A stretch of 64,000 bases of DNA from Mobula birostris (lineage: Eukaryota): assembly GCF_030028105.1 (NCBI RefSeq), contig NC_092374.1:188450638-188514637 (forward strand), in the 5' to 3' direction. This document shows, piece after piece, positions 1-64,000 of this stretch (positions are counted from its first letter, which is position 1; each line of letters begins with the position of its first letter). The position numbers and the translations under genes are program-made. Below the pieces are notes generated by a model. That model saw only the letters and a program-made list of their open reading frames with translations. It was not told the origin of the DNA and made no database searches.

Positions 1-318
1 CAAGAAACCTTCCTGAACACACCTAACAAACTCCACCCCATCTAAACCCTTTGCTCTAGGGAGATGCCAATCGATATTTGGGAAATGAAAATCTCCCATC
101 ACAACAACTCTGTTATTATTACACCTTTCCAGGATCTGTTTCCCTACCTGCTCCTCGATATCCCTGTTAATATTGGGTGGTCTATAAAAAACACCCAGTA
201 AAGCTATTGACCCTTTCTTGTTCCTAACCTCCACCCACAGAGACTCCGTAGACAATCCCTCCATGGCGTCCACCTTTTCTGCAGCCATAACACTGTCTAA
301 TCAACAGTGCCACACCCC
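1..318 (-). mobile_element. CR1 LINE fragment, apurinic endonuclease region of ORF2
   Basis: Manual minus-strand translation gives ...ESLWVEVRNKKGSIALLGVFYRPPN...RVVVMGDFHFPNIDW..., the typical CR1 APE motifs (YRPP, GDFN-like). Runs off the window start. Confidence 0.8.
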
Positions 319-445
319 CACCTCTTTCCCATGTAGGTTATGGGAGAAGCAGGAGAGTGGAGTCGAGAGGAAAATGGGTCAGTCATGGTGAAATGGGAGA
401 GCAGAGTCAATGGCTGAATGGCCTATTTCTGCTCCTATATCTTAT

Positions 446-620
446 GGAAATCCAGAGTAACACTCACATACACTGGTGCTGGAGGAACTCAGCAGGTCAG
501 GCTGCATTCATGGAGAGGAATGAACAGTCGACGTTTCAAGCTGAGACCCTTCATCAGTATCATTCCTCTCCATAGATGCTGTCTGATGTGCAGAATTCCT
601 GCAACAATTTGTGTCTGTTC
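446..620. repeat. Inverted pair of Penelope pLTR-derived arms with a hammerhead core in the loop
   Basis: Arms ~477-522 and ~561-606 are reverse complements, with ATGGAGAGGAATG / CATTCCTCTCCAT exact. They match the PLE terminus at 9140-9261. Confidence 0.7.
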
Positions 621-688
621 ATGAGAACTTGTCCAAGCTGAACAGCATCCAACCGTACTATAAATGCTCAGTGACACAAGCTACTCAC

Positions 689-994
689 CAAAGATTCGCA
701 ATTCTCTTTTTCTCGGCTCCTGACCATCAATGCTGATAGTATAATTTCCCTGGTCACTTGTCTTTAAATTGCTTAATAATAAATCTCCAGTGGACAGATT
801 AAAATTTAAACGATCTTCAAAATATTTGTTTGGTTTCACTTCTGGGTGGTTTGGTCCAACATCCAAAATGGTGAACTCGGTTCCATTGTTGCTAGTGAAC
901 TCCCACACAACTTCACGACCATGGAGATCAGCACTGTTTCCAGACTCCAACAAAACATTCGAACCAAGGGCACCCTCAACTTGCATCGTTTCAG
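689..994 (-). CDS. Gene A exon 2: IgV-type domain of a CD2/SLAM- or CEACAM-like receptor
   Basis: Acceptor ttttttttccttccttaatgcccag|CT, donor TTTG|gtgagt, 306 nt, phase 1-1. Peptide (A)ETMQVEGALGSNVLLESG...EVVWEF...EDRLNFNLSTGDLLLSNLKTSDQGNYTISID...ELRIF has the C-strand Trp, the LxLxxLxxxDxGxY motif and no Cys. Three N-glycosylation sequons (NGT, NLS, NYT). Confidence 0.9.
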
Positions 995-1193
995 CTGGGC
1001 ATTAAGGAAGGAAAAAAAAAATCAATTAAGTTGCATCCTTGAAAAAGGTGAAATGTGGGCAGGGGTCAAGGCAAGGTGATAAATGAAATAGACATAAGAA
1101 CTCCTCTCAATAAGGGGCATTTGCACTAGACACAGGTCTAAAATTAAAACGGAAAATATTGGACGTGTTCAACAGGTCAAGCAGCATCAGAGG

Positions 1194-4100
1194 TAGTGCC
1201 GGATTAACCTAATAGCAAAAGTAGCATTTGCTACTGGCCCCACAGTAAATGCTTGCAAGCTGCAGTCTGGTGAAATCAACATCTCACTGTATTCTCACAA
1301 CGATCTGGCTACGCTGTTGTTTTCATGTCGGGGGAGCTGCATGCTGCATGGTATGTGTGTGCAGGCTTGTGTTGGTTCCTTGCTGTGTTGTGGTGACCTT
1401 TGTGCTATCTCCCATGCTCCCAAGCCGCTGCAGCGTGCGCTGTTACGCTGCTGGAGGGTGCGCCACTGACTTTGATTGTGCGCTATGTTCTGCCATCTGG
1501 ACCAGTTGACAGATTTGTGAAGTTTTTGGATATGGAAGGGCATAGTGCTGAACAGCTCGCTCATAGTTTACTTGACTTTTTAAGGGAAAATGACATTGAT
1601 AGAAAAGACTGCCGTGGTCAAAGTTATGACAATGCCAGCAACATGAGTGGCAAGTATAGTGGCTTACAATCACGAATTAAAGAGCTGAATGAGTGTGCAG
1701 ATTACATTCCATGTTTTGCACATTCACTAATTTGGATGGAAAATGTGCTGCTGAATATTGTCAAGAAGCATTACTTTTCTTTCAATTTGTAGAAAGCCTG
1801 TACACATTTTTTTCTGCTTCTACTTATCGGTGGGATCTCCTTTCTGCTGCATTATCTGATGGTGGTGCTCATTTGCCCATTGTGAAAAGAATGTCAGATA
1901 CTTTATTGTCGCCAAACAATTGATACTAGAGCATACAATCATCACAGCGACATTTGATTCTGCGCTTCGCAATCCCTGGAGTACAAATCGATAGTAAATA
2001 GTAAAAATTTAAATTATGAATCATAAATAGAAAATAGAAAAGGGAACGTAAGCTAGTGCAAAAAACTGAGAGGTAGGTCCGGATATTTGGAGGGTACGGC
2101 CCAGATCCGGGTCAGCATCCGTTCAGCAGTCTTATCACAGTTGGAAAGAAGCTGTTCCCAAATCTGGCCATACGAGTCTTCAAGCTCCTGAGCCTTCTCC
2201 CGGAGGGAAGACGGACGAAAAGTGTGTTGGCTGGATGGGTCGTGTCCTTGATTATCTTAGCAGCACTGCTCCGACAGCGTGCGGTGTAAACTGAGTCCAA
2301 GGACAGAAGATTGGTTTGTGTGATGTGCTGGGCTGTGTTCACGATCTTCTGCAGCTTCTTCTGGTCTTGGACAGGACAACTTCCATACCAGGTTGTGATA
2401 CACCCTAGAAGAATGTTTTCTATGGTGCATCTATAAAAATTAGTGAGGGTTTTAGGGGACAGGCCAAATTTCTTTAGCTTTCTCAGGAAGTAAAGGTGCT
2501 GGTGGGCCTTCTTGGCAGTGAACTCTGCTTGGTTGGACCAAGTCAGGTCATTTGTGATATTGACCCCGAGGATCTTAAAGCTTTTGACCTGTTCCACTTG
2601 CGCACCACCGATGTAAATAGGGTTGTGCGGGCCGCTACTCCTTCTGAAGTCAACAACCAATTCCTTCGTCTTGCTGACGTTGAGGGATAGGTTATTGTCT
2701 TCACACCATGCCACCAGGTTCTTAATTTCCTCTCTGTACTCAAACTCATCATTACCCAAGATATGGCCTACAATTGTGGTGTCATCAGCAAACATATATA
2801 TTGAGTTCGATTGGAACTTGGCTACACAATCATGGGTGTACAGTGAGTACAGCAGGGGGCTAAGTACATAGCCTTGTGGGGCACCGGTGCTCAGAGTAAT
2901 TGTAGAGAAGAGCTTGTCCCTTATTTTTACAGCCTGGGTCCTGTCTGTGAGGAAGTTGAAGATCCAGCTGCAGATCTAAGTGCTAAGACGTAGGTTCCAG
3001 AGCTTAGGGATCAGTTTATTTGGAATGATAGTATTAAAGGCAGAGCTGTAATCAATAAAAAGGAGCCTTACGTATATGTCTATTCTACAAATGTTCCAAA
3101 GAGGAATGTAGGGCCAAAGATGTGGCATTTGCCGTTGACCTGTTGCTCCGGTAGGCGAATTGCAAAGTGTCGAGGTTGACCGGTAGGCTGTGGTTGATGT
3201 GTGCCATAACCAATCGCTCGAAGCACTTCATAGCAATTGATGTCAGAGCCACAGGTCGATAGTCATTTGGGCATGCCACCTTGCTCTTCTTCGGCACCGG
3301 GATCATCGTTGCCTTCTTAAAACACAAGGGGATCTTAGACTGAAGCAAGGAGCAGTTGAAGATGTCAGCAAATATTCCAGCTAGCTCACTTGCACAGGCC
3401 CAGAGAACCTGTCCTGGGACGCCATCTGGGCCCGTCGCCTTCCTTGGATTTATCTTCAGGAAGGCCCTTCTAATGTCCTCCTCAGTGATGATGAATCTCG
3501 ATGTCACCAGGTCCGGTTCATCCGGAGGGAGCGGGACGCTCCTTTTCGAATCTTGCATAGAATACGTTAAGTTCATCAGGAAGAGAAGTGCCACAGTTAT
3601 TGATATTCCCAGCCTTTTCTTTGTGCCCAGTGATCTCATTTAGACCCTGCCATAGTCTACCGACATCCCTCTGGTTAGCCTGGGCTTCCAACTTGGTTTG
3701 ATATTGCCTCTTGGCGCCCTTAATGGCTTTCCGGAGTTCACGCCTGGATTCCGTGTAGCGACTGGCATCCCCGGACCTAAAAGCCACAGCTCTAGCCTTC
3801 AAAAGGGACTTGACCTCATAATTCATCCAAGGTTTCCAGTTAGGGAATACCCAGATCGTCTTGCGAGACACACAGTCCTCCATGCATTTCCAAATAAAGT
3901 CTGTGACAGCTGAGGCATACTCCTCGAGGTTAGCTGCCGAGTCCCTGAATACTAACCAGTCCACTGATTCAAAACAGTCACGGAGGACCTCATCCGTTTC
4001 CTCCATCCAACGTGACACTACTTTTGACACCGTGACCTCCCGGTTCAATTTCTGTTTGTAAGCCGGGAGGAGGAGTACGGCCTAATGGTCCGATTTTCTG

Positions 4101-5521
4101 AAGTGAGGTCGTGGGACGGAATGGTAGGCATCCTTGACTGCTGTGTAGCAGTGGTTAAGTATATTCGGGCCTCTAGTGGGGCAGGAAACATGTTGGTATA
4201 ACTTTGGCTAAGGTTGGCTTGGTTAAAGTCCCCAGCTGTAATGAGCAAAGCCTCCAGATACCTGGTCTCAAGTTCACTTACGTTGGCATACAGTATGTTC
4301 AGAGCAGGTGGTCAGCTTGTGCAGATGAAACAAAAGCACTCTTACACAGCTTTTCTGCAATAAAACAAGTCTTGGATGACATTTCAAATAACAATGATCA
4401 GAAGGCAGGGTGTTGACAACAGGCTCATGGACTACTTTCAACCATGATGAAGTTGGAAACAGGAATATTGGTCACATTGTGGGATCAAGTATTACAGTGT
4501 TTTCAAATGACCAGTGCTTCTTTGCAATCTTCTGGCCAAGACTTGAACACAGCTTGTGCACTCTATGAATCCTTGCATGGATATATTCAAGCTATGCAGT
4601 CTACTTTTTCAGACATTGAGCAAAAATCCAAGGATCTGACTAAGTGTGAAGATTATCAACAGCAAACTTGAAGAAAACACAAGCAAAATCGCGCGTACGA
4701 TGATTTCAGTGGTTCCAGCACTCTTGATCCACTTGTTGAATCTCAAACGCCTTCTCAGAAGTTTAAAAGCTGAACATTTTTTGCCATTATTGACAGCTTG
4801 CTTTCTGCCCTGTCAAAAAGGCAGAAAGCTTATCTAAAGGTGAATGGTGTTTTTGAATTCCTTCTTCAGTTACCATTGTTTACACCTGAAGAGATCGTAA
4901 AGAGGTCGTCAAATCTTTATTAAATCATATCTGGAAGATCTGGAAGAAAGTCTTGATGAAGAACTTGTGCAGTTTACTGAACTGTTGAAAACTGATCTTG
5001 TTTCTCATATTGGCACCAAACAAGACCTTGTAGAGTTACAGTTGTACCGTTTGATAACTGACAATTCTTTGGAGTCATGTTTTCCAAATGTAGAAAATGC
5101 CTTGTGCATCTATTTGTCACTCATGGTGACCAAATGCAGTGGAGAACGCTCATTTTCAAAACTGAAAAGGATTAAAAATGCACTAAGGAGCACCATGGGT
5201 CAAAACAGATTGAACAATCTCACTCTAATGAGCATTGAACATGAACTTCTGCGTGATATAGACATTTCCAGTATCATCAACAAATTTGCTCATGCTAAAT
5301 CTAGATAACATAACTTTTAAATTGTAGTTTTGTTATTTTTGACATTTGAAATTGATACCTATGTGTAAGTAATACTACTACTGAAGTGTCAGACATTTGT
5401 CGTATTATCTGGCTGTATGAAAAAAAAAATTACTTTACTATGCAAGTAAATAATTTATGTTTTAATACTTATGTGCATTTTTTAAAAATTTAGGGCCCCA
5501 CACTAGCTTAATCCGGCCCTG
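1194..5521 (+). mobile_element. hAT DNA transposon (ZMYM1/Blackjack-like), internally deleted and disrupted
   Basis: TIRs TAGTGCCGGATTAA (1194) and TTAATCCGGCCCTG (to 5521). 8-bp TSD atcagagg / atgagagg. Transposase motifs CRGQSYDNASNMSG..PCFAHSL, SDT|RWS, and the dimerisation domain ERSFSKLKRIKNALRSTMGQNRLNNL. Confidence 0.93.
1903..4305 (-). mobile_element. Rex1/Babar-type LINE, 5'-truncated, nested in the hAT transposase
   Basis: RT fragments 3518-4048, 3085-3639 ([25 protein letters not shown]) and 2112-2795 (FADDTT). The insertion splits hAT codons exactly between GAT ACT (to 1902) and AGG TGG TCA (from 4306). Confidence 0.9.
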
Positions 5522-6747
5522 ATGAGAGGAGAGTGAAAGAGTTCAGTTTGAGATCAATGACCTTGACACACAACTGCTGAAAATCAACAACCTGAAAACT
5601 TTTCCTCCCATCACCTCCCTGCTGTTGTTTCTCCCCCTCCCCCTCTCTCATCTCTTCCGTTTACGTCAGATCGATTCCCCTACCCACTCACCCACCCACC
5701 CCAACCCCCAATGCAGTCTGACCCACTGAGTCTTTGCAACTTCACTAGAGCCTTGTTTGAAGGCGACCCTCTCCGCCATGAGGAGGTACTTGGTGTCCCT
5801 ATCCCAGACCCTTCCACACCTTCGGGACACTTTCTTCGCCGGCTGTAATGGTCGTACCCGTTATTTCATCCTCCGTCGGATTCACGCCTGCAATCGCCGT
5901 TTTTTTGACTTTGTCATATTAGGCAAAGATCGCAAGATCCTACATCTGCAGACCCCAGAGCCTGCTGGCCATGAAACTAGCAGGCATGAACTTCAGATTG
6001 CAGCCTCTGCCATTGATCTCGCCGGTTCCAACACCTCAGGGCATATTCAAAACCCAGACTCCAGCAACGCCCATGGACACCTTCACAGCGATTGCGCAAC
6101 CACCAACTGCAACTCCAGCCTTGAACTCCAGGCCGGGTCTTTATGTGCTGCTGTTGTGACTCCCGTCTCCCCTTCCCCCACCACCACTCTGCAACCCCGT
6201 CTCCCTCAGATCCCACTGTCAACTCCTGGGCCCCATCTTCCTCTCACCCCAACCCTCCCCTCTCCACTGACACCCCCAGCCTCCCCCCACCCCCTCTGAT
6301 CCCAGCTCTCATCCATGCCGGATCTTTACCATCCCCTCCGACCTTCAACTGTCTCAGGCAGAATGCTCTATCCTCAGTAAGGGCCTCAACTTTGTCCCCC
6401 TTCGCCCACACCTCAGTGAGTTCCGCGTTCGCCATGACACGGAACTGTTCTTCCGCCGTCTCCCAGCCTACTTCTTCGGCAAGGACTCTTCCACCCCCAC
6501 CGATGACCTCTTCTCCCATCTTCAACCCTCCTCCTCTTCATGGACACCCCGCTCTGGTCTTCTGCCTGCTCTGGATCTCTTTATTGCTAACTGCCGATGG
6601 GATATCAACCGTCTCGACTTCACTGCACCTTGTTCCAATTCCAACCTCACTCCTTCTGAACGCTCTGCTCTCCACTCCCTCTGCACTAATCCTAACCTTA
6701 CTATTAAACCCGCCGATAAGGGAGGTGCTGTTGTAGTCTGGCACACT

Positions 6748-7096
6748 AAGATCGTAAGACATAGGAGCAGAATTAGGCCATTCAGCCCATCAAGTCCACA
6801 CCACTATTTCACCATGGCTGATCCCTGATTCCCTGATAGCTTGATGCCCCAACTGATCAGGAATCCACTTTACATCTGTCCACGGACTTGGACTCCACTG
6901 CATCCCACAGATTCATCATTCTTTGGCTAAAAAAATTCCTCTTCACTTCTGTTCTAAAAGGTCGCCCCCCCCCTCCCAATTTTGAGGCTGTGCTCTTTAG
7001 TTCTGGATACTCCCACTAGAGGAAACATCCTCGCCACATACACCTTATCTAGTCCTTTCAACATTCGATGGGTTTCAATGAGATCCCCGTGCATTT
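6748..7096 (-). mobile_element. CR1 3'-end fragment nested in the Penelope ORF
   Basis: Reverse complement of the CR1 terminus (atggcctaattctgctcctatgtcttacgatctt). It splits the PLE peptide VVVWHT|DLYLAEA. Confidence 0.85.
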
Positions 7097-9143
7097 GACC
7101 TCTACCTTGCTGAGGCACAGCGACAACTCGCGGATACCTCCTCTTATTTACCCCTCAATCGTGACCTCACTAAGGAGCACCGGGCCATTGTCTCCCACAC
7201 CATCACCCACTTTATCCACTCAGGGGATCTCCCATCCACTGCTACCAACCTTATAGTTCCCACACCTCGCACTTCCCATTTCTACCTCCTACCCAAGATC
7301 CACAAACCTGCCTGTCCTGGCCGACCTATTGTCTCAGCTTGCTCCTGCCCCACCGAACTCGTTTCTGCATACCTCGACATGGTTTTATTCCCCCCTTGTT
7401 TAATCCCTTCCGACCTATGTTCGTGACACTTCTCATGCTCTTAAACTTTTCGGTGATTTTAAGTTCCCTGGCCCTCACTGCTTTATTTTCACCATGGATG
7501 TCCAGTCCCTATATACTTCCATCCCCCATCAGGAAGGTCTCAAATCTTTCCGCTTCTTTTTGGATTCCAGACCTAATCAGTTCCCCTCTACCACCACTCT
7601 GCTCCGTCTAGCGGAATTAGTCTTTACTCTTAATAACTTCTCCTTTGGCTCCTCCCACTTTCTCCAAACTAAAGGTGTAGCTATGGGCACCCGTATGGGT
7701 CCTAGCTATGCCTGCCTTTTTGTTGGCTTTGTGGAACAATCTATGTTCCGAACCTATTCTGGTATCTGTCCCCCACTTTTCCTTCACTACATCGACGTCT
7801 GCATTGGCGCTGCTTCCTGCACGCATGCTGAGCTCGTTGACTTTATTAACTCTGCCTCCAACTTTCACCCTGCCCTCAAGTTTACCTGGTCCATTTCTGA
7901 CACCTCCCTCCCCTTTCTAGATCTTTCTGTCTCTATCTCTGGAGACAGCTTATCTACTAATGTCTACTATAAGCCCACTGACTCTCACAGCTATCTGGAC
8001 TATTCCTCTTCTCACCCTGTCTCTTGCAAAAATGCCATCCCCTTCTCGCAATTCCTCCGTCTCCGCGGCATCTGCTCTCAGGATGAGGCTTTTCATTCCA
8101 GGACAAGGGAGATGTCCACCTTTTTTTTCAAGAAAGGGGCTTCCCTTCCTCCACCATCAATTCTGCTCTCAAATGCATCTCCCCCATTTCATGCACATCT
8201 GCTCTCACTCCATCCTCCCGGCACCCCACGAGGAATAGGGTTCCCCTGGTCCTCATGTACCACCCCACCAGCCTCCGGGTCCAACAAATAATTCTCCGTA
8301 ACTTCCGCCACCTCCAACAGGATCCCACCACTAAGCACATCTTTCTCTCCCCCCCTCCACCTTCCACAGGGATCACTCCCTATGCGACTCCCTTGTCCAT
8401 TTGTCCCCCCCATCCCTCCCCACTGATCTCCCTCCTGGCACTTATCCTTGTAAGCAGAACAAGTGCTACACATGCCCTTACACTTCCTCCCTTACCACCA
8501 TTCAGGGCCCCAGACAGTCCTTCCAGGTGAGGCGACACTTCACCTGTGAGTCGGCTGGGGTGATATACTGCATCCGGTGCTCCCGATGTGGCCTTCTATA
8601 CATTGGCGAGACCCGATGCAGACTGGGAGATCATTTCACTGAACACCTACGCTCTGTCCACCAGAGAAAGCAGGATCTCCCAGTGGCCACACATTTTAAT
8701 TCCACATCCCATTCCCATTCTGATATGTCTATCCACGGCCTCCTCTACTGTAAAGATGAAGCCACACTCAGGTTGGAGGAACAACAGCTTATATTCCGTC
8801 CGGGTAGTCTCCAACCTAATGGCATGAACTTTGACTTCTCTAACTTCCGCTAATGCCTCACCTCCCCCTCGTACCCCATCCGTTATTTATTTATATACAC
8901 ACATTCTTTCTCTCTCTCCTTTTTCTCCCTCTGTCCCTCTCACTACACCCCTTGCCCATCCTCTGGGTCCCCCCCCCCTTGTCTTTCTTCCTGGGCCTCC
9001 TGTCCAATGATCCTCTCATATCCCCTTTGCCAATCACCTGTCCAGCTCTTGGCTCCATCCCTCCCCCTCCTGTCTTCTCCTATCATTTTGGATCTCCCCC
9101 TCCCCCTCCAACTTTCAAATCTCTTACTCACTCTTCCTTCAGT

Positions 9144-9180
9144 TAGTCCTGACGAAGGGTCTCGGCCGAAACGTCGACTG
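9144..9180 (+). ncRNA. Minimal type I hammerhead ribozyme motif in the Penelope pLTR
   Basis: tagtc-CTGACGA-a-GG(gtctcgg)CC-GAAA-C-GTC^-gactg. Stem I tagtc/gactg, intact CUGANGA and GAAA core, GUC cleavage triplet after 9175, and helix III reduced to palindromic ACGU as known for PLE hammerheads. Confidence 0.8.
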
Positions 9181-9297
9181 TACCTCTTCCTAGAGACGCT
9201 GCTGGCCTGCTGCGTTCACCAACAACTTTGATGTGTGTTGCTTGAATTTCCAGCATCTGCAGCCTTAACTAGACGCCGTAACCTACGCAAGTGGCCT

Positions 9298-11118
9298 AAC
9301 TACAAGATCCTGTCCAAGGCTATCGCCAACAGGGTCAAGTCTGCTCTGGGACAGGTGATCCACCCGGACCAAACCTGTGCTGTACCGGGCAGGAAGATCT
9401 CAGACAGCCTCGCGCTGCTGAGGGACACCATCGCCTACGTGCAGGACAGGGGGGTGGACGCCTGCCTGGTCAGCTTGGACCAGGAGAAAGCCTTCGACAG
9501 GATATCGCACACGTACATGGCGGACGTGCTCTCCAAAATGGGATTTGGGGAGGGAATCCGGAATTGGATCAGACTGCTCTACACAGACATCCGTAGTGCA
9601 GTCCAGGTCAACGGGTGGGAAACAGACAGCTTCCCCATCAGGTCTGGAGTCAGGCAGGGCTGCCCCCTCTCCCCTGTCTTGTTTGTCTGCTGCATAGAAC
9701 CCTTTGTGGAAGCCATCAGGAGGGATGGGGGCATAAGAGGGGTGACGCTGCCAGGCAGTGGAGGGACCCAAGTGAAAACCTCCCTGTACATGGACGACGT
9801 CACCGTCTTCTGCTCTGATCCGAGGTCAGTTCGCAGGTTGATTGGCACCTGCGAACAGTTCGAGCTAGCGTCGGGGGCCAGGCTCAACCGCACAAAGAGC
9901 GAAGCCATGCTCTTTGGCAACTGGCCCGACCGATCCAGCGTCCCCTTCACCATCAGGTCTGACCACGTGAAGGTGTTGGGGATCTGGTTCGGAGGGGCTG
10001 AGGCGTGCAACAAGAACTGGCAGGAGCGGACTGCCAAGGTGAAACAGAAACTGGGACTGTGGGGAGGGCGCTCCCTGTCGATAACGGGCAAGAACCTAGT
10101 CATCAGGTGTGAGGTGCTCTCAGGGCTGCTGTACTTGGCGCAGGTCTGGCCCGTTCCCCGCTCCTACAGCTCGGAAATCACCCGAGCTGTCTTCAGATTC
10201 GTCTGGGGATCCAAGATGGAGCGGGTGAGACGGACCGCCATGCACAAGTCCCTGGACAATGGGGGCAAGAACGTCCCCAATGTTGCCCTCACCCTGATGG
10301 CCAGCTTCGTATGTGGCTGCATCAGGTTGTGTGTAGAGCCCAGGTATGTGGGCACCAAGTACCACTATGTGCCCAGGTTCTACTTGTCGCCCTGGCTACG
10401 AAGGATGGGTCTGGCCCCACTCCCGCGCAACGCCCCAGTCAGCTGGTCGTTGCTGGCATACCTATCCCACGTAGCAAAGTTCTTCCAGGAGAACGCCTTT
10501 GACCACAAGGCCATCAGGCAGTGGTCGGCACGAAGTGTCCTGCAGGCACTGCAGGAGAAGGACGTGATGGACACAGTGGGGTGGTTCCCTGAGCAGACTG
10601 TCCAGTTCATCTGGCAAAATGCCTCATCGCCAGATCTCAGCAACAGGCACCAAGACCTCGCCTGGCTGGCGGTGAGAGGGGCCCTCCCAGTCAGAGCCCT
10701 CCTGTACGCCCGGAACGTCATCTCCGCACCCCACTGCCCACGGGAGGACTGCAGTGAGGAGGAGTCTGTGACCCACCTCTTTGCACACTGCCAGTTCGCA
10801 AAGAGGGTGTGGAGGAGGATGGACGGGCTAGTGTCACGTTTCATCCCCAGCAGCTGCGTGACAGAGGACTCCCTGATCTACGGGCTGTTCCCGGGGACGC
10901 ACACGGAGACCAACATCCGGTGCTGCTGGCAGATCATCAACTCGGTGAAAGACGCTCTTTGGTCAGCCCGAAACTTGATGATCTACCAGCACATGGAGAT
11001 GTCCGTGGCAGAATGCTGCCGACTGGCACACTCTCGGCTGCAGGAGTACGTGCTGAGGGACGCACTGAAACTTGGTGCAGCCACCGCAAGGGCCCGGTGG
11101 GGAAGGACCACAGTATAG
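9298..11118 (+). CDS. Tx1 ORF2 C-terminal part: RT domain + zf-RVT
   Basis: YKILSKAIANRV, SLDQEKAFDRI, SGVRQGCPLSP, LYMDDV and CPREDCSEEESVTHLFAHC, with no stops over ~600 codons. The first ~20 residues of the ORF-track call (from 9235) are flanking DNA. Confidence 0.9.
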   Translation, partial: NYKILSKAIANRVKSALGQVIHPDQTCAVPGRKISDSLALLRDTIAYVQDRGVDACLVSLDQEKAFDRISHTYMADVLSKMGFGEGIRNWIRLLYTDIRSAVQVNGWETDSFPIRSGVRQGCPLSPVLFVCCIEPFVEAIRRDGGIRGVTLPGSGGTQVKTSLYMDDVTVFCSDPRSVRRLIGTCEQFELASGARLNRTKSEAMLFGNWPDRSSVPFTIRSDHVKVLGIWFGGAEACNKNWQERTAKVKQKLGLWGGRSLSITGKNLVIRCEVLSGLLYLAQVWPVPRSYSSEITRAVFRFVWGSKMERVRRTAMHKSLDNGGKNVPNVALTLMASFVCGCIRLCVEPRYVGTKYHYVPRFYLSPWLRRMGLAPLPRNAPVSWSLLAYLSHVAKFFQENAFDHKAIRQWSARSVLQALQEKDVMDTVGWFPEQTVQFIWQNASSPDLSNRHQDLAWLAVRGALPVRALLYARNVISAPHCPREDCSEEESVTHLFAHCQFAKRVWRRMDGLVSRFIPSSCVTEDSLIYGLFPGTHTETNIRCCWQIINSVKDALWSARNLMIYQHMEMSVAECCRLAHSRLQEYVLRDALKLGAATARARWGRTTV

Positions 11119-11333
11119 GTTTCTCCACCCGTGGGAGTGGGAGGGGTCGGTGGGCGGGGAGTATACCCCTCAACAATGAGATGCTAAGCTGAACTACTGG
11201 AGTGCCACGTGGGTGGCTATAAACACGGGTATTTTACTGAGTATAATGGAAACGTATGTAAAGGATGAAAAGTTATTGAATGGTTTATTGTATATATTTA
11301 TTTTTGAATAAAGTATATTTTGAAATAAAAAAA
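9298..11333 (+). mobile_element. Tx1-clade LINE, 5'-truncated, young
   Basis: Uninterrupted RT ORF, a 3' UTR, AATAAA at 11307-11312 and a short A tail to 11333. Confidence 0.92.
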
Positions 11334-11848
11334 TTTATACTTGTGCGTTAGTGCGTCTGCGTCGCTCGGCAATTCGCGCATGCGCACTCACCTGCCCGCG
11401 CAAGGCTTCATGGTCATTGTAGTCTCGGGTAAACAAGACGAGAGCGTCTTTTTTCGTGCGAAATGTGTCCTCCATAATTTCGGAGGTCTGTAAAGCTTTA
11501 TGGAAAGCATTGCAGCCAGAGTTCCTTCCCAGTCCTTCAGTCGCCCAATGGGAAGCTACTGCAGCGTAAGTTGATTGCGGACCAATCACAGTTGTTGCGT
11601 TCTGCGTTGCCGCGGCGCGAAGTTTGGGAGAGGTGCGCGTCACAGCAGCACTATAAATGGCGACGCGTGGTCGCAGAATTAGAAACCGGGCTTTCTCCCT
11701 AAGTTCTCAAACGTGATGGCAGCAGCTTCCAGGGCCCGTAAGGCATGAGCCGTTCTGGATGCCGAGCCACCTCGGCCTCAGCGCTCCTGCGGTGGCACCG
11801 AGAATCACCGTGAAGCGCGCTTCCCATTCCCTGAACATTATTTCTTAC

Positions 11849-11906
11849 CTCCTACGCGGCCCAGCCTGAACAGCGAACAAAAACAAAACGCGATCAAATA
11901 ATTCAT
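11849..11906 (-). CDS. Gene A exon 1: signal-peptide (leader) exon
   Basis: ATG at 11906 gives MNYLIAFCFCSLFRLGRVG + G|gtaaga. The phase-1 donor joins in frame to the 689-994 IgV exon (junction codon GCT). There is an in-frame upstream ATG at 11966. The exon lies in a CpG-rich region. Confidence 0.8.
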
Positions 11907-12090
11907 TTGCTGTCTTCTAAACTTCAGCGATCCTTGAAAACTCTGCTCGACCAGCCAACGCCCCATCTAAATGGGGCGGGGACAGGCATTGCGTAAAACC
12001 GGGATAACCCTGTCAGTAAAAATACAATAAATTCAGAAGGTGTTTTATCCCCCCCTGGTGACGTTAAGTTGATTGGGTGGTTCCGGTTGG
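11907..12090 (-). promoter_or_regulatory. Putative gene A promoter / 5' UTR
   Basis: GC box (ggggcgggg ~11972-11980), TGACGT at 12059-12064, CCAAT on the minus strand at 12072-12076 and an ETS-type CCGGAA at ~12081-12086, in a CpG-rich context. Motif-only evidence. Confidence 0.5.
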
Positions 12091-12099
12091 AGTTACAAT

Positions 12100-12535
12100 G
12101 CCTATACGAAGGCTCCAATGCGCAAGATCACAAGAGCTTGCAGAAGGTTGTAGATTTAGCCAAATCTATTATAAGAACACCTTCAAGAGGTGGTACATCA
12201 AGACGGCGGCACGGATCTTTAAAGACCCTCACCATCCAGGACATGTCCTCTTCTCATTACCACCATCAGGGAGGAGGTACAGGAGCCAGAAGACTCACAC
12301 TCAACGTTCAGGATATGGATCTACCCCAAGGCCATCAGATCTCTGAACGAACAATGAACAAACCATGAACACTACCACTCTATTTCTGCTCTATTTTAAC
12401 GCTAATCAGTTAATTGAATTTTTTAAACATACTTCTTATTGTAATTTATAGTATTTTATGCATTGCACTATAATGCTGTAGCAAATCAAAAAGAAAATTA
12501 ATGACATATGTCAGTGGTATTAAACCGGATTCTGA
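12100..12535 (+). mobile_element. Rex1-type LINE 3' fragment
   Basis: Peptide IKTAARIFKDPHHPGHVLFSLPPSGRRYRS, the RT C-terminus shared with other copies in the window. Boundaries approximate. Confidence 0.7.
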
Positions 12536-12814
12536 TTTAAACAGAATTTTTGCAGTTTGTGTGTGTGCGTGGTGTGCGTGTATAAACACTGTACACATAT
12601 AAATACACACATATACTATGTGTGTGTATATATATAGTGCTTATAAAGAAATCACCCCCTCCCCTTGGAAGTCCATGCTTTATTGTTTTGCAACATTGAA
12701 TCACAGTTGATTTAATTTGGCTTTTTTTGACCCTGATCAACAGAAAAAGTTTCATGTGAAAGTGAAGATGGTTCTCTACAAAGTGACACACACAAAATGC
12801 TGGTGGAACGCAGC

Positions 12815-13460
12815 AGTCCTATGTGGATGAGTGTGTGCCAACAAAGACTGTACATTTCCAAACCAAAAACCGTGGATGAGCCAGGAGGTACGTCATCTGC
12901 TGAAGGCTAGATCTGTGGCATTCAAGTCCGGCAACCCAGGCCTGTACCAGAAAACCAGATATGATTTGCGGAGGGCTATTTCAAGGGCAAAGAGACGATT
13001 TCAAACGAGGTTGGAGGCGACATCGGATGCACGGCAACTCTGGTAGGGTCTACAGGACATTACTTCCTACAAAGTGAAACCCAATAGCATGAATGGCAGC
13101 AATGCTTCACTACCAGATGAACTCAACGTCCTCTATGCATGCTTTGAAAAGGAGAACACAACTACAGCTGTGAAGATCTCTGCTGCACCTAATGATCCTG
13201 TAATCTCTGTCTCAGAGGCCGATGTTAAACTGTCTTTAAAGAGTGAACCCAAGCAAGGCAGAAGGTCCCAATGGCGTACCTGACAAGGCTCTGAAAACCT
13301 GTGCCAACCAACTAGCGGGAGTATTCAAGGACATTTTCAACCTCTCACTGCTATGGGCAGAAGTTCCCACTTGCTTCAAAAAGGCAGCAATTATACCAGT
13401 GCCTAAGAAGAATCATGTGAGCTGCCTTAATGACTATCGCCCGGTAGCACTCACATCACC
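12815..13460 (+). mobile_element. Rex1-type LINE internal fragment
   Basis: FPNQKPWM..., [23 protein letters not shown]; frameshifted. Confidence 0.8.
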
Positions 13461-13489
13461 AGTCAGATGTATCAATATTACAGCGGAAT

Positions 13490-15310
13490 GAGGGGAATAA
13501 CAGAGGCATGAGATAGGAGTTGGCCAGATTGATTTGAAAAAAGAAACACTGGGAGGGATGACAGCAGAGCAGCAACGGCTGGATATTCTGGAAGCAATTC
13601 ACAGGGCACAGGATATAAACATCACAAATAGGAAGAGTATTCCAAAGGCAAGATGACACAACTGTGGCTAACAAGAGAAGTCAAGGCCAACATAAAAGCC
13701 AAAGAGAGGGCAGAGAATAGAGCAAAAATTAGTGGGAAGTTAGAGAATTGGGAAGCTTTTGAAAGTCAACAGAAGGCAACTAAAAAAGTCATTAAGAAGG
13801 TAAAGATGGAATATGAAAGTAAGCTAGTGAATAATATTAGAGGATACCAAAAGTTTCTTCAGATACACACAGTGTAAAAGAGAGGTGAAAGTGGATTTCA
13901 GACCGCTGGACAAGGAAGTAGTGGATAAACTGAATAAGTATATATTGTATTCATCTTCACTGTGGAAGACACTCACAGTATGCTGGAAGTTCTGAGTGTC
14001 AGGGATCACGAAGTGTGTGCAGTCACCATAACTAGCAAGCTTCTTGGGAAACTGAAAGATCTGAAGGCAGATAAGTCACCTGGACCAGATGGTGTACATC
14101 TCAGTGTTATGAAAGAAGTGACTGAAGAAATGGTGGAGGAATTAGTGATGACCTTTCAAGAATCACTACATTCTGGAATGGTTCTTGAAGACTGGAAATT
14201 TGCAAATGTCACTGCATTTTTCAAGAAGGGAGAGAGGCAGAGGAAAGAAGATTGTAGGCCATTTGGTCTGACCTCAGTGGTTGGGAAGACGTTGGAGTCT
14301 ATTGTTAAGGGTGAGGTGTCAGGGAACTTGGAGGCACATGATAAAATAGGCCATGGTTTCCTCAAGGGAAAATCTTGACTGACAATCTGTGAGAATTCTT
14401 TGAAGAAATAACAAGCAGGATAGACAAAGGAGAATCACTTGATGTTGTGTACTTGAATTTTCAGAAGGCCTTTGAGAAGGTGTCACACATGAGGCTGCTT
14501 AACAGGATACAAGTCCATGATATTACAGGAAAGATTCTGGCATGGATACAGCAGAGGCTGATTGGCAGTAGGCAAGGAGTGGGAATAAAAGGAGCCTTTT
14601 CTGATTGGCTGCTGGTGACTAGTGGACTAGTTTCACAGTGGTCTGTGTTGGGACTGATTCTTTTTACATTATATGTCAATATTTGGATGATGGAATTGAT
14701 GACTTTGTTACAAAGTTTGTGGATGATATGAAGAAAAGTGGAAGGGCAGGAAATTTTGGGGAAGTAGAGAGGCTACAGAAGGACTTACACAGATTAGGGG
14801 AATGGGCAATGACGTGTCAGATGGAATACAGTGTTGGGAAGTGTATTGTCATGCTCTTTGATAGAAGAAATGGAAGGGTTGACTATTTTCAAAATGGAAA
14901 GAAAATACATAAAAACTGAGGCACAAAGGGACTTGAGAGCCCCTGTGCAGGATTCCCTGAAGGTTAATTTGCAGATTGAGTCTGTGGCGTGGACTAAAAT
15001 GCAAAAGGAAGGATATAATGTTGAGACTTTATAAAGCACTGGTGATGCCTCATGGAGCATTTTGAGCAGTTTTGGGCCCCTTATGTTAGAAAGGATGTGC
15101 TGAAACTGGAGACAGGTCAGAGAGATTCACAAGATGGTTCCAGGATTGAATGGTTTGTCATTGATGTCTCTGGGCCTGTATTCAGTAGAATTCATAAAAA
15201 TGTAGGGTTACCTCTTTGAAACCTACCAAATGGTGAAAGGCTTTGGTAGATTGGATATGGAGATGATTTTTCCTATGGAGGGAGAGTCTACGACCAGAGG
15301 ACACAGCCTC
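13490..15310 (+). mobile_element. CR1 LINE ORF2 fragment, degenerate
   Basis: KADKSPGPDGVH, DWKFANVTAFFKKG, YLNFQKAFEKVSH and FVDDMK; many stops and frameshifts. Confidence 0.85.
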
Positions 15311-16334
15311 GGAATAAGTTGTGCAAAAATGGAAATAAAAAAGTAGTGAGGTGGTGTTCATGGGTTCAATGTCCATTCAGAAATCTGATGGCAGAGGGGA
15401 AGAAGCTGTTCCTGAATCATTGATAGTGTGCTTTCATGCTTCTGTACCTCCTTCCTGATAGTAGTAATGAAAACAGGACATGACCTGAGTGATGGGGGTC
15501 CTTAATGATAGACGTTGCTTTTTCGAAGCATCACTCCTTGAAGGTGTCCTGGATACTATGGAGGCTGATGGTGACGATGGCGCTAATGTCTAACTGTAAT
15601 GTAAACTGCATGCAGATAAGTAGCAAAATAATGGCATGTGAATTGATGGGATCAGTGAATACTAAGATGGGCTACAGAGAAATAAGCAGAGGTGGAAGAG
15701 ATGAGACTGCTGTTCTGGGAGGTTGTATGTCCCCGATGGACTCAGTAATGCTTGTCTGATGCTATGAGCCTGCGATGCCGCTGCAAGTGAGTTTTTCATT
15801 GCACCTGTGCGTACGTCTACTTGTGTATGCGACGATGGATTTGACTTTTGACCTTTGACCGAATGATTGCCGTCTATGTAGTAACGAGTAAGTGACAAGA
15901 TGCAGTGTGAGATGCACAGAGAAGTAAAAATGTACACAACCGTTTTCTATAATCTGCAGTACGCTTTGAATGGCATTCCGGTCCTCGTGGGGGCAAGCGG
16001 AAAGCTGGTGGCAGGACTCTGACGCCTGTACTCTTGGCGGATCTTCCAGGAGTCGCAGTGAAGTACCATACTGTGCAAATGAACAACCGATTATCCTTCT
16101 AATTTGTAATCCCCAGAATAGTTGAAGCCTGCTGGCTCCTTCACTGCAGGAATGAGGTTGAAGGGGGAGCTGATGATCCTGAGAATGAAGGGGTGTCAAA
16201 GAAAAAGAGACATAACTGTATTGTTCTTGCTGACAACACCCATGCAGCAGAAATGTCGCTTGGTGACTAGGCTATGTATACATTTTTTGTATGACTATTT
16301 TTACTGCTATCTGCCTTGTCCTGTGTATGACTAT

Positions 16335-16845
16335 AGGACTATAAGATATAGGAACAGAAATAGGGCAGTCGGCCCATTGAGCCTGCTCCACCAATCATGG
16401 GCTGATCCAATTCTACCAGTTATCTCCACTCCCCTGCCTTCACTCCATACCCCTTTGATGCCCTGGCTAATCAAGAACCTATCTATCTCTGCCTTAAATA
16501 CACCCAATGACTTGGCCTCTACAGCCACTCATGGCAACAAATTCCACAGATTTACCATCCCCTGACTAAAGTAATTTCTCCGCATCTCAGTTCTTAAAGG
16601 ACGTCCTTCTATCCTGAAGTCGTGCCCTCTTTTCCTAGGATGCCCTACCATGGGAAATAACTTTGCCATATCTAATCTGGTCAGGCCTTTTAACATTCAG
16701 AATGTTTCTATGAGATCCTCTCTCATTCTCCTGAACTCCAGGGAATACAGCCCAAGAGCTGCCAGATGCTCCTCATACAGTAACCCTTTCATTCCTGGAA
16801 TCATTCTCATGAATCTTCTCTAAACCCTCTCCAATGTCAGACTGA
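16335..16845 (-). mobile_element. CR1 3'-end fragment
   Basis: Minus peptide EAKSLGVFKAEIDRFL and the CR1 3' terminus with short tandem tail. Confidence 0.8.
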
Positions 16846-16850
16846 TGGTG

Positions 16851-17758
16851 CAAGTTGAGTACTCCTTATCTGAAATGTGTGGGGCTAGAAGAGTTCCAGA
16901 ATTTGGATTTTCCAGATTTTGGAATATATAATGAGATAGTTTAGGATCGCCATCACTTTTGACTCTGAATTTATGTGCAACCAGTAAGCAGTCTTTGTCT
17001 TACACTTGTTTATCACACATCTGTACATCACTCTAAAAATTGTTGCATACCATTAATATAATAAAACTGTAATGTGTGCAGGATAACAAAAGCAGCACAG
17101 CAGTATCAGAGAATACCTGAATCAGCTGTTGAACAGCAAACAATGGCAGGATTTCAGTCTCTACCTATGATGCCATCTTTTCATGAAATGTTTACAGCAC
17201 ACTGTGATTACATTTGAGTTTTTTTTATAGGTTTTATGTAAGGCATTAAAACAATCAGCATTGTAAACTCGTTCTGGTGTTACATTTTCATCAGCAACAG
17301 TATTTGCAAGCTTATCAATGAATCTCTGCTGCTTTGTGATCAGCAGACACTTTAACATTCTTAAAATCTTTAAAAACTTAATGCCGTGCCTTTTCTTAAA
17401 TTTCGGCAACCAGCCAGATAAATATTCATAATTACCTTCAATCTTCAGTTCATCGTGATAGATCTTCGCTTGTTTCATGATCGGCATACTGTTAAGCGGC
17501 ATATGTTCATTCCAGTGCTGACGAAAGCTTACTTTCAATACACAATTGAGATCTTAATTTTTCACTTCATGCAATGGTTTTCTAGTTTTCATTAACATTA
17601 CATTTGTGACGTCACTTCTCAGAACTGTCTGGCCAGAGAACCTCTCCAGCACGTTGTGGAAGTTTCCAGTTGTGATATCATGTCAGCACTTTGGAAAAAA
17701 AATGAGGATTTTGGCGGTTTTCAGATTTTGGAATTTCGGGTAATAAGTCCCCAACCTG
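16851..17758 (-). mobile_element. Tigger/pogo DNA transposon, internally deleted
   Basis: TIR-like ends CAAGTTGAGTACTCCTTATC and ...CCCCAACCTG followed by TA. CENP-B HTH-like peptide GWLPKFKKRHGIK and PERVYNAD. Confidence 0.8.
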
Positions 17759-17989
17759 TACCTCGTTTTGCACTTTGACCCCGGAGGAACACTGTTTCAT
17801 TTGGCTGTATTCATCGGTATTCATGGATGGTTGAATGATAATTAAACATGAACACGAGCTTAATATAATGGTGATGTTGATAAGGAAGAGTATCTTGCAG
17901 GGATACAGGATTTCTCAAAGGGACTGGGTGACGCATCTGTTCTATGGTTTTTCATGAAGTAAGGTGAAAGTAATTCCAATTCCCACCGC

Positions 17990-18155
17990 CATTCCTTTGG
18001 AATGTGTGAGGAAACCTGAGCACCCGGAGGAAGCCCGTGTGGTCACAGGGAGAGCACGTAGATTCCACTCCGACAGCCCCAGAGGCGGGGATTGAACTCG
18101 GCCACGACTAGGCCGTGTGAGGCAGTCGCTCCACCAGCGATGTCACTGTGCTACC
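17990..18155 (-). mobile_element. tRNA-derived SINE (V-SINE-like), degenerate
   Basis: B-box-like GAGTTCAATCC and the central ccgggtgctcaggtttcctcacacattccaaag domain. Related copies at ~35240-35420, 40220-40420 and 41140-41290. Confidence 0.65.
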
Positions 18156-18984
18156 CCAAAGTGAGCCAAAGATTCCCAGACGTCCTGGAGCCAGACAACA
18201 TGGAAGCAAACCTTTCAGCATGTTTGGCCAACAATGGATGTCAGGCATCCATTGACACTAATCCACTGGCAATGATGCATTTATTTATGGAGGCTTTCAG
18301 CATATCCTTGAATGTGTTCCTCTGTCTACCTTGTAATTCTTTCCACCCGAATAGATCATCTGATTTAGGTCTCGGGTTCCAGGCACGTGAACGATATCCC
18401 TAGATCGCTGCTGATGTTGTTCTTGCAGTTATTCCAAAAGTTTCAAAGGATTCAAAGGTACATTTAATGTCAGAGAAATGTATACAATATACATCCTGAA
18501 ATTCTTTTTCTTTGCAACCATCCACAAAAACAGAGGAGTGCCCCAAAAATGAATGATAGTTAAATGTTAGAACCCCAAGGACCACCCACCAGATATTCTA
18601 ACAGGGCTATGAGATACCTGCTGCAGATGGTGTAATTTATTTAAAAAATCATTCAAATTATATATTATCAGAATCAGGTTTAATATCGCTAACATAAGAC
18701 AAGAAATTTGTTCTTTTATTTACAGTACAATACATTAAAAACTATAAATTACAATGAGAAATATGTATTTAAAAATTAACTTAAATAAGCTGGGCAAAAA
18801 GAGAGGAAAAGTAGTGAGCTAGTTGTCGATTCTGGTGATTTTTGATCTGCAGGTTCTTTTAGGAGTCTGAGATTCAGAAACTTGTCACTTCACAATCTTT
18901 TGCTGAAAGTTTAAAACAGGGAAGTGGGTACAGGGGACGTGAAACTAAAGATTAAAGAACTAAGAACAACAAGAACTAGGATGC

Positions 18985-20110
18985 AAACAACAGGAATTCT
19001 GCAGATGCTGGAAATTCAAGCAACACACATCAAAGTTGCTGGTGAACGCAGCAGGCCAGGCAGCATCTCTAGGAAGAGATGCAGTCGACGTTTCAGGCCG
19101 AGACCCTTCGCCAGGACTAACTGAAGGAAGAGTGAGTAAGGGATTTGAAAGTTGGAGGGGGAGGGGGAGATCCAAAATGATAGGAGAAGACAGAAGGGGG
19201 AGGGATGGAGCCAAGAGCTGGACAGGTGATAGGCAAAAGGGATACGAGAGGATCATGGGACAGGAGGTCCGGGAAGAAAGACAAGGAGGGGGACCCAGAG
19301 GATGGGCAAGAGGTATATTCAGAGGGACAGAGGGAGAAAAAGGAGAGTGAGAGAAAGAATGTGTGCATAAATATAAGTAACAGATGGGGTACGAGGGGGA
19401 GGTGGGGCTTTAGCGGAAGTTAGAGAAGTCAATGTTCATGCCATCAGGTTGGAGGCTACCCAGACGGAATATAAGGTGTTGTTCCTCCAACCTGATTGTG
19501 GCTTCATCTTTACAGTAGAGGAGGCCGTGGATAGATATGTCAGAATGGGAATGGGATGTGGAATTAAAATGTGTGGCCACTGGGAGATCCTGCTTTCTCT
19601 GGCGGACAGAGCGTAGATGTTCAGCAAAGCGGTCTCCCAGTCTGCATTGGGTCTTGCCAATATATAAAAGGCCACATCGGGAGCACCGGATGCAGTATAT
19701 CACCCCAGCGGACTCACAGGTGAAGTGTTGCCTCACCTGGAAGGACTGTTTGGGGCCCTGAATGGTGGTAAGGGAGGAAGTGTAAGGGCATGTGTAGCAC
19801 TTGTTCTGCTTACACGGGTAAGTGCCAGGAGGGAGATCAGTGGGGAGGGATGGGGGGGACGAATGGACGAGGGAGTTGCGTAGGAAGCAATCCCTGCGGA
19901 ATGCAGAGAGAGGTGGGGAGGGAAAGATGTGCTTAGTGGTGAGATCCCGTTGGAGGTGGCAGAAGTTACGGAGAATAATATGTTGGACCCGGAGGCTGGT
20001 GGGGTGGTAGGTGAGGACCGGGGGAACCCTGTTCCTAGTGGGGTGGCGGGAGGATGGAGTGAGAGCAGATGCACGTGAAATGGGGGAGATGCGTTTAAGA
20101 GCAGAGTTGA
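18985..20110 (-). mobile_element. Penelope-like element 3' fragment (GIY-YIG + pLTR)
   Basis: ORF 19410-20198 is near-identical to 8401-8853 (VIYCIRCSRCGLLYIGKT). The hammerhead core is mutated to CTGGCGA (~19083-19120). Confidence 0.9.
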
Positions 20111-20279
20111 TAGGATGGTCATTTTTGCAGAAGGAGTCACTTTCATACCGAGTTAAGGCAAATTTCTGAGATAAACAAGGGCCTATTGGATGGCACACAG
20201 GTGTAGCATATTTAACACTCAGCCAATGAAAAATGAAAGATGATAAAACTGTTACATAAAAATGTAACTGTTATAACAA

Positions 20280-21080
20280 ACATGAGGATATCTGCAGATG
20301 CTGGAAATCCAGAGGAACGCACACAAAATGCTGGAGGAACACAGCAGATCAGGCAGAATCTATGGAAATGAATAAACAGTCAATGTTTCAGGCCAAGACA
20401 CTTCATCAGGACTGGGAAAAAAGATGGGAAGTCAGAGTAAGAAGGTGGGGGGAGGGGAAGAAGAAGAAGAAGAAGAGGGTGATTAGTAATAAGTGAAAGC
20501 AGAAGAGAGGAGGGGTGAAGTAAAGAGCTGGGAAGTTGATCGGTGAAAGAGATAGAGGACTGGAGAAGGAGGAATCTGACAGGAGAGGGTAGAAGGTCAT
20601 GGAAGAAAGGGAAGGGGAGGAGAAACCAGAGGGAAGTGATGGCAAGAGATAGGAAAGGGAAAGAAACAGGAATGGGGAATCGTGGAAAGAGGGGGGTAAT
20701 TACCAGAAGGTTGATAAATTTACGTTCATGCCATCAGGTTGGAGCCGACCCAGATGGAATATAAGATGTCGTTCCTCCATCCTGAGTGTGGCCTCATTAT
20801 GGCAGTAGAGGCGGCCATGGACTGACTTCGGAATTGGAATGGGAAGTGGAATTGAAGGTGGTGGCTTTTTCTGGTAGATGGAGGGTGGGTGCTCGGTGAA
20901 GTGGCCTGCCAGTCTATGTTGGGTCTCACCGATATACAGGAGGCCACACTGGGAGCATCGGAAGCAGTAAATGTCGCCTCACCTGGAAGGACTGTTTGGG
21001 GTCCTGAATGGTAGTGAGGTTGGAGGTGTAGGGACAGGTGTTAGCACTTGTTCCACTCGCAAGGATAAATACCAGGAGGG
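20280..21080 (-). mobile_element. Older Penelope-like 3' fragment
   Basis: Degenerate GIY-YIG C-terminus and pLTR similar to 18985-20110. Confidence 0.75.
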
Positions 21081-21509
21081 AGATCATAAAATGCTATGTA
21101 ATGGTTATATCATTTTGCCACCAGTAGGTGGAGTCTCACACCACATATTGTGAAAAATATAAGTTATACTTTAGGGAAACTACAAAAAACTCATGAATTC
21201 AATTTATAGCTTATTAAAAACTTAAAGAACAACCGATTCCAACAGTAGAGTTCGTGGGCTGGTTCATAGTCCATTCAGAAATCCGACATTGGAAGGAAAG
21301 AAACTGTTTCTAAAATGTTGAGTGTGTTCCTTCAGGCTCCTGTTCCTCCTCCCTCTTGGTAGTAACAAACATATTAAATAATGACATTCATTATACATCT
21401 TGCTCTACGTTTGTTGTAGCATCAGTAAAATGCATTTCTTACAATATGTCAATGCTACTCAGAATTCTTCCCTAAAGAAAGTGCCTCTGAGAGGTTTTTA
21501 CAAGGACCT

Positions 21510-21700
21510 AGCCCCTCTGTTTCCATGGCAGCAAAGCCCTGAACTGTGGTCCTTCCTCACAGAGCCTCTGCTGTGGCTGCACTTGAACTTCAGTGCATCG
21601 CTCAGCATGGACTCCTGCAGCCTGGGCCCTGTCAATCAGCAGTGTTCATACGTGGGAACTCCTCACACTGGGAAGACCAGCAAGGTCTGCACAAATCAGT
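21510..21700 (-). mobile_element. Degenerate Tx1 3' fragment
   Basis: The reverse complement ctgcaggagtccatgctgagcgatgcactgaag...ggaaggaccacagt aligns with the end of Tx1 ORF2 at 11039-11115. Confidence 0.7.
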
Positions 21701-22769
21701 GTTCTGATAAAGAGATTGGCTTTATTTGTCATGTGTACGTCAAAAGATGCAGTGAAATGCGTTGTTTGTGTCAAATCAAGTCTGCGAGGATTATCCTTGG
21801 GCAGTCCACAAGTGTAGCCTCATTTCCAGTGCCAAGGTAGCATGCCCACAGCTAAATAACTGTCTCTGAGGGTCTTTGCAATGTGGGATTAAACCAGAGC
21901 ACCCAGAGGAAATCATGCGGCCGCGGGGAGAACTTGCGAACTCCTGACAGGCAGCATAATGGAGTGAGGGCAATACGGAAGGCTGAATCCCAACATAGAA
22001 GGTACAGGAGCCTCAGGACTCACACCAACAGGTTCAGGTACAGTTATTACCCCTCAGCAATCAGGCCCTTGAACCAAATGGGATAACTTCACTCAACTTT
22101 ACTTCATCACTGAAATGTTCCCACAACCTATGGACTCACTTTCAGGGTCTCTTCACCTCATGCTCTTGCTATTTATTGCTCATTTATTTATTATTATTAT
22201 TATTATTTATATTTGTATTTGCACAGTTTAAAGACTGTGCAAATACATCCTGGTTGGTGTGGTCTTCCATCGATTCTGTTATGGTTATTAGTCTATTATG
22301 GATTTATTGAGTATGCCCACAAGAAAATGAATCTCAGGGTAATATATGGTGACGTATATGTACCTTGATAATAAAATTACTTTGAACTTTGAATTTTCTC
22401 CCACCATTCTTACACCTGGTATTTTGGGTATTTAACTGACTGGAATTGGTTTATAATTTTCTCATGTACCAGCATCCAGTGAAAAGCTTATCTTGCAGAT
22501 CATTGCATGGTGTGTTGAGGTGGAACAATTTAAAACAATAACAGATGCAGTATAAGGTGTAATGGTTACAGAGAAAGTGTAGTGTGCAGGTAATTGGCAA
22601 TGGTGAATAGAGTCTGGGGCCATGTGGATGGTGGGAACATGAGGGGATTAGATTACAGAGGAAGTAACTAGGGAAAGGGGTTACTTTGTGATACTGCATG
22701 GACTCGATGGTCTGAATGGCCTCCTAATCTACATCATAAGGAAATATGGAAAATGAGAAAGCATTTGAG

Positions 22770-23260
22770 ATAGTACTGAAAGAATGCAGAGAAAGTTTAC
22801 AAGGATGTTACCAGAACTTGAGGGCCTGGGCTACAGGGAAAGATTGAGTAGATTAGTACTTTATTCCCTGGAGAGCAGGGGAATGAGGGGAGAGTTGATA
22901 GAGGCATACAGGATTGTGAAAAGTAAAGTAAAGGCAAGAAGGCTGTTTTCACTGAGGTTGGGTGAGTCTAGAACTAGATGTCATGGGTTAAGGGGGAAAG
23001 GTGAAATGTTTAAGGGGATCATGAGGGAGGACTTTTTCACTCAGAGTGTCATGCAAGTGTGGAATGTGCTGCCAGTGCAAGTGGTAGATTTGGGTTTGAT
23101 TTCAGCATTTAAGTGAAATTTGATTAGGTACGTGGGTGGAAGGTGTATGGGAGCCAGGGTCTGCTGCAGGTTGATGGGACTAGGTGGAATAATAGTTCAG
23201 CACAGACTAGATGGGCCAAATGGTCTGTTTCTGTGCCCGTAGTGTTCAATGCCTCCATGA
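22770..23260 (+). mobile_element. CR1 3'-end fragment
   Basis: MQRKFTRMLPELEGLGYRERL...MRGELIEAYRI and the CR1 3' UTR. Confidence 0.8.
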
Positions 23261-23592
23261 GGGCCCCAAGACCATTCACTGGAAGAACACGTAGGCCCTG
23301 TGTGAGTGGCAGAAGGAGCTAATCACCTCACAAACTAGCACCCCTCCACTCCATTCCAATCACCATCCAGAAGGAACCATAGAGCCACAGAAACAAGCCA
23401 TTCTGCACCCCACTCTGACCGCACACCAAGTATGGTTTTCATGTGTATGAAACCAAGTAACTTCCACTGGCTCTGTTGCTTGCTGTACCTTAGTATCTGA
23501 GATCCCCACACTGAACTCTGGACCAAACAAACTGGAGTGCCAGTATGACATCCTAACTCCACGGGGTTGACTAAGAAGAGGGAGATTGAGAA

Positions 23593-24061
23593 TGTGACGA
23601 GAATACACATAGATTAAGATGTTAGCTGTCCTGTGCTGGCACCAGTGGGAGCAGCAGTTGGTCTGCCACCTGTCTTCAGGAGAGAGAGAAATAAGGAAAA
23701 CAATGGAGCAGCATTTGGAGATGTTAATGAAGGGACGGGAGAGTTTAACGGAAGGAGAGCTGTCAAGATTGGCTCCCCCTTTGAACCCTGAACTGTTTGA
23801 AGTGATGGACAGGCGATACCCCAGCAGGGGGATAAAAAGGGACAGGTTTGCTAGACAATGATAGAGCTTGATTGATCCTGTTATCTTAATTCTGTGTACA
23901 TGTGGGTTTATCATTGCTGAACTGTTGCATTTATTATCCTTTTGATTAGAGTACTGTGTTGCTTGTTTCTTTAATAAAACTTTCTTAGTTCTAGTAATCC
24001 AGACTCCAACTGAGTGATCCATTTCTGCTGGTTTGGCAACCCAGTTACGGGGTGCGTAACA
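23593..24061 (+). mobile_element. Solo LTR (469 bp, Gypsy/ERV-type)
   Basis: Termini TGTGAC...GTAACA. Exact 4-bp TSD AGAA (23589-23592 and 24062-24065). TATA-like GATAAAAA at ~23830 and AATAAA at ~23973. Confidence 0.85.
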
Positions 24062-24109
24062 AGAAGTAGAAGCCACTAGCTGAATTATAGTCTGGATGGG
24101 AACACCAGA

Positions 24110-25085
24110 GCCTTTGAGCGGAAAATCCTACACAAGTTAGTGGATTCAGCCCAGTACATCACGGGTAAAATCTTCCCAACTCTCTATAGTGGGTACGATA
24201 GAGAGAGTGCAGAGGAGATTTATGAGGATGTTGCCTGGATTGGAGAGCATGCCTTTTGAAAATAGGTTGAGTGAACTTGGCCTTTTCTCCTTGGAGCGAT
24301 GGAGGATGAGAGGTAACCCGATAAGAAGAGAGGCATTGACCATGTGGATAGCCAGAGGCTTTTTCCTGGGCTTGAAGCAGCTGACATAAAGGGGGCATAG
24401 TTTTAAGGTGCTTGCAAGTAGGTACAAGGGGGATATCAAAGGTAAGTTTTTCACATAGACAGTGGTGGGTGCGTGGAATGCAGTGCCAGTGAAAGTGGTG
24501 GAGACGAATACAATAGGGTGTTTTAGAAGCCTCTTATTAGGTACATGGAGCTTAGAAAAACAGAGAGCTATGTGGTAGGGAAATTCTGGGCAGTTTCTAG
24601 AGTAGGTTATATGGTCAACTCAACATTGTGGGCCGAAGGGCCTGCAATGTGCAGTAGATTGCTAAGCTCTGTGTTCTAACCATTGAGCACATCTACATGA
24701 AACGTTGCCATAGAAAAGCATTATCCATCATTAAAGACAATCAGCACCCAGACCATGCTCTTTTCTCACTGCTGCCATCAGATAGAAGGTACAAGTGCCT
24801 CAGGACTCGCACCACCAGGTTGAGGAACAGTTACTACCCCTCAACCATCAGCCTCTTGAACAAATGGGGATAACGAGGCTCATTTAAGGATTCTTTTATC
24901 TTGTTATTTCATGCTCATTATTTATTGTAATTTAGTTATTATCTGCATTTGCACAGTTTGTCATCGACTGATCCTGTTTACAGTTACTGTTCTATAGATT
25001 TGCTAACTACTCCTGTAAGAAAAGAGTCTCAGGGTTGTATGTGGTGACATGTATGTACTCTGATAATAAACTTTACTTTGAACTT
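24110..25085 (+). mobile_element. Rex1 3' fragment containing a nested CR1 3' fragment (~24190-24680)
   Basis: The Rex1 sequence ...cttcccaac|cattgagcacatctac is split by a CR1 piece (IERVQRRFMRMLPGL...). Confidence 0.7.
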
Positions 25086-26472
25086 TATTAAAGCTTGGAG
25101 CACCCAGTGGCACAAGTCCCTTTGCATACAACTGCACACAAGTAATAACAACCAAAGGAAAGAAGGGCTTGTGTTTATAAGTACTTTTTATGAATTCACG
25201 ATACCCTAAAATGCATCACAGAAGCTGGCATGCTTTAGAATGTGTATTTATGGTTGTAACATAGGGAACATTTTACCAGTTTGCAAACTGCAAGGTTGCA
25301 AATGTGGCAATCTCATAACATCGGTGAAAACGTCTGATTGTTGCACCGTATCTAGATGGGTATTGGGTTGAGTGGTGTGGAGGGAGGATCAGTGTGAGTG
25401 TCGATGCAAGGAATCAGCCTTGACCGAAGGGCAGGGCTGTATCTGGGATTTGCTGGCAGCACAGGATGACTGCAGTGAGCTGAAAGGTCGGGATCTGATG
25501 GTACTTGGATATTGGAATTGGACGGTGGATTTAAAGCAAAGATGTCTGGGGACTTAAAGCAGTTGAGTTTGTTGGATCTGGATATGATATTGTCCAGAAG
25601 GCACTTTGCAAGTCAAGAATGAAGCATAAATCTTGTGGTTACAGTTGTTTTATTAAGTCTCATAACAAGGAAATAACAATAACCAACTCAGTCTTCTGTA
25701 ATGAAGAAAGACAAAGAGCAAAGAACCTGTGGATATCTTTATACTGAAAACTACTTCAAACTAAACAGTCAGGCTTGGAGTTCTGATGAAACATTGACTG
25801 TTTATTCCTCTCCATTGATGCTGCTTGACCTGCTGAGTTTCTCCGGCATTTTGTGTGTGCTGCTCAGGATTTCCAGCATCTGCACAGTCTCTTAAATTAC
25901 AGATAAGAAAATTCTTTTGATAAGAAAAGCCTTTGAGAAAGTTCAATTTATGGCATGTCATAGGCTGCAGACAAAGAAACTATAGAAAGTACTGATAATC
26001 CACTGAGCATTTATAGGCAAACAGGTGATTATACAAACATAGAGTTAAAAGAAAATTAAACAAGAAAATTTACAATGTAGACAATAATCAAGTTGTTGTA
26101 GACTCAGTGGAAATTGACTTTTGTAATGTTAGAACCAAACACTAGGAAAATGTAGAAGATGAACCTCTTGGCATTAATTAGTGTCAAATTAAGTTTCACC
26201 CTCCAGTTACGATTGGCTTCAGTTCAGGTAGACTCAGATGTAGACAGAGACTCACAGGGGCAGGAAGTATTTGTTTTGGTGATGAGAATGCAACACCTTT
26301 TCAGGCGTATATGTTGACGATATGCATTGAAGACTTGGAGCAAATTCTCTCAAATGCACTTTTCCTTAATTTGATTGAGAAATTCCATTCTCTAGACCAC
26401 AAGCACCAGGAGATAAGTTCTTGTCCACCGGCCAATTATTGCTTAGTGTGTGTAGGTAACATGTCTACACAT

Positions 26473-26478
26473 TTTATT
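26473..26478 (-). terminator. Candidate polyadenylation signal for gene B
   Basis: AATAAA on the minus strand ~90 nt after the stop of candidate terminal exon 26568-26657. The context is AT-rich, so the signal is weak on its own. Confidence 0.35.
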
Positions 26479-26567
26479 TGAGCAAATAAAAACAATTCAT
26501 ACAAACAAGGTTAACATTATTTTATGAATAATTACTCAGTTTCTGAAAATGGCCTTCTTCTGGTTTT

Positions 26568-26657
26568 TCACCACTTATCCGCTTTTCCAGTAATTCCTGC
26601 ATATTCTGATGAGTTCATGTCAGAATAAAATACCATGGGGTTGCTTGTTGTTGGATT
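26568..26657 (-). CDS. Candidate terminal cytoplasmic exon of gene B with ITIM-like motifs
   Basis: Pyrimidine-rich acceptor ttcctttttctttatttaacataag|, which in phase 0 gives NPTTSNPMVFYSDMNSSEYAGITGKADKW*. SEYAGI fits SxYxxI. An alternative inner acceptor gives a different frame. Confidence 0.4.
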   Translation of the reverse strand, partial: NPTTSNPMVFYSDMNSSEYAGITGKADKW

Positions 26658-27196
26658 CTTATGTTAAATAAAGAAAAAGGAACAGATCACAAATTTTGTT
26701 AGAGTAATCTAGTAAAAATAGAATTTGATGCATGGAATATTTTTGTTTGTGGGGAGGTGAATTATCATCAATAGAATTTCTGATTTTATTTTGCATTTCC
26801 AGAAATTCACTGGTGGGCGAAGCTTTAGCTACTAACGTTGAGCTCTGTAACTCATTAGGACACAAGGACACTAGGAATAAAAGCCAATGTTTAGCTCTCT
26901 AGCCATTCCTGTCTGCTCCATGATTCCCCAAGACTTTTAACGTCAGTTCTATTTTCCGGCACTACCCCCACATCCCTCGATTGCCTTAATAGTCAAAAAG
27001 AGCCTGGTATGTCACCAAAGTCTTTAGCAAATATTTGGGTCCTTAACAAAAACCCTCCAAAGATCCAAATATTGATTCCCCATTGTTTATTCTGTTAATC
27101 ACAGCCTTCATAATTCAGTAGATTAGTCAAAACATGATATCGAGCAAAACAAGACGTGTTGCTCAATGAACCTCAATATAGATGTTAATGATGTAA

Positions 27197-27418
27197 GAGA
27201 TTCTACAGATGCTGGAAATCCTGAGCAACACACACAAGATGCTGGAGGAATTCAGCAGGTCAGGCAGCACCTATAGACAGAAATGAACAGTTGATGTTTT
27301 AGGCTGAGACGCTTCATTAGAATCAGAGCTTCCAATGTCCTGAAGTCCTCATGATGAATCCTTCACTTCCATTGATGCTGCCTGACCTGCTGAGTTCCTG
27401 CAACATTTTCTGTGTTTA
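27197..27418. repeat. Inverted pair of pLTR-derived arms with a ~40-bp spacer
   Basis: gatgctggaggaattcagcaggtcaggcagca... faces ...gatgctgcctgacctgctgagttcctgcaaca. The hammerhead core is mutated. Confidence 0.7.
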
Positions 27419-27692
27419 GCTTGTTATGGGCTTCAGCATTTTCTCTCCAACTAAACTTCAGCTAAAAGCTTGGTAATTCTCTGTTTTCTCTCTTCTTTTC
27501 TAAAATAGTCTGGTCACATTTGCAATCCTCCAATCCAAAAGGGCAATTCTAAAATTTATGGAATTTTGGAATTCCCTCTCTAAACTTTTTCTGAAGTTCT
27601 AAGTTTGTTTCTATTTGAAGACCCTTCTTAAATATACTACATTGACCAAGATTTTGGTAATCTGATGTGGCATCTATTTTGTTTGATTTCAC

Positions 27693-27759
27693 CTCCATAT
27701 CATTCTTGGGATGTTTTGCCATTGCAAGTGGAATATTCTGGAAGATTCTGTTGCACTTG
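27693..27759 (-). CDS. Candidate cytoplasmic exon of gene B
   Basis: Branch-like cctaat, acceptor tcatttgtttctacag| and donor GAG|gtgaaa. Phase 2-0 reads KCNRIFQNIPLAMAKHPKNDME. Read-through reaches SDYQNL, and phase 0 gives QVQQNLPEYSTCNGKTSQE*. Frame unresolved. Confidence 0.35.
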
Positions 27760-29118
27760 CTGTAGAAACAAATGACTACATAAATTAGGATCAAGCATAG
27801 GCCATTTGACCCCTCAAGATTTCTATGCTATTTATTTTTATTATGCTAATTAACTTGACTTTATAATCTTAGCTCTGCAATTCCATCCACTCATGATAGC
27901 CTTTCACCAAAGTCTCTAGCACCATAAATGTATTCAAAGACTCTGAATCAATGGCACTTTAAGGAAGAGAGGTGGAAAGACTCATTATCCCCTGATTGGA
28001 AAACCTTTGTCTCATTTTTCTCTTAAGCAAATTTCCCTTGATTTTGAAGTGATCCCAAATTCTAGGTTCTTCCACAAGGAGAAACATCCTCCCCCCTTTT
28101 GTGCTGGAGAGCTTTGTGACACTAATGACTCCATCCTACCAAGACCCATCAAGATCGTCCTGCCGAAGGTCTCAGCCCGAAGCGTCGTCTGTACTTTTTT
28201 CCATAGATGTTGCCTGACCTGTTGAGTTCCTCCAGCATTTTGTCCTTGTTGTTAAGATTGGATTTGTTTCATTCAAGTCACCTCTCCAGGTTCTAAATCT
28301 CAGAGGTTACAAGCCTGGCTTTTCTAACCATCCCCCATACACCAGCCAACCCAGTAAACCAGTACAAATACGGCATTTTCAATTTCAGTAATGCCTAATA
28401 CATGTGAAATACATTTCCCTATTTTGTATTCAGTTCCTCCAGCTTCCCAATTGACTTGATGCAATGCATGTTAGCCATTTGCAGATCATGCACCAGGACA
28501 CTCAGATCTCCGTGAATCTCTTGGACTAAAATCCTTGTGCCTTTCCAATGATGGAACAAGATAATGTTTGTGTTCAGCACCATTCAATACAATGAGAAAA
28601 TTGGCTCTTTTTGCCAATAAAACAATAAAGTATGGATGGACAACAATTTCCCACTTTTCACAAAGAGCGCTGAGCTATTAAAATGGCAGCTAATTCAACC
28701 TTTCCAGTCTATTTTGTATTGTTATTGTTTTGCCTTGTCCTACCTCAATGTACGTGATCTGCATGACTGTTGGTAAGGCAAAACTTTTCACTGTATCTCT
28801 GTATATGTAACAATAATAAACCAATACCTATACCAGTATTGCTCATTTGGTACCAATAATTAGTTATATTGTACACAATGAGAGCAATATCATGAATATT
28901 TATTTGTTCTCTTTTAACATTTGTAACTGATGGAATTACAGCCAGTTTACGAAGGGCGATGCACCTGATCAGAAAATTGTCCTGAATTTCTTTATTTCTT
29001 TCATTTCTCTCCCTGCCCCTCCAGTCATTATTTAGTTTCTGGGATGTGCACAGGACAGGTTGTAGAATATTGACTCCCACAGACAGCTCAGAGCTACCAC
29101 TTCCCAATGACACCTTAC

Positions 29119-29192
29119 TGATGAACCATGCATTTGTTCTTCAGGGCTGCCATCATAGCCAATATCCTGTGGGAGATCTCTGGCTGTGCCCG
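29119..29192 (-). CDS. Weak candidate cytoplasmic exon of gene B
   Basis: Good donor CA|gtaagg at 29119. The acceptor is ambiguous (29192 gives phase 0-2; 29166 gives phase 0-0, DIGYDGSPEEQMHGSS). Confidence 0.25.
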
Positions 29193-30234
29193 CTGTGGGA
29201 ATCAAGGTCATATTGGCTGTGAGCATCTCTGTTATATCATCTTTAGCAATAACTATCATGGCCTAGAGTTGTAGAGTACTACAGCACAAACAGGCCTTTC
29301 AGCCCATCTAATATGTGCTAGCCTGGTCTTCTGCCTCATCCCAACTACCTGAACCTGAACCATAGCCCTCCAAACCTGTTCCATTCACGTACCTATCCAA
29401 ACTTCTCTTAAATGTAACTATTGACCTCCCAACTAGCTTGCAGCTTGTTGCACACTTGCACGACCCTCTGTGTAAAGTTCTCCTTCAGATTCCCATTAAC
29501 TATTTCACCTGTCACCCTAAACCTATGACCTCTAGATTGAGTCTCATGCAACCTGACAGGAAAAAGCCTGCTAACATTCATGGTATCTGTATCCCTGAGG
29601 TCTTCCAATTTGCTGCTCACCGTTGCACCAGGGAGGTGATCTGGACACTATATTCACAAATAAGTCAATCAATACGATTTGATTTTGGTAATGAACAGAT
29701 GCATCTAGGGCACTGGAATCTGCCAGCTTTCTGTGGCATCAAGCTCAGCGCAGAGCAACCAAGCAACAGTGATTCCATTCTCCTTTACTCTTCAGAGGCA
29801 TGGGCAAACTGAAACCACTCGACAAGTATTACCCCTGCAAAGTTCACCAAACAAACAGGCAGGATAGGTGAGCTAACATCAGCACCTACTCCCAGGCCAA
29901 TATCCTCAGCACTGATGTTCTGATCATGCTGAATTACCACTGGTGAGCATGTCATACCTGGACCCTGACTTCTGAAATTGGAAATTTATTCCAAGCTCTG
30001 GCGCGGGTTTCCAGGAACACAAAGAAAAGTCCTTCCTTGATAAAGTATAACATCTTCAGCAACTCCAGGAATCCTTGAGCTGTGCTTCTTCAAACTGCAG
30101 AATCCATTCAGAAACAGGAACATAAAAGGTCTGAATCTACCCACCCCAGATCTGTCAGATATCATATCTGAACCCATATCCACCGCGGCAAATTCCGCAT
30201 TGATCTGCAAGTCTCTGTTTCTCTTCCCACTTAC

Positions 30235-30545
30235 TATCCGTTGGAACTTCTCTCACTGTCTCTCTCTCTCTCTCACTTTCTCTCTCTCTCTACTCTATTA
30301 TATCTCTCTCTACTCTATTATATCTATCTATATATCTCTACCTCTATGACCCTATCTCTTTCTCCCTCTATCTTTCTTTTTCTCTGTACACCTCCCTCCC
30401 TCTCTCGCTGTTTCTTTTTTCTCTCTTACTACCTATCTTTATATTTCTCCCTCTCTATCTATTTTGCTCTCCCTTTACATCTCCCTCTCCCTTGATCTAA
30501 CACCCTATCTCTCCCTTTGCCTCTCTCTGTCACTCTCTCACTCAC
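30235..30545. repeat. CT-rich low-complexity / degenerate (CT)n tract
   Basis: Visible tctctc runs; almost exclusively pyrimidines on the plus strand. Confidence 0.9.
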
Positions 30546-31231
30546 TCACCATCCAAACTCCCGAATTAGAATTGTGAACCTCCCAGGAGGACCATACCTC
30601 ACTCCCCCCACCTTGTTACCAGAACAGCCGAGCAGCTGACTGCATTCCTCATCTCTTCATTATCTGCCTTTCTTACTCTCTTTCTATCTTAACCTTTCTC
30701 TGTCTCTCACCCACGATATTCTTCTCATGTCCTCTCAGTTGGAACAGACGGCGATATGCATTAGAGTAGGAGATGTCCATGCAACCTTTTTGACATTTAA
30801 TAGGATTACACCTTGCCAGTAAGAAAATCTTGTGCCCACTTTCTATTTTCTGTTAGATAGCCAATCTTTTATCCAGCCCAGTCTGTTACCTCATGCACCA
30901 TCGCTGTATTTTGCACCATAACCTTTAATACAGATATTTATATAATGCTCTGTGGAAAATCTAAGTATACCACATTTCACAATTCCCTTAATCACACCAT
31001 ATGTTATTTCAAAGAAGCCCAATACATTGGTCAAGCACAATTTCCTTTCCACAAAACCATATTGATTTAGCTGTAAAGTTCTCTTTGAAGAGCATTGCTT
31101 TTCAAAAATTAACGCATTTCCTGAGCACTTTAACCTATCAGCCTTGCTTCAAGAGACATCGAAAGGTACACAGCAATGTCAGTAGCCTCCATATCAGTAA
31201 GAGCTATTTCTCTATGCTAAAGATTTAAAGA

Positions 31232-31757
31232 AGTGGCCACTTTATTAAGTATTTGCGTACACCTGCTTGTTAGTGCAAACACCTAATCTGCCAATTGTAT
31301 GGCAGCAACTCAATGCATAAAAGCATTCAGATATGGTCAAGAGATTCAGTTGTTGTTCAGACCAAACATCAGAATGGGGAAGAAATGTGATCTCAGTGAC
31401 TTTAACCATGGAATGATTATTGGTGCCAGATAGGGTGGTTTGAGTATTCCAGATTCCCCTGGAAGTATCATGCAGAGAATGGTGCAAAAATCAAAAATCG
31501 TCCAGTGAGCAGCAGTTCTGTGGGTGGAAATGCCTTGTTAATGACAGTGGTCAGAGAAGAATGTCCAGACTGGTTCAAGCTAACAGGAAGGCACCTAACC
31601 ACACGTTTCAACAGCGGTGTGCAGAACAGTATCTCTGAACACACAATGCACCAAACTTCAAAGGTGATGTGCTACAACAGCTGGAGGCCATAAATATACA
31701 CTCAGTGGCTGCTTTATTCGGCACACTCCTGCACCTAATAAAATGGCCACTGAGTGT
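31232..31757 (+). mobile_element. Tc1-like non-autonomous element
   Basis: TIR motif CACTCAGTGGCCACTTTATTAGG and its inverse (...aataaaatggccactgagtgt). A ~60-bp double-TIR unit at ~31697-31757. Related copies at ~36995-37510, 38400 and 46500-46680. Confidence 0.65.
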
Positions 31758-33004
31758 GTCTCTTTCCCCACAGAGAAATTACCAATACTCGTGATGAGTT
31801 CTTTCTCTTTGCTGAATGTTTGAAAATTGTTAGTGGCTTTGCAACCACATACAAGCAAACAGAATCAAATAAGACCAGTGGGAAGAGATATGGCATTAAT
31901 TTGTCCAATTAAATCCTCTATCTCAGTTCAATGCCCTTTTGATGACCTTCATGCTGGATTTTGATTGCCTAGAATTGCAGAGTCTCCTCCATGATTAGAA
32001 TTGGGCTGATGGAAATCTGGTCATTGTTGTTTAGGGTCTGCTTGACGTCATTAATCCATGACATCTTTGCCACACATGGTCTGGCTTCCAGATGCTGGCC
32101 CTAGCTCTTTGAGGGAAAAATCTGGCAAGGCCTGTCTGTCTGTGGTGAACAACTGACTATAGGGGAGGGGGCTACTGCACAGGATCGAAATAAGCTTCAG
32201 AGAGTTGTCAACTTCGTGACCTCCATCATGAGCAATAGCCTCCATAGTATCCAGGATATATTCAAGGAGCGACGCCTCAAAAAGGCAGCGTCCATTATGA
32301 AGGACCTCTACTACCCAGGACATGCCTTGTTATCGTTGCTGTCATCAGGAAGAAGGTACAGAAGCCTGAAGGTACACATTCAACTATTCAGGAACAGTTT
32401 CTTCCCCTCTGCCATCTGATTTCTAAATGGACATTGAACCCGTGGAACTACCTCACTACTTAGTATTTCTATTTTTGCACTAGTTATTTAATTTAACTAA
32501 TATATATATATATAATTGTAATTCACCTTTTCTCTCTCTCTCTCTCTCTCTATTATGTATTAAAATGTCCTGCTGCCACAAGTACAACAAATTTCACGAC
32601 ATGTGCCAGTGATATTAAACCTGTTCTGATTCTAATTTTGAGTTGTCTAAACGTGGCAGGAGGTAAACTGCTGTCCTGTAGAACGGGGACATCAGTGCCT
32701 GAGCCTGCACACCAGGTGATTTTTTGTTTTAGGGGCAAGGGTCGACAACTGAGCAACTAAAGCACCAGATCATACTTCCATCACCTCAGCCTCCAACATT
32801 CACCTGCCTGGCCAACCCTGATCACAGAGATGGGAAAACCAAAAATGCAGATGCTGCAAATTTAAAATGAAAATATAGAAAATGATTGAAGTACTAAGCT
32901 GGTCTGATAGCATCTGTGAAAAGAGCATGAGAATTAATGCTTCAGTTCAAACACTTTTGCGCTTAACTGTCAATAAATCTGGGAGCTCTCCCCTATCCCC
33001 CATC

Positions 33005-33250
33005 CCATGTTCCCTGTTCTCTGTTTTCTGCCCTTGGTTCCCTATTCTGTATTTCCTGTAACCTGTCCTCTCTGTCTTGACACCTGTCCTCTGTTTCTTG
33101 TTCTCTATCCCCTATCACAGTCCTCTCCCTTCTGCCTCCTGTCCCCTGTCCCTCCCTGTCGCCTGTCCCCTGTTCCCTATCACCAGGCCCCTGTTCCCTG
33201 TCCCCTGTCCACTATTTCCTGTCCCCTGTCCCCTGTCATCTGTCCCTGTC
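33005..33250. repeat. Degenerate CCTGT(C/T) tandem repeat
   Basis: Repeated cctgtc/cctgtt/cccctgt units. Confidence 0.85.
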
Positions 33251-33429
33251 TCTTAGTATTGCTATGCAGCAGTCTTGGAAGTTGCACTTAATCTGTGGGA
33301 ACACAACTCGGGACTTTGGAAGTCATGTTTCTGCACTCTTTCTGAGTGTAGGATACAACATCTTAAAACTTATGTACTTCCTTTGCAATGGAGAGAGACC
33401 CAACTGAGAGCTCAAACTCAAACAAGTAA

Positions 33430-34129
33430 GGAGGAGGAGGAGAAGATGGCGGTGCGACACAGCTTGCAACGGCCACGCAGGTGAATGATATCTGTTATCT
33501 GTCAAGTAGGGTGCCGTGCAAAATCCTGATTTGATGGAGACAGATGTGAGAGCACAGAGGAACATCTGGAGAAACTTCTGAAATGCCTTCTTCGCTGCCG
33601 CTGCTACTGTGTGATCCAGAATCTCTGGAGGAGAAGGCCCCGAGTCCTCGGCTTTGCTTGTTGTTCAGCAGCCGGGGGTGGGGGGGGTCGGGGGTCGAAG
33701 CGCTCAGCAGAGCATGGTGCTCGGGCGGCTGTATCGGAGGGGCTGGTCAGAGGCTCGAAGTTTTCGGACGGACTCAGAGTCGGCTGTGGTCGGGTGCTTC
33801 CAATGCGTTGGCAGTTGTCAGCGCCTGTTGGTTTATGGCAGGGAGAGTTTCTCCCTTTTACCGCCTGCTATCGGGACTATTGGGAGTCGATTGGAACTTT
33901 GAGACTTTTTTTTTACCGTGCCCACGGTCTGCTCTTTATCAAATTATGGTATTGCTTTGCACTGCTGTAACTATATGTTACAATTATGTGGTCTTGTCAG
34001 TGTTAGTCTTTGGTTTGTCCTTTTTTTTGTGATATCACTCTGGAGGAACATTGAATCATTTCTTAATGCATGCATTTCTAAATGACAATAAACGAGGACT
34101 GAGTGTCCTCATAATCTAATCTAATCTAA
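33430..34129 (+). mobile_element. Non-autonomous LINE-derived retroelement (~700 bp)
   Basis: 5' GGAGAAGATGGCGG, no credible coding frame, 3' AATAAA + hairpin GAGGAC-tgagt-GTCCTC + (TAATC)3 tail. Confidence 0.6.
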
Positions 34130-34139
34130 AATACAGTGA

Positions 34140-34400
34140 CGTTTGTGAAGAAATTTTTTTAGCCAGAGGGTGGTGAATCTATGCAATTTGTTGCTACGGG
34201 CGGCAGTGGAGGCCAAGTCATTGGGTGTAATTAAGGCAGAGATTGATAGGTATCTGAGTAGCCAGGGCATCAAAGGTTATGGTGAGAAGGCGGGGGAGTG
34301 GGACTAAATGGGAGAATGGATCAGCTCATGATAAAATGGCGGAGCAGACTCGATGGGCTGAATGGCCGACTTCTGCTCCTTTGTCTTATGGTCTTATGGT
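34140..34400 (+). mobile_element. CR1 3'-end fragment
   Basis: ttttagccagagggtggtgaat...ggcagagattgatagg... and terminus ttctgctcctttgtcttatggtcttatggt. Confidence 0.85.
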
Positions 34401-37400
34401 TTTGCACCAAAGCAAAGTAGGTGCAATCTAATTTCTAGGCAATAATTTCCTGATGGATTTAAATTGAGGGATTAAGGTAAAAACTTGGGACATTTTAGCC
34501 ATTCTGTTCTATCTTTGTCTTCTAAAAAAATCTGTCGTTTTCTTCACACCACTGAATTGAGAAAAACAGAAAATTGAGATTCATCACTAATTGTAATATT
34601 ATAGTTTAAAGGGGTTTGTTGCTTTTTTATTGTCACATTCTGCAGCAAAGCATAGGCTGTCACTTCCATTTCCTTTCGTTATTTTTGTGCTTTTAGGTCA
34701 GTTAATGTCTGTATATCTGCACCGGGCTTTTAGGTAAACACAAACCAGAAGTAGAAATGAGCTAAATGTCAACTGTAATGTGTGAAGTCACTTTGGCGTG
34801 AACATCTAACACTCGAAGATGGAAGAACATTGAATATAACCATCCACAATTACAAATCATGTTTACATGAATTAGAACAGATGCAATATTTTTCTTTGGG
34901 CTGTTTGTCACGGTTATAAATAATTCACAAATGGATAAAAAATAATTTAAAAGGAAAATGCGTTTTTGCTTTAAAAAGATTCTAACTTTCAAACAGTATA
35001 TTAATTGGAAAACTTTTATACTTCAGTCATAATACAAAAGATAGAAATGCAGAAAATAAAAGCAAGAGTTGGCCATTCCTTATAATAACAGCTGATTGCC
35101 TCAGTACTCTTGATGGCGTGATCTCTTTAGTCATCTAACTCTTCCATGAATATACAGTATTTAATCACTTTGTTTTTAAGGTGTTCTGCGGTAGAGTTTC
35201 ACCACTAGTTGGTGAAGGTACAAATAACACTGCCTTGCATCTCAAGGCACCTTGACCTCTGGGACTGCCTGTGTGGAGTTTGCATGTTTTCCCAGGTAGG
35301 TCAGCTTCCTTCCACATTCCAAAGAGGCACAGATTGCCCATTGGTTAGCCACTGTAAATCGTGGGGTAGAATCTCGGGGAGATAATGGGAATGTGGGTAG
35401 AATAAAATGGGATTAATATAGGATTATGTTGACATGGAGACTCAGGAAGGCAGTATCCACACTAAGGACCTTCACCATCTGGGACATGTCCTCTTCTCAT
35501 TAGTACCAGAATCAGGTTTATTATCATGAGCATATGTTGTGAAATTTGTCCTTATGGAGAGCAGGTGCAGGAGTCTGAAGATCCACATGCAATGTTTGAG
35601 GAACAGTTTCTTCCCCTCCACCGTCAGGTTCCTCAATAGTCCATGAACCCATGAACACCACATCACTATTCCTTGTTTGCATGATTTATTTATTTTGTTT
35701 TTTATTAGTACTTAGTTTAATGGGTAAGTTTGCTGATGACATGAAGTCATATATCACAAGCAGGACATAGATTAGCTGAAATCCAAAGATCTGTGCAGGA
35801 GCCTGAACTGTCCACAAACTTATTAACTCCACATCATTATTCCACTTTTGCACTAGTTATTTATTTCTGTAACTTATAGTAATTTTAATGTCTTGCACAG
35901 TATTGTTGCTGCACAGTATATTTCATGACATATGCCTGCAAGGGGTTTGGAGTGGCTATGGTCCAGGTGCAAGTAGACAGAAGACCATGCCGGCATGAAG
36001 TAGATGGGCTGAAGGGCCTGTTTCTGTGCTGTAGCAGTCCATGACTTAATGGGACTTGCTTAACCTTTCTGCTTCCTGTTCTCAACGTGCTGCTTAGATC
36101 TCCAGCTACTGTATCTGCCAAGATCATCGTCATTGTTATGTGCCGTATTGTATGACGTGGGTGATCGTGGTCTTTCCAACACTGTGGTTGTTCTTGGTAA
36201 TTTTTTTTAACAAATGAGGTTTGCCATTGCTTTCTTCTGGGCAGTCTCTTTACAAGATGGGTGACTCCAGCCATTATCAATGCTCTTTGGAGATCGACTG
36301 CTGTCATCAGTGGTCACATAACCGGGACTAGTGGTATGCACCAGCTGCTCGTATGACCACCCACCACCTGCTCCCATGGCTTCACATGTTCCTGATTGGG
36401 GAGGGGGAGGCTAAGCAGGTATTACACCTTACCCAAGGGTGACCTGCAGGCTAGCAGAGGAAATGAGTGCCTTACACCTCCTTTTGCAAAGGAGTATCTC
36501 CACCCCAGCACCCGACATGTCAGCAACAGGTTCAGAGAGGCTATGTTCCAGAGGGGACTATGTAGAAGATTGGGTTGGCACGGACTGGAGGCCAAATGGC
36601 CTGTTTCTGTGTTACAGCAGTCTTTGCTAACACCCTGTGTTAAAGAGTTCCTTGTCTCTGCTGCCCTTCACCTTTAATCCGTTTCCTTGTCCTTGAACCG
36701 TCTGCTATTGGGAAGATGATATGTATTACAGGAATGTTGCACATTTTAGGGAGCTATGCATAAGTTAAAGCATATGCAACAGTTGTGGACATGCACAGTA
36801 GATACCTTGGGCAATGAAACACAGAAAGGTCATGATATAACCATTTCACAGAAGAATATTGCTTGTGTTCAAACACGGTGTTGGGAATGTGATTATTGTG
36901 ATGTATACCCTTTCAATTCTCATCTCCGTGCCCTCAGTACAATCATCTGAAAGCCCAGCCATAGCCCTATGGTCAATGGCCTCTTGGTCAGCTACCTCCT
37001 CTACCTAATGAAGTGGCCACAGAGTGTACCTTCCTGGTCTTCTGTGCTGTAGCCCATCCTCTTCAAGGTTTGATGTATCGTGCATTCAGAGAGACCCTTC
37101 TGCACACCACTGCTGTAACTAGCTGCCCTTCAGCTACCGCCATTTTCCTGTCAGCTTGAACCAGCCCGGCCGTTCTCCTCGGACCTCTCTCATTAACAAG
37201 GTATTTTCACTCACAGAACCTGCCGCTCACTGGACGTTTTCCTTTGTCGCATCGTTCCCTGTAAACTCTGGAGACTGTTGTGCATGAAGATCACGGGAGA
37301 TCAGCAGTTTCTGAGATACTCCGCCCAGCACCAATTATCATTCCACTAAGTCATATAGTCACATTTCTTCCCCATTCCGAGCAACAACTGAACCTCTTGA

Positions 37401-37758
37401 GCATGTCTGTATACTTTTATGCATTGAGTTGCTGCTATGTGATTGGATAATTAGATATTTGCATTAACAAGCAAGTGTACAGGTGTACCAATAAAGTGAC
37501 CACTAAGTGTATGCATGTAGGTCACTCACTATATGTAGAATGCTGATGCACAGCTTTACCACACCATCCTGTTTCTCCACCCTTCCACCATCACTAATAC
37601 AACATCCCTTGCCAATAGCCAGCACCAGATGAGCCAAAGTGTTCTCTAAGTACATATTAGAGAGCCCATATCTTTGCAGACTGTGGAGGAGCAGCAATTC
37701 AAGAATCAAATATCTACATGGATAAGATAATCTCAACGTTCCCCATGGTTGTGCTTAC

Positions 37759-37814
37759 CTGACCATTCTGAGAAGCATTTCCTCTTTTTGATCGTTTTTG
37801 AGCTCGTTTAGAAT
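37759..37814 (-). CDS. Gene B exon 4: first cytoplasmic exon
   Basis: Acceptor ttttttttcttcttag|AT, donor CAG|gtaagc, 56 nt, phase 1-0. Peptide (D)SKRAQKRSKRGNASQNGQ is a basic juxtamembrane segment. Confidence 0.8.
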
Positions 37815-38839
37815 CTAAGAAGAAAAAAAACTCATATTAGTCCCCCTTTGGCAATGATCAGTTGCTGGTCAGAACCTTGAATTGGTACACTCCAGCCAAA
37901 ATAATTATATATTAAACATTTAAAGTTGCACAGCTAACATCTCAACTAATTTTTTCTTCTGTCAAGATTATAAGGAGTTTCTGTCATGCAAACATTATGT
38001 ACTGTACTTAATTAATTTTTAACTGGAAGAGAAATGTTCTATCATAGATTCATTTAACAAATAGGATTGCAGAATATTCTATCATTTTAACTTTTATAGG
38101 AACTTCACAGCACTAATATTTAGTTATTACATTTATTAGTATTTGTTATTTTATTACTTTTGTAAAATGTTAATGTTGAGGAATTAATGGGTTCATGAGC
38201 AACAGTGGTTTCTACACCCATCCTAATTTGGGTGCCACGTATAACAGGCACTCAACTCAACCCATAAGATTGCCATGCAGAGAAAAGTTAAAATGTTACT
38301 AACTACACATATCATCATCATCATCATCATCATCGTGCCATGGAGAAATAGGATGATGTGATAAAGCCATGTATGGTGTAGAAACTGACCTACATACCTT
38401 CACTCAGTGGCCACTTTATTAGGTACACCTGTACGCTTGCTCATTATTTCAAATATTGTATCTAATTAGCTGACCATGTGGTAGCCGTGTCATTTGGTAT
38501 CTTTGACCATGATTGTACTTGGCAATTTTTCCTGCTGAAGACTTCTGACCCAAACATCGACTGTTTATTCTGCTCCACAGACACTGCCTGGCCTGCTGAG
38601 TTCCTCCAACATTTTGAGTGTTGCTGTGGATTTCCAGTGTCTGTCAATTCTCTTGTGTTTATAATGTTGTTTTTATGTGGCTAAACTGATCTCAGATTGA
38701 TAGAGGTACAATATGTAATCCATATAACAGCACAGCATTTTATTAGTTTTGTGTATTAATAAAATAATTGAAAGTTGTAGAAAACACACAAATATCATGC
38801 TCAAGTATAGGTAGGCTGTGCCATATCATAATTGCTCAC

Positions 38840-38941
38840 CTCTCCGTATCTTCATGGTAAAACACAAGAAAAACAAAATAAGAGTAAGAGTAACATATCG
38901 AATTTTGTCTTTGAACCCTGGAGTTTTCTTCTTGGCTGTAT
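38840..38941 (-). CDS. Gene B exon 3: stalk + transmembrane exon
   Basis: Branch ctgac and acceptor ttgttccacag|AT, donor AGAG|gtgagc, 102 nt, phase 1-1. Peptide (D)TAKKKTPGFKDKIRYVTLTLILFFLCFTMKIRR. Confidence 0.82.
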
Positions 38942-40219
38942 CTGTGGAACAAGTCAGGATTGGAAGTTCAAAGTTCAAGGTAAATTTTATTATCAAAGTA
39001 CATATATGTCACCATAAACAACCCTGAGATTAATTTTCTTGTGGATATACTCAACAAATCTCTAGAATAATAACTACAACGGAATCAATGAAAGAGTAGG
39101 GTGTTCAGCCAGCGTGCAGAAGACAACAGACTGTGCAAATGCAAAAAGAAGGAACAATAATAATAAATAAATAAGCAAGAAATGTCAAGAACATGAGATG
39201 AACAGTCCTTGAAAGTGAGTTCATTGGTTGTAGGAATATTTCAATGATGGGGTAAATCAAGTTATCCTCTTTCGTTGAAGAGCCTGATGGTTGAGGGGTA
39301 ATAACGGTTCCTGAACCTGGTGGTGTGAGTCCTGAGGCTCCCGTACCTTCTTCCTGATGGCAGCAATGAGGAGATATTCAGGTATTTCAAACTTGACAAT
39401 TGTCAAGCCAGTACATTCAATTAACCAATTTCCCCCTGGATCAATAAAGTATGACTATGACTATGACTATTTAGAAAGGAGGGGATCTCCAGCATGGGGA
39501 AAATTGGAACTTCTGCTAATTTCCAACTTAGATTTAGATTCTACATATAAATATAAAAATAAACATTTTATAAATATATAACTCAATAGTTTTATATAAA
39601 GTGGCCATACTTGCATTAACTGCTTCCATATAAGTACAAGTGGAAAATTAATTCTTTGGGTTACTGTAGGTTTATTTTTAAACTGATTCTCTCTGTGTGC
39701 ACGTTGAAAGGAACACTTAAAAGACTTTTTGACTTTTAGGGTGTGTCTGAGAAAAAGAAAACAATGTCACTCGCTTTCTGATCCTCTCACTCAGGTGGGA
39801 TAGGGTTGGGGTTACCTTGATGCCACTATGAAAAAGAAATGATTCCTTACTAATCTTTTGTGATTTTCTGACATTGTTAATAGATAAAGGCAAACTAATT
39901 GTGGTCTAACTGAACCCTCAGAAAGTCTTTGATGAGGCACCACAGAAGAGGTTGTTGATAATTAGAGTGCACACTATTGCGAGTAACATACTGACTTGGA
40001 TTGAAGATTGTTTAACGCATGAAAAGTAAAGATTAGGAATCTGACTAGTTTTAACCTGACAAGATTCAGGTTCGGAGATTTTGACCAGTGTAGGTATAGG
40101 AAGTTGGAGAGTGGGGTCCCAGCTACTTACTGGATATGGTGAAATTTTGATAAGGGAATCTTGTATAATATATATGAGACAGCTGGTGATATGAAGTACA
40201 GAGACAAAACACTTCAGGA

Positions 40220-40420
40220 CGCATGATAACATAGCAGTTAGTGCAATGCTACTTGAGTGCCAGTAACTCGGGTTCAGTTCCTGCTGATGTCTGTAAGAAG
40301 TCTGTACGTTCTTCCTGTGACCATGTAGGTTTCCCCCAGGTGCTCTGGTTTCCTCCCACATTCCAAAGATGTACAGGTTAGTAGGTTAACAGGTTGCATG
40401 TGTATTAGGCAGCGTAGGCC
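40220..40420 (+). mobile_element. tRNA-derived SINE, degenerate
   Basis: agcagttagtgcaatgc...gggttcagttcc and the central ccaggtgctctggtttcctcccacattccaaag domain. Confidence 0.65.
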
Positions 40421-41549
40421 TGTTACCAAGCTAAATGAAGAAAGAAAATAGATGGAAGATGCAGAATCCAGATGATAAATCATAATGGGCCATTTCCTAA
40501 TGTCCACTCCCTGTTTGCCAAGATTATTGTTCATCACTCCTATCCACTCCCACCCCCATTCTATCTGCATCTGGTTCCACCTATCACTGCCCAGCCTTTC
40601 TCCCATCCCTTTCTGACAGTTATAACAGCAATCTTTCCTTTTCCCTCTCAGTCCTGATGGAGGGTGTTGTCCTGAAACTTACTCTTTTTGTCTCTGCGGG
40701 TGCTGCTTAAACCTGGTGCTACAAAGTGGCAGTATGGTCTGTGAGGAGAATCCAAACGTGTTTTATGATGGCACAATTAAAATTTGTGACTGGGTAATGA
40801 CACAGCAAGTTGAATATAATGTGCAGAAATACAAGGGAGAAAAAGAGGAAGGAGGAGTATTTTCAAATGGTATGAGATTGACTGCCTTAATAGTCAGAGG
40901 GAGCTGGTTGTCCTTATAACATTTATTAATTTAGAGATGAGGCACAGTTACAGTCCCTTCTGGTCCAACGAGTCCCCAGTCGCCCAGTTAAAGCTCAAAG
41001 GACACTTTATTATCGAAGTACATATACTACCCTGAAATTCATTTTCTTGTGGGCATTCACAATAAATACAAAGAAACACAATAGAAATAGCAAAGATGGA
41101 CAAACAACCAAGGTGCAAAATCACACCCACATGACCAATCCATACATGACCAGAACGTGGGAGGAAACCGAGGCACCCGGAGGAAACCCACACGGTCACG
41201 GGGAGAACGTACAAACTCCTTACGGACAGGGGCGGGAATTGAACCTGGGTCGCTGGTATTGTTATAGCATAATGCTCACTGTGACGTTCCATGCAAACTC
41301 AGAAATAACATACGGGTGCGGTAGGCAAAGGAAGGTAAGTGACTTGAAATTTCAACACTATATATGCTGAAAATACAAAATAAAAAAAATTTGGAAGGTC
41401 TTCAGCCTGAGCTATTAACTCATTTCCTCTTTCCACAGATGTGGTCTGACCTACTGAATGGGTTTATGCCACGTGTATGTTGGCCTTTATTGTAAGAAGA
41501 TTTGAGTACAAAATGAGAAAGTCTGAGTCCATGCCTGGTGTGCTAGGTG

Positions 41550-43955
41550 CAATCTTGATATGGATTTGATGTACGCTAATGTTAAGGATGCATACAGCTC
41601 CTCTCCCCTCCCCCCACTGGGAAGATCAGATCACAACCTGGTGCATCTCAAACCCTGCTACGTGCCTCTGGTGAAGAGTAAACCTGCAACCTCGAGGACA
41701 GTGAGGAAATGGTCGGAGGAGGCTTATGAGGTGCTCCAGGGTTGTTTTGAGGTGACAGACTGGTAGGCACTCTGTGAGCCACATGGAGAAGATATTGATG
41801 GGCTCACAGAGTGCATCACTGATTACACCAACTTCTGTGTAGACTGCAATGTTCCGACAAGAACTGTCCTTTGTTATTCAAATAACAAGCCATGGGTAAC
41901 AAAGGACATTAAGGACATCCTGAATGCTAAAAAGAGGGTGTTTAGATAGATAGATATACTTTATTGATCCCGAGGGAAATTGGGTAAATTGGGTAGAGAT
42001 GGAAGATGGAAGATAGAGACGGAAAGAGGGAGGAGCTGAGGGCAATACAGAGGGACCTGAAAGCCAGGATCAGGGAGGCTAAAGACAGGTACAGGAGGAA
42101 GCTTGAGTGGAAACTCCAGCAGAACAACATGAAAGAGGTCTGGAGGGGGATGAGGGCCATCACTGGGTTCCGGCAAACTAGCAACAGAGGAGCTGAAGGC
42201 AGTGTGGACAGGGCCAATGAACTTAACCGGTTCTTTAACAGATTTGACATTGTGGCCCCTGCCCATCCCCCACATGAGCCATCTGTTGTCGGCCACCAAC
42301 CAACACATATTCCACTCTCCCCTCCTACCCCTCCTCACAGTCCCCCACCCTGCTCTCATGACCATACCCCTCCCCCACACGAAACCACCACGGTGGGCTT
42401 CACAGCTGAACAGGTGAGAAGACAGCTGAAACGTCTCAACCCAAGCAAGGCTGCAGGACCGGATGGTGTCAGTACCAGGGTGCTCAAAGCCCGTGCCCCT
42501 CAGCTATGTGGAGTACTTCGCCATGTATTCAACATGAGCCTGAGGCTCCAGAGGGCTCCTGTATTGTGGAAGACGTCCTGCCTCGTCCCTGTGCCAAAGA
42601 CGCCGCGCCCCAGCGGCCTCAATGACTACAGACCGGTGGCACTGACCTCCCACATCATGAAGACTCTGGAGAGACTTGTTCCGGAGCTGCTCCGGCCTAT
42701 GGTCAGGCCACACTTAGATCCCCTCCAGTTCGCCTACCAGCCCCGACTAGGAGTTGAGGATGCATCATCTACCTGCTGAACCGTGGCTACGTCCTCCAGC
42801 GAGCACCGTAAGGGTCATGTTTTTTGACTTCTCCAGTACGTTCAACACCATCCGTCCTGCTCTGCTGGGGGAGAAGCTGACAGCGATGCAGGTGGATGCT
42901 TTCCTGGTGTCATGGATTCTTGATTACCTGACTGGCAGACCACAGTACGTGTGCTTGCAACACTGTGTGTCCGACAGAGTGATCAGCAGCACTGGGGCTC
43001 CACAGGGGACTGTCTTGTCTCCCTTTCTCTTCACCATTTACACCTCGGACTTCAACTACTGCACAGAGTCTTGTCATCTTCAGAAGTTTTCTGATGACTC
43101 TGCCATTGTTGGATGCATCAGCAACGGAGATGAGGCTGAGTACAGGGCTATGGTAGGAAACTTTGTCACATGGTGTGAGCAGAATTATCTGCAGCTTAAT
43201 GTGAAAAAGACTGAGGAGCTGGTGGTAGACCTGAGGAGAACTAATGTACTGGTGACCCCTATTTCCATCCAGGGGGTCAATGTGGACATGGTGGAGGAAT
43301 ACAAATACCTGGGGATACGAATTGACAATAAACTGGACTGGTCAAAGAACACTGAGGCTGTCTACAAGAAGGGTCAGAGCCGTCTCTATTTCCTGAGGAG
43401 ACTGAGGTCCTTTAACATCTGCTGGACAATGCTGAGGATGTTCTAAGAGTCTAAGAGTCTGTAGTGGCCAGTGCTATCATGTTTGCTGTTGTGTACTGGA
43501 GCAGCAGGCTGAGGGTAGCAGACACCAACAGAATCAACAAACTCATTCGTAAGGCCAGTGATGTTGTGGGGATGGAACTGGACTCTCTGACGGTGGTGTC
43601 TGAAAAGAGGATGCTTTCTAAGTTGCATACCATCTTGGACAATGTCTCCCATCCACTACATAATGTACTGGTTGGGCACAGGAGTACATTCAGCCAGAGA
43701 CTGATTCCACCGTGATGCAACACTGAGCGTCATAGGAAGTCATTCCTGCCTGTGGCCATCAAACTTTACAACTCCTCCCTTGGAGTGTCAGACACCCTGA
43801 GCCAATAGGCTGGTCCTGGACTTATTTTCTGGCATAATTTACATATTACTATTTAACTATTTATGGTTTTATTACTATTTAATTATTTATGGTGCAGCTG
43901 TAATGAAAACCAATTTCCCCTGGGATCAATAAAGTATGACTATGACTATGACTAT
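41550..43955 (+). mobile_element. Rex1/Babar-type LINE, 5'-truncated, few lesions
   Basis: GRSDHNLV (APE end), [40 protein letters not shown] and KFSDDSA. 3' ttcccctgggatcaataaag(tatgac)n tail. Confidence 0.92.
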
Positions 43956-44920
43956 ATCCTCACTTAAATGACAACAGTTTAGATGGAGAGCAGCCAAGAT
44001 GCAGCTGAATGGTTCTTGGGACACTGGATCTGTGAATGAGGAGAAAGCCATAGTTGTCTTGAGCTTAGTGCAGTAGAATGTCATTGAAACATATAATATG
44101 AGGGTTGGACTAAGCAGCATAAATGTATGGAGACTGGCTTAAGGTCAGAGCCTCAAATAATGGGCAGGCCATTCAGGCCTGAGGTTAAAGAAATGTCTTC
44201 AGTCTGAAAGTGGTGAATGTTTGGCATTTTCTAACCTATGGCGAGAAGGCAGTCCGTGGAGAAGAGTGTGGATTTTTGGAAACCACATCTTTGAAATAAT
44301 CTTTAAAACGTGCCACCTCTTTAGTGTTATACACACGCTCCAATCTTCTTTTGTGGTTAGGCATCAAATTCTGTAAATTAGCCTTCAAGATTCCTGTGAT
44401 GTTTAACTACATTGAAAACCTGCATGAATACAACTCGCTGGGCTCGTCGTGCCTCATTTTAAATACAGTTTCAAAGTTCAAGGTAAATTAATTGTCAAAG
44501 TACATGTATGTAACCATATACTATCCTGAGATTCATTTTCTGCCAGGCATTCACATTAGAATAAAGAAATACTATAGAATCACAGATAAAACTACACACA
44601 AGGACTGGCAAACAACCAGCGTGCAAAAGAAAACAAACTGCAAATACAGTAACTGAATAAACAGACAAATAACCAAATGCTTTGTGTAAGAAATAAATAA
44701 ATATATAGACAGATACTGGGAACGTAAGTTCTAGAGTCGTTGAAAATGTGTCTACAGGTTGTGGATCAGATCTATGTTGAGGTGAGTGGAGTCACCCACG
44801 TTGGTTCAGGAGCCTGATGGTTGAAGTGTAATAACTGTTTCTGAACCTGATAATGTGGGACCTAAGACTCCTGTACCTCCTTCGTGCTGGCAGCAGCGAG
44901 AAGAGAGCAAGGCACGGCAA

Positions 44921-45044
44921 AAAAGTCCTTAAAAGTGTTTTCTGTACGCCAGATCAAACTAATCAACGCTTTAAAAGATAACTACAGTTTATACGTTTCC
45001 CACCTACAGTCCGAATCCAAACATTCTCAACAGACGGAACAAAA
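44921..45044 (+). repeat. Copy A of a ~124-bp local direct duplication flanking the gene B IgV exon
   Basis: Aligns by eye at roughly 80% with 45854-45978; shared blocks taaaagtgttttctgt, tcaacgctttaaa and cagtccgaatccaaacattctcaaca. Confidence 0.85.
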
Positions 45045-45063
45045 CTACTGGGAAGTTACCTAC

Positions 45064-45456
45064 CCATTATCTCCCCGTGGCCGGTTTCATTTGCGTTGTC
45101 AGCCTGGACAACTAAGTTAAAGCTTCCTCTTTCGATTCCTCTTGCCTGGCTAACAGATAATTCATAAAGTCCACTGTCGTTAATCTGCAAATGTTTCAGC
45201 AGCAGCGAAGCGTTCTCCGGGAAAAGAACAACCCGGTGTTTATAGAGATCAGAGTACGACATGACGTGGCTGCATTCATCTGAGTTGCTGTTTCGCTCTG
45301 ATATGCATCTGTATTCCACAATTCTTTTCCCAGCCCTGCTCCATTTGATCCGCAGATAACCCCGTGGGTCCGAGATTGTGTAAGAGGCGGGTAGGAGCAC
45401 AGAATGGTCCACGCTTCCGTTCAAGCGGTTCTGATGTACCCTCAGTGTTGCAACGG
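45064..45456 (-). CDS. Gene B exon 2: IgV-type domain + short stalk
   Basis: Acceptor ttttgtatcactctccacctttag|CC, donor ATGG|gtaggt, 393 nt, phase 1-1. Motifs SVLLPAS, IKWS, HRVVLFPENASLLLKHLQINDSGLYELSV; no B/F-strand Cys. Four sequons (NGS, NAS, NDS, NET). Confidence 0.92.
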
Positions 45457-45853
45457 CTAAAGGTGGAGAGTGATACAAAACGAAATGATATTTAAATGAT
45501 AAAACTAATCATTGCTTAAACGACAGTGTATCACTAATTACAAAAACGAAAACGCTCTCCGGTGTTTGACATTCCGCCGCCACCCGTAGACAGGGACATT
45601 AGAGGCGGAGTGGGCCATTCGGCCTTCGAACCTGCTCCGCCATTTAATACGATCATGGCGAATGTCAATACTGTGTTACTGCTCCCTTCTCAGGACCACG
45701 ATCTCTTTGCCAGAAGAAAGTACCTACAAAGTGACAAACAGGAGAACATCTGCAGATGCTGGAAATCTAAGCAACACGCACAAATGCTGGAGGAACTCAG
45801 CAGGTCAAGCAGCGCCTATGGATGCTGAGACGCTTCAGCAGACTGGAGGGAAC

Positions 45854-45978
45854 AAAAGTCCCTAAAAGTGTTTTCTGTCCATCAGAACAAACTCCTCAAC
45901 GCTTTAAAGGATAACCACAGTTAATATATTCTACCAGCTGCAGTCCGAATCCAAACATTCTCAACAAACCTAACAAAA
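45854..45978 (+). repeat. Copy B of the local duplication, lying between two oppositely oriented pLTR halves
   Basis: Flanked by a minus-oriented pLTR piece (~45726-45845) and a plus-oriented piece (~45983-46045). Confidence 0.8.
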
Positions 45979-46045
45979 GAGAACGTCTCGCCCCGAAACG
46001 TCGACTGTACTCTTTCGCATAGGTGCTGCCTGGCCTGCTGAGTTC

Positions 46046-46498
46046 TTTTTTATTATTTCAAAATATACTTTATTCAAAAATAAAATTACATACAATAAAC
46101 CATTCAATGAATCAATCCTTTACATACGTTTCCATTATGGTCTCTACATATCCATACTTTTGGCCACCCACGTGGCGCTCTGTTGTTTCACCTTCCCACA
46201 CCATTGTTGAGGGATACAGTATACTCCCCGCCACCCGACCCCTCCCACTCCCGCGGGAGAAGAACCCTAAACAGTGGTCCTTCCCCATCGGGCCCTTGCG
46301 GTGGCTGCACCGAGTTTCAGCGCGTCCCTCAGCACGTACTCCTGCAGCCGAGAGTGTGCCAGTCGGCAGCATTCTCCCACGGACATCTCCATGTGCTGGA
46401 AGATCATCAAGTTTCGGGCCGACCAAAGAGCGTCTTTCACCGAGTTGTTGATCTGCCAGCAGCACCGGATGTTGGTCTCCGTGTGCGTCCCCGGGAAC
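46046..46498 (-). mobile_element. Tx1 3' fragment (last ~77 codons + 3' UTR + A tail)
   Basis: FPGTHTETNIRCCWQINNSVKDALWSARNL...ARARWGRTTV is near-identical to the end of 9298-11118; the UTR has diverged (different subfamily). Confidence 0.92.
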
Positions 46499-47633
46499 AT
46501 CCGATTTCCTCTGTGTTCGTGATCTTTTGTTGCTGTAGCCCACCCACTTCAAGGTTCGACAGGCTGTGCGTTCAGAGATGCTCTTCCGCACATCACTGTT
46601 GTAACGAGTGGTTATTTGAGTTACTGTCGCCTTCTTGTGAGCTTGAAGAAACAGTCTGGCCATTCTCATTTGATATCTTAATATACCTAACTCCTTAAAT
46701 ACTTTAATTACTTGTCTTCAGTTGTCTTCTGTGGTCGGGAATTTCAAATGAATACAACACGGCGATATTCTTGGTCCCCAGGGATTTAATGCGGGAACTT
46801 TATATTCGCCGGGTCAGAATCTGAATTATTTCCTAACATCACTGGTAACTGTTACTATTAATACTATGATTCCTCCAAAAGGACCACAGCCCTGTCGTAG
46901 TTTGGAGGCTTGTATGCCTCAATGACCGGGAGAGCTTTGTTGGCTGGAGGCAGGGGCTTTGTGGTTTGGCTCTTGGTAGGGTCGCCCATGCCAAACAGGT
47001 CAATGGGCAGAGGCCAGACGAAGAGTGGCCTACCAGTCCTCCAGGTTCGGGGGTTCAGCTCAGGGCGAACAACCCAAACTGGTAAAACAAAATTGTTACG
47101 GAAACTTCAACATCTGAGTGCGATGGTGTGCTGAGTCCCCGGGTGGGACTTGCATGTCTAACAGTAGTCGTGAAAGCCGAGCTGTGACACGAAGAATCCC
47201 TGAACACCGCCAGAGATGGTGGACCTTCTCTGCTGCCCCAAATGCCAGCGGTGAGAAATAGGCAGTCAGTATCACTAAGATTGTAGTGTTAATCACGTTC
47301 TTTGTAGCATTCCGCCGGCAATTCTATGCCTTCTTCTTGTAGTTTTACACTGATCGATGAACAGTGTAGGGAGGTTGTCAAAGAGGAGCAGGGGCATCCC
47401 AGTGGAACTGGGGGCAGTCTGGCCCTGCGATTATCCACCCGATAATCACACAAAAATAATCAAACCAGGTGCTCACTTTGAGCAGAACCACGATTTACAG
47501 CGGTGTAAATATATTTTCCAAAACGGTAGCTCCGCTGGATATATTTTCGCCAAGGTAATCATCCGTGATATTTTTCCTACTCTTCGGCAATTATGATTGC
47601 AAGATGGACATTACACGAGTAGGAAGCACTTAC

Positions 47634-47709
47634 CCATCGGGACCAGTAGAGTAAAAGTTAATAGCTGGACGCCATACACCCTGACCCCCTCACTTCGTCT
47701 GGGTGACAT
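47634..47709 (-). CDS. Gene B exon 1: signal-peptide (leader) exon
   Basis: aaaATG (A at -3) gives MSPRRSEGVRVYGVQLLTFTLLVPM + G|gtaagt. The phase-1 donor joins in frame to the 45064-45456 exon (junction codon GCC). Confidence 0.87.
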
Positions 47710-47995
47710 TTTGACTCATTCCACTTGACTTTCCGAGAGGAGAGTTAATCCACTGTCAGAGTAAAAATGAGCAGCTTCATGCAGTGCCGCTTTACGCTGA
47801 CACTTCACACCTGATACCCACACCGACAGTGACCGTCCCACCGTGTACAGTACTCAATGCCACGCTCAGACCGACAAGAGTTCCTCTTGCCAAGAGTGAC
47901 TTTGTCATTGAATCATTTCCTGTCAGAGTCACTTCTTAGAGTCTGTATGGATTCTCCTGCACCTGGATCACTTTATGTACATAAAATCAGCCCGT

Positions 47996-48124
47996 NNNNN
48001 NNNNNNNNNNNNNNNNNNNNNNNNNNNNNNNNNNNNNNNNNNNNNNNNNNNNNNNNNNNNNNNNNNNNNNNNNNNNNNNNNNNNNNNNNNNNNNNNNNNN
48101 NNNNNNNNNNNNNNNNNNNNNNNN
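47996..48124. other. Assembly gap (129 N)
   Basis: Run of N characters about 290 bp upstream of the gene B ATG. Confidence 1.
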
Positions 48125-48374
48125 AGTTACTTACACACCACGCTTCAGAAGATTGCTTTAAATTTATGTTTATTGTGTTTTATGATGCATCGGATCCGGA
48201 CTAGCAATCACTTCGTTCTCCATTACTCTCCTGTACTGAAGAATAACAATAAGCTATCATAAATATCGAACCTTGTATCTTAAACATTAACCGTGACATC
48301 AACCAAATCCCTTTTCATAGATACGGGTAATGTCACTTCTGGTACGAATCTCTCGTGCTAACGGTGATAATCTC

Positions 48375-48725
48375 ACATAGGTGGCGGGGTGTATGGCGCT
48401 CCCTCCCTCCGCTAGCTGGAGGTCACCCTTGCGCAAGGTGTAGCACCTGCTTAGCCCCACTCTCCCAAACCTGATCAGGGTCAGGGGAACAGGGGGTGGC
48501 GGATGTGCGTATCACAAGTCCTGGTTATGCGACCGCTGACGCCAGGCAGGCAATCTCTGAAGATATCGATAATGGCTGGGATCACCCATCCCGTAAAGAC
48601 ACCGCCCTGAAGAAGGCAATGGCGAACCACTTCTGTCGAAAAAAAATGGCCAAGAACAATCATGGTCATGGATAGATCATGTAAGCTCACGTCATACCAC
48701 ACGGCACATAATTGTGGTGATGAAT
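48375..48725 (+). mobile_element. RTE-type 3'-end repeat (related copy at ~36110-36500, minus)
   Basis: Shared blocks cacccaagggtgacc/gtcaccctt and gataatggctgggatcacccatc, and an RTE-like end ggcgaaccacttctg...gccaagaacaat. Family assignment tentative. Confidence 0.45.
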
Positions 48726-48849
48726 CTCAGATCCAGGTCAAAGGCTGTATTGGCTGTATCGTTTCCGGGAAAGTGAAAGGCATACTTAAAACAGGGTTCT
48801 ATGCAATAAGGTTCTGAACTTTCGTGTTGATATTTGAGAAGCAAAATTG

Positions 48850-51800
48850 TTAATGGGACTTTTCAGAGTTCTGCTGGAACTTCTAGGGTGTTTCAATGTT
48901 TGTACGGGAGAGTGAGGAGATAATTAATCAGAGTTACAGGGAAGTAATCACCCCGAAGTTGCAGGAGGCGAGTAGCTGGGTGACTGTCAGGAGAAATGTA
49001 AATGTAAATGAGCAGTTAGAACAGAGCTCCCCTGTGGCCATTCCCCTCAAAAATAAGTATACCGCTTTGGATACTGTTGTGGGGGATGACCTCCCGGGGG
49101 AATGCCACACAGACCGGGTTACAGGCACTGAGCATGGGTCCGTGGGGCAGACGGGAAAGAGTGAGAAGAAGGGAGTGGTGGTGATAGGGGACTCAATAGT
49201 GAGGGGAACAGACAGGAGATTCTGTGGACGTGGATGGGACACCCTGATGGTACGTTGTCTCCCAGGTGCCAGGGTCGGGGACGTCTCAGATCGCGTCCAC
49301 AACATTTTGGAAAACGAGGTAGAGCAGCCAAATGTCTTGGTACATATTGGTACCAGTGACATCGGAAAGAACAAAGGTCATGAAAAGAGAATTTAGAGAG
49401 CTAGATAGAAAGCTGAAAAGCAGGACCTCCCGGGTAGTAATTTCTGGATTGCTGCCTGTTCCACGTGCCAGTGAGGGTAGAAACAGGATGATTTGGCAGA
49501 TGAATGCGTGGCTGAGAAGCTGGTGCAGGGGGCAGGGCTTCAGATTCTTGGATCATTGGGATCTCTTCTGGGGGAGGTATAACCTGTTCAAAAGTGAGGA
49601 GTTGCACCTGAACCCGAGGGGAACCAATATTCTCAGGTTTTCTCGAGCTTTTGGGGAGGGTTTAATTTAATTTGGCAGTGGGGTAGGACCCAGAGTAATG
49701 GGATTCAGGATAGGATGCATGGTAAAAAAGTGAAGATAGCATGCAGTCATATTGTCAGGAAGGGCATGTTGATGATGGGACTTAGTTGCAGCCAACAGGT
49801 TGAGTAACAAAACGATAGGAATGTAGAATCAGAAAAGATAGCAAATACGGTACTTGAGGTGTTGTATCTCAATGAATGGGGAATAAAAAATAAGTTGGAT
49901 GATCTTTTTGCACTATTACAGATTGCCAAATATGATGTTGTGGCCATCACTGAATCATGTCTGAAGGATGGTTGTAGTTGGGAGCTGAATGTCCAAGGTT
50001 ACACTTCGTATCAGAGTGATAGGAAGGTATACAGAGGGGGAGGTGTGGCTCTACTGGTAAAGAATGGCATCAGATCAGTAGAAAGATGTGACATAGGATC
50101 AGAAGATGTTGAATCCTTGTGGGTCAAGTTAAGAAACCGCATGGTAAAAGGACATTGATGCAATATACAGGCCTCCCAACAGTGTCTGGGAGGTGGGCCA
50201 CAAATTACAACAGGAAATAGAAAAAGCGAGTCAAAGGGGCAATGTTATGATAGTCATGGGAAAGTTTAACATGCAGGTTGATTGTGAAAATCAGGTTGGA
50301 AATGAATCTCAAATGAGTGAGTTTGTTGAATACCTAAGAGGCAGTTTTTTTTAGAGCAGATTGTCGTTGAGCCTACTAGGGGATCAGCTATACTGGATTG
50401 GGTGTTGTGCAATGAACTGGAGATGATTAGGGAGCTTAAGGTAAAAGAACCCTCAGGAACCAGTGATCACAATATGACTGAGTTCAACTTAAATTGGAAG
50501 GAGCTGCTGGCAGTGATGTCAGCAGAACAGCAATGGTGTGCATTTCTGAGAAAAATGAGGAAGGTGCAGGACATGTGTATTCCAAAAATGAAGAAATACT
50601 CAGATGGCAAAATTGTACAACTGTGGCTGACAAGGGAAGTCAAAGCTAATGTAAAAATAAAAGAGAGGGCATGCAACAAAGCAAAAATTAGTTGGAAGAT
50701 ATAGGATTGGGACGTTTATAAAAACCTACAGACAGCAACTAAAAGAGTCATTAGAAGGGAAAAAAATGAAATATAAAAGCAAGCTAGCAAATAATATCAA
50801 CATGGATAGTAAAAGTATTTTCAAATATGTAAAAAATAAAAGAGAGCTGAGAGTGGTTATAGGGCCGCGAGAAAATAAGGCAGGAGAAATAATAACGGGG
50901 GGCAAGGAGATGGCAGATGAACTAAATGAGTATTTTGCATCAGTCTTCACTGTGGAAGACATGAGCAGTGTGCCAGATCTTGTAGTGAGTGAAGGAAGAG
51001 AAGTGGGTGCAGTTACTGTTACAAGGGAAAAGGTGCTCAAAAAGCTAAAAGACATTTGAGTACATAAGTCACCCGAGCCAGATCAACTGCACCCGAGTGT
51101 GCTGGAAGATTAGTGGTAGAGGTTGTAGATGCGATAGTAATGATCTTTCAAAATTCATTAGACTTTGGTATGGTGACAGATAACTGGAAAATTGCATAAG
51201 TCACTCCACTCTTTAAGAAAGGAGGAAGGCAGCAGAAGGGAAATTATAGACCTGTTAGCCTGACTCAGTGGTGGGAAGATGTTATAGTCAATTGTTAAGG
51301 ATGAGGTGATGGAGTACTTGGTGACACAGGACAAGATTGTCAGTATGGTTTCCTTCTGATGAATGTGTTGGAATTCTTTGAGGAGTTTACAAGTAGGATA
51401 GATAAAGGAGATGCAATGGATGTTGTATATTTGGACAAGAGCCCATGGTATTACAGGAAAGTTACCAACATGATTAGAGCATTGGCTGATTGGAAGGAGG
51501 CAGTGAGTGGGAATAAAAGGATCCTTTTCTGGTTGGCTGCCAGTGACTATTGGTGTTCCACAGGGTTCGGTGTTGGGACCACTTTTTTTTATGCTGTATA
51601 TAAGTGATTTAGATGATGCAATAGATGGTTTTGTTGCCAAGTTTTCAGAAGATACGAAGATTGGTGGAGGTGCAGGTAGTGTTGAGGAAGCAGGTAGGAT
51701 GCAGAAGGACTTAGAAAGATTAGAAGAATAGGTAATAAAGTGGCAAATGAAATATAATGTTGGAAAATGCATGGTCATGCACTTTGGTAGTAGAAATAAA

Positions 51801-52560
51801 TGTGCAGACTATTTTCTGAATGGAGAGAAAATTCAGTAATCTGAGATGCAAAAGGACTTAGGAGTCCTTATGTAGAACACCCTGAAGGTTAACTTGCAGC
51901 TTGAGTCAGCGGTGAGGAAGACAAATGCAACGTTAGCATTCATTTCAAGAGGTCTAGAATAGAAAAGCAGGGTTGTGATGCTGAAGCTTTGTAAGGCACT
52001 GGTGAGTATTGTGGACAGTTTTGGGCTCCTTATCTTAGAAAAGGTGTGCTGGCATTGGAGAGGCTCCAGAGGAGGTTCACAAGGATGATTCCAGGAATGA
52101 AAGGGTTAGCATACGAGACACGTTTGATTGCTCTGGATCTGGACTCTCTGGAATTTAGAAGGATGGTGGTGGTGGGGGGGGGGGGGTTCTTATGAATGTT
52201 GGAAGACCTAGGCAGAGTAGATGTGGAAAGGATGTTTCTCATAGTGGGAGAGTCTAGGACAAGAGGACACAGCCTTGGAATAGAATGGCATCCATTCAAA
52301 ACAGGGATGCAGAGAAATTTCTTTAGCCAGAGGGTGGTGAATTTGTGGAATTTGTTGCCACATGCAGCTGTGAAGGCCAGGTCGTTGGGTGCATTTAAGG
52401 CAGAGATTGATAGGTTCATGATTGGACATTGCATTAAAGGTTACAGGGTGAAGGCTGGAAAATAGGGTTGAGGATGAGAGAAAAATAAGTTGAACAATGA
52501 TTGAATGGCAGAGCAGACTTGATGGGCCAAATGGCCTAATTCTGCTCCTACGTCTTGTAG
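48850..52560 (+). mobile_element. Near full-length CR1 LINE (esterase ORF1, APE, RT), degenerate
   Basis: ORF1 SGNH motifs VIGDSIV, CLPGARV, VHIGTSD and EELHLN. APE YDVVAITES and RGGGVALLV. RT GVPQGSVLGPLFF and KFSEDTK. CR1 3' terminus atggcctaattctgctcct. Many stops. Confidence 0.92.
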
Positions 52561-53299
52561 TTTTATTGTCTAATATTGGACAGGATGATGAAGAGCTATT
52601 TAATTATGGTATCTGAATTTCTTTTTCCGCCCTGCTTTTTCTCCTAACCTTCAATGTTTGGTTTTATATTTTTCATCTAACAAAAATCTGGCAATATCCC
52701 AAAGAATAGAACTGTATTATTCCATTTCAAAAATAAACTTTTTCATGATAAAAAAATATATGCAAGGTAAGAAATTTTCATGGTCCCGGCTGAACTTCGT
52801 CGGGCATCCAGGTTTCAGTGCTCCAATTCCCCAGAGTATGGTTAGCTGCCACTGTCAGACTGCCAATTATTGCCTGTCACATTCCTTCTCGAAAAGTCTG
52901 TACTTAAAGGTCCCATGCTGAGCACTCAGTGCTCAATCATAGGAGTTTGATTTCTAGTACTATTGTATGTTATTTTGCCTTTTGATTTTGTTTGTGCTGT
53001 CTTGTTATTTTTTGAGACTGAGTGTGAGTTAATTCTAGACCTTTCTCTGCACTTGGGTTCACCACCATCTATAGCTCTCTCGAAAACCTTTATATTCATG
53101 ATTGGTTCATTCAGTAGTATAAACTTAAGAAAAATCACAAACATAGTGCCATTGTCCCTCATAAAGCTCCCTGAGGTGATCTCCCTTTCATGGTCAAGGG
53201 GTTTTGTCATGTATAGTAACTCAGCCCATCCATGTGTGGTTGCAAAAGGGGTCTGGATAGAACCTTAGTGTTATCTGTTTGGAGCTTCCAGCATGTATC

Positions 53300-54020
53300 T
53301 CTACAGCCTGAACTGGGCCAGCCAACAGCATTTCCATATGGACATCTCACTGTGCTGGAAGACCAAAGTACATCTTTCAGAGAGCTGATCACCTACCAAC
53401 ACTTAATGTCTGTCTCAGTGTGTGACCCTGAGAACAGCCTGTAGATCGCAGAGTCCTCTTATACACAACTGTTGGGGATGAACCTGGGCCCCTGCATCTG
53501 CTTCCACACCCTCTTAGCAAATCCACAATCTGTGAAGAGGTGGATGACCTTCCCCATCACAGCCGTCCCAAGGGCAGAGTACATACGTCATCTGTAGAGG
53601 AAAGCACTGACTCTGAGAGACCCTTTCTCTGTAAGCCAAATGAGGTCTTGGTGCTTGTTGGTCAGATCTGGTGATAGGACGTTATGCTAGATGGTTTGGA
53701 TTGCTTGTTTAGGAAACAAACCAATGGACGACAGTGTCCCTGCCCCACAGTATCTGCATTCCTTGCTGACCACGGACTATTGGACTTTTGTTCAAAGATG
53801 GACTTTTCCAAAAAGGCCAGGTATTGTGGCAACATCCAGCTGACCAGGACGTTGCTCGACAATGGAGCCAGGCTTCTCTTCTGCTATACCAGGGACAGGT
53901 GGAATATCAGCATGTCGTGACACTTGGTGCCTTGGGCCACATTGCTCATGGTAAGATAGTGATGTGCTTGGATGCCATTGCCTCCCCGGGACCAAACAAA
54001 GGTGTTTTTCTTTTTTAAAC
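53300..54020 (-). mobile_element. Old Tx1 RT C-terminal remnant
   Basis: Minus strand SPDLTNKHQDLIWLTEKGSLRVSAFLY vs SPDLSNRHQDLAWLAVRGALPVRALLY in the young copy. Confidence 0.75.
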
Positions 54021-54579
54021 ATTTTTTTCTGATCACAGCATTTAGAACTCCATGGTCTGCAGGTCTACTCCAGCAGCGATAACAGAAGAGCTGGAGTAAC
54101 CGCACTTGGTGCAGACTGTGCTGTTGTCTGCTCGGGAGGGGCATTGGAATTGGTGTGCAGTCTAACAGCGAGTGATTGTCTTGGATGCTTTCCTTGTGAA
54201 TGCAAGACAATATTGGGCATTAGTAATGTAAAATAATGCAAGTATGGGCCACTGGTATATTTGTGAAACTGACAGAGGGGAGCAGCATGGCCTCCATTGT
54301 AGCAAGGACCAGGCCTCATGCTGCGGACTTGCCTGTTGCAGCAGTCCAGGAGGGCTGATGCCGGAGGCAGTATGGTGCACTGTCCATGCGGGGTTGGGGG
54401 CTGGCCCAACCCCTGACTGGTGCTGCCCTCCAGTATTCACCCAGTGGAAAACAACCTTTGTCTACATGCGTGCATGCATATGCTTGACTGCAGACTGCTG
54501 AAAACTGCTTGTTCTTGCCAACAGCGCCCATGCACGATTAATTTGCGGGACAAGTCACTCAGGGACTTGGGCTATATTA

Positions 54580-55048
54580 GAGGGGTGATTGATAAGTTTG
54601 TGGCCTAAGGTAGAAGGAGTCAATTTCAGAAAACCGAGCACATTTATTTTTCCTACATTTACACACTTAGTCCAGCGGTCGTGGAGCATACGGATCCCTT
54701 CTTTGTAGAAATCGGTGTCTTGGCCCTCCAGAAATGGGCCCCCACTGCATGGGATGATTGATAAGTTCATGGCCTATGGTAGAACGAGATGAGGTATTAA
54801 CTTCAAACTTACTGCATTTTCACTCAGATGTTGAACTGCACATGCATGTAACGAGAACTGTATAACTCATCTCCTTCTACCTTAGGCCATGAACTAATCA
54901 ATCACCCCTGCTGTGGACCACCTGGAGATCCAAGACACTCTCGTTACATGCATGTGCAGGTCAACTCTTTGAATGAAAATGCAGAAATTTTGAAGTTAAT
55001 AACTCATCTTCTTCTACCTTAGGCCACAAACTTATCAATCACCCCTCG
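54580..55048 (-). mobile_element. Mariner non-autonomous derivative with an internal second TIR pair
   Basis: TIR GAGGGGTGATTGATAAGTTTGTGGCCTAAGGTAGAAG and its inverse ending CCCCTCG+TA. Transposase C-terminus FYKEGIRMLHDRWTKCV. Inner TIR pair at 54751-54909. Confidence 0.8.
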
Positions 55049-55683
55049 TATATTTATTTTTGTGCATCTGTATATTTATTGCTATATCATATGTACTAAG
55101 TGTGCTCTGCGCTGCGTTTGATTGTGTTCTGCACCTTGACCCTGGGGAAATGCTGTTTCATTTGGCTGTATTCATGGGTGTTCAGTAAATGGTGATAATT
55201 AAATTTGAACTTGTTTCACAGAAAATTCATTGAATCAATTTAAATTAACAAAGGGATAAATTGTTTTCAAAACAGTTGGTCTATTTCAGGAGAAGAATAA
55301 TTCAAAATAAATTTCTAGATTTCGGTTCATTTTCACTGTGGAATTTCTATCCCTCTAATCTTTATCCAACACAATAAATGGATACGATCGGGTCTTTTAC
55401 GAGTCTCCTGGATAGGTACATAGAGCTTAGAAAAGTATGGGGCTATGGGTAACCCTAGGTAATTTCTAAGGTAAGGACATGTTTGGCACAGCTTTGTGGG
55501 CTGAAGGGCTTGTATTGTGCTGTAGGTTTTTTATGTTCTAACACCACTAAAGCAACAGGATTTTTCATTTCCTCTGGTAAAGAGGGCCAACCAGTCTCTC
55601 TCACCCTCACACTTCCTTCATTGGCTGAGCTTGGTTTTCACCATGTATAACTTCCCATTTAACTCTGCTCACTTCCTCCAAAT

Positions 55684-55743
55684 CAAGGGTTCCCAACCCC
55701 TTAATGACGGGGGTCCATGGCACAAAAAGATTGGGAACCCCTG
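55684..55743. mobile_element. 60-bp hAT-type MITE
   Basis: TIRs CAAGGGTTCCCAAC / GATTGGGAACCCCTG. Flanks ctccaaat / tgccaaat (6/8 TSD). Confidence 0.7.
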
Positions 55744-57338
55744 TGCCAAATCAAAGTAATGGCTATGAAAACCCATATGGATCCAAGTTGTTTGGGGAAT
55801 AAATGGAAGTTTGCTTTAGTTCTGCTCACCTCTCTTTCTGTACATTAATGACTGTACTGGTGATGCTTCCTGTTCTAGTTCAGAATTTGAATGTTTCTTT
55901 ACCCTTCATGCTGAACATTGATGGTCTATTTCAAAGTCAAAGTCAATTGTATTGCCATCTGCACAAGTACATGTGTGCAGTACTTTCCAGTGCAAATCCT
56001 TACTTGTAGCAGGATCATAGGGATTCAGCATTAAAGACACAACATTTACAAGAAAAACATAAATTAGACAAAATGTTTCAAGAAAAACGCACAAGAAAAC
56101 AAAGTCCACTATTGCACAGTGTTCATAGTGTTGCTGTACTGAGGTAGTGATTAGGGTTGTGCAGGTTGGTTCAAGGATCAAAGAGAAGTAGCTGTTCTTG
56201 CACCTGGTGGTGTGGGTCATCAGGCCTCTGTACCTCTTGCCCAATGGCAGCTGAAAATGTGGCTGGATGGCAGCAGTCTTCGATGATTGTTGCTGTTTTC
56301 TGGAGGATGTGCCTCATGTCTATTCTCTCAGTGGTTGTGAGGAATGTGCCAGTGATCTATTGGGCTGAATCCATTATTCTCTGCAGTTTCTTACATTCCT
56401 GCATATTCAGATTGCCATTCCAGACCATGATGCAACCAGCAGGGTACTTTCAACACTATATCTGTGTAAATTAGAATGCTTAGTGACATGCTAAGCCTCC
56501 ATAACTTTCTGAGAAAAAGATGCCAGTGCACCTTTCTTGATATTTTCCATCCTTGCCATTTCTGATTCTTCCATTGTCTTTCATGACTTCTTGTCCCAAT
56601 ACAGATAATATTAAGTTCAATGTTCAAGGGTCAGAGTAACTTCATTATCAGAGGGCATACATGTCACCACGTAAAACCCTGAGAATCATTTTATTACGGT
56701 CATACACACTAAATCCAAGAAACATGATAGAATCAGTGAAAGACAGCACCCAACAGGACGGACAAACAACCAAAGTGCAAAAGACAACAAACTGTGCAAA
56801 GACAAAAGAAAAAAAGAAGTAAATATCGAGAATATGAGATGAATAGTCCTTGAAAGTGAATACAAAGGTTGTGGGAACATTTCAATGATGGGGCAAGAGA
56901 AGTTGAGTGAAGTTAACCCTATTGGTTTAAGAGCCTGATGGTTGAGGGGCAATAACTATTCCTGTATGATTTTCCATTCAAGGACATTGGTGTTTCCATA
57001 CCAGGCTGTGATGCAACCGGTCAATATACTTTCCATCACACTTCCATAAAAGCTGGTCAAAATCTTAGATGTCATGCTGAATCTTTGCAAACTTGTAAGG
57101 AAGCAGAGATGCTGCTGTGCTCTCGTAATAATTGCCCTTACATGCAGGGCCCAGGAGAGGTCCTCCGAAATGATAACAATGAGAAATTTAAAGCTGCTGA
57201 CCCTCTCCACCTCTGATCCCCTGGTGAAGGTGGCCCACGGACCTCCGGTTTCCTCCTCCTGAAGTCAATAATCAGCTCCTTCATCTTACTGACATTGAGT
57301 GAGAGGTTGTTGTTGTGGCACAACTCAGCCAGATTCTC

Positions 57339-58427
57339 TCTCCTGGGTTTGTTCTTGTATCTGGTGAATATTCAGAGAATCTCGCACAAACTGCTCTGCT
57401 TTCTGGTAGTCATCAAAAAATCTTTTTTCTCCACCAGGCAAAAAAATCTTCAAGGTTGCAGGATAACGCAGTGTAAATTGATAACCATGATCCCATAGGG
57501 TTTTTTTCACTGGGTAAAATTTCTTCCTTCTCTTCAAAAGTTCGTAACTTATATCAGGGTAGAAAAAACTTTGTTCCCTTTAATTATCAATGGCCCTTTT
57601 CTATCTTTGGCAGCTCGAGCAGCTGCCTGTAGAATCCTTTCCTTGTCTTGAAATCTTAAGAATTTTATTAAAATTGATCGTGGATATTGGTCATCTTTTG
57701 GTTTTGGTCTTAAAGCTCTATGTGCCCGCTCAATTTCAATTGGTCGAACCTCCTCTTCCATTTGCAAAACATCCGGGATCCATCTTTGAAAAAATTCTAT
57801 TGGTTTATCTTCCTCCGTACCTTCTTTAAGACCAACAATTTTGATATTATTACGTCTACTAAAATTTTCCAACAGGTCCACTTTCTCCAAGAGTCGGTTT
57901 CTTTCCGAATTCCAGACAAGCAGATCATTTTTTGTTTTTTCCACTCTATCATTCATATGCCCCATTGCTCTTTCCATCTTCTGAAGCTTCTTATCCATTT
58001 TGTCCTGTCTTGCCATAACTTTGTCATAGCACATCTTCGTATCTCCAAGCTCTTCTCTTACTTTTCTTAATTCAGCTGTTAACTGCAATATAGCCTCTCT
58101 CATATCTCTATCATCTCCTTTACTTCCAATCACTTCCAATTCTTCCTCCTCTTCTTCATCTGTGTTCTCTGCAGAATCCAATTCTGACTCTGAGTCATTT
58201 TCAATTGCAGTGGCTGTCGGTTCTTGTAGTTTGTGTTGTGTCGATTTGCGCATGCGCATTTCCGGTGTCTTCTTCGGAGAAACCGCTACCACCGGCATTG
58301 CTCCCTGTTCTACCGAAGGAGATCCAACCTGAGTCCGAGGCTCCATCGTTGCAGTAGGCTCTTTTTTCTTCCCGTCTCGCGGCTGCTTCGCAACAGCAGA
58401 CTTCTTTTGTTGCGGTTTAGGAGGCAT
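57339..58427 (-). pseudogene. L1 ORF1p (coiled coil + RRM + CTD) with one frameshift
   Basis: LENFSRRNNIKIVGLKEG, IERAHRALRP and PRSILIKFLRFQDKERIL. A 1-nt slip in a T run near 57563 is followed by YPDISYELLKRRKKF..LRYPATLKI. No own stop codon inside the insert. Confidence 0.88.
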
Positions 58428-58569
58428 ATCGTAAAGTAGTCTTACAAAGTTTATAAATAGTTTTCAGAAAATATTTACTAACTTTGTTTTGTTTAAACGG
58501 TACTTTACTGATTTGTTGCGGGAGAGCTGGATTTACACGTCTCAATCCCACGCCATCACGTGACGCCCC
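57339..58569 (-). mobile_element. L1-clade element containing only the 5' UTR + ORF1, flanked by a 13-bp TSD
   Basis: 5' end GGGGCGTCACGTGATGGCG. TSD cagccagattctc (57326-57338) / cagtcagattctc (58570-58582). No ORF2 and no poly(A). Confidence 0.85.
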
Positions 58570-59819
58570 CAGTCAGATTCTCAATCTCCCTCCTATATGC
58601 TGATTCATCATCACTTTCGATTCAGCCAGTGACAGTGGTGTCGTTGGCAAACTTAAACATGGCATTAGAGCTGTCCTTAGCGTCACTGTCATAAGTATAA
58701 AGTGAGTAGAGCAGGGGGCTAAGCACACAGCCTTCTGGTGCACCTGTGCTGATGGAGATTGTGGAGGAGGTGTTGTTGCCAATCCGAACTGAGGACATTG
58801 AGGGCCCAATTGCACAAGGAGGTTTGAGACCAAGGTCTTGAAGCTTATTGCTTAGATTTCAGGGGATGATGGTATTGAATGCTGAGCTGTAGCGGATAAA
58901 GAGCATCCTAATCATGTATGCACCTTTGTTGTCCAGATATTCAAGGATTGAGCGAAGAGCGAATGAAATGGCATCTGCCGTGGACCTGTTGTGCTGGCAG
59001 GCAAATTGGAGCGGATCTCTCAGCTGCTTCTCATGCATCACCAACCTCTCAAAGCACTTCATCACCGTGAATGTATGTGCTACTGGGTAATAGATATTTA
59101 GGCAGATTATCACAGTCTTCTTGGGCACTGGTATAATTGAAGCCTGCTCCAGACTGCTGAAGCGAGAGGTTAAAGGTATCGGTGAACACTCCATCCGGTT
59201 GATCAGCACAGGCAATTAGTACTTGGCCAGATACCCCAACTGACCTGGATGTTTTTCATGGGTTCACCCGCCTGAAGGGTGATCTCACATTGGCCTCACA
59301 GGGTAATCGGGGCAGTGGGAGTTCGTGAATATTTCTCCATGTTTTAATGGTTAAAGCCAGCATCGAAGGCATTGGGCCTATCTTTAAGAGGGAAAAGCAT
59401 TCAAGCCTTCCCACAGCGTTGAGCATCTGTCAGTGATTCAAGTTTGTCATGGAATTGCCACTTCTGGAAATCGTATTGGACCTCTTGCATCTTGGTTTGT
59501 CACCAAACCTGAATGGCACTTTCTGGCCCTCAGCAGACCGCGATCTCATGGTTCGTCTAGGGCAGGGGTAGGCAACCTCATGCACAAATGATTTTCTAGC
59601 ATGCGTTTTTCATTAATTTGAGGCAAAACATTTAAATATTTAAATGGATGTCCTCCCATTGGAACCACAAAGTTCTTCATCTTTTCCAGTATGCCTTGGA
59701 CTTGGGATTCCCATAAGTTGTTGAGGTTATTATGATTATTGTTAAGATTAATATCAGCATGACCTTGAAGCAGTTTCTTTATCCTCCTAAAGACGGCTTA
59801 TCACAGCCCAGAGCAATCC

Positions 59820-60420
59820 TGAGTTAACAGAACAACACACACAAAATGCAGGAGGAACTCAGCAGGTCAGACAGCACCGATGGAATTGAATAAACAGCTG
59901 ACATTTTGGGAGGGCAACCTTCATCAGGACTGGAAAGGAAGGGGGAAGGTGCCAGAATAAGAAGGTGGGGGGAGGGGAAGGGGGAAAAGCTAGAAGTTGA
60001 TAAGTGGGGGTGGGGGATGAAATAACAAGCTGGGAAGTGATAAGTGGAAAAGGCAAAGGCCTGGAGAAGCAGGAATCTGATAGGAGAGGAGAATGGACCT
60101 GGGAGAAAGGGAAAGAGGAGGGGCACTGGGGGGAGGTGAGGAGAAGAGGTAAGATGCCAGAGTGGGGGAATAAGGGAGAGGAAAGGTGGGGGAGCAGAAG
60201 TTGGAGAAATCGATGTTTGTGTCATCAGGTTGGAGGCTACATAGGCGGAACATGAGGTGTTGCTCCTCCAGCCTGAAGGTGGCTTCATCGTGGCAGAAGA
60301 GGAGGCCATGGTCCGACGTGTCAGAATGCGAATGGCGATAGGAATCAAAATGATTGTCTGCTGGGAAATTCCACTTTGTGGATAGAGTTGAGGTGCTCAA
60401 TGAAGCATGTCCCAATCATC
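59820..60420 (-). mobile_element. Older Penelope-like 3' fragment
   Basis: HFDSYRHSHSD..HGLLFCHDEATFRLEEQHLMFRL..QPDDTNIDFSNF. The pLTR hammerhead has GAAA changed to AAAA. Confidence 0.8.
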
Positions 60421-61279
60421 TACACTGGTTCTCACCAATGTGATGATAATAATAATAATATACACAAATGATAATATCCCAGCAGTAATATCTACAAATG
60501 GTATCACCACAGTCACGACACAGTAGCACGAAACAATTAGGCCTATACAGCCATATCTAGGCAAATCTCCAGAAAGCCTCAATAGTAAACACCACTAGAA
60601 TAGTCGTAAAAATCCTAGCGATTAAGAAATGAGCGTGCTTGTCTATGTCTGTACCTCAGGTTTCACCAGCTTGAGCTGAGAAACAATAAAAATACGATAA
60701 GAACAATAACTTTATTTATAGAGCCCTTTCTATACAGATCATGTAGTTCAAAGCAATTTACAATGGGATAAAATTATAGGTATAAAAATAATATAAAATA
60801 GAAATAAACATGTAAATAAAAGACAAAACAATGTTCATTAATAGCAAGGTTGAATAAATCGGATTTGAGCTGGAGTTTAAAGGTGTCAACTGAGTCTGCA
60901 TCCCCTATAGTTTTAGGTATTGAATTCCACAGAGTAGTTCAAAAAAGCTGGTAAAGGAGGCCACATCAGGAACACTGTGTACAGCAGCCAGAATAATGTA
61001 GTTCTGTTTGGTTTTGTCTTTGATGAAATATGTGATTTTATTTGTGGGAGAGCTGAAAGCTGCAATGGTGGTTAGTCCCAATGAAGCTGGAAGAAATCCA
61101 GTGAAGTTCCACTTAAAGTTTACAATTTAACTTTAATGTCATTTATGTCCCACTAATTAAATCTACCGTTTTTAATTGCATGCAGTATGACAATCAAAGC
61201 ATTATCAATTTAGATCTTTAGTACGGATACATGTCACTTTTATTATTTTATATTGATAGTTTATGATTTTATTTTCAAT

Positions 61280-61925
61280 GATGCTGAGACACCTCCTAAG
61301 ATGCACTGGGACACATCATCAGTGATGTAGTCTGCGGTCATCGGGTGTTTCAGGTCTTTCAGCATCAGACTCTCTCGCCCAGGTGAACCAGCCAGGGTTG
61401 ATCAGTCCCTGGCTTGTGTCCCAGCAGCAATGGTCCTGGGGTCACAGCTCTTGATCCATAGCCATCTGGAGGCTCACTCAGCAGCCTCTGTGACGGTCCT
61501 GATGGTTCTTCTGTGTGCAGACCCTGTCATGTCAAGAAGAGAGTAGGTTCTTCACAGCAAGCAGCCGGCAGAACCTCTATACCCCACCTCTGTAGACTCT
61601 CATCGTGCCCTCCCGCCCCCCCCCCCCCACCATCTCGGGCACTGCTCGACCAGCTCCTGGTACCTGGTTTTCTCACACTCAAGTGCCTCCTCAGTCCAGT
61701 CTTCCCATGGCACTGTCAGTTCTACCTTGACCACCTGCTTTGAGGTTTCTGAGAGTGACCATGTGAGGCCTCAGGGATGATGATACGATGAAGTCGGGGA
61801 ACTTGCCAAGATCAACATTCAGTTGCCAGTCAGGTGCCATGGTGAACAAACCTGCTGGTGGTCTGAGCTGAGGCTGTGGTTGTTTTCCAGCTTTGACAAA
61901 GGCTGTGGGCTTTCTGGGTTGGTGG
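61280..61925 (-). mobile_element. HERO/R2-group non-LTR retrotransposon 3' fragment (restriction-like endonuclease)
   Basis: Across a frameshift: WQLNVDL..FPDFIVSSSLRPHMV..SETSKQVVKVELTVPWEDWTEEALECEKTRYQELVEQC, the PD-(D/E)xK RLE signature (RPD..ELTVPWE). Confidence 0.75.
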
Positions 61926-62568
61926 AGGTAATCCATATATATATGAAGAGTTCTAATTATTTTTATGTTTATATAATTATTTATTTAATATACTTTTCTC
62001 ATAAAGATTCTCTTTTAATATCGTGATAATGATCTTATCATTTTATCACTGTTTACCCTTCTCTGTGGAGAAGTTTCATTTGGGTCCTTTTGATTTGCCC
62101 ATCCCTAGTCTCTCCTGGTTGAACACATCTTTTGATGGAGACGCCAAGTATAAATCCCAAGTGTGTACATTTGCACACAGCAATTATTTCATCTGAACAA
62201 GCTGCTACTTAGTTTTTGTAGAGAGCTATTTCCTTCTGTGCCTCTGACCCTGTTGCTCTGGTTACTCTTTGGAAGACATTGGTCACTGCTGATACTACTA
62301 GGACAGGAAATCTGCTTGCTTGTGGCTTCTCTCTCTCCAAGCACCTCGCTGTTATGGAATGGTTTCAAAAAACAGAAATATTTGTTAGTGTTTCAAGTGT
62401 ATCCTTACTGAAAAATGTCAATTCGGTAAACACATTCTGTTAAACTTAACAGAACCAATCTTCTCTTTCAGTCAATGAGGCATTCAGTCATCTCTACACA
62501 CATACATTGAAGAAGACACTTTCCCAGGACAGATATGGCTAATGAGAGGGGGCAGAATTTTAAGATGT

Positions 62569-62880
62569 GGGCACGTGGCCAAGTGGTTAAGGCATTCGAC
62601 TAGTGATCTGAGGTCGTGAGTTCAAGCCCCAGCTGAGGCAGCGTGTTGTGTCCTTGAGCAAGGAACTTAATCACACATTGCTCTGCGACGACACTGGTGC
62701 CAAGCTCTATGGGTCCTAATGCCCTTCCCTTGGACAACATCAAGGTCGTGGAGAGGGGAGACTTGCAGCTTGGGCAACTGCTGGTCTTCCATTCAACCTT
62801 GCCCAGGCCTGCGCCCTGGGGAGTGAAGACTTTCCAGGCGCAGATCCATGGTCTCACAAGACTAATGGATGCCTTAATTA
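62569..62880 (+). mobile_element. tRNA-derived SINE, well preserved
   Basis: A box TGGCCAAGTGG (62576-62586) and B box GAGTTCAAGCC (62618-62628), followed by a ~250-bp non-tRNA body including gtgttgtgtccttgagcaagg. Confidence 0.8.
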
Positions 62881-63339
62881 AATAATGTCAAGGAAAGTAC
62901 AGGGTGAGTGTCAGAGATACTGTAGGTCTTTTACACAGAGAGTGGTGGGTGCATGGAATGTGCTGGCAGGGGTGGTGGTGGAGGCAGATACATTAGGGAC
63001 GTCTAAGAGAAGAGAAAAGAGAAAATGGACGTCCATGTGGGAGGAAAGTGTTAGATGGATCTTGGAGTAGGTTAAAAGGTCAGCACAACATTGTGGGCTG
63101 AAAGCCCTTTATTGTGCTCTCATGTTTTGTGTTCTATGACATACTGTATAAAGGAAGCTGGCAGAGAGCTGGCTAAAAAGCTAAAAGGTCCTTGGTAGAA
63201 ATTCAAAGTAGTGGAGAGAGATGGAGAATGAGAGAGATTCAGGAAGGGAATTCTCAGACCTTAGAATCATAACCACTAAAGACGCATGCCACCAATAATG
63301 ACATGAAAACAGTGGAGCACACATGAATTGTTTATGCAC

Positions 63340-63975
63340 TTTATGTTCCAGCCTGAAAAAGGAGTTATTTCATAAGTCGAGGGATAGAGTTTAAGAGTCA
63401 CGGGGTAATAATACAGCTCTATAGAACTCTGTTTAGGCCACAATTGGAGTACCGTGTCCATTTCTGGTCGCCTCACTGTAGGAAGGATGTGGAAGCATTG
63501 GAAAGGGTACAGAGGAGATTCACCAGGATGCTGCCTGGTTTAGAGAGTATGCATTATGATCAGAGATTAAGGAAGCTAAGGCTTTACTGTTTGGAGAGAA
63601 GGAGGATGAGAGGAAACATGATAGAGGTGTACAAGATAATAAGAGGAATAGATAGAGTGGATAGCTAGTGCCTCTTCCCCAGGGCACCACTGCTCAATAC
63701 AAGAGGACATGGCTTTAAGGTAAGGGGTGGGAAGTTCAAGGGGGATATTAGAGGAAGGTTTTTTACTCAGAGAGTGGTTGGTGCGTGGAATGCGCTGCCT
63801 GAGTCAGTGGTGGAGGCAGATACACTTGTGAAGTTTAAGAGACTACTAGACAGGTATATGGAGAAATTTAAGATGGGGGGTTATATGGGAGGCAGGGTTT
63901 GAGGATCGGCATAATATTGTGGGCCGAACGGCCTGTACTGTGCTGTACTATTCTATGTTCTATGTTCTGTGTTCT
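63340..63975 (+). mobile_element. CR1 3'-end fragment
   Basis: EYRVHFWSPHCRKDVEALERVQRRFTRMLPGL...MRGNMIEVYKI and a (ttctatg)n tail. Confidence 0.9.
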
Positions 63976-64000
63976 ATTGCAAGTTAACCATTCACTAGGA

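Follow-up and report, generated by a model that had tools for sequence, protein, structure and literature searches.

Results

Structure of gene B

The stretch of Mobula birostris (manta) DNA that we analyzed, a 64-kb segment here called the window, contains on its minus strand an intact five-exon gene, gene B, with a product of 238 residues. Coding exon 1 (47634..47709) contains the ATG (47709-47707), with an A at -3, and most of the signal peptide, and ends at a phase-1 donor, GTAAGT. Exon 2 (45064..45456) encodes the end of the leader and the entire V-set Ig domain. Exon 3 (38840..38941) encodes the stalk and the transmembrane helix (I170 to K187/I188), and exon 4 (37759..37814) encodes a basic stop-transfer/juxtamembrane segment and ends at a phase-0 donor, GTAAGC. 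Joined, these four exons (76/393/102/56 nt) give an open frame of 209 amino acids. Every donor is GT and every acceptor is an AG preceded by a pyrimidine tract, with phases of 1,1,1,0.

A preliminary description of this locus, made from the sequence without database searches, had ended the gene with exon 4. Its four exons were all where it had placed them on the minus strand, with the splice sites and phases it gave, but the model was incomplete. Using tblastn with the stingray orthologue, we located a fifth coding exon (26568..26657, minus strand) that the description had missed. Exon 5 lies ~11 kb past exon 4, and gene B extends ~11.3 kb below the lower coordinate of the four-exon model. It follows an acceptor AG at 26659-26658, encodes the last 29 residues, including the motifs VFYSDM and SEYAGI, and closes with a TGA stop codon (26570-26568). 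A polyadenylation signal, AATAAA (26473..26478, minus strand), is found ~90 nt past the stop codon.

The translation of the five exons is identical (238/238) to RefSeq XP_072113459.1 (P0157, 238 aa). Gene B is already annotated there, as "uncharacterized protein [Mobula birostris]". The exact match, together with a V-set score above the cut-off, shows that gene B is not a chance open reading frame, and the species of the matching protein agrees with the cartilaginous-fish origin that had been guessed.

Two other ends for the protein were considered. Termination by read-through of exon 4 was ruled out: the donor at 37759 joins exon 5 and yields the exact match to P0157. The tail frame of the Hypanus orthologue (KKRKCFSEWS...) is present in manta DNA only in another frame. 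The annotated Hypanus protein has lost the entire tail through a frame change at an A5 run in exon 4 (37789-37785 in the manta). The phase-0 tail frame is used by manta, sawfish and Hemitrygon, and Hypanus is the odd one out. A tblastn search with 200 family proteins found no hidden C2 exon or second V exon in the introns of gene B, and no other V exon resembling that of gene B was found in the window.

Predicted product of gene B

Gene B is predicted to encode a type I membrane glycoprotein in which a cleavable leader is followed by a single V-set domain, a 25-residue stalk, a membrane helix and a cytoplasmic tail. This fits the single-V, disulfide-less type I receptor with a basic juxtamembrane tail that had been proposed. 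The hydrophobic core of the signal peptide (residues 14-32) is the second-highest Kyte-Doolittle window of the protein, and the best window begins at residue 170. Tested alone against the Pfam curated cut-offs, exon 2 passed for both V-set (PF07686; 30.0 vs 26 bits) and Receptor_2B4 (23.2 vs 21 bits). The AF2 model of the V domain (pLDDT 90.1) has strands A, A', B, C, C', C'', D, E, F and G. Exon 2 encodes four N-glycosylation sequons (N38, N107, N118 and N148).

A disulfide between strands B and F is typical of V-set domains, but is missing in the CD2, CEACAM and HEPACAM-like subgroups. It is also missing in gene B. The only ectodomain cysteines, Cys76 and Cys87, are in strands C' and C'', flanking the base of the C'-C'' hairpin, and the pair is conserved.

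Conservation across 11 orthologues was concentrated in the membrane helix. There, 9/19 positions were invariant, including R171, Y172, C183 and K187, as compared to 0/25 in the stalk and 2/22 in the juxtamembrane segment. The helix follows the pattern K-[IV]-R-Y-x-x-L ... F-x-C-F-T-x-K. It is short, with just 15 hydrophobic residues between R171 and K187. The full-length AF2 model (pLDDT 51), which is too poor for anything beyond the extent of the helix, places it at residues 170-191 with low confidence.

The cytoplasmic tail (48 residues) is far less conserved than the helix. Of its two tyrosine motifs in the manta, VFYSDM (motif 1) and SEYAGI (motif 2), the latter fits the ITIM consensus [SIVL]xYxx[IVL]. 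Motif 1 reads VLYSDI in sawfish and VLYSEI in horn shark, and is without the tyrosine in Hemitrygon, Cetorhinus, Stegostoma and Hemiscyllium. Within the set of 11 orthologues, only Mobula and Hemitrygon have the motif 2 tyrosine; it is serine in all sharks and in sawfish. The tail has no SLAM-type ITSM (TxYxx[VI]).

Gene B is single-copy and under purifying selection

We found intact, one-to-one, single-copy orthologues of gene B in no fewer than 11 species of sharks and rays, and all of these orthologues are single-V. The batoid orthologues form a clade with support of 100/99. The sawfish orthologue has the same five exons as the manta gene (76/393/96/56/87 nt), and that of zebra shark likewise maps to five coding blocks. 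Compared with sawfish, dN/dS was 0.36 overall, 0.31 for the V domain and 0.34 for exon 5 in this frame. The overall value indicates purifying rather than diversifying selection. Gene B is thus the manta member of a single-copy orthologue group that is under purifying selection in sharks and rays.

Neighboring gene A

The V exon of gene A (684..986) is also on the minus strand and is not part of gene B. It encodes a cysteine-free V-set domain that passes V-set at 28 bits, as expected from the earlier account of a second, disulfide-less V gene in tandem with gene B. That account had also noted little sequence identity between the two, and we found similarity over only 31 residues (strands D-F; 29% identity, E 0.003). 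In sawfish, the gene that lies downstream of the gene B orthologue has a V exon with 67% identity to that of gene A. The counterparts of gene A are multi-domain V + I-set/Ig genes (436-522 aa). Gene A is a different, V+C2-type neighbor of gene B.

The order B-then-A is kept in manta and sawfish, and in zebra shark by domain content, which shows an old, stable pair. A search of the zebra-shark locus did not turn up the V exon of gene A, probably because the long first intron of that gene extends beyond the stretch retrieved.

ITIM-tailed paralogues

Gene B belongs to an elasmobranch multigene family that is dispersed along one chromosome. Paralogues P0018, P0007 and P0016 have uncharged helices and YAEL motifs. 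The motif VEYATV is present in P0018 and P0016, and reads VEGATV in P0007 (sawfish); P0012 and P0181 have VEYDKI. The V domains of the ITIM-bearing, uncharged-helix paralogues (VEYATV or VEYDKI) are 49-56% identical to that of gene B, and the last exons of the paralogues, which carry canonical ITIMs, are homologous to exon 5 of gene B. A post-hoc AU test (p 0.017 and 0.034) gave a hint of V-exon exchange between paralogues. Database names are inconsistent across the family (HEPACAM2-like, CEACAM4-like, A33-like, CD276-like and contactin rig-6-like).

The preliminary description had placed genes A and B in a diversified immune-receptor cluster, possibly as paired receptors. Relatives of gene B do lie on the same chromosome-sized contig and some are ITIM-tailed, but gene B itself is not diversified, as its single-copy orthologues and dN/dS show. 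The proposed pairing of A with B did not hold up: the counterparts of gene A are multi-domain, and the ITIM-bearing paralogue of gene B in sawfish is not adjacent but 2.2 Mb distant.

Relationship to known receptor families

VSTM5 was the best Swiss-Prot fold match to gene B (E 2e-9, TM 0.76, 24% identity), and in the ESM Atlas VSTM5 clusters ranked second and third by proximity (0.95). Like gene B, VSTM5 is a type I glycoprotein of ~200 aa, with a leader, a single V domain, a helix and a short tail, and it matches Receptor_2B4. The two agree in architecture, in size and in having multiple N-glycosylation sequons (PMC5528877). However, the VSTM5_C domain (PF28389), present in 96-99% of the proteins in the VSTM5 clusters, is missing from gene B: in the precomputed Pfam list (v38-era), P0157 and every orthologue have PF07686 only. 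That list does include PF28xxx families for other proteins, whereas the local Pfam copy may predate VSTM5_C. Gene B also differs from VSTM5 in its Arg-bearing helix, its C'-C'' cysteine pair and its ITIM-tailed paralogues, and no VSTM5-named protein was among its sequence matches.

The V domains of HEPACAM and HEPACAM2 came next by fold (E ~1e-8, 25% identity), and several members of the gene B family are auto-annotated as HEPACAM-like or HEPACAM2-like. HEPACAM and HEPACAM2 have V + C2 domains and long tails; gene B is single-V, and none of its introns was found to contain a C2 exon. Against the gene B family profile, a genuine bird HEPACAM2 fragment scored only 50 bits.

The CEACAMs resemble gene B in having a disulfide-less V (N) domain and ITIM-tailed members mixed with others. 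The closest comparison is to the single-N-domain receptors CEACAM3/4/19 and to CEACAM-like genes of frogs, birds and fish. The family profile matched CEA, CEACAM1 and CEACAM6 at E ~1e-10, over strands D-F only, a level at which generic Ig proteins score equally. CEACAM1-related genes are typically faster-evolving, whereas gene B is slow-evolving. CEACAMs have been reported in cartilaginous fish (PMC3628338, PMC13278318), and in lower vertebrates membership is defined by synteny with LIPE, TOMM40, CXCL17 or TMEM145 (PMC3628338, PMC13278318, CXCL17 preprint). All four genes were absent from the 64-kb window and from the 10 kb on either side of the sawfish and zebra-shark loci.

CD2/SLAM receptors share with gene B a V domain without the B-F disulfide and a Receptor_2B4 match above the cut-off, and the V domains of CD84 and SLAMF6 align with it over their full length. 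Unlike gene B, CD2/SLAM receptors have a membrane-proximal C2 domain and SLAM members have the ITSM. A Foldseek search of gene B against the PDB returned only generic V domains (VCBP3, CAR, PD-L1 and TIGIT) and did not discriminate between families.

In receptors of the NKp46, Fc-alpha-RI and GPVI type, which are coupled to adaptors, the membrane helix has a basic residue close to its outer end. Gene B is similar in having an invariant Arg two residues into a short hydrophobic helix, and in having ITIM-tailed relatives whose helices are uncharged, a likeness for which we claim no homology. It differs in its 48-residue tail with tyrosine motifs.

The nearest non-elasmobranch sequences to the family are auto-named CEACAM3/5-like or HEPACAM2-like. 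The nearest named relatives are VSTM5 and HEPACAM by fold, these two being closest among mammalian proteins, and, by sequence, CEACAM-like and HEPACAM2-like proteins of other non-mammalian vertebrates. Gene B fails defining features of VSTM5, HEPACAM and CD2/SLAM. We found no one-to-one orthologue of gene B among well-known genes, and the nearest by fold, VSTM5, has a domain that gene B is without.

Discussion

Our results are best explained, and we think probably so, if gene B is a conserved ligand-binding receptor that signals through its Arg-bearing helix, its weak ITIM-like motifs, or both. By analogy with the related domains of CD2, CEACAM and HEPACAM, the V domain would bind a conserved, probably host-encoded ligand. 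The signal may pass mainly through the unusually conserved membrane helix. Invariant Arg171, near the outer end of the helix, could recruit a putative partner subunit, and invariant Cys183, near the inner end, is a possible lipidation site. The ITIM-like motif or motifs of the tail, which are weakly conserved, would be a secondary, lineage-variable output, and the ITIM-tailed, uncharged-helix paralogues would be inhibitory relatives within the same family.

The weight given to the helix or to the tail separates this reading from the notion that gene B is a plain inhibitory receptor, whose phosphorylated ITIM-like motifs recruit SH2 phosphatases as in CEACAM1 and TIGIT and whose helix is only an anchor. 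The ITIM consensus in SEYAGI, the sawfish and horn shark versions of motif 1, the constraint on exon 5 in this frame and the canonical ITIMs in homologous last exons of paralogues are all consistent with this notion. However, neither tyrosine is conserved (four species are without that of motif 1, and motif 2 has serine in sharks and sawfish), the annotated Hypanus protein has no tail after its frame change, and the tail is much less conserved than the helix. We consider inhibition alone unlikely. Less likely still is the more specific possibility that the gene B group, with its Arg helix, is the adaptor-coupled arm of an ancient shark and ray paired-receptor family in which P0018-type, ITIM-tailed paralogues are the inhibitory arms and V exons were exchanged. 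Several points count against the main reading. Arg171 lies right on the margin of the hydrophobic run and could be just a flanking residue. The tyrosines of the tail are not conserved, and the full-length AF2 model is of low confidence. Classical adaptor-coupled receptors are usually short-tailed and motif-free, whereas the gene B tail has tyrosine motifs. In addition, the FcR gamma chain was not found in shark genomes in a 2014 survey (PMC4016189), and that negative report was all that we found in the literature on DAP12 or FcR gamma in cartilaginous fish.

VSTM5 is a small single-V neuronal protein that induces filopodia (PMC5528877), and gene B might be a non-immune adhesion or membrane-shaping glycoprotein that works in the same way, perhaps even the elasmobranch VSTM5 orthologue. 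The fold match, the near ESM Atlas neighbor, the shared architecture, size and sequons, and a purifying selection that suits a housekeeping-type ligand all point in this direction. Against it are the missing VSTM5_C, the lack of VSTM5-named sequence matches, the ITIM-tailed paralogues and the fact that RefSeq left the gene unnamed, and we judge it improbable, more so than the paired-family reading. The original idea that A and B are diversifying paired immune receptors in a rapidly evolving cluster is very improbable, and the conservation data largely refute it. In its favor, the two genes are in tandem and in the same orientation with disulfide-less V domains, the wider family has ITIM-tailed members, and the AU test hints at V-exon exchange. 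But A and B have in common only a generic 31-residue motif, the gene A counterparts are V + I-set/Ig proteins, the B-then-A order is old and stable, and gene B has one orthologue per species and a dN/dS of 0.31-0.36. We give least credence of all to gene B being a pseudogene or annotation artefact without function. The frame-shifted tail annotated in Hypanus might suggest this, but the five-exon frame is open, the splice sites are intact, dN/dS is well below 1, three species share the exon structure and 11 have intact orthologues.

Gene B is a real gene, already predicted but unnamed and unstudied. It is not a fast-evolving immune novelty but a conserved, fairly ordinary representative of a known class of receptors. 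For this unnamed single-V receptor, which is retained by all sampled sharks and rays, our analysis provides a full, verified gene model together with a set of orthologues. If the paired-family reading were true, a paired-receptor system of the CEACAM/HEPACAM type would stand at the base of the jawed vertebrates, and it would imply a further membrane signaling partner in animals reported to be without the FcR gamma chain. For comparative immunology, gene B offers three leads: the conserved Arg- and Cys-bearing helix, the non-canonical C'-C'' cysteine pair and the coexisting ITIM-tailed paralogues. Together, these make a testable case on how CEACAM/HEPACAM/VSTM5-type receptors were organized in early jawed vertebrates.

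Gene B has five exons and encodes an uncharacterized RefSeq protein

Gene B lies on the minus strand. The preliminary description had given it four exons, and all four are exactly where they were placed: exon 1 at 47709-47634 (76 nt), exon 2 at 45456-45064 (393 nt), exon 3 at 38941-38840 (102 nt) and exon 4 at 37814-37759 (56 nt). All donors are GT, all acceptors are AG after a pyrimidine tract, and the exons join in phases 1,1,1,0 into an open frame of 209 codons. The model was incomplete, having missed a fifth exon. Because exon 4 closes in phase 0 with a good donor, more of the gene had to follow. A protein search turned up the stingray orthologue (Hypanus sabinus P0001), which indicated a further exon at ~26.65 kb. 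Direct reading put the AG acceptor of exon 5 (minus) at 26659-26658, followed by 87 coding bases, a TGA at 26570-26568 and an AATAAA at 26478-26473 (minus). Gene B extends from 47709 to ~26473, 11.3 kb past the original interval.

The five-exon translation (238 residues) is letter-for-letter that of P0157 (XP_072113459.1, "uncharacterized protein [Mobula birostris]"); RefSeq thus already includes the gene, without a name. Isoform X2 of Mobula hypostoma is the same protein. All five exons recur at the sawfish (Pristis) locus (76/393/96/56/87 nt), and the zebra-shark (Stegostoma) orthologue likewise has five coding blocks. We consider the gene model close to certain. Gene B is real, intact and conserved; a database prediction exists, yet the gene is undescribed.

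The alternative last exon of M. hypostoma isoform X1 (P0175 residues 210-244) has two minus-strand matches in the window, at 20255-20359 (77% identity) and 27190-27270 (63%), and is probably of repeat origin. An out-of-frame ATG 10 nt 5' of the gene B start begins a 10-codon ORF (47719-47690, minus) running across the main ATG; should the 5' UTR include it, this could be an upstream ORF. The sole N run in the window (47996-48124, 129 bases) is ~290 bp upstream of the ATG, and because of it the promoter and 5' UTR are not fully readable.

Gene B encodes a V-set domain with cysteines outside strands B and F

Residues 1-28 form a leader with a cleavage-type A-V-A end, after which cleavage presumably occurs. 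Residues ~29-143 are a V-set Ig domain, scoring 30.0 bits for Pfam V-set (cut-off 26) and 23.2 bits for Receptor_2B4 (cut-off 21). An AlphaFold2 model of this domain, with a 62-sequence alignment as input, had a pLDDT of 90.1 and the full strand set A-A'-B-C-C'-C''-D-E-F-G. Strands B and F are without Cys; the sole ectodomain cysteines are C76, in C', and C87, where C'' begins. Since a C-x10-12-C pair is present in 11/11 orthologues, we infer that a C76-C87 disulfide may staple the C'-C'' hairpin. The ectodomain has four N-glycosylation sequons. The top hydrophobic window is residues 170-188, with only 15 hydrophobic residues between R171 and K187. The tail is basic near the membrane and carries the motifs VFYSDM and SEYAGI at its end.

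Both rays and sharks have orthologues, which are 232-255 aa long. The rays are Mobula (two species), Hemitrygon, Hypanus and Pristis; the sharks are Heptranchias, Mustelus, Scyliorhinus, Heterodontus, Cetorhinus, Stegostoma and Hemiscyllium. Outside the Ig core, the membrane helix is the best-conserved segment: across 11 orthologues, 9/19 of its positions are invariant (including R171, Y172, C183 and K187), compared to 0/25 in the stalk, 2/22 in the juxtamembrane segment and 1/29 in exon 5. Between manta and sawfish, dN/dS (Nei-Gojobori) was 0.36 for the gene as a whole, 0.31 for the V domain and 0.34 for exon 5. These ratios indicate that gene B is under purifying selection, unlike the diversification expected of pathogen-driven receptors.

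The annotated Hypanus protein (P0001, 222 aa) has lost its tail owing to a single-base difference in the A run 37789-37785 (exon 4, minus). From there on, exons 4 and 5 are read in a different frame, as though this A5 run had gained one base, giving an unrelated 20-residue C-terminus. The cause is either a true frameshift specific to this lineage or an assembly error in the homopolymer.

The gene B family is dispersed and has three helix/tail types

An exhaustive HMMER search yielded 245 cluster representatives with E<=0.001, of which 13 had E<=1e-30. Close family members are all elasmobranch, and several are on gene B's own chromosome-sized contig. Type 1, that of gene B, has an Arg helix. 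Type 2 (P0018 of Mobula, P0016 of Hemitrygon and P0007 of Pristis) has an uncharged helix and one or two YAEL motifs in the tail, with VEYATV in the Mobula and Hemitrygon proteins (2/3) and VEGATV there in Pristis. In type 3, the helix is likewise uncharged, and VEYDKI (P0012, P0181) or AEYDKI (P0155/P0184) closes the tail. In a V-domain tree, batoid gene B orthologues formed a clade with 100/99 support, nested in a 95/95 clade with type 2 and all shark genes. Monophyly was rejected by AU tests both for the Arg-helix genes (p 0.017) and for type 2 (p 0.034); these tests were post-hoc, the groups having been named only after the tree was seen, and faintly hint at V-exon exchange or independent duplication in sharks.

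In sawfish, gene B is separated from its paralogues by 0.3 Mb and 2.2 Mb. The family is dispersed and not a tight cluster, and the diversified cluster proposed in the preliminary description finds no support in this spacing or in the dN/dS of 0.36.

The tail of a Mobula paralogue on gene B's contig (P0018/P0164) has a ~33-residue tandem repeat with TQYAEL in each copy, followed by a canonical ITIM, VEYATV. Among possible inhibitory relatives of gene B, this protein is the best candidate. Their RefSeq accessions are only six numbers apart.

Gene A is a different gene in tandem with gene B

The V exon of gene A (986-684, minus) encodes a cysteine-free V-set domain (28 bits). As had been noted, it shares little with gene B, the V domains being alike only along a generic 31-residue stretch. 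In sawfish, a gene on the strand of the gene B orthologue and 7.4 kb downstream of it has a V exon that shares 67% identity with that of gene A; this sawfish gene encodes 522 aa and combines V-set with I-set/Ig domains. A similar gene, of 436 aa, lies 2 kb downstream in zebra shark. The B-then-A tandem is real in manta and sawfish and probably present in sharks. The proposed tandem was thus correct but joins two different genes, the sawfish counterpart of A having V-set plus I-set/Ig domains, and is no receptor pair; the initial interpretation as a whole was partly right.

One Chiloscyllium punctatum database model (P0179, 516 aa) fuses the two orthologues, with the gene B V domain at 17-140, the gene A V domain at 180-276, and then an I-set domain. 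In its gene A part, the alignment with CEACAM1 extends through the V and the C2 domain. Long ORFs with reverse-transcriptase-like motifs fill gene A's long first intron (9235-11118, plus; 2112-2795, minus; 3085-4048, minus; 7494-8291, plus; YMDD in a 627-aa ORF) and look like retrotransposon debris. The stretch 6000-10000 (GC 0.51-0.55, strong C skew with GC skew to -0.41, proline/serine-rich ORFs) looks like low-complexity or repeat sequence.

Relationship to known families and possible function

Among Swiss-Prot models, the top Foldseek match to gene B was VSTM5 (E 2e-9, TM 0.76, 24% identity), followed by HEPACAM and HEPACAM2, and VSTM5 clusters were second and third in an ESM Atlas search (0.95). 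Foldseek against PDB matched generic V domains only. Against PDB sequences, the family profile matched CEA and CEACAM1/6 (~1e-10) over strands D-F only, and CD84 and SLAMF6 across the whole domain. The nearest non-elasmobranch sequences are named "CEACAM3/5-like" (frog, duck) and "HEPACAM2(-like)" (frog, sturgeon, ostrich). In precomputed Pfam lists, gene B and its orthologues lack VSTM5's C-terminal domain PF28389. Gene B has no C2 exon, which HEPACAM or CD2/SLAM membership requires, and no ITSM in its tail. CEACAM membership in lower vertebrates is defined by synteny with LIPE, TOMM40, CXCL17 and TMEM145 (PMC3628338, PMC13278318, CXCL17 preprint), a criterion of longer range than the 64-kb window and +/-10 kb flanks covered here. 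We therefore place gene B, still unnamed, with the disulfide-less-V group (CD2/SLAM, CEACAM, HEPACAM/VSTM5) without assigning it to any one of those families.

The structural matches could point to a VSTM5-like, non-immune role, but with PF28389 absent we consider this quite improbable. The tail motifs might make gene B a plain ITIM receptor. However, motif 1 (ancestrally V-L-Y-S-[DE]-[IM]) keeps its Tyr in 7/11 species, motif 2 has Tyr in Mobula and Hemitrygon only among the orthologues compared, and the annotated Hypanus protein is tailless; this reading seems unlikely. Conservation covers the V domain, itself strongly predicted, and the sequence of the helix with its Arg and Cys, and is poor in the tail. 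On these grounds we tentatively argue that gene B may be a ligand-binding receptor whose output would rely on intramembrane interactions. R171, near the outer helix end, would be a candidate for recruiting a partner subunit, although this Arg occupies the extreme edge of the helix and FcR gamma chain was reported absent from sharks in the sole survey found; C183, near the inner end, could be palmitoylated; and the tail tyrosine motifs would provide a secondary output.
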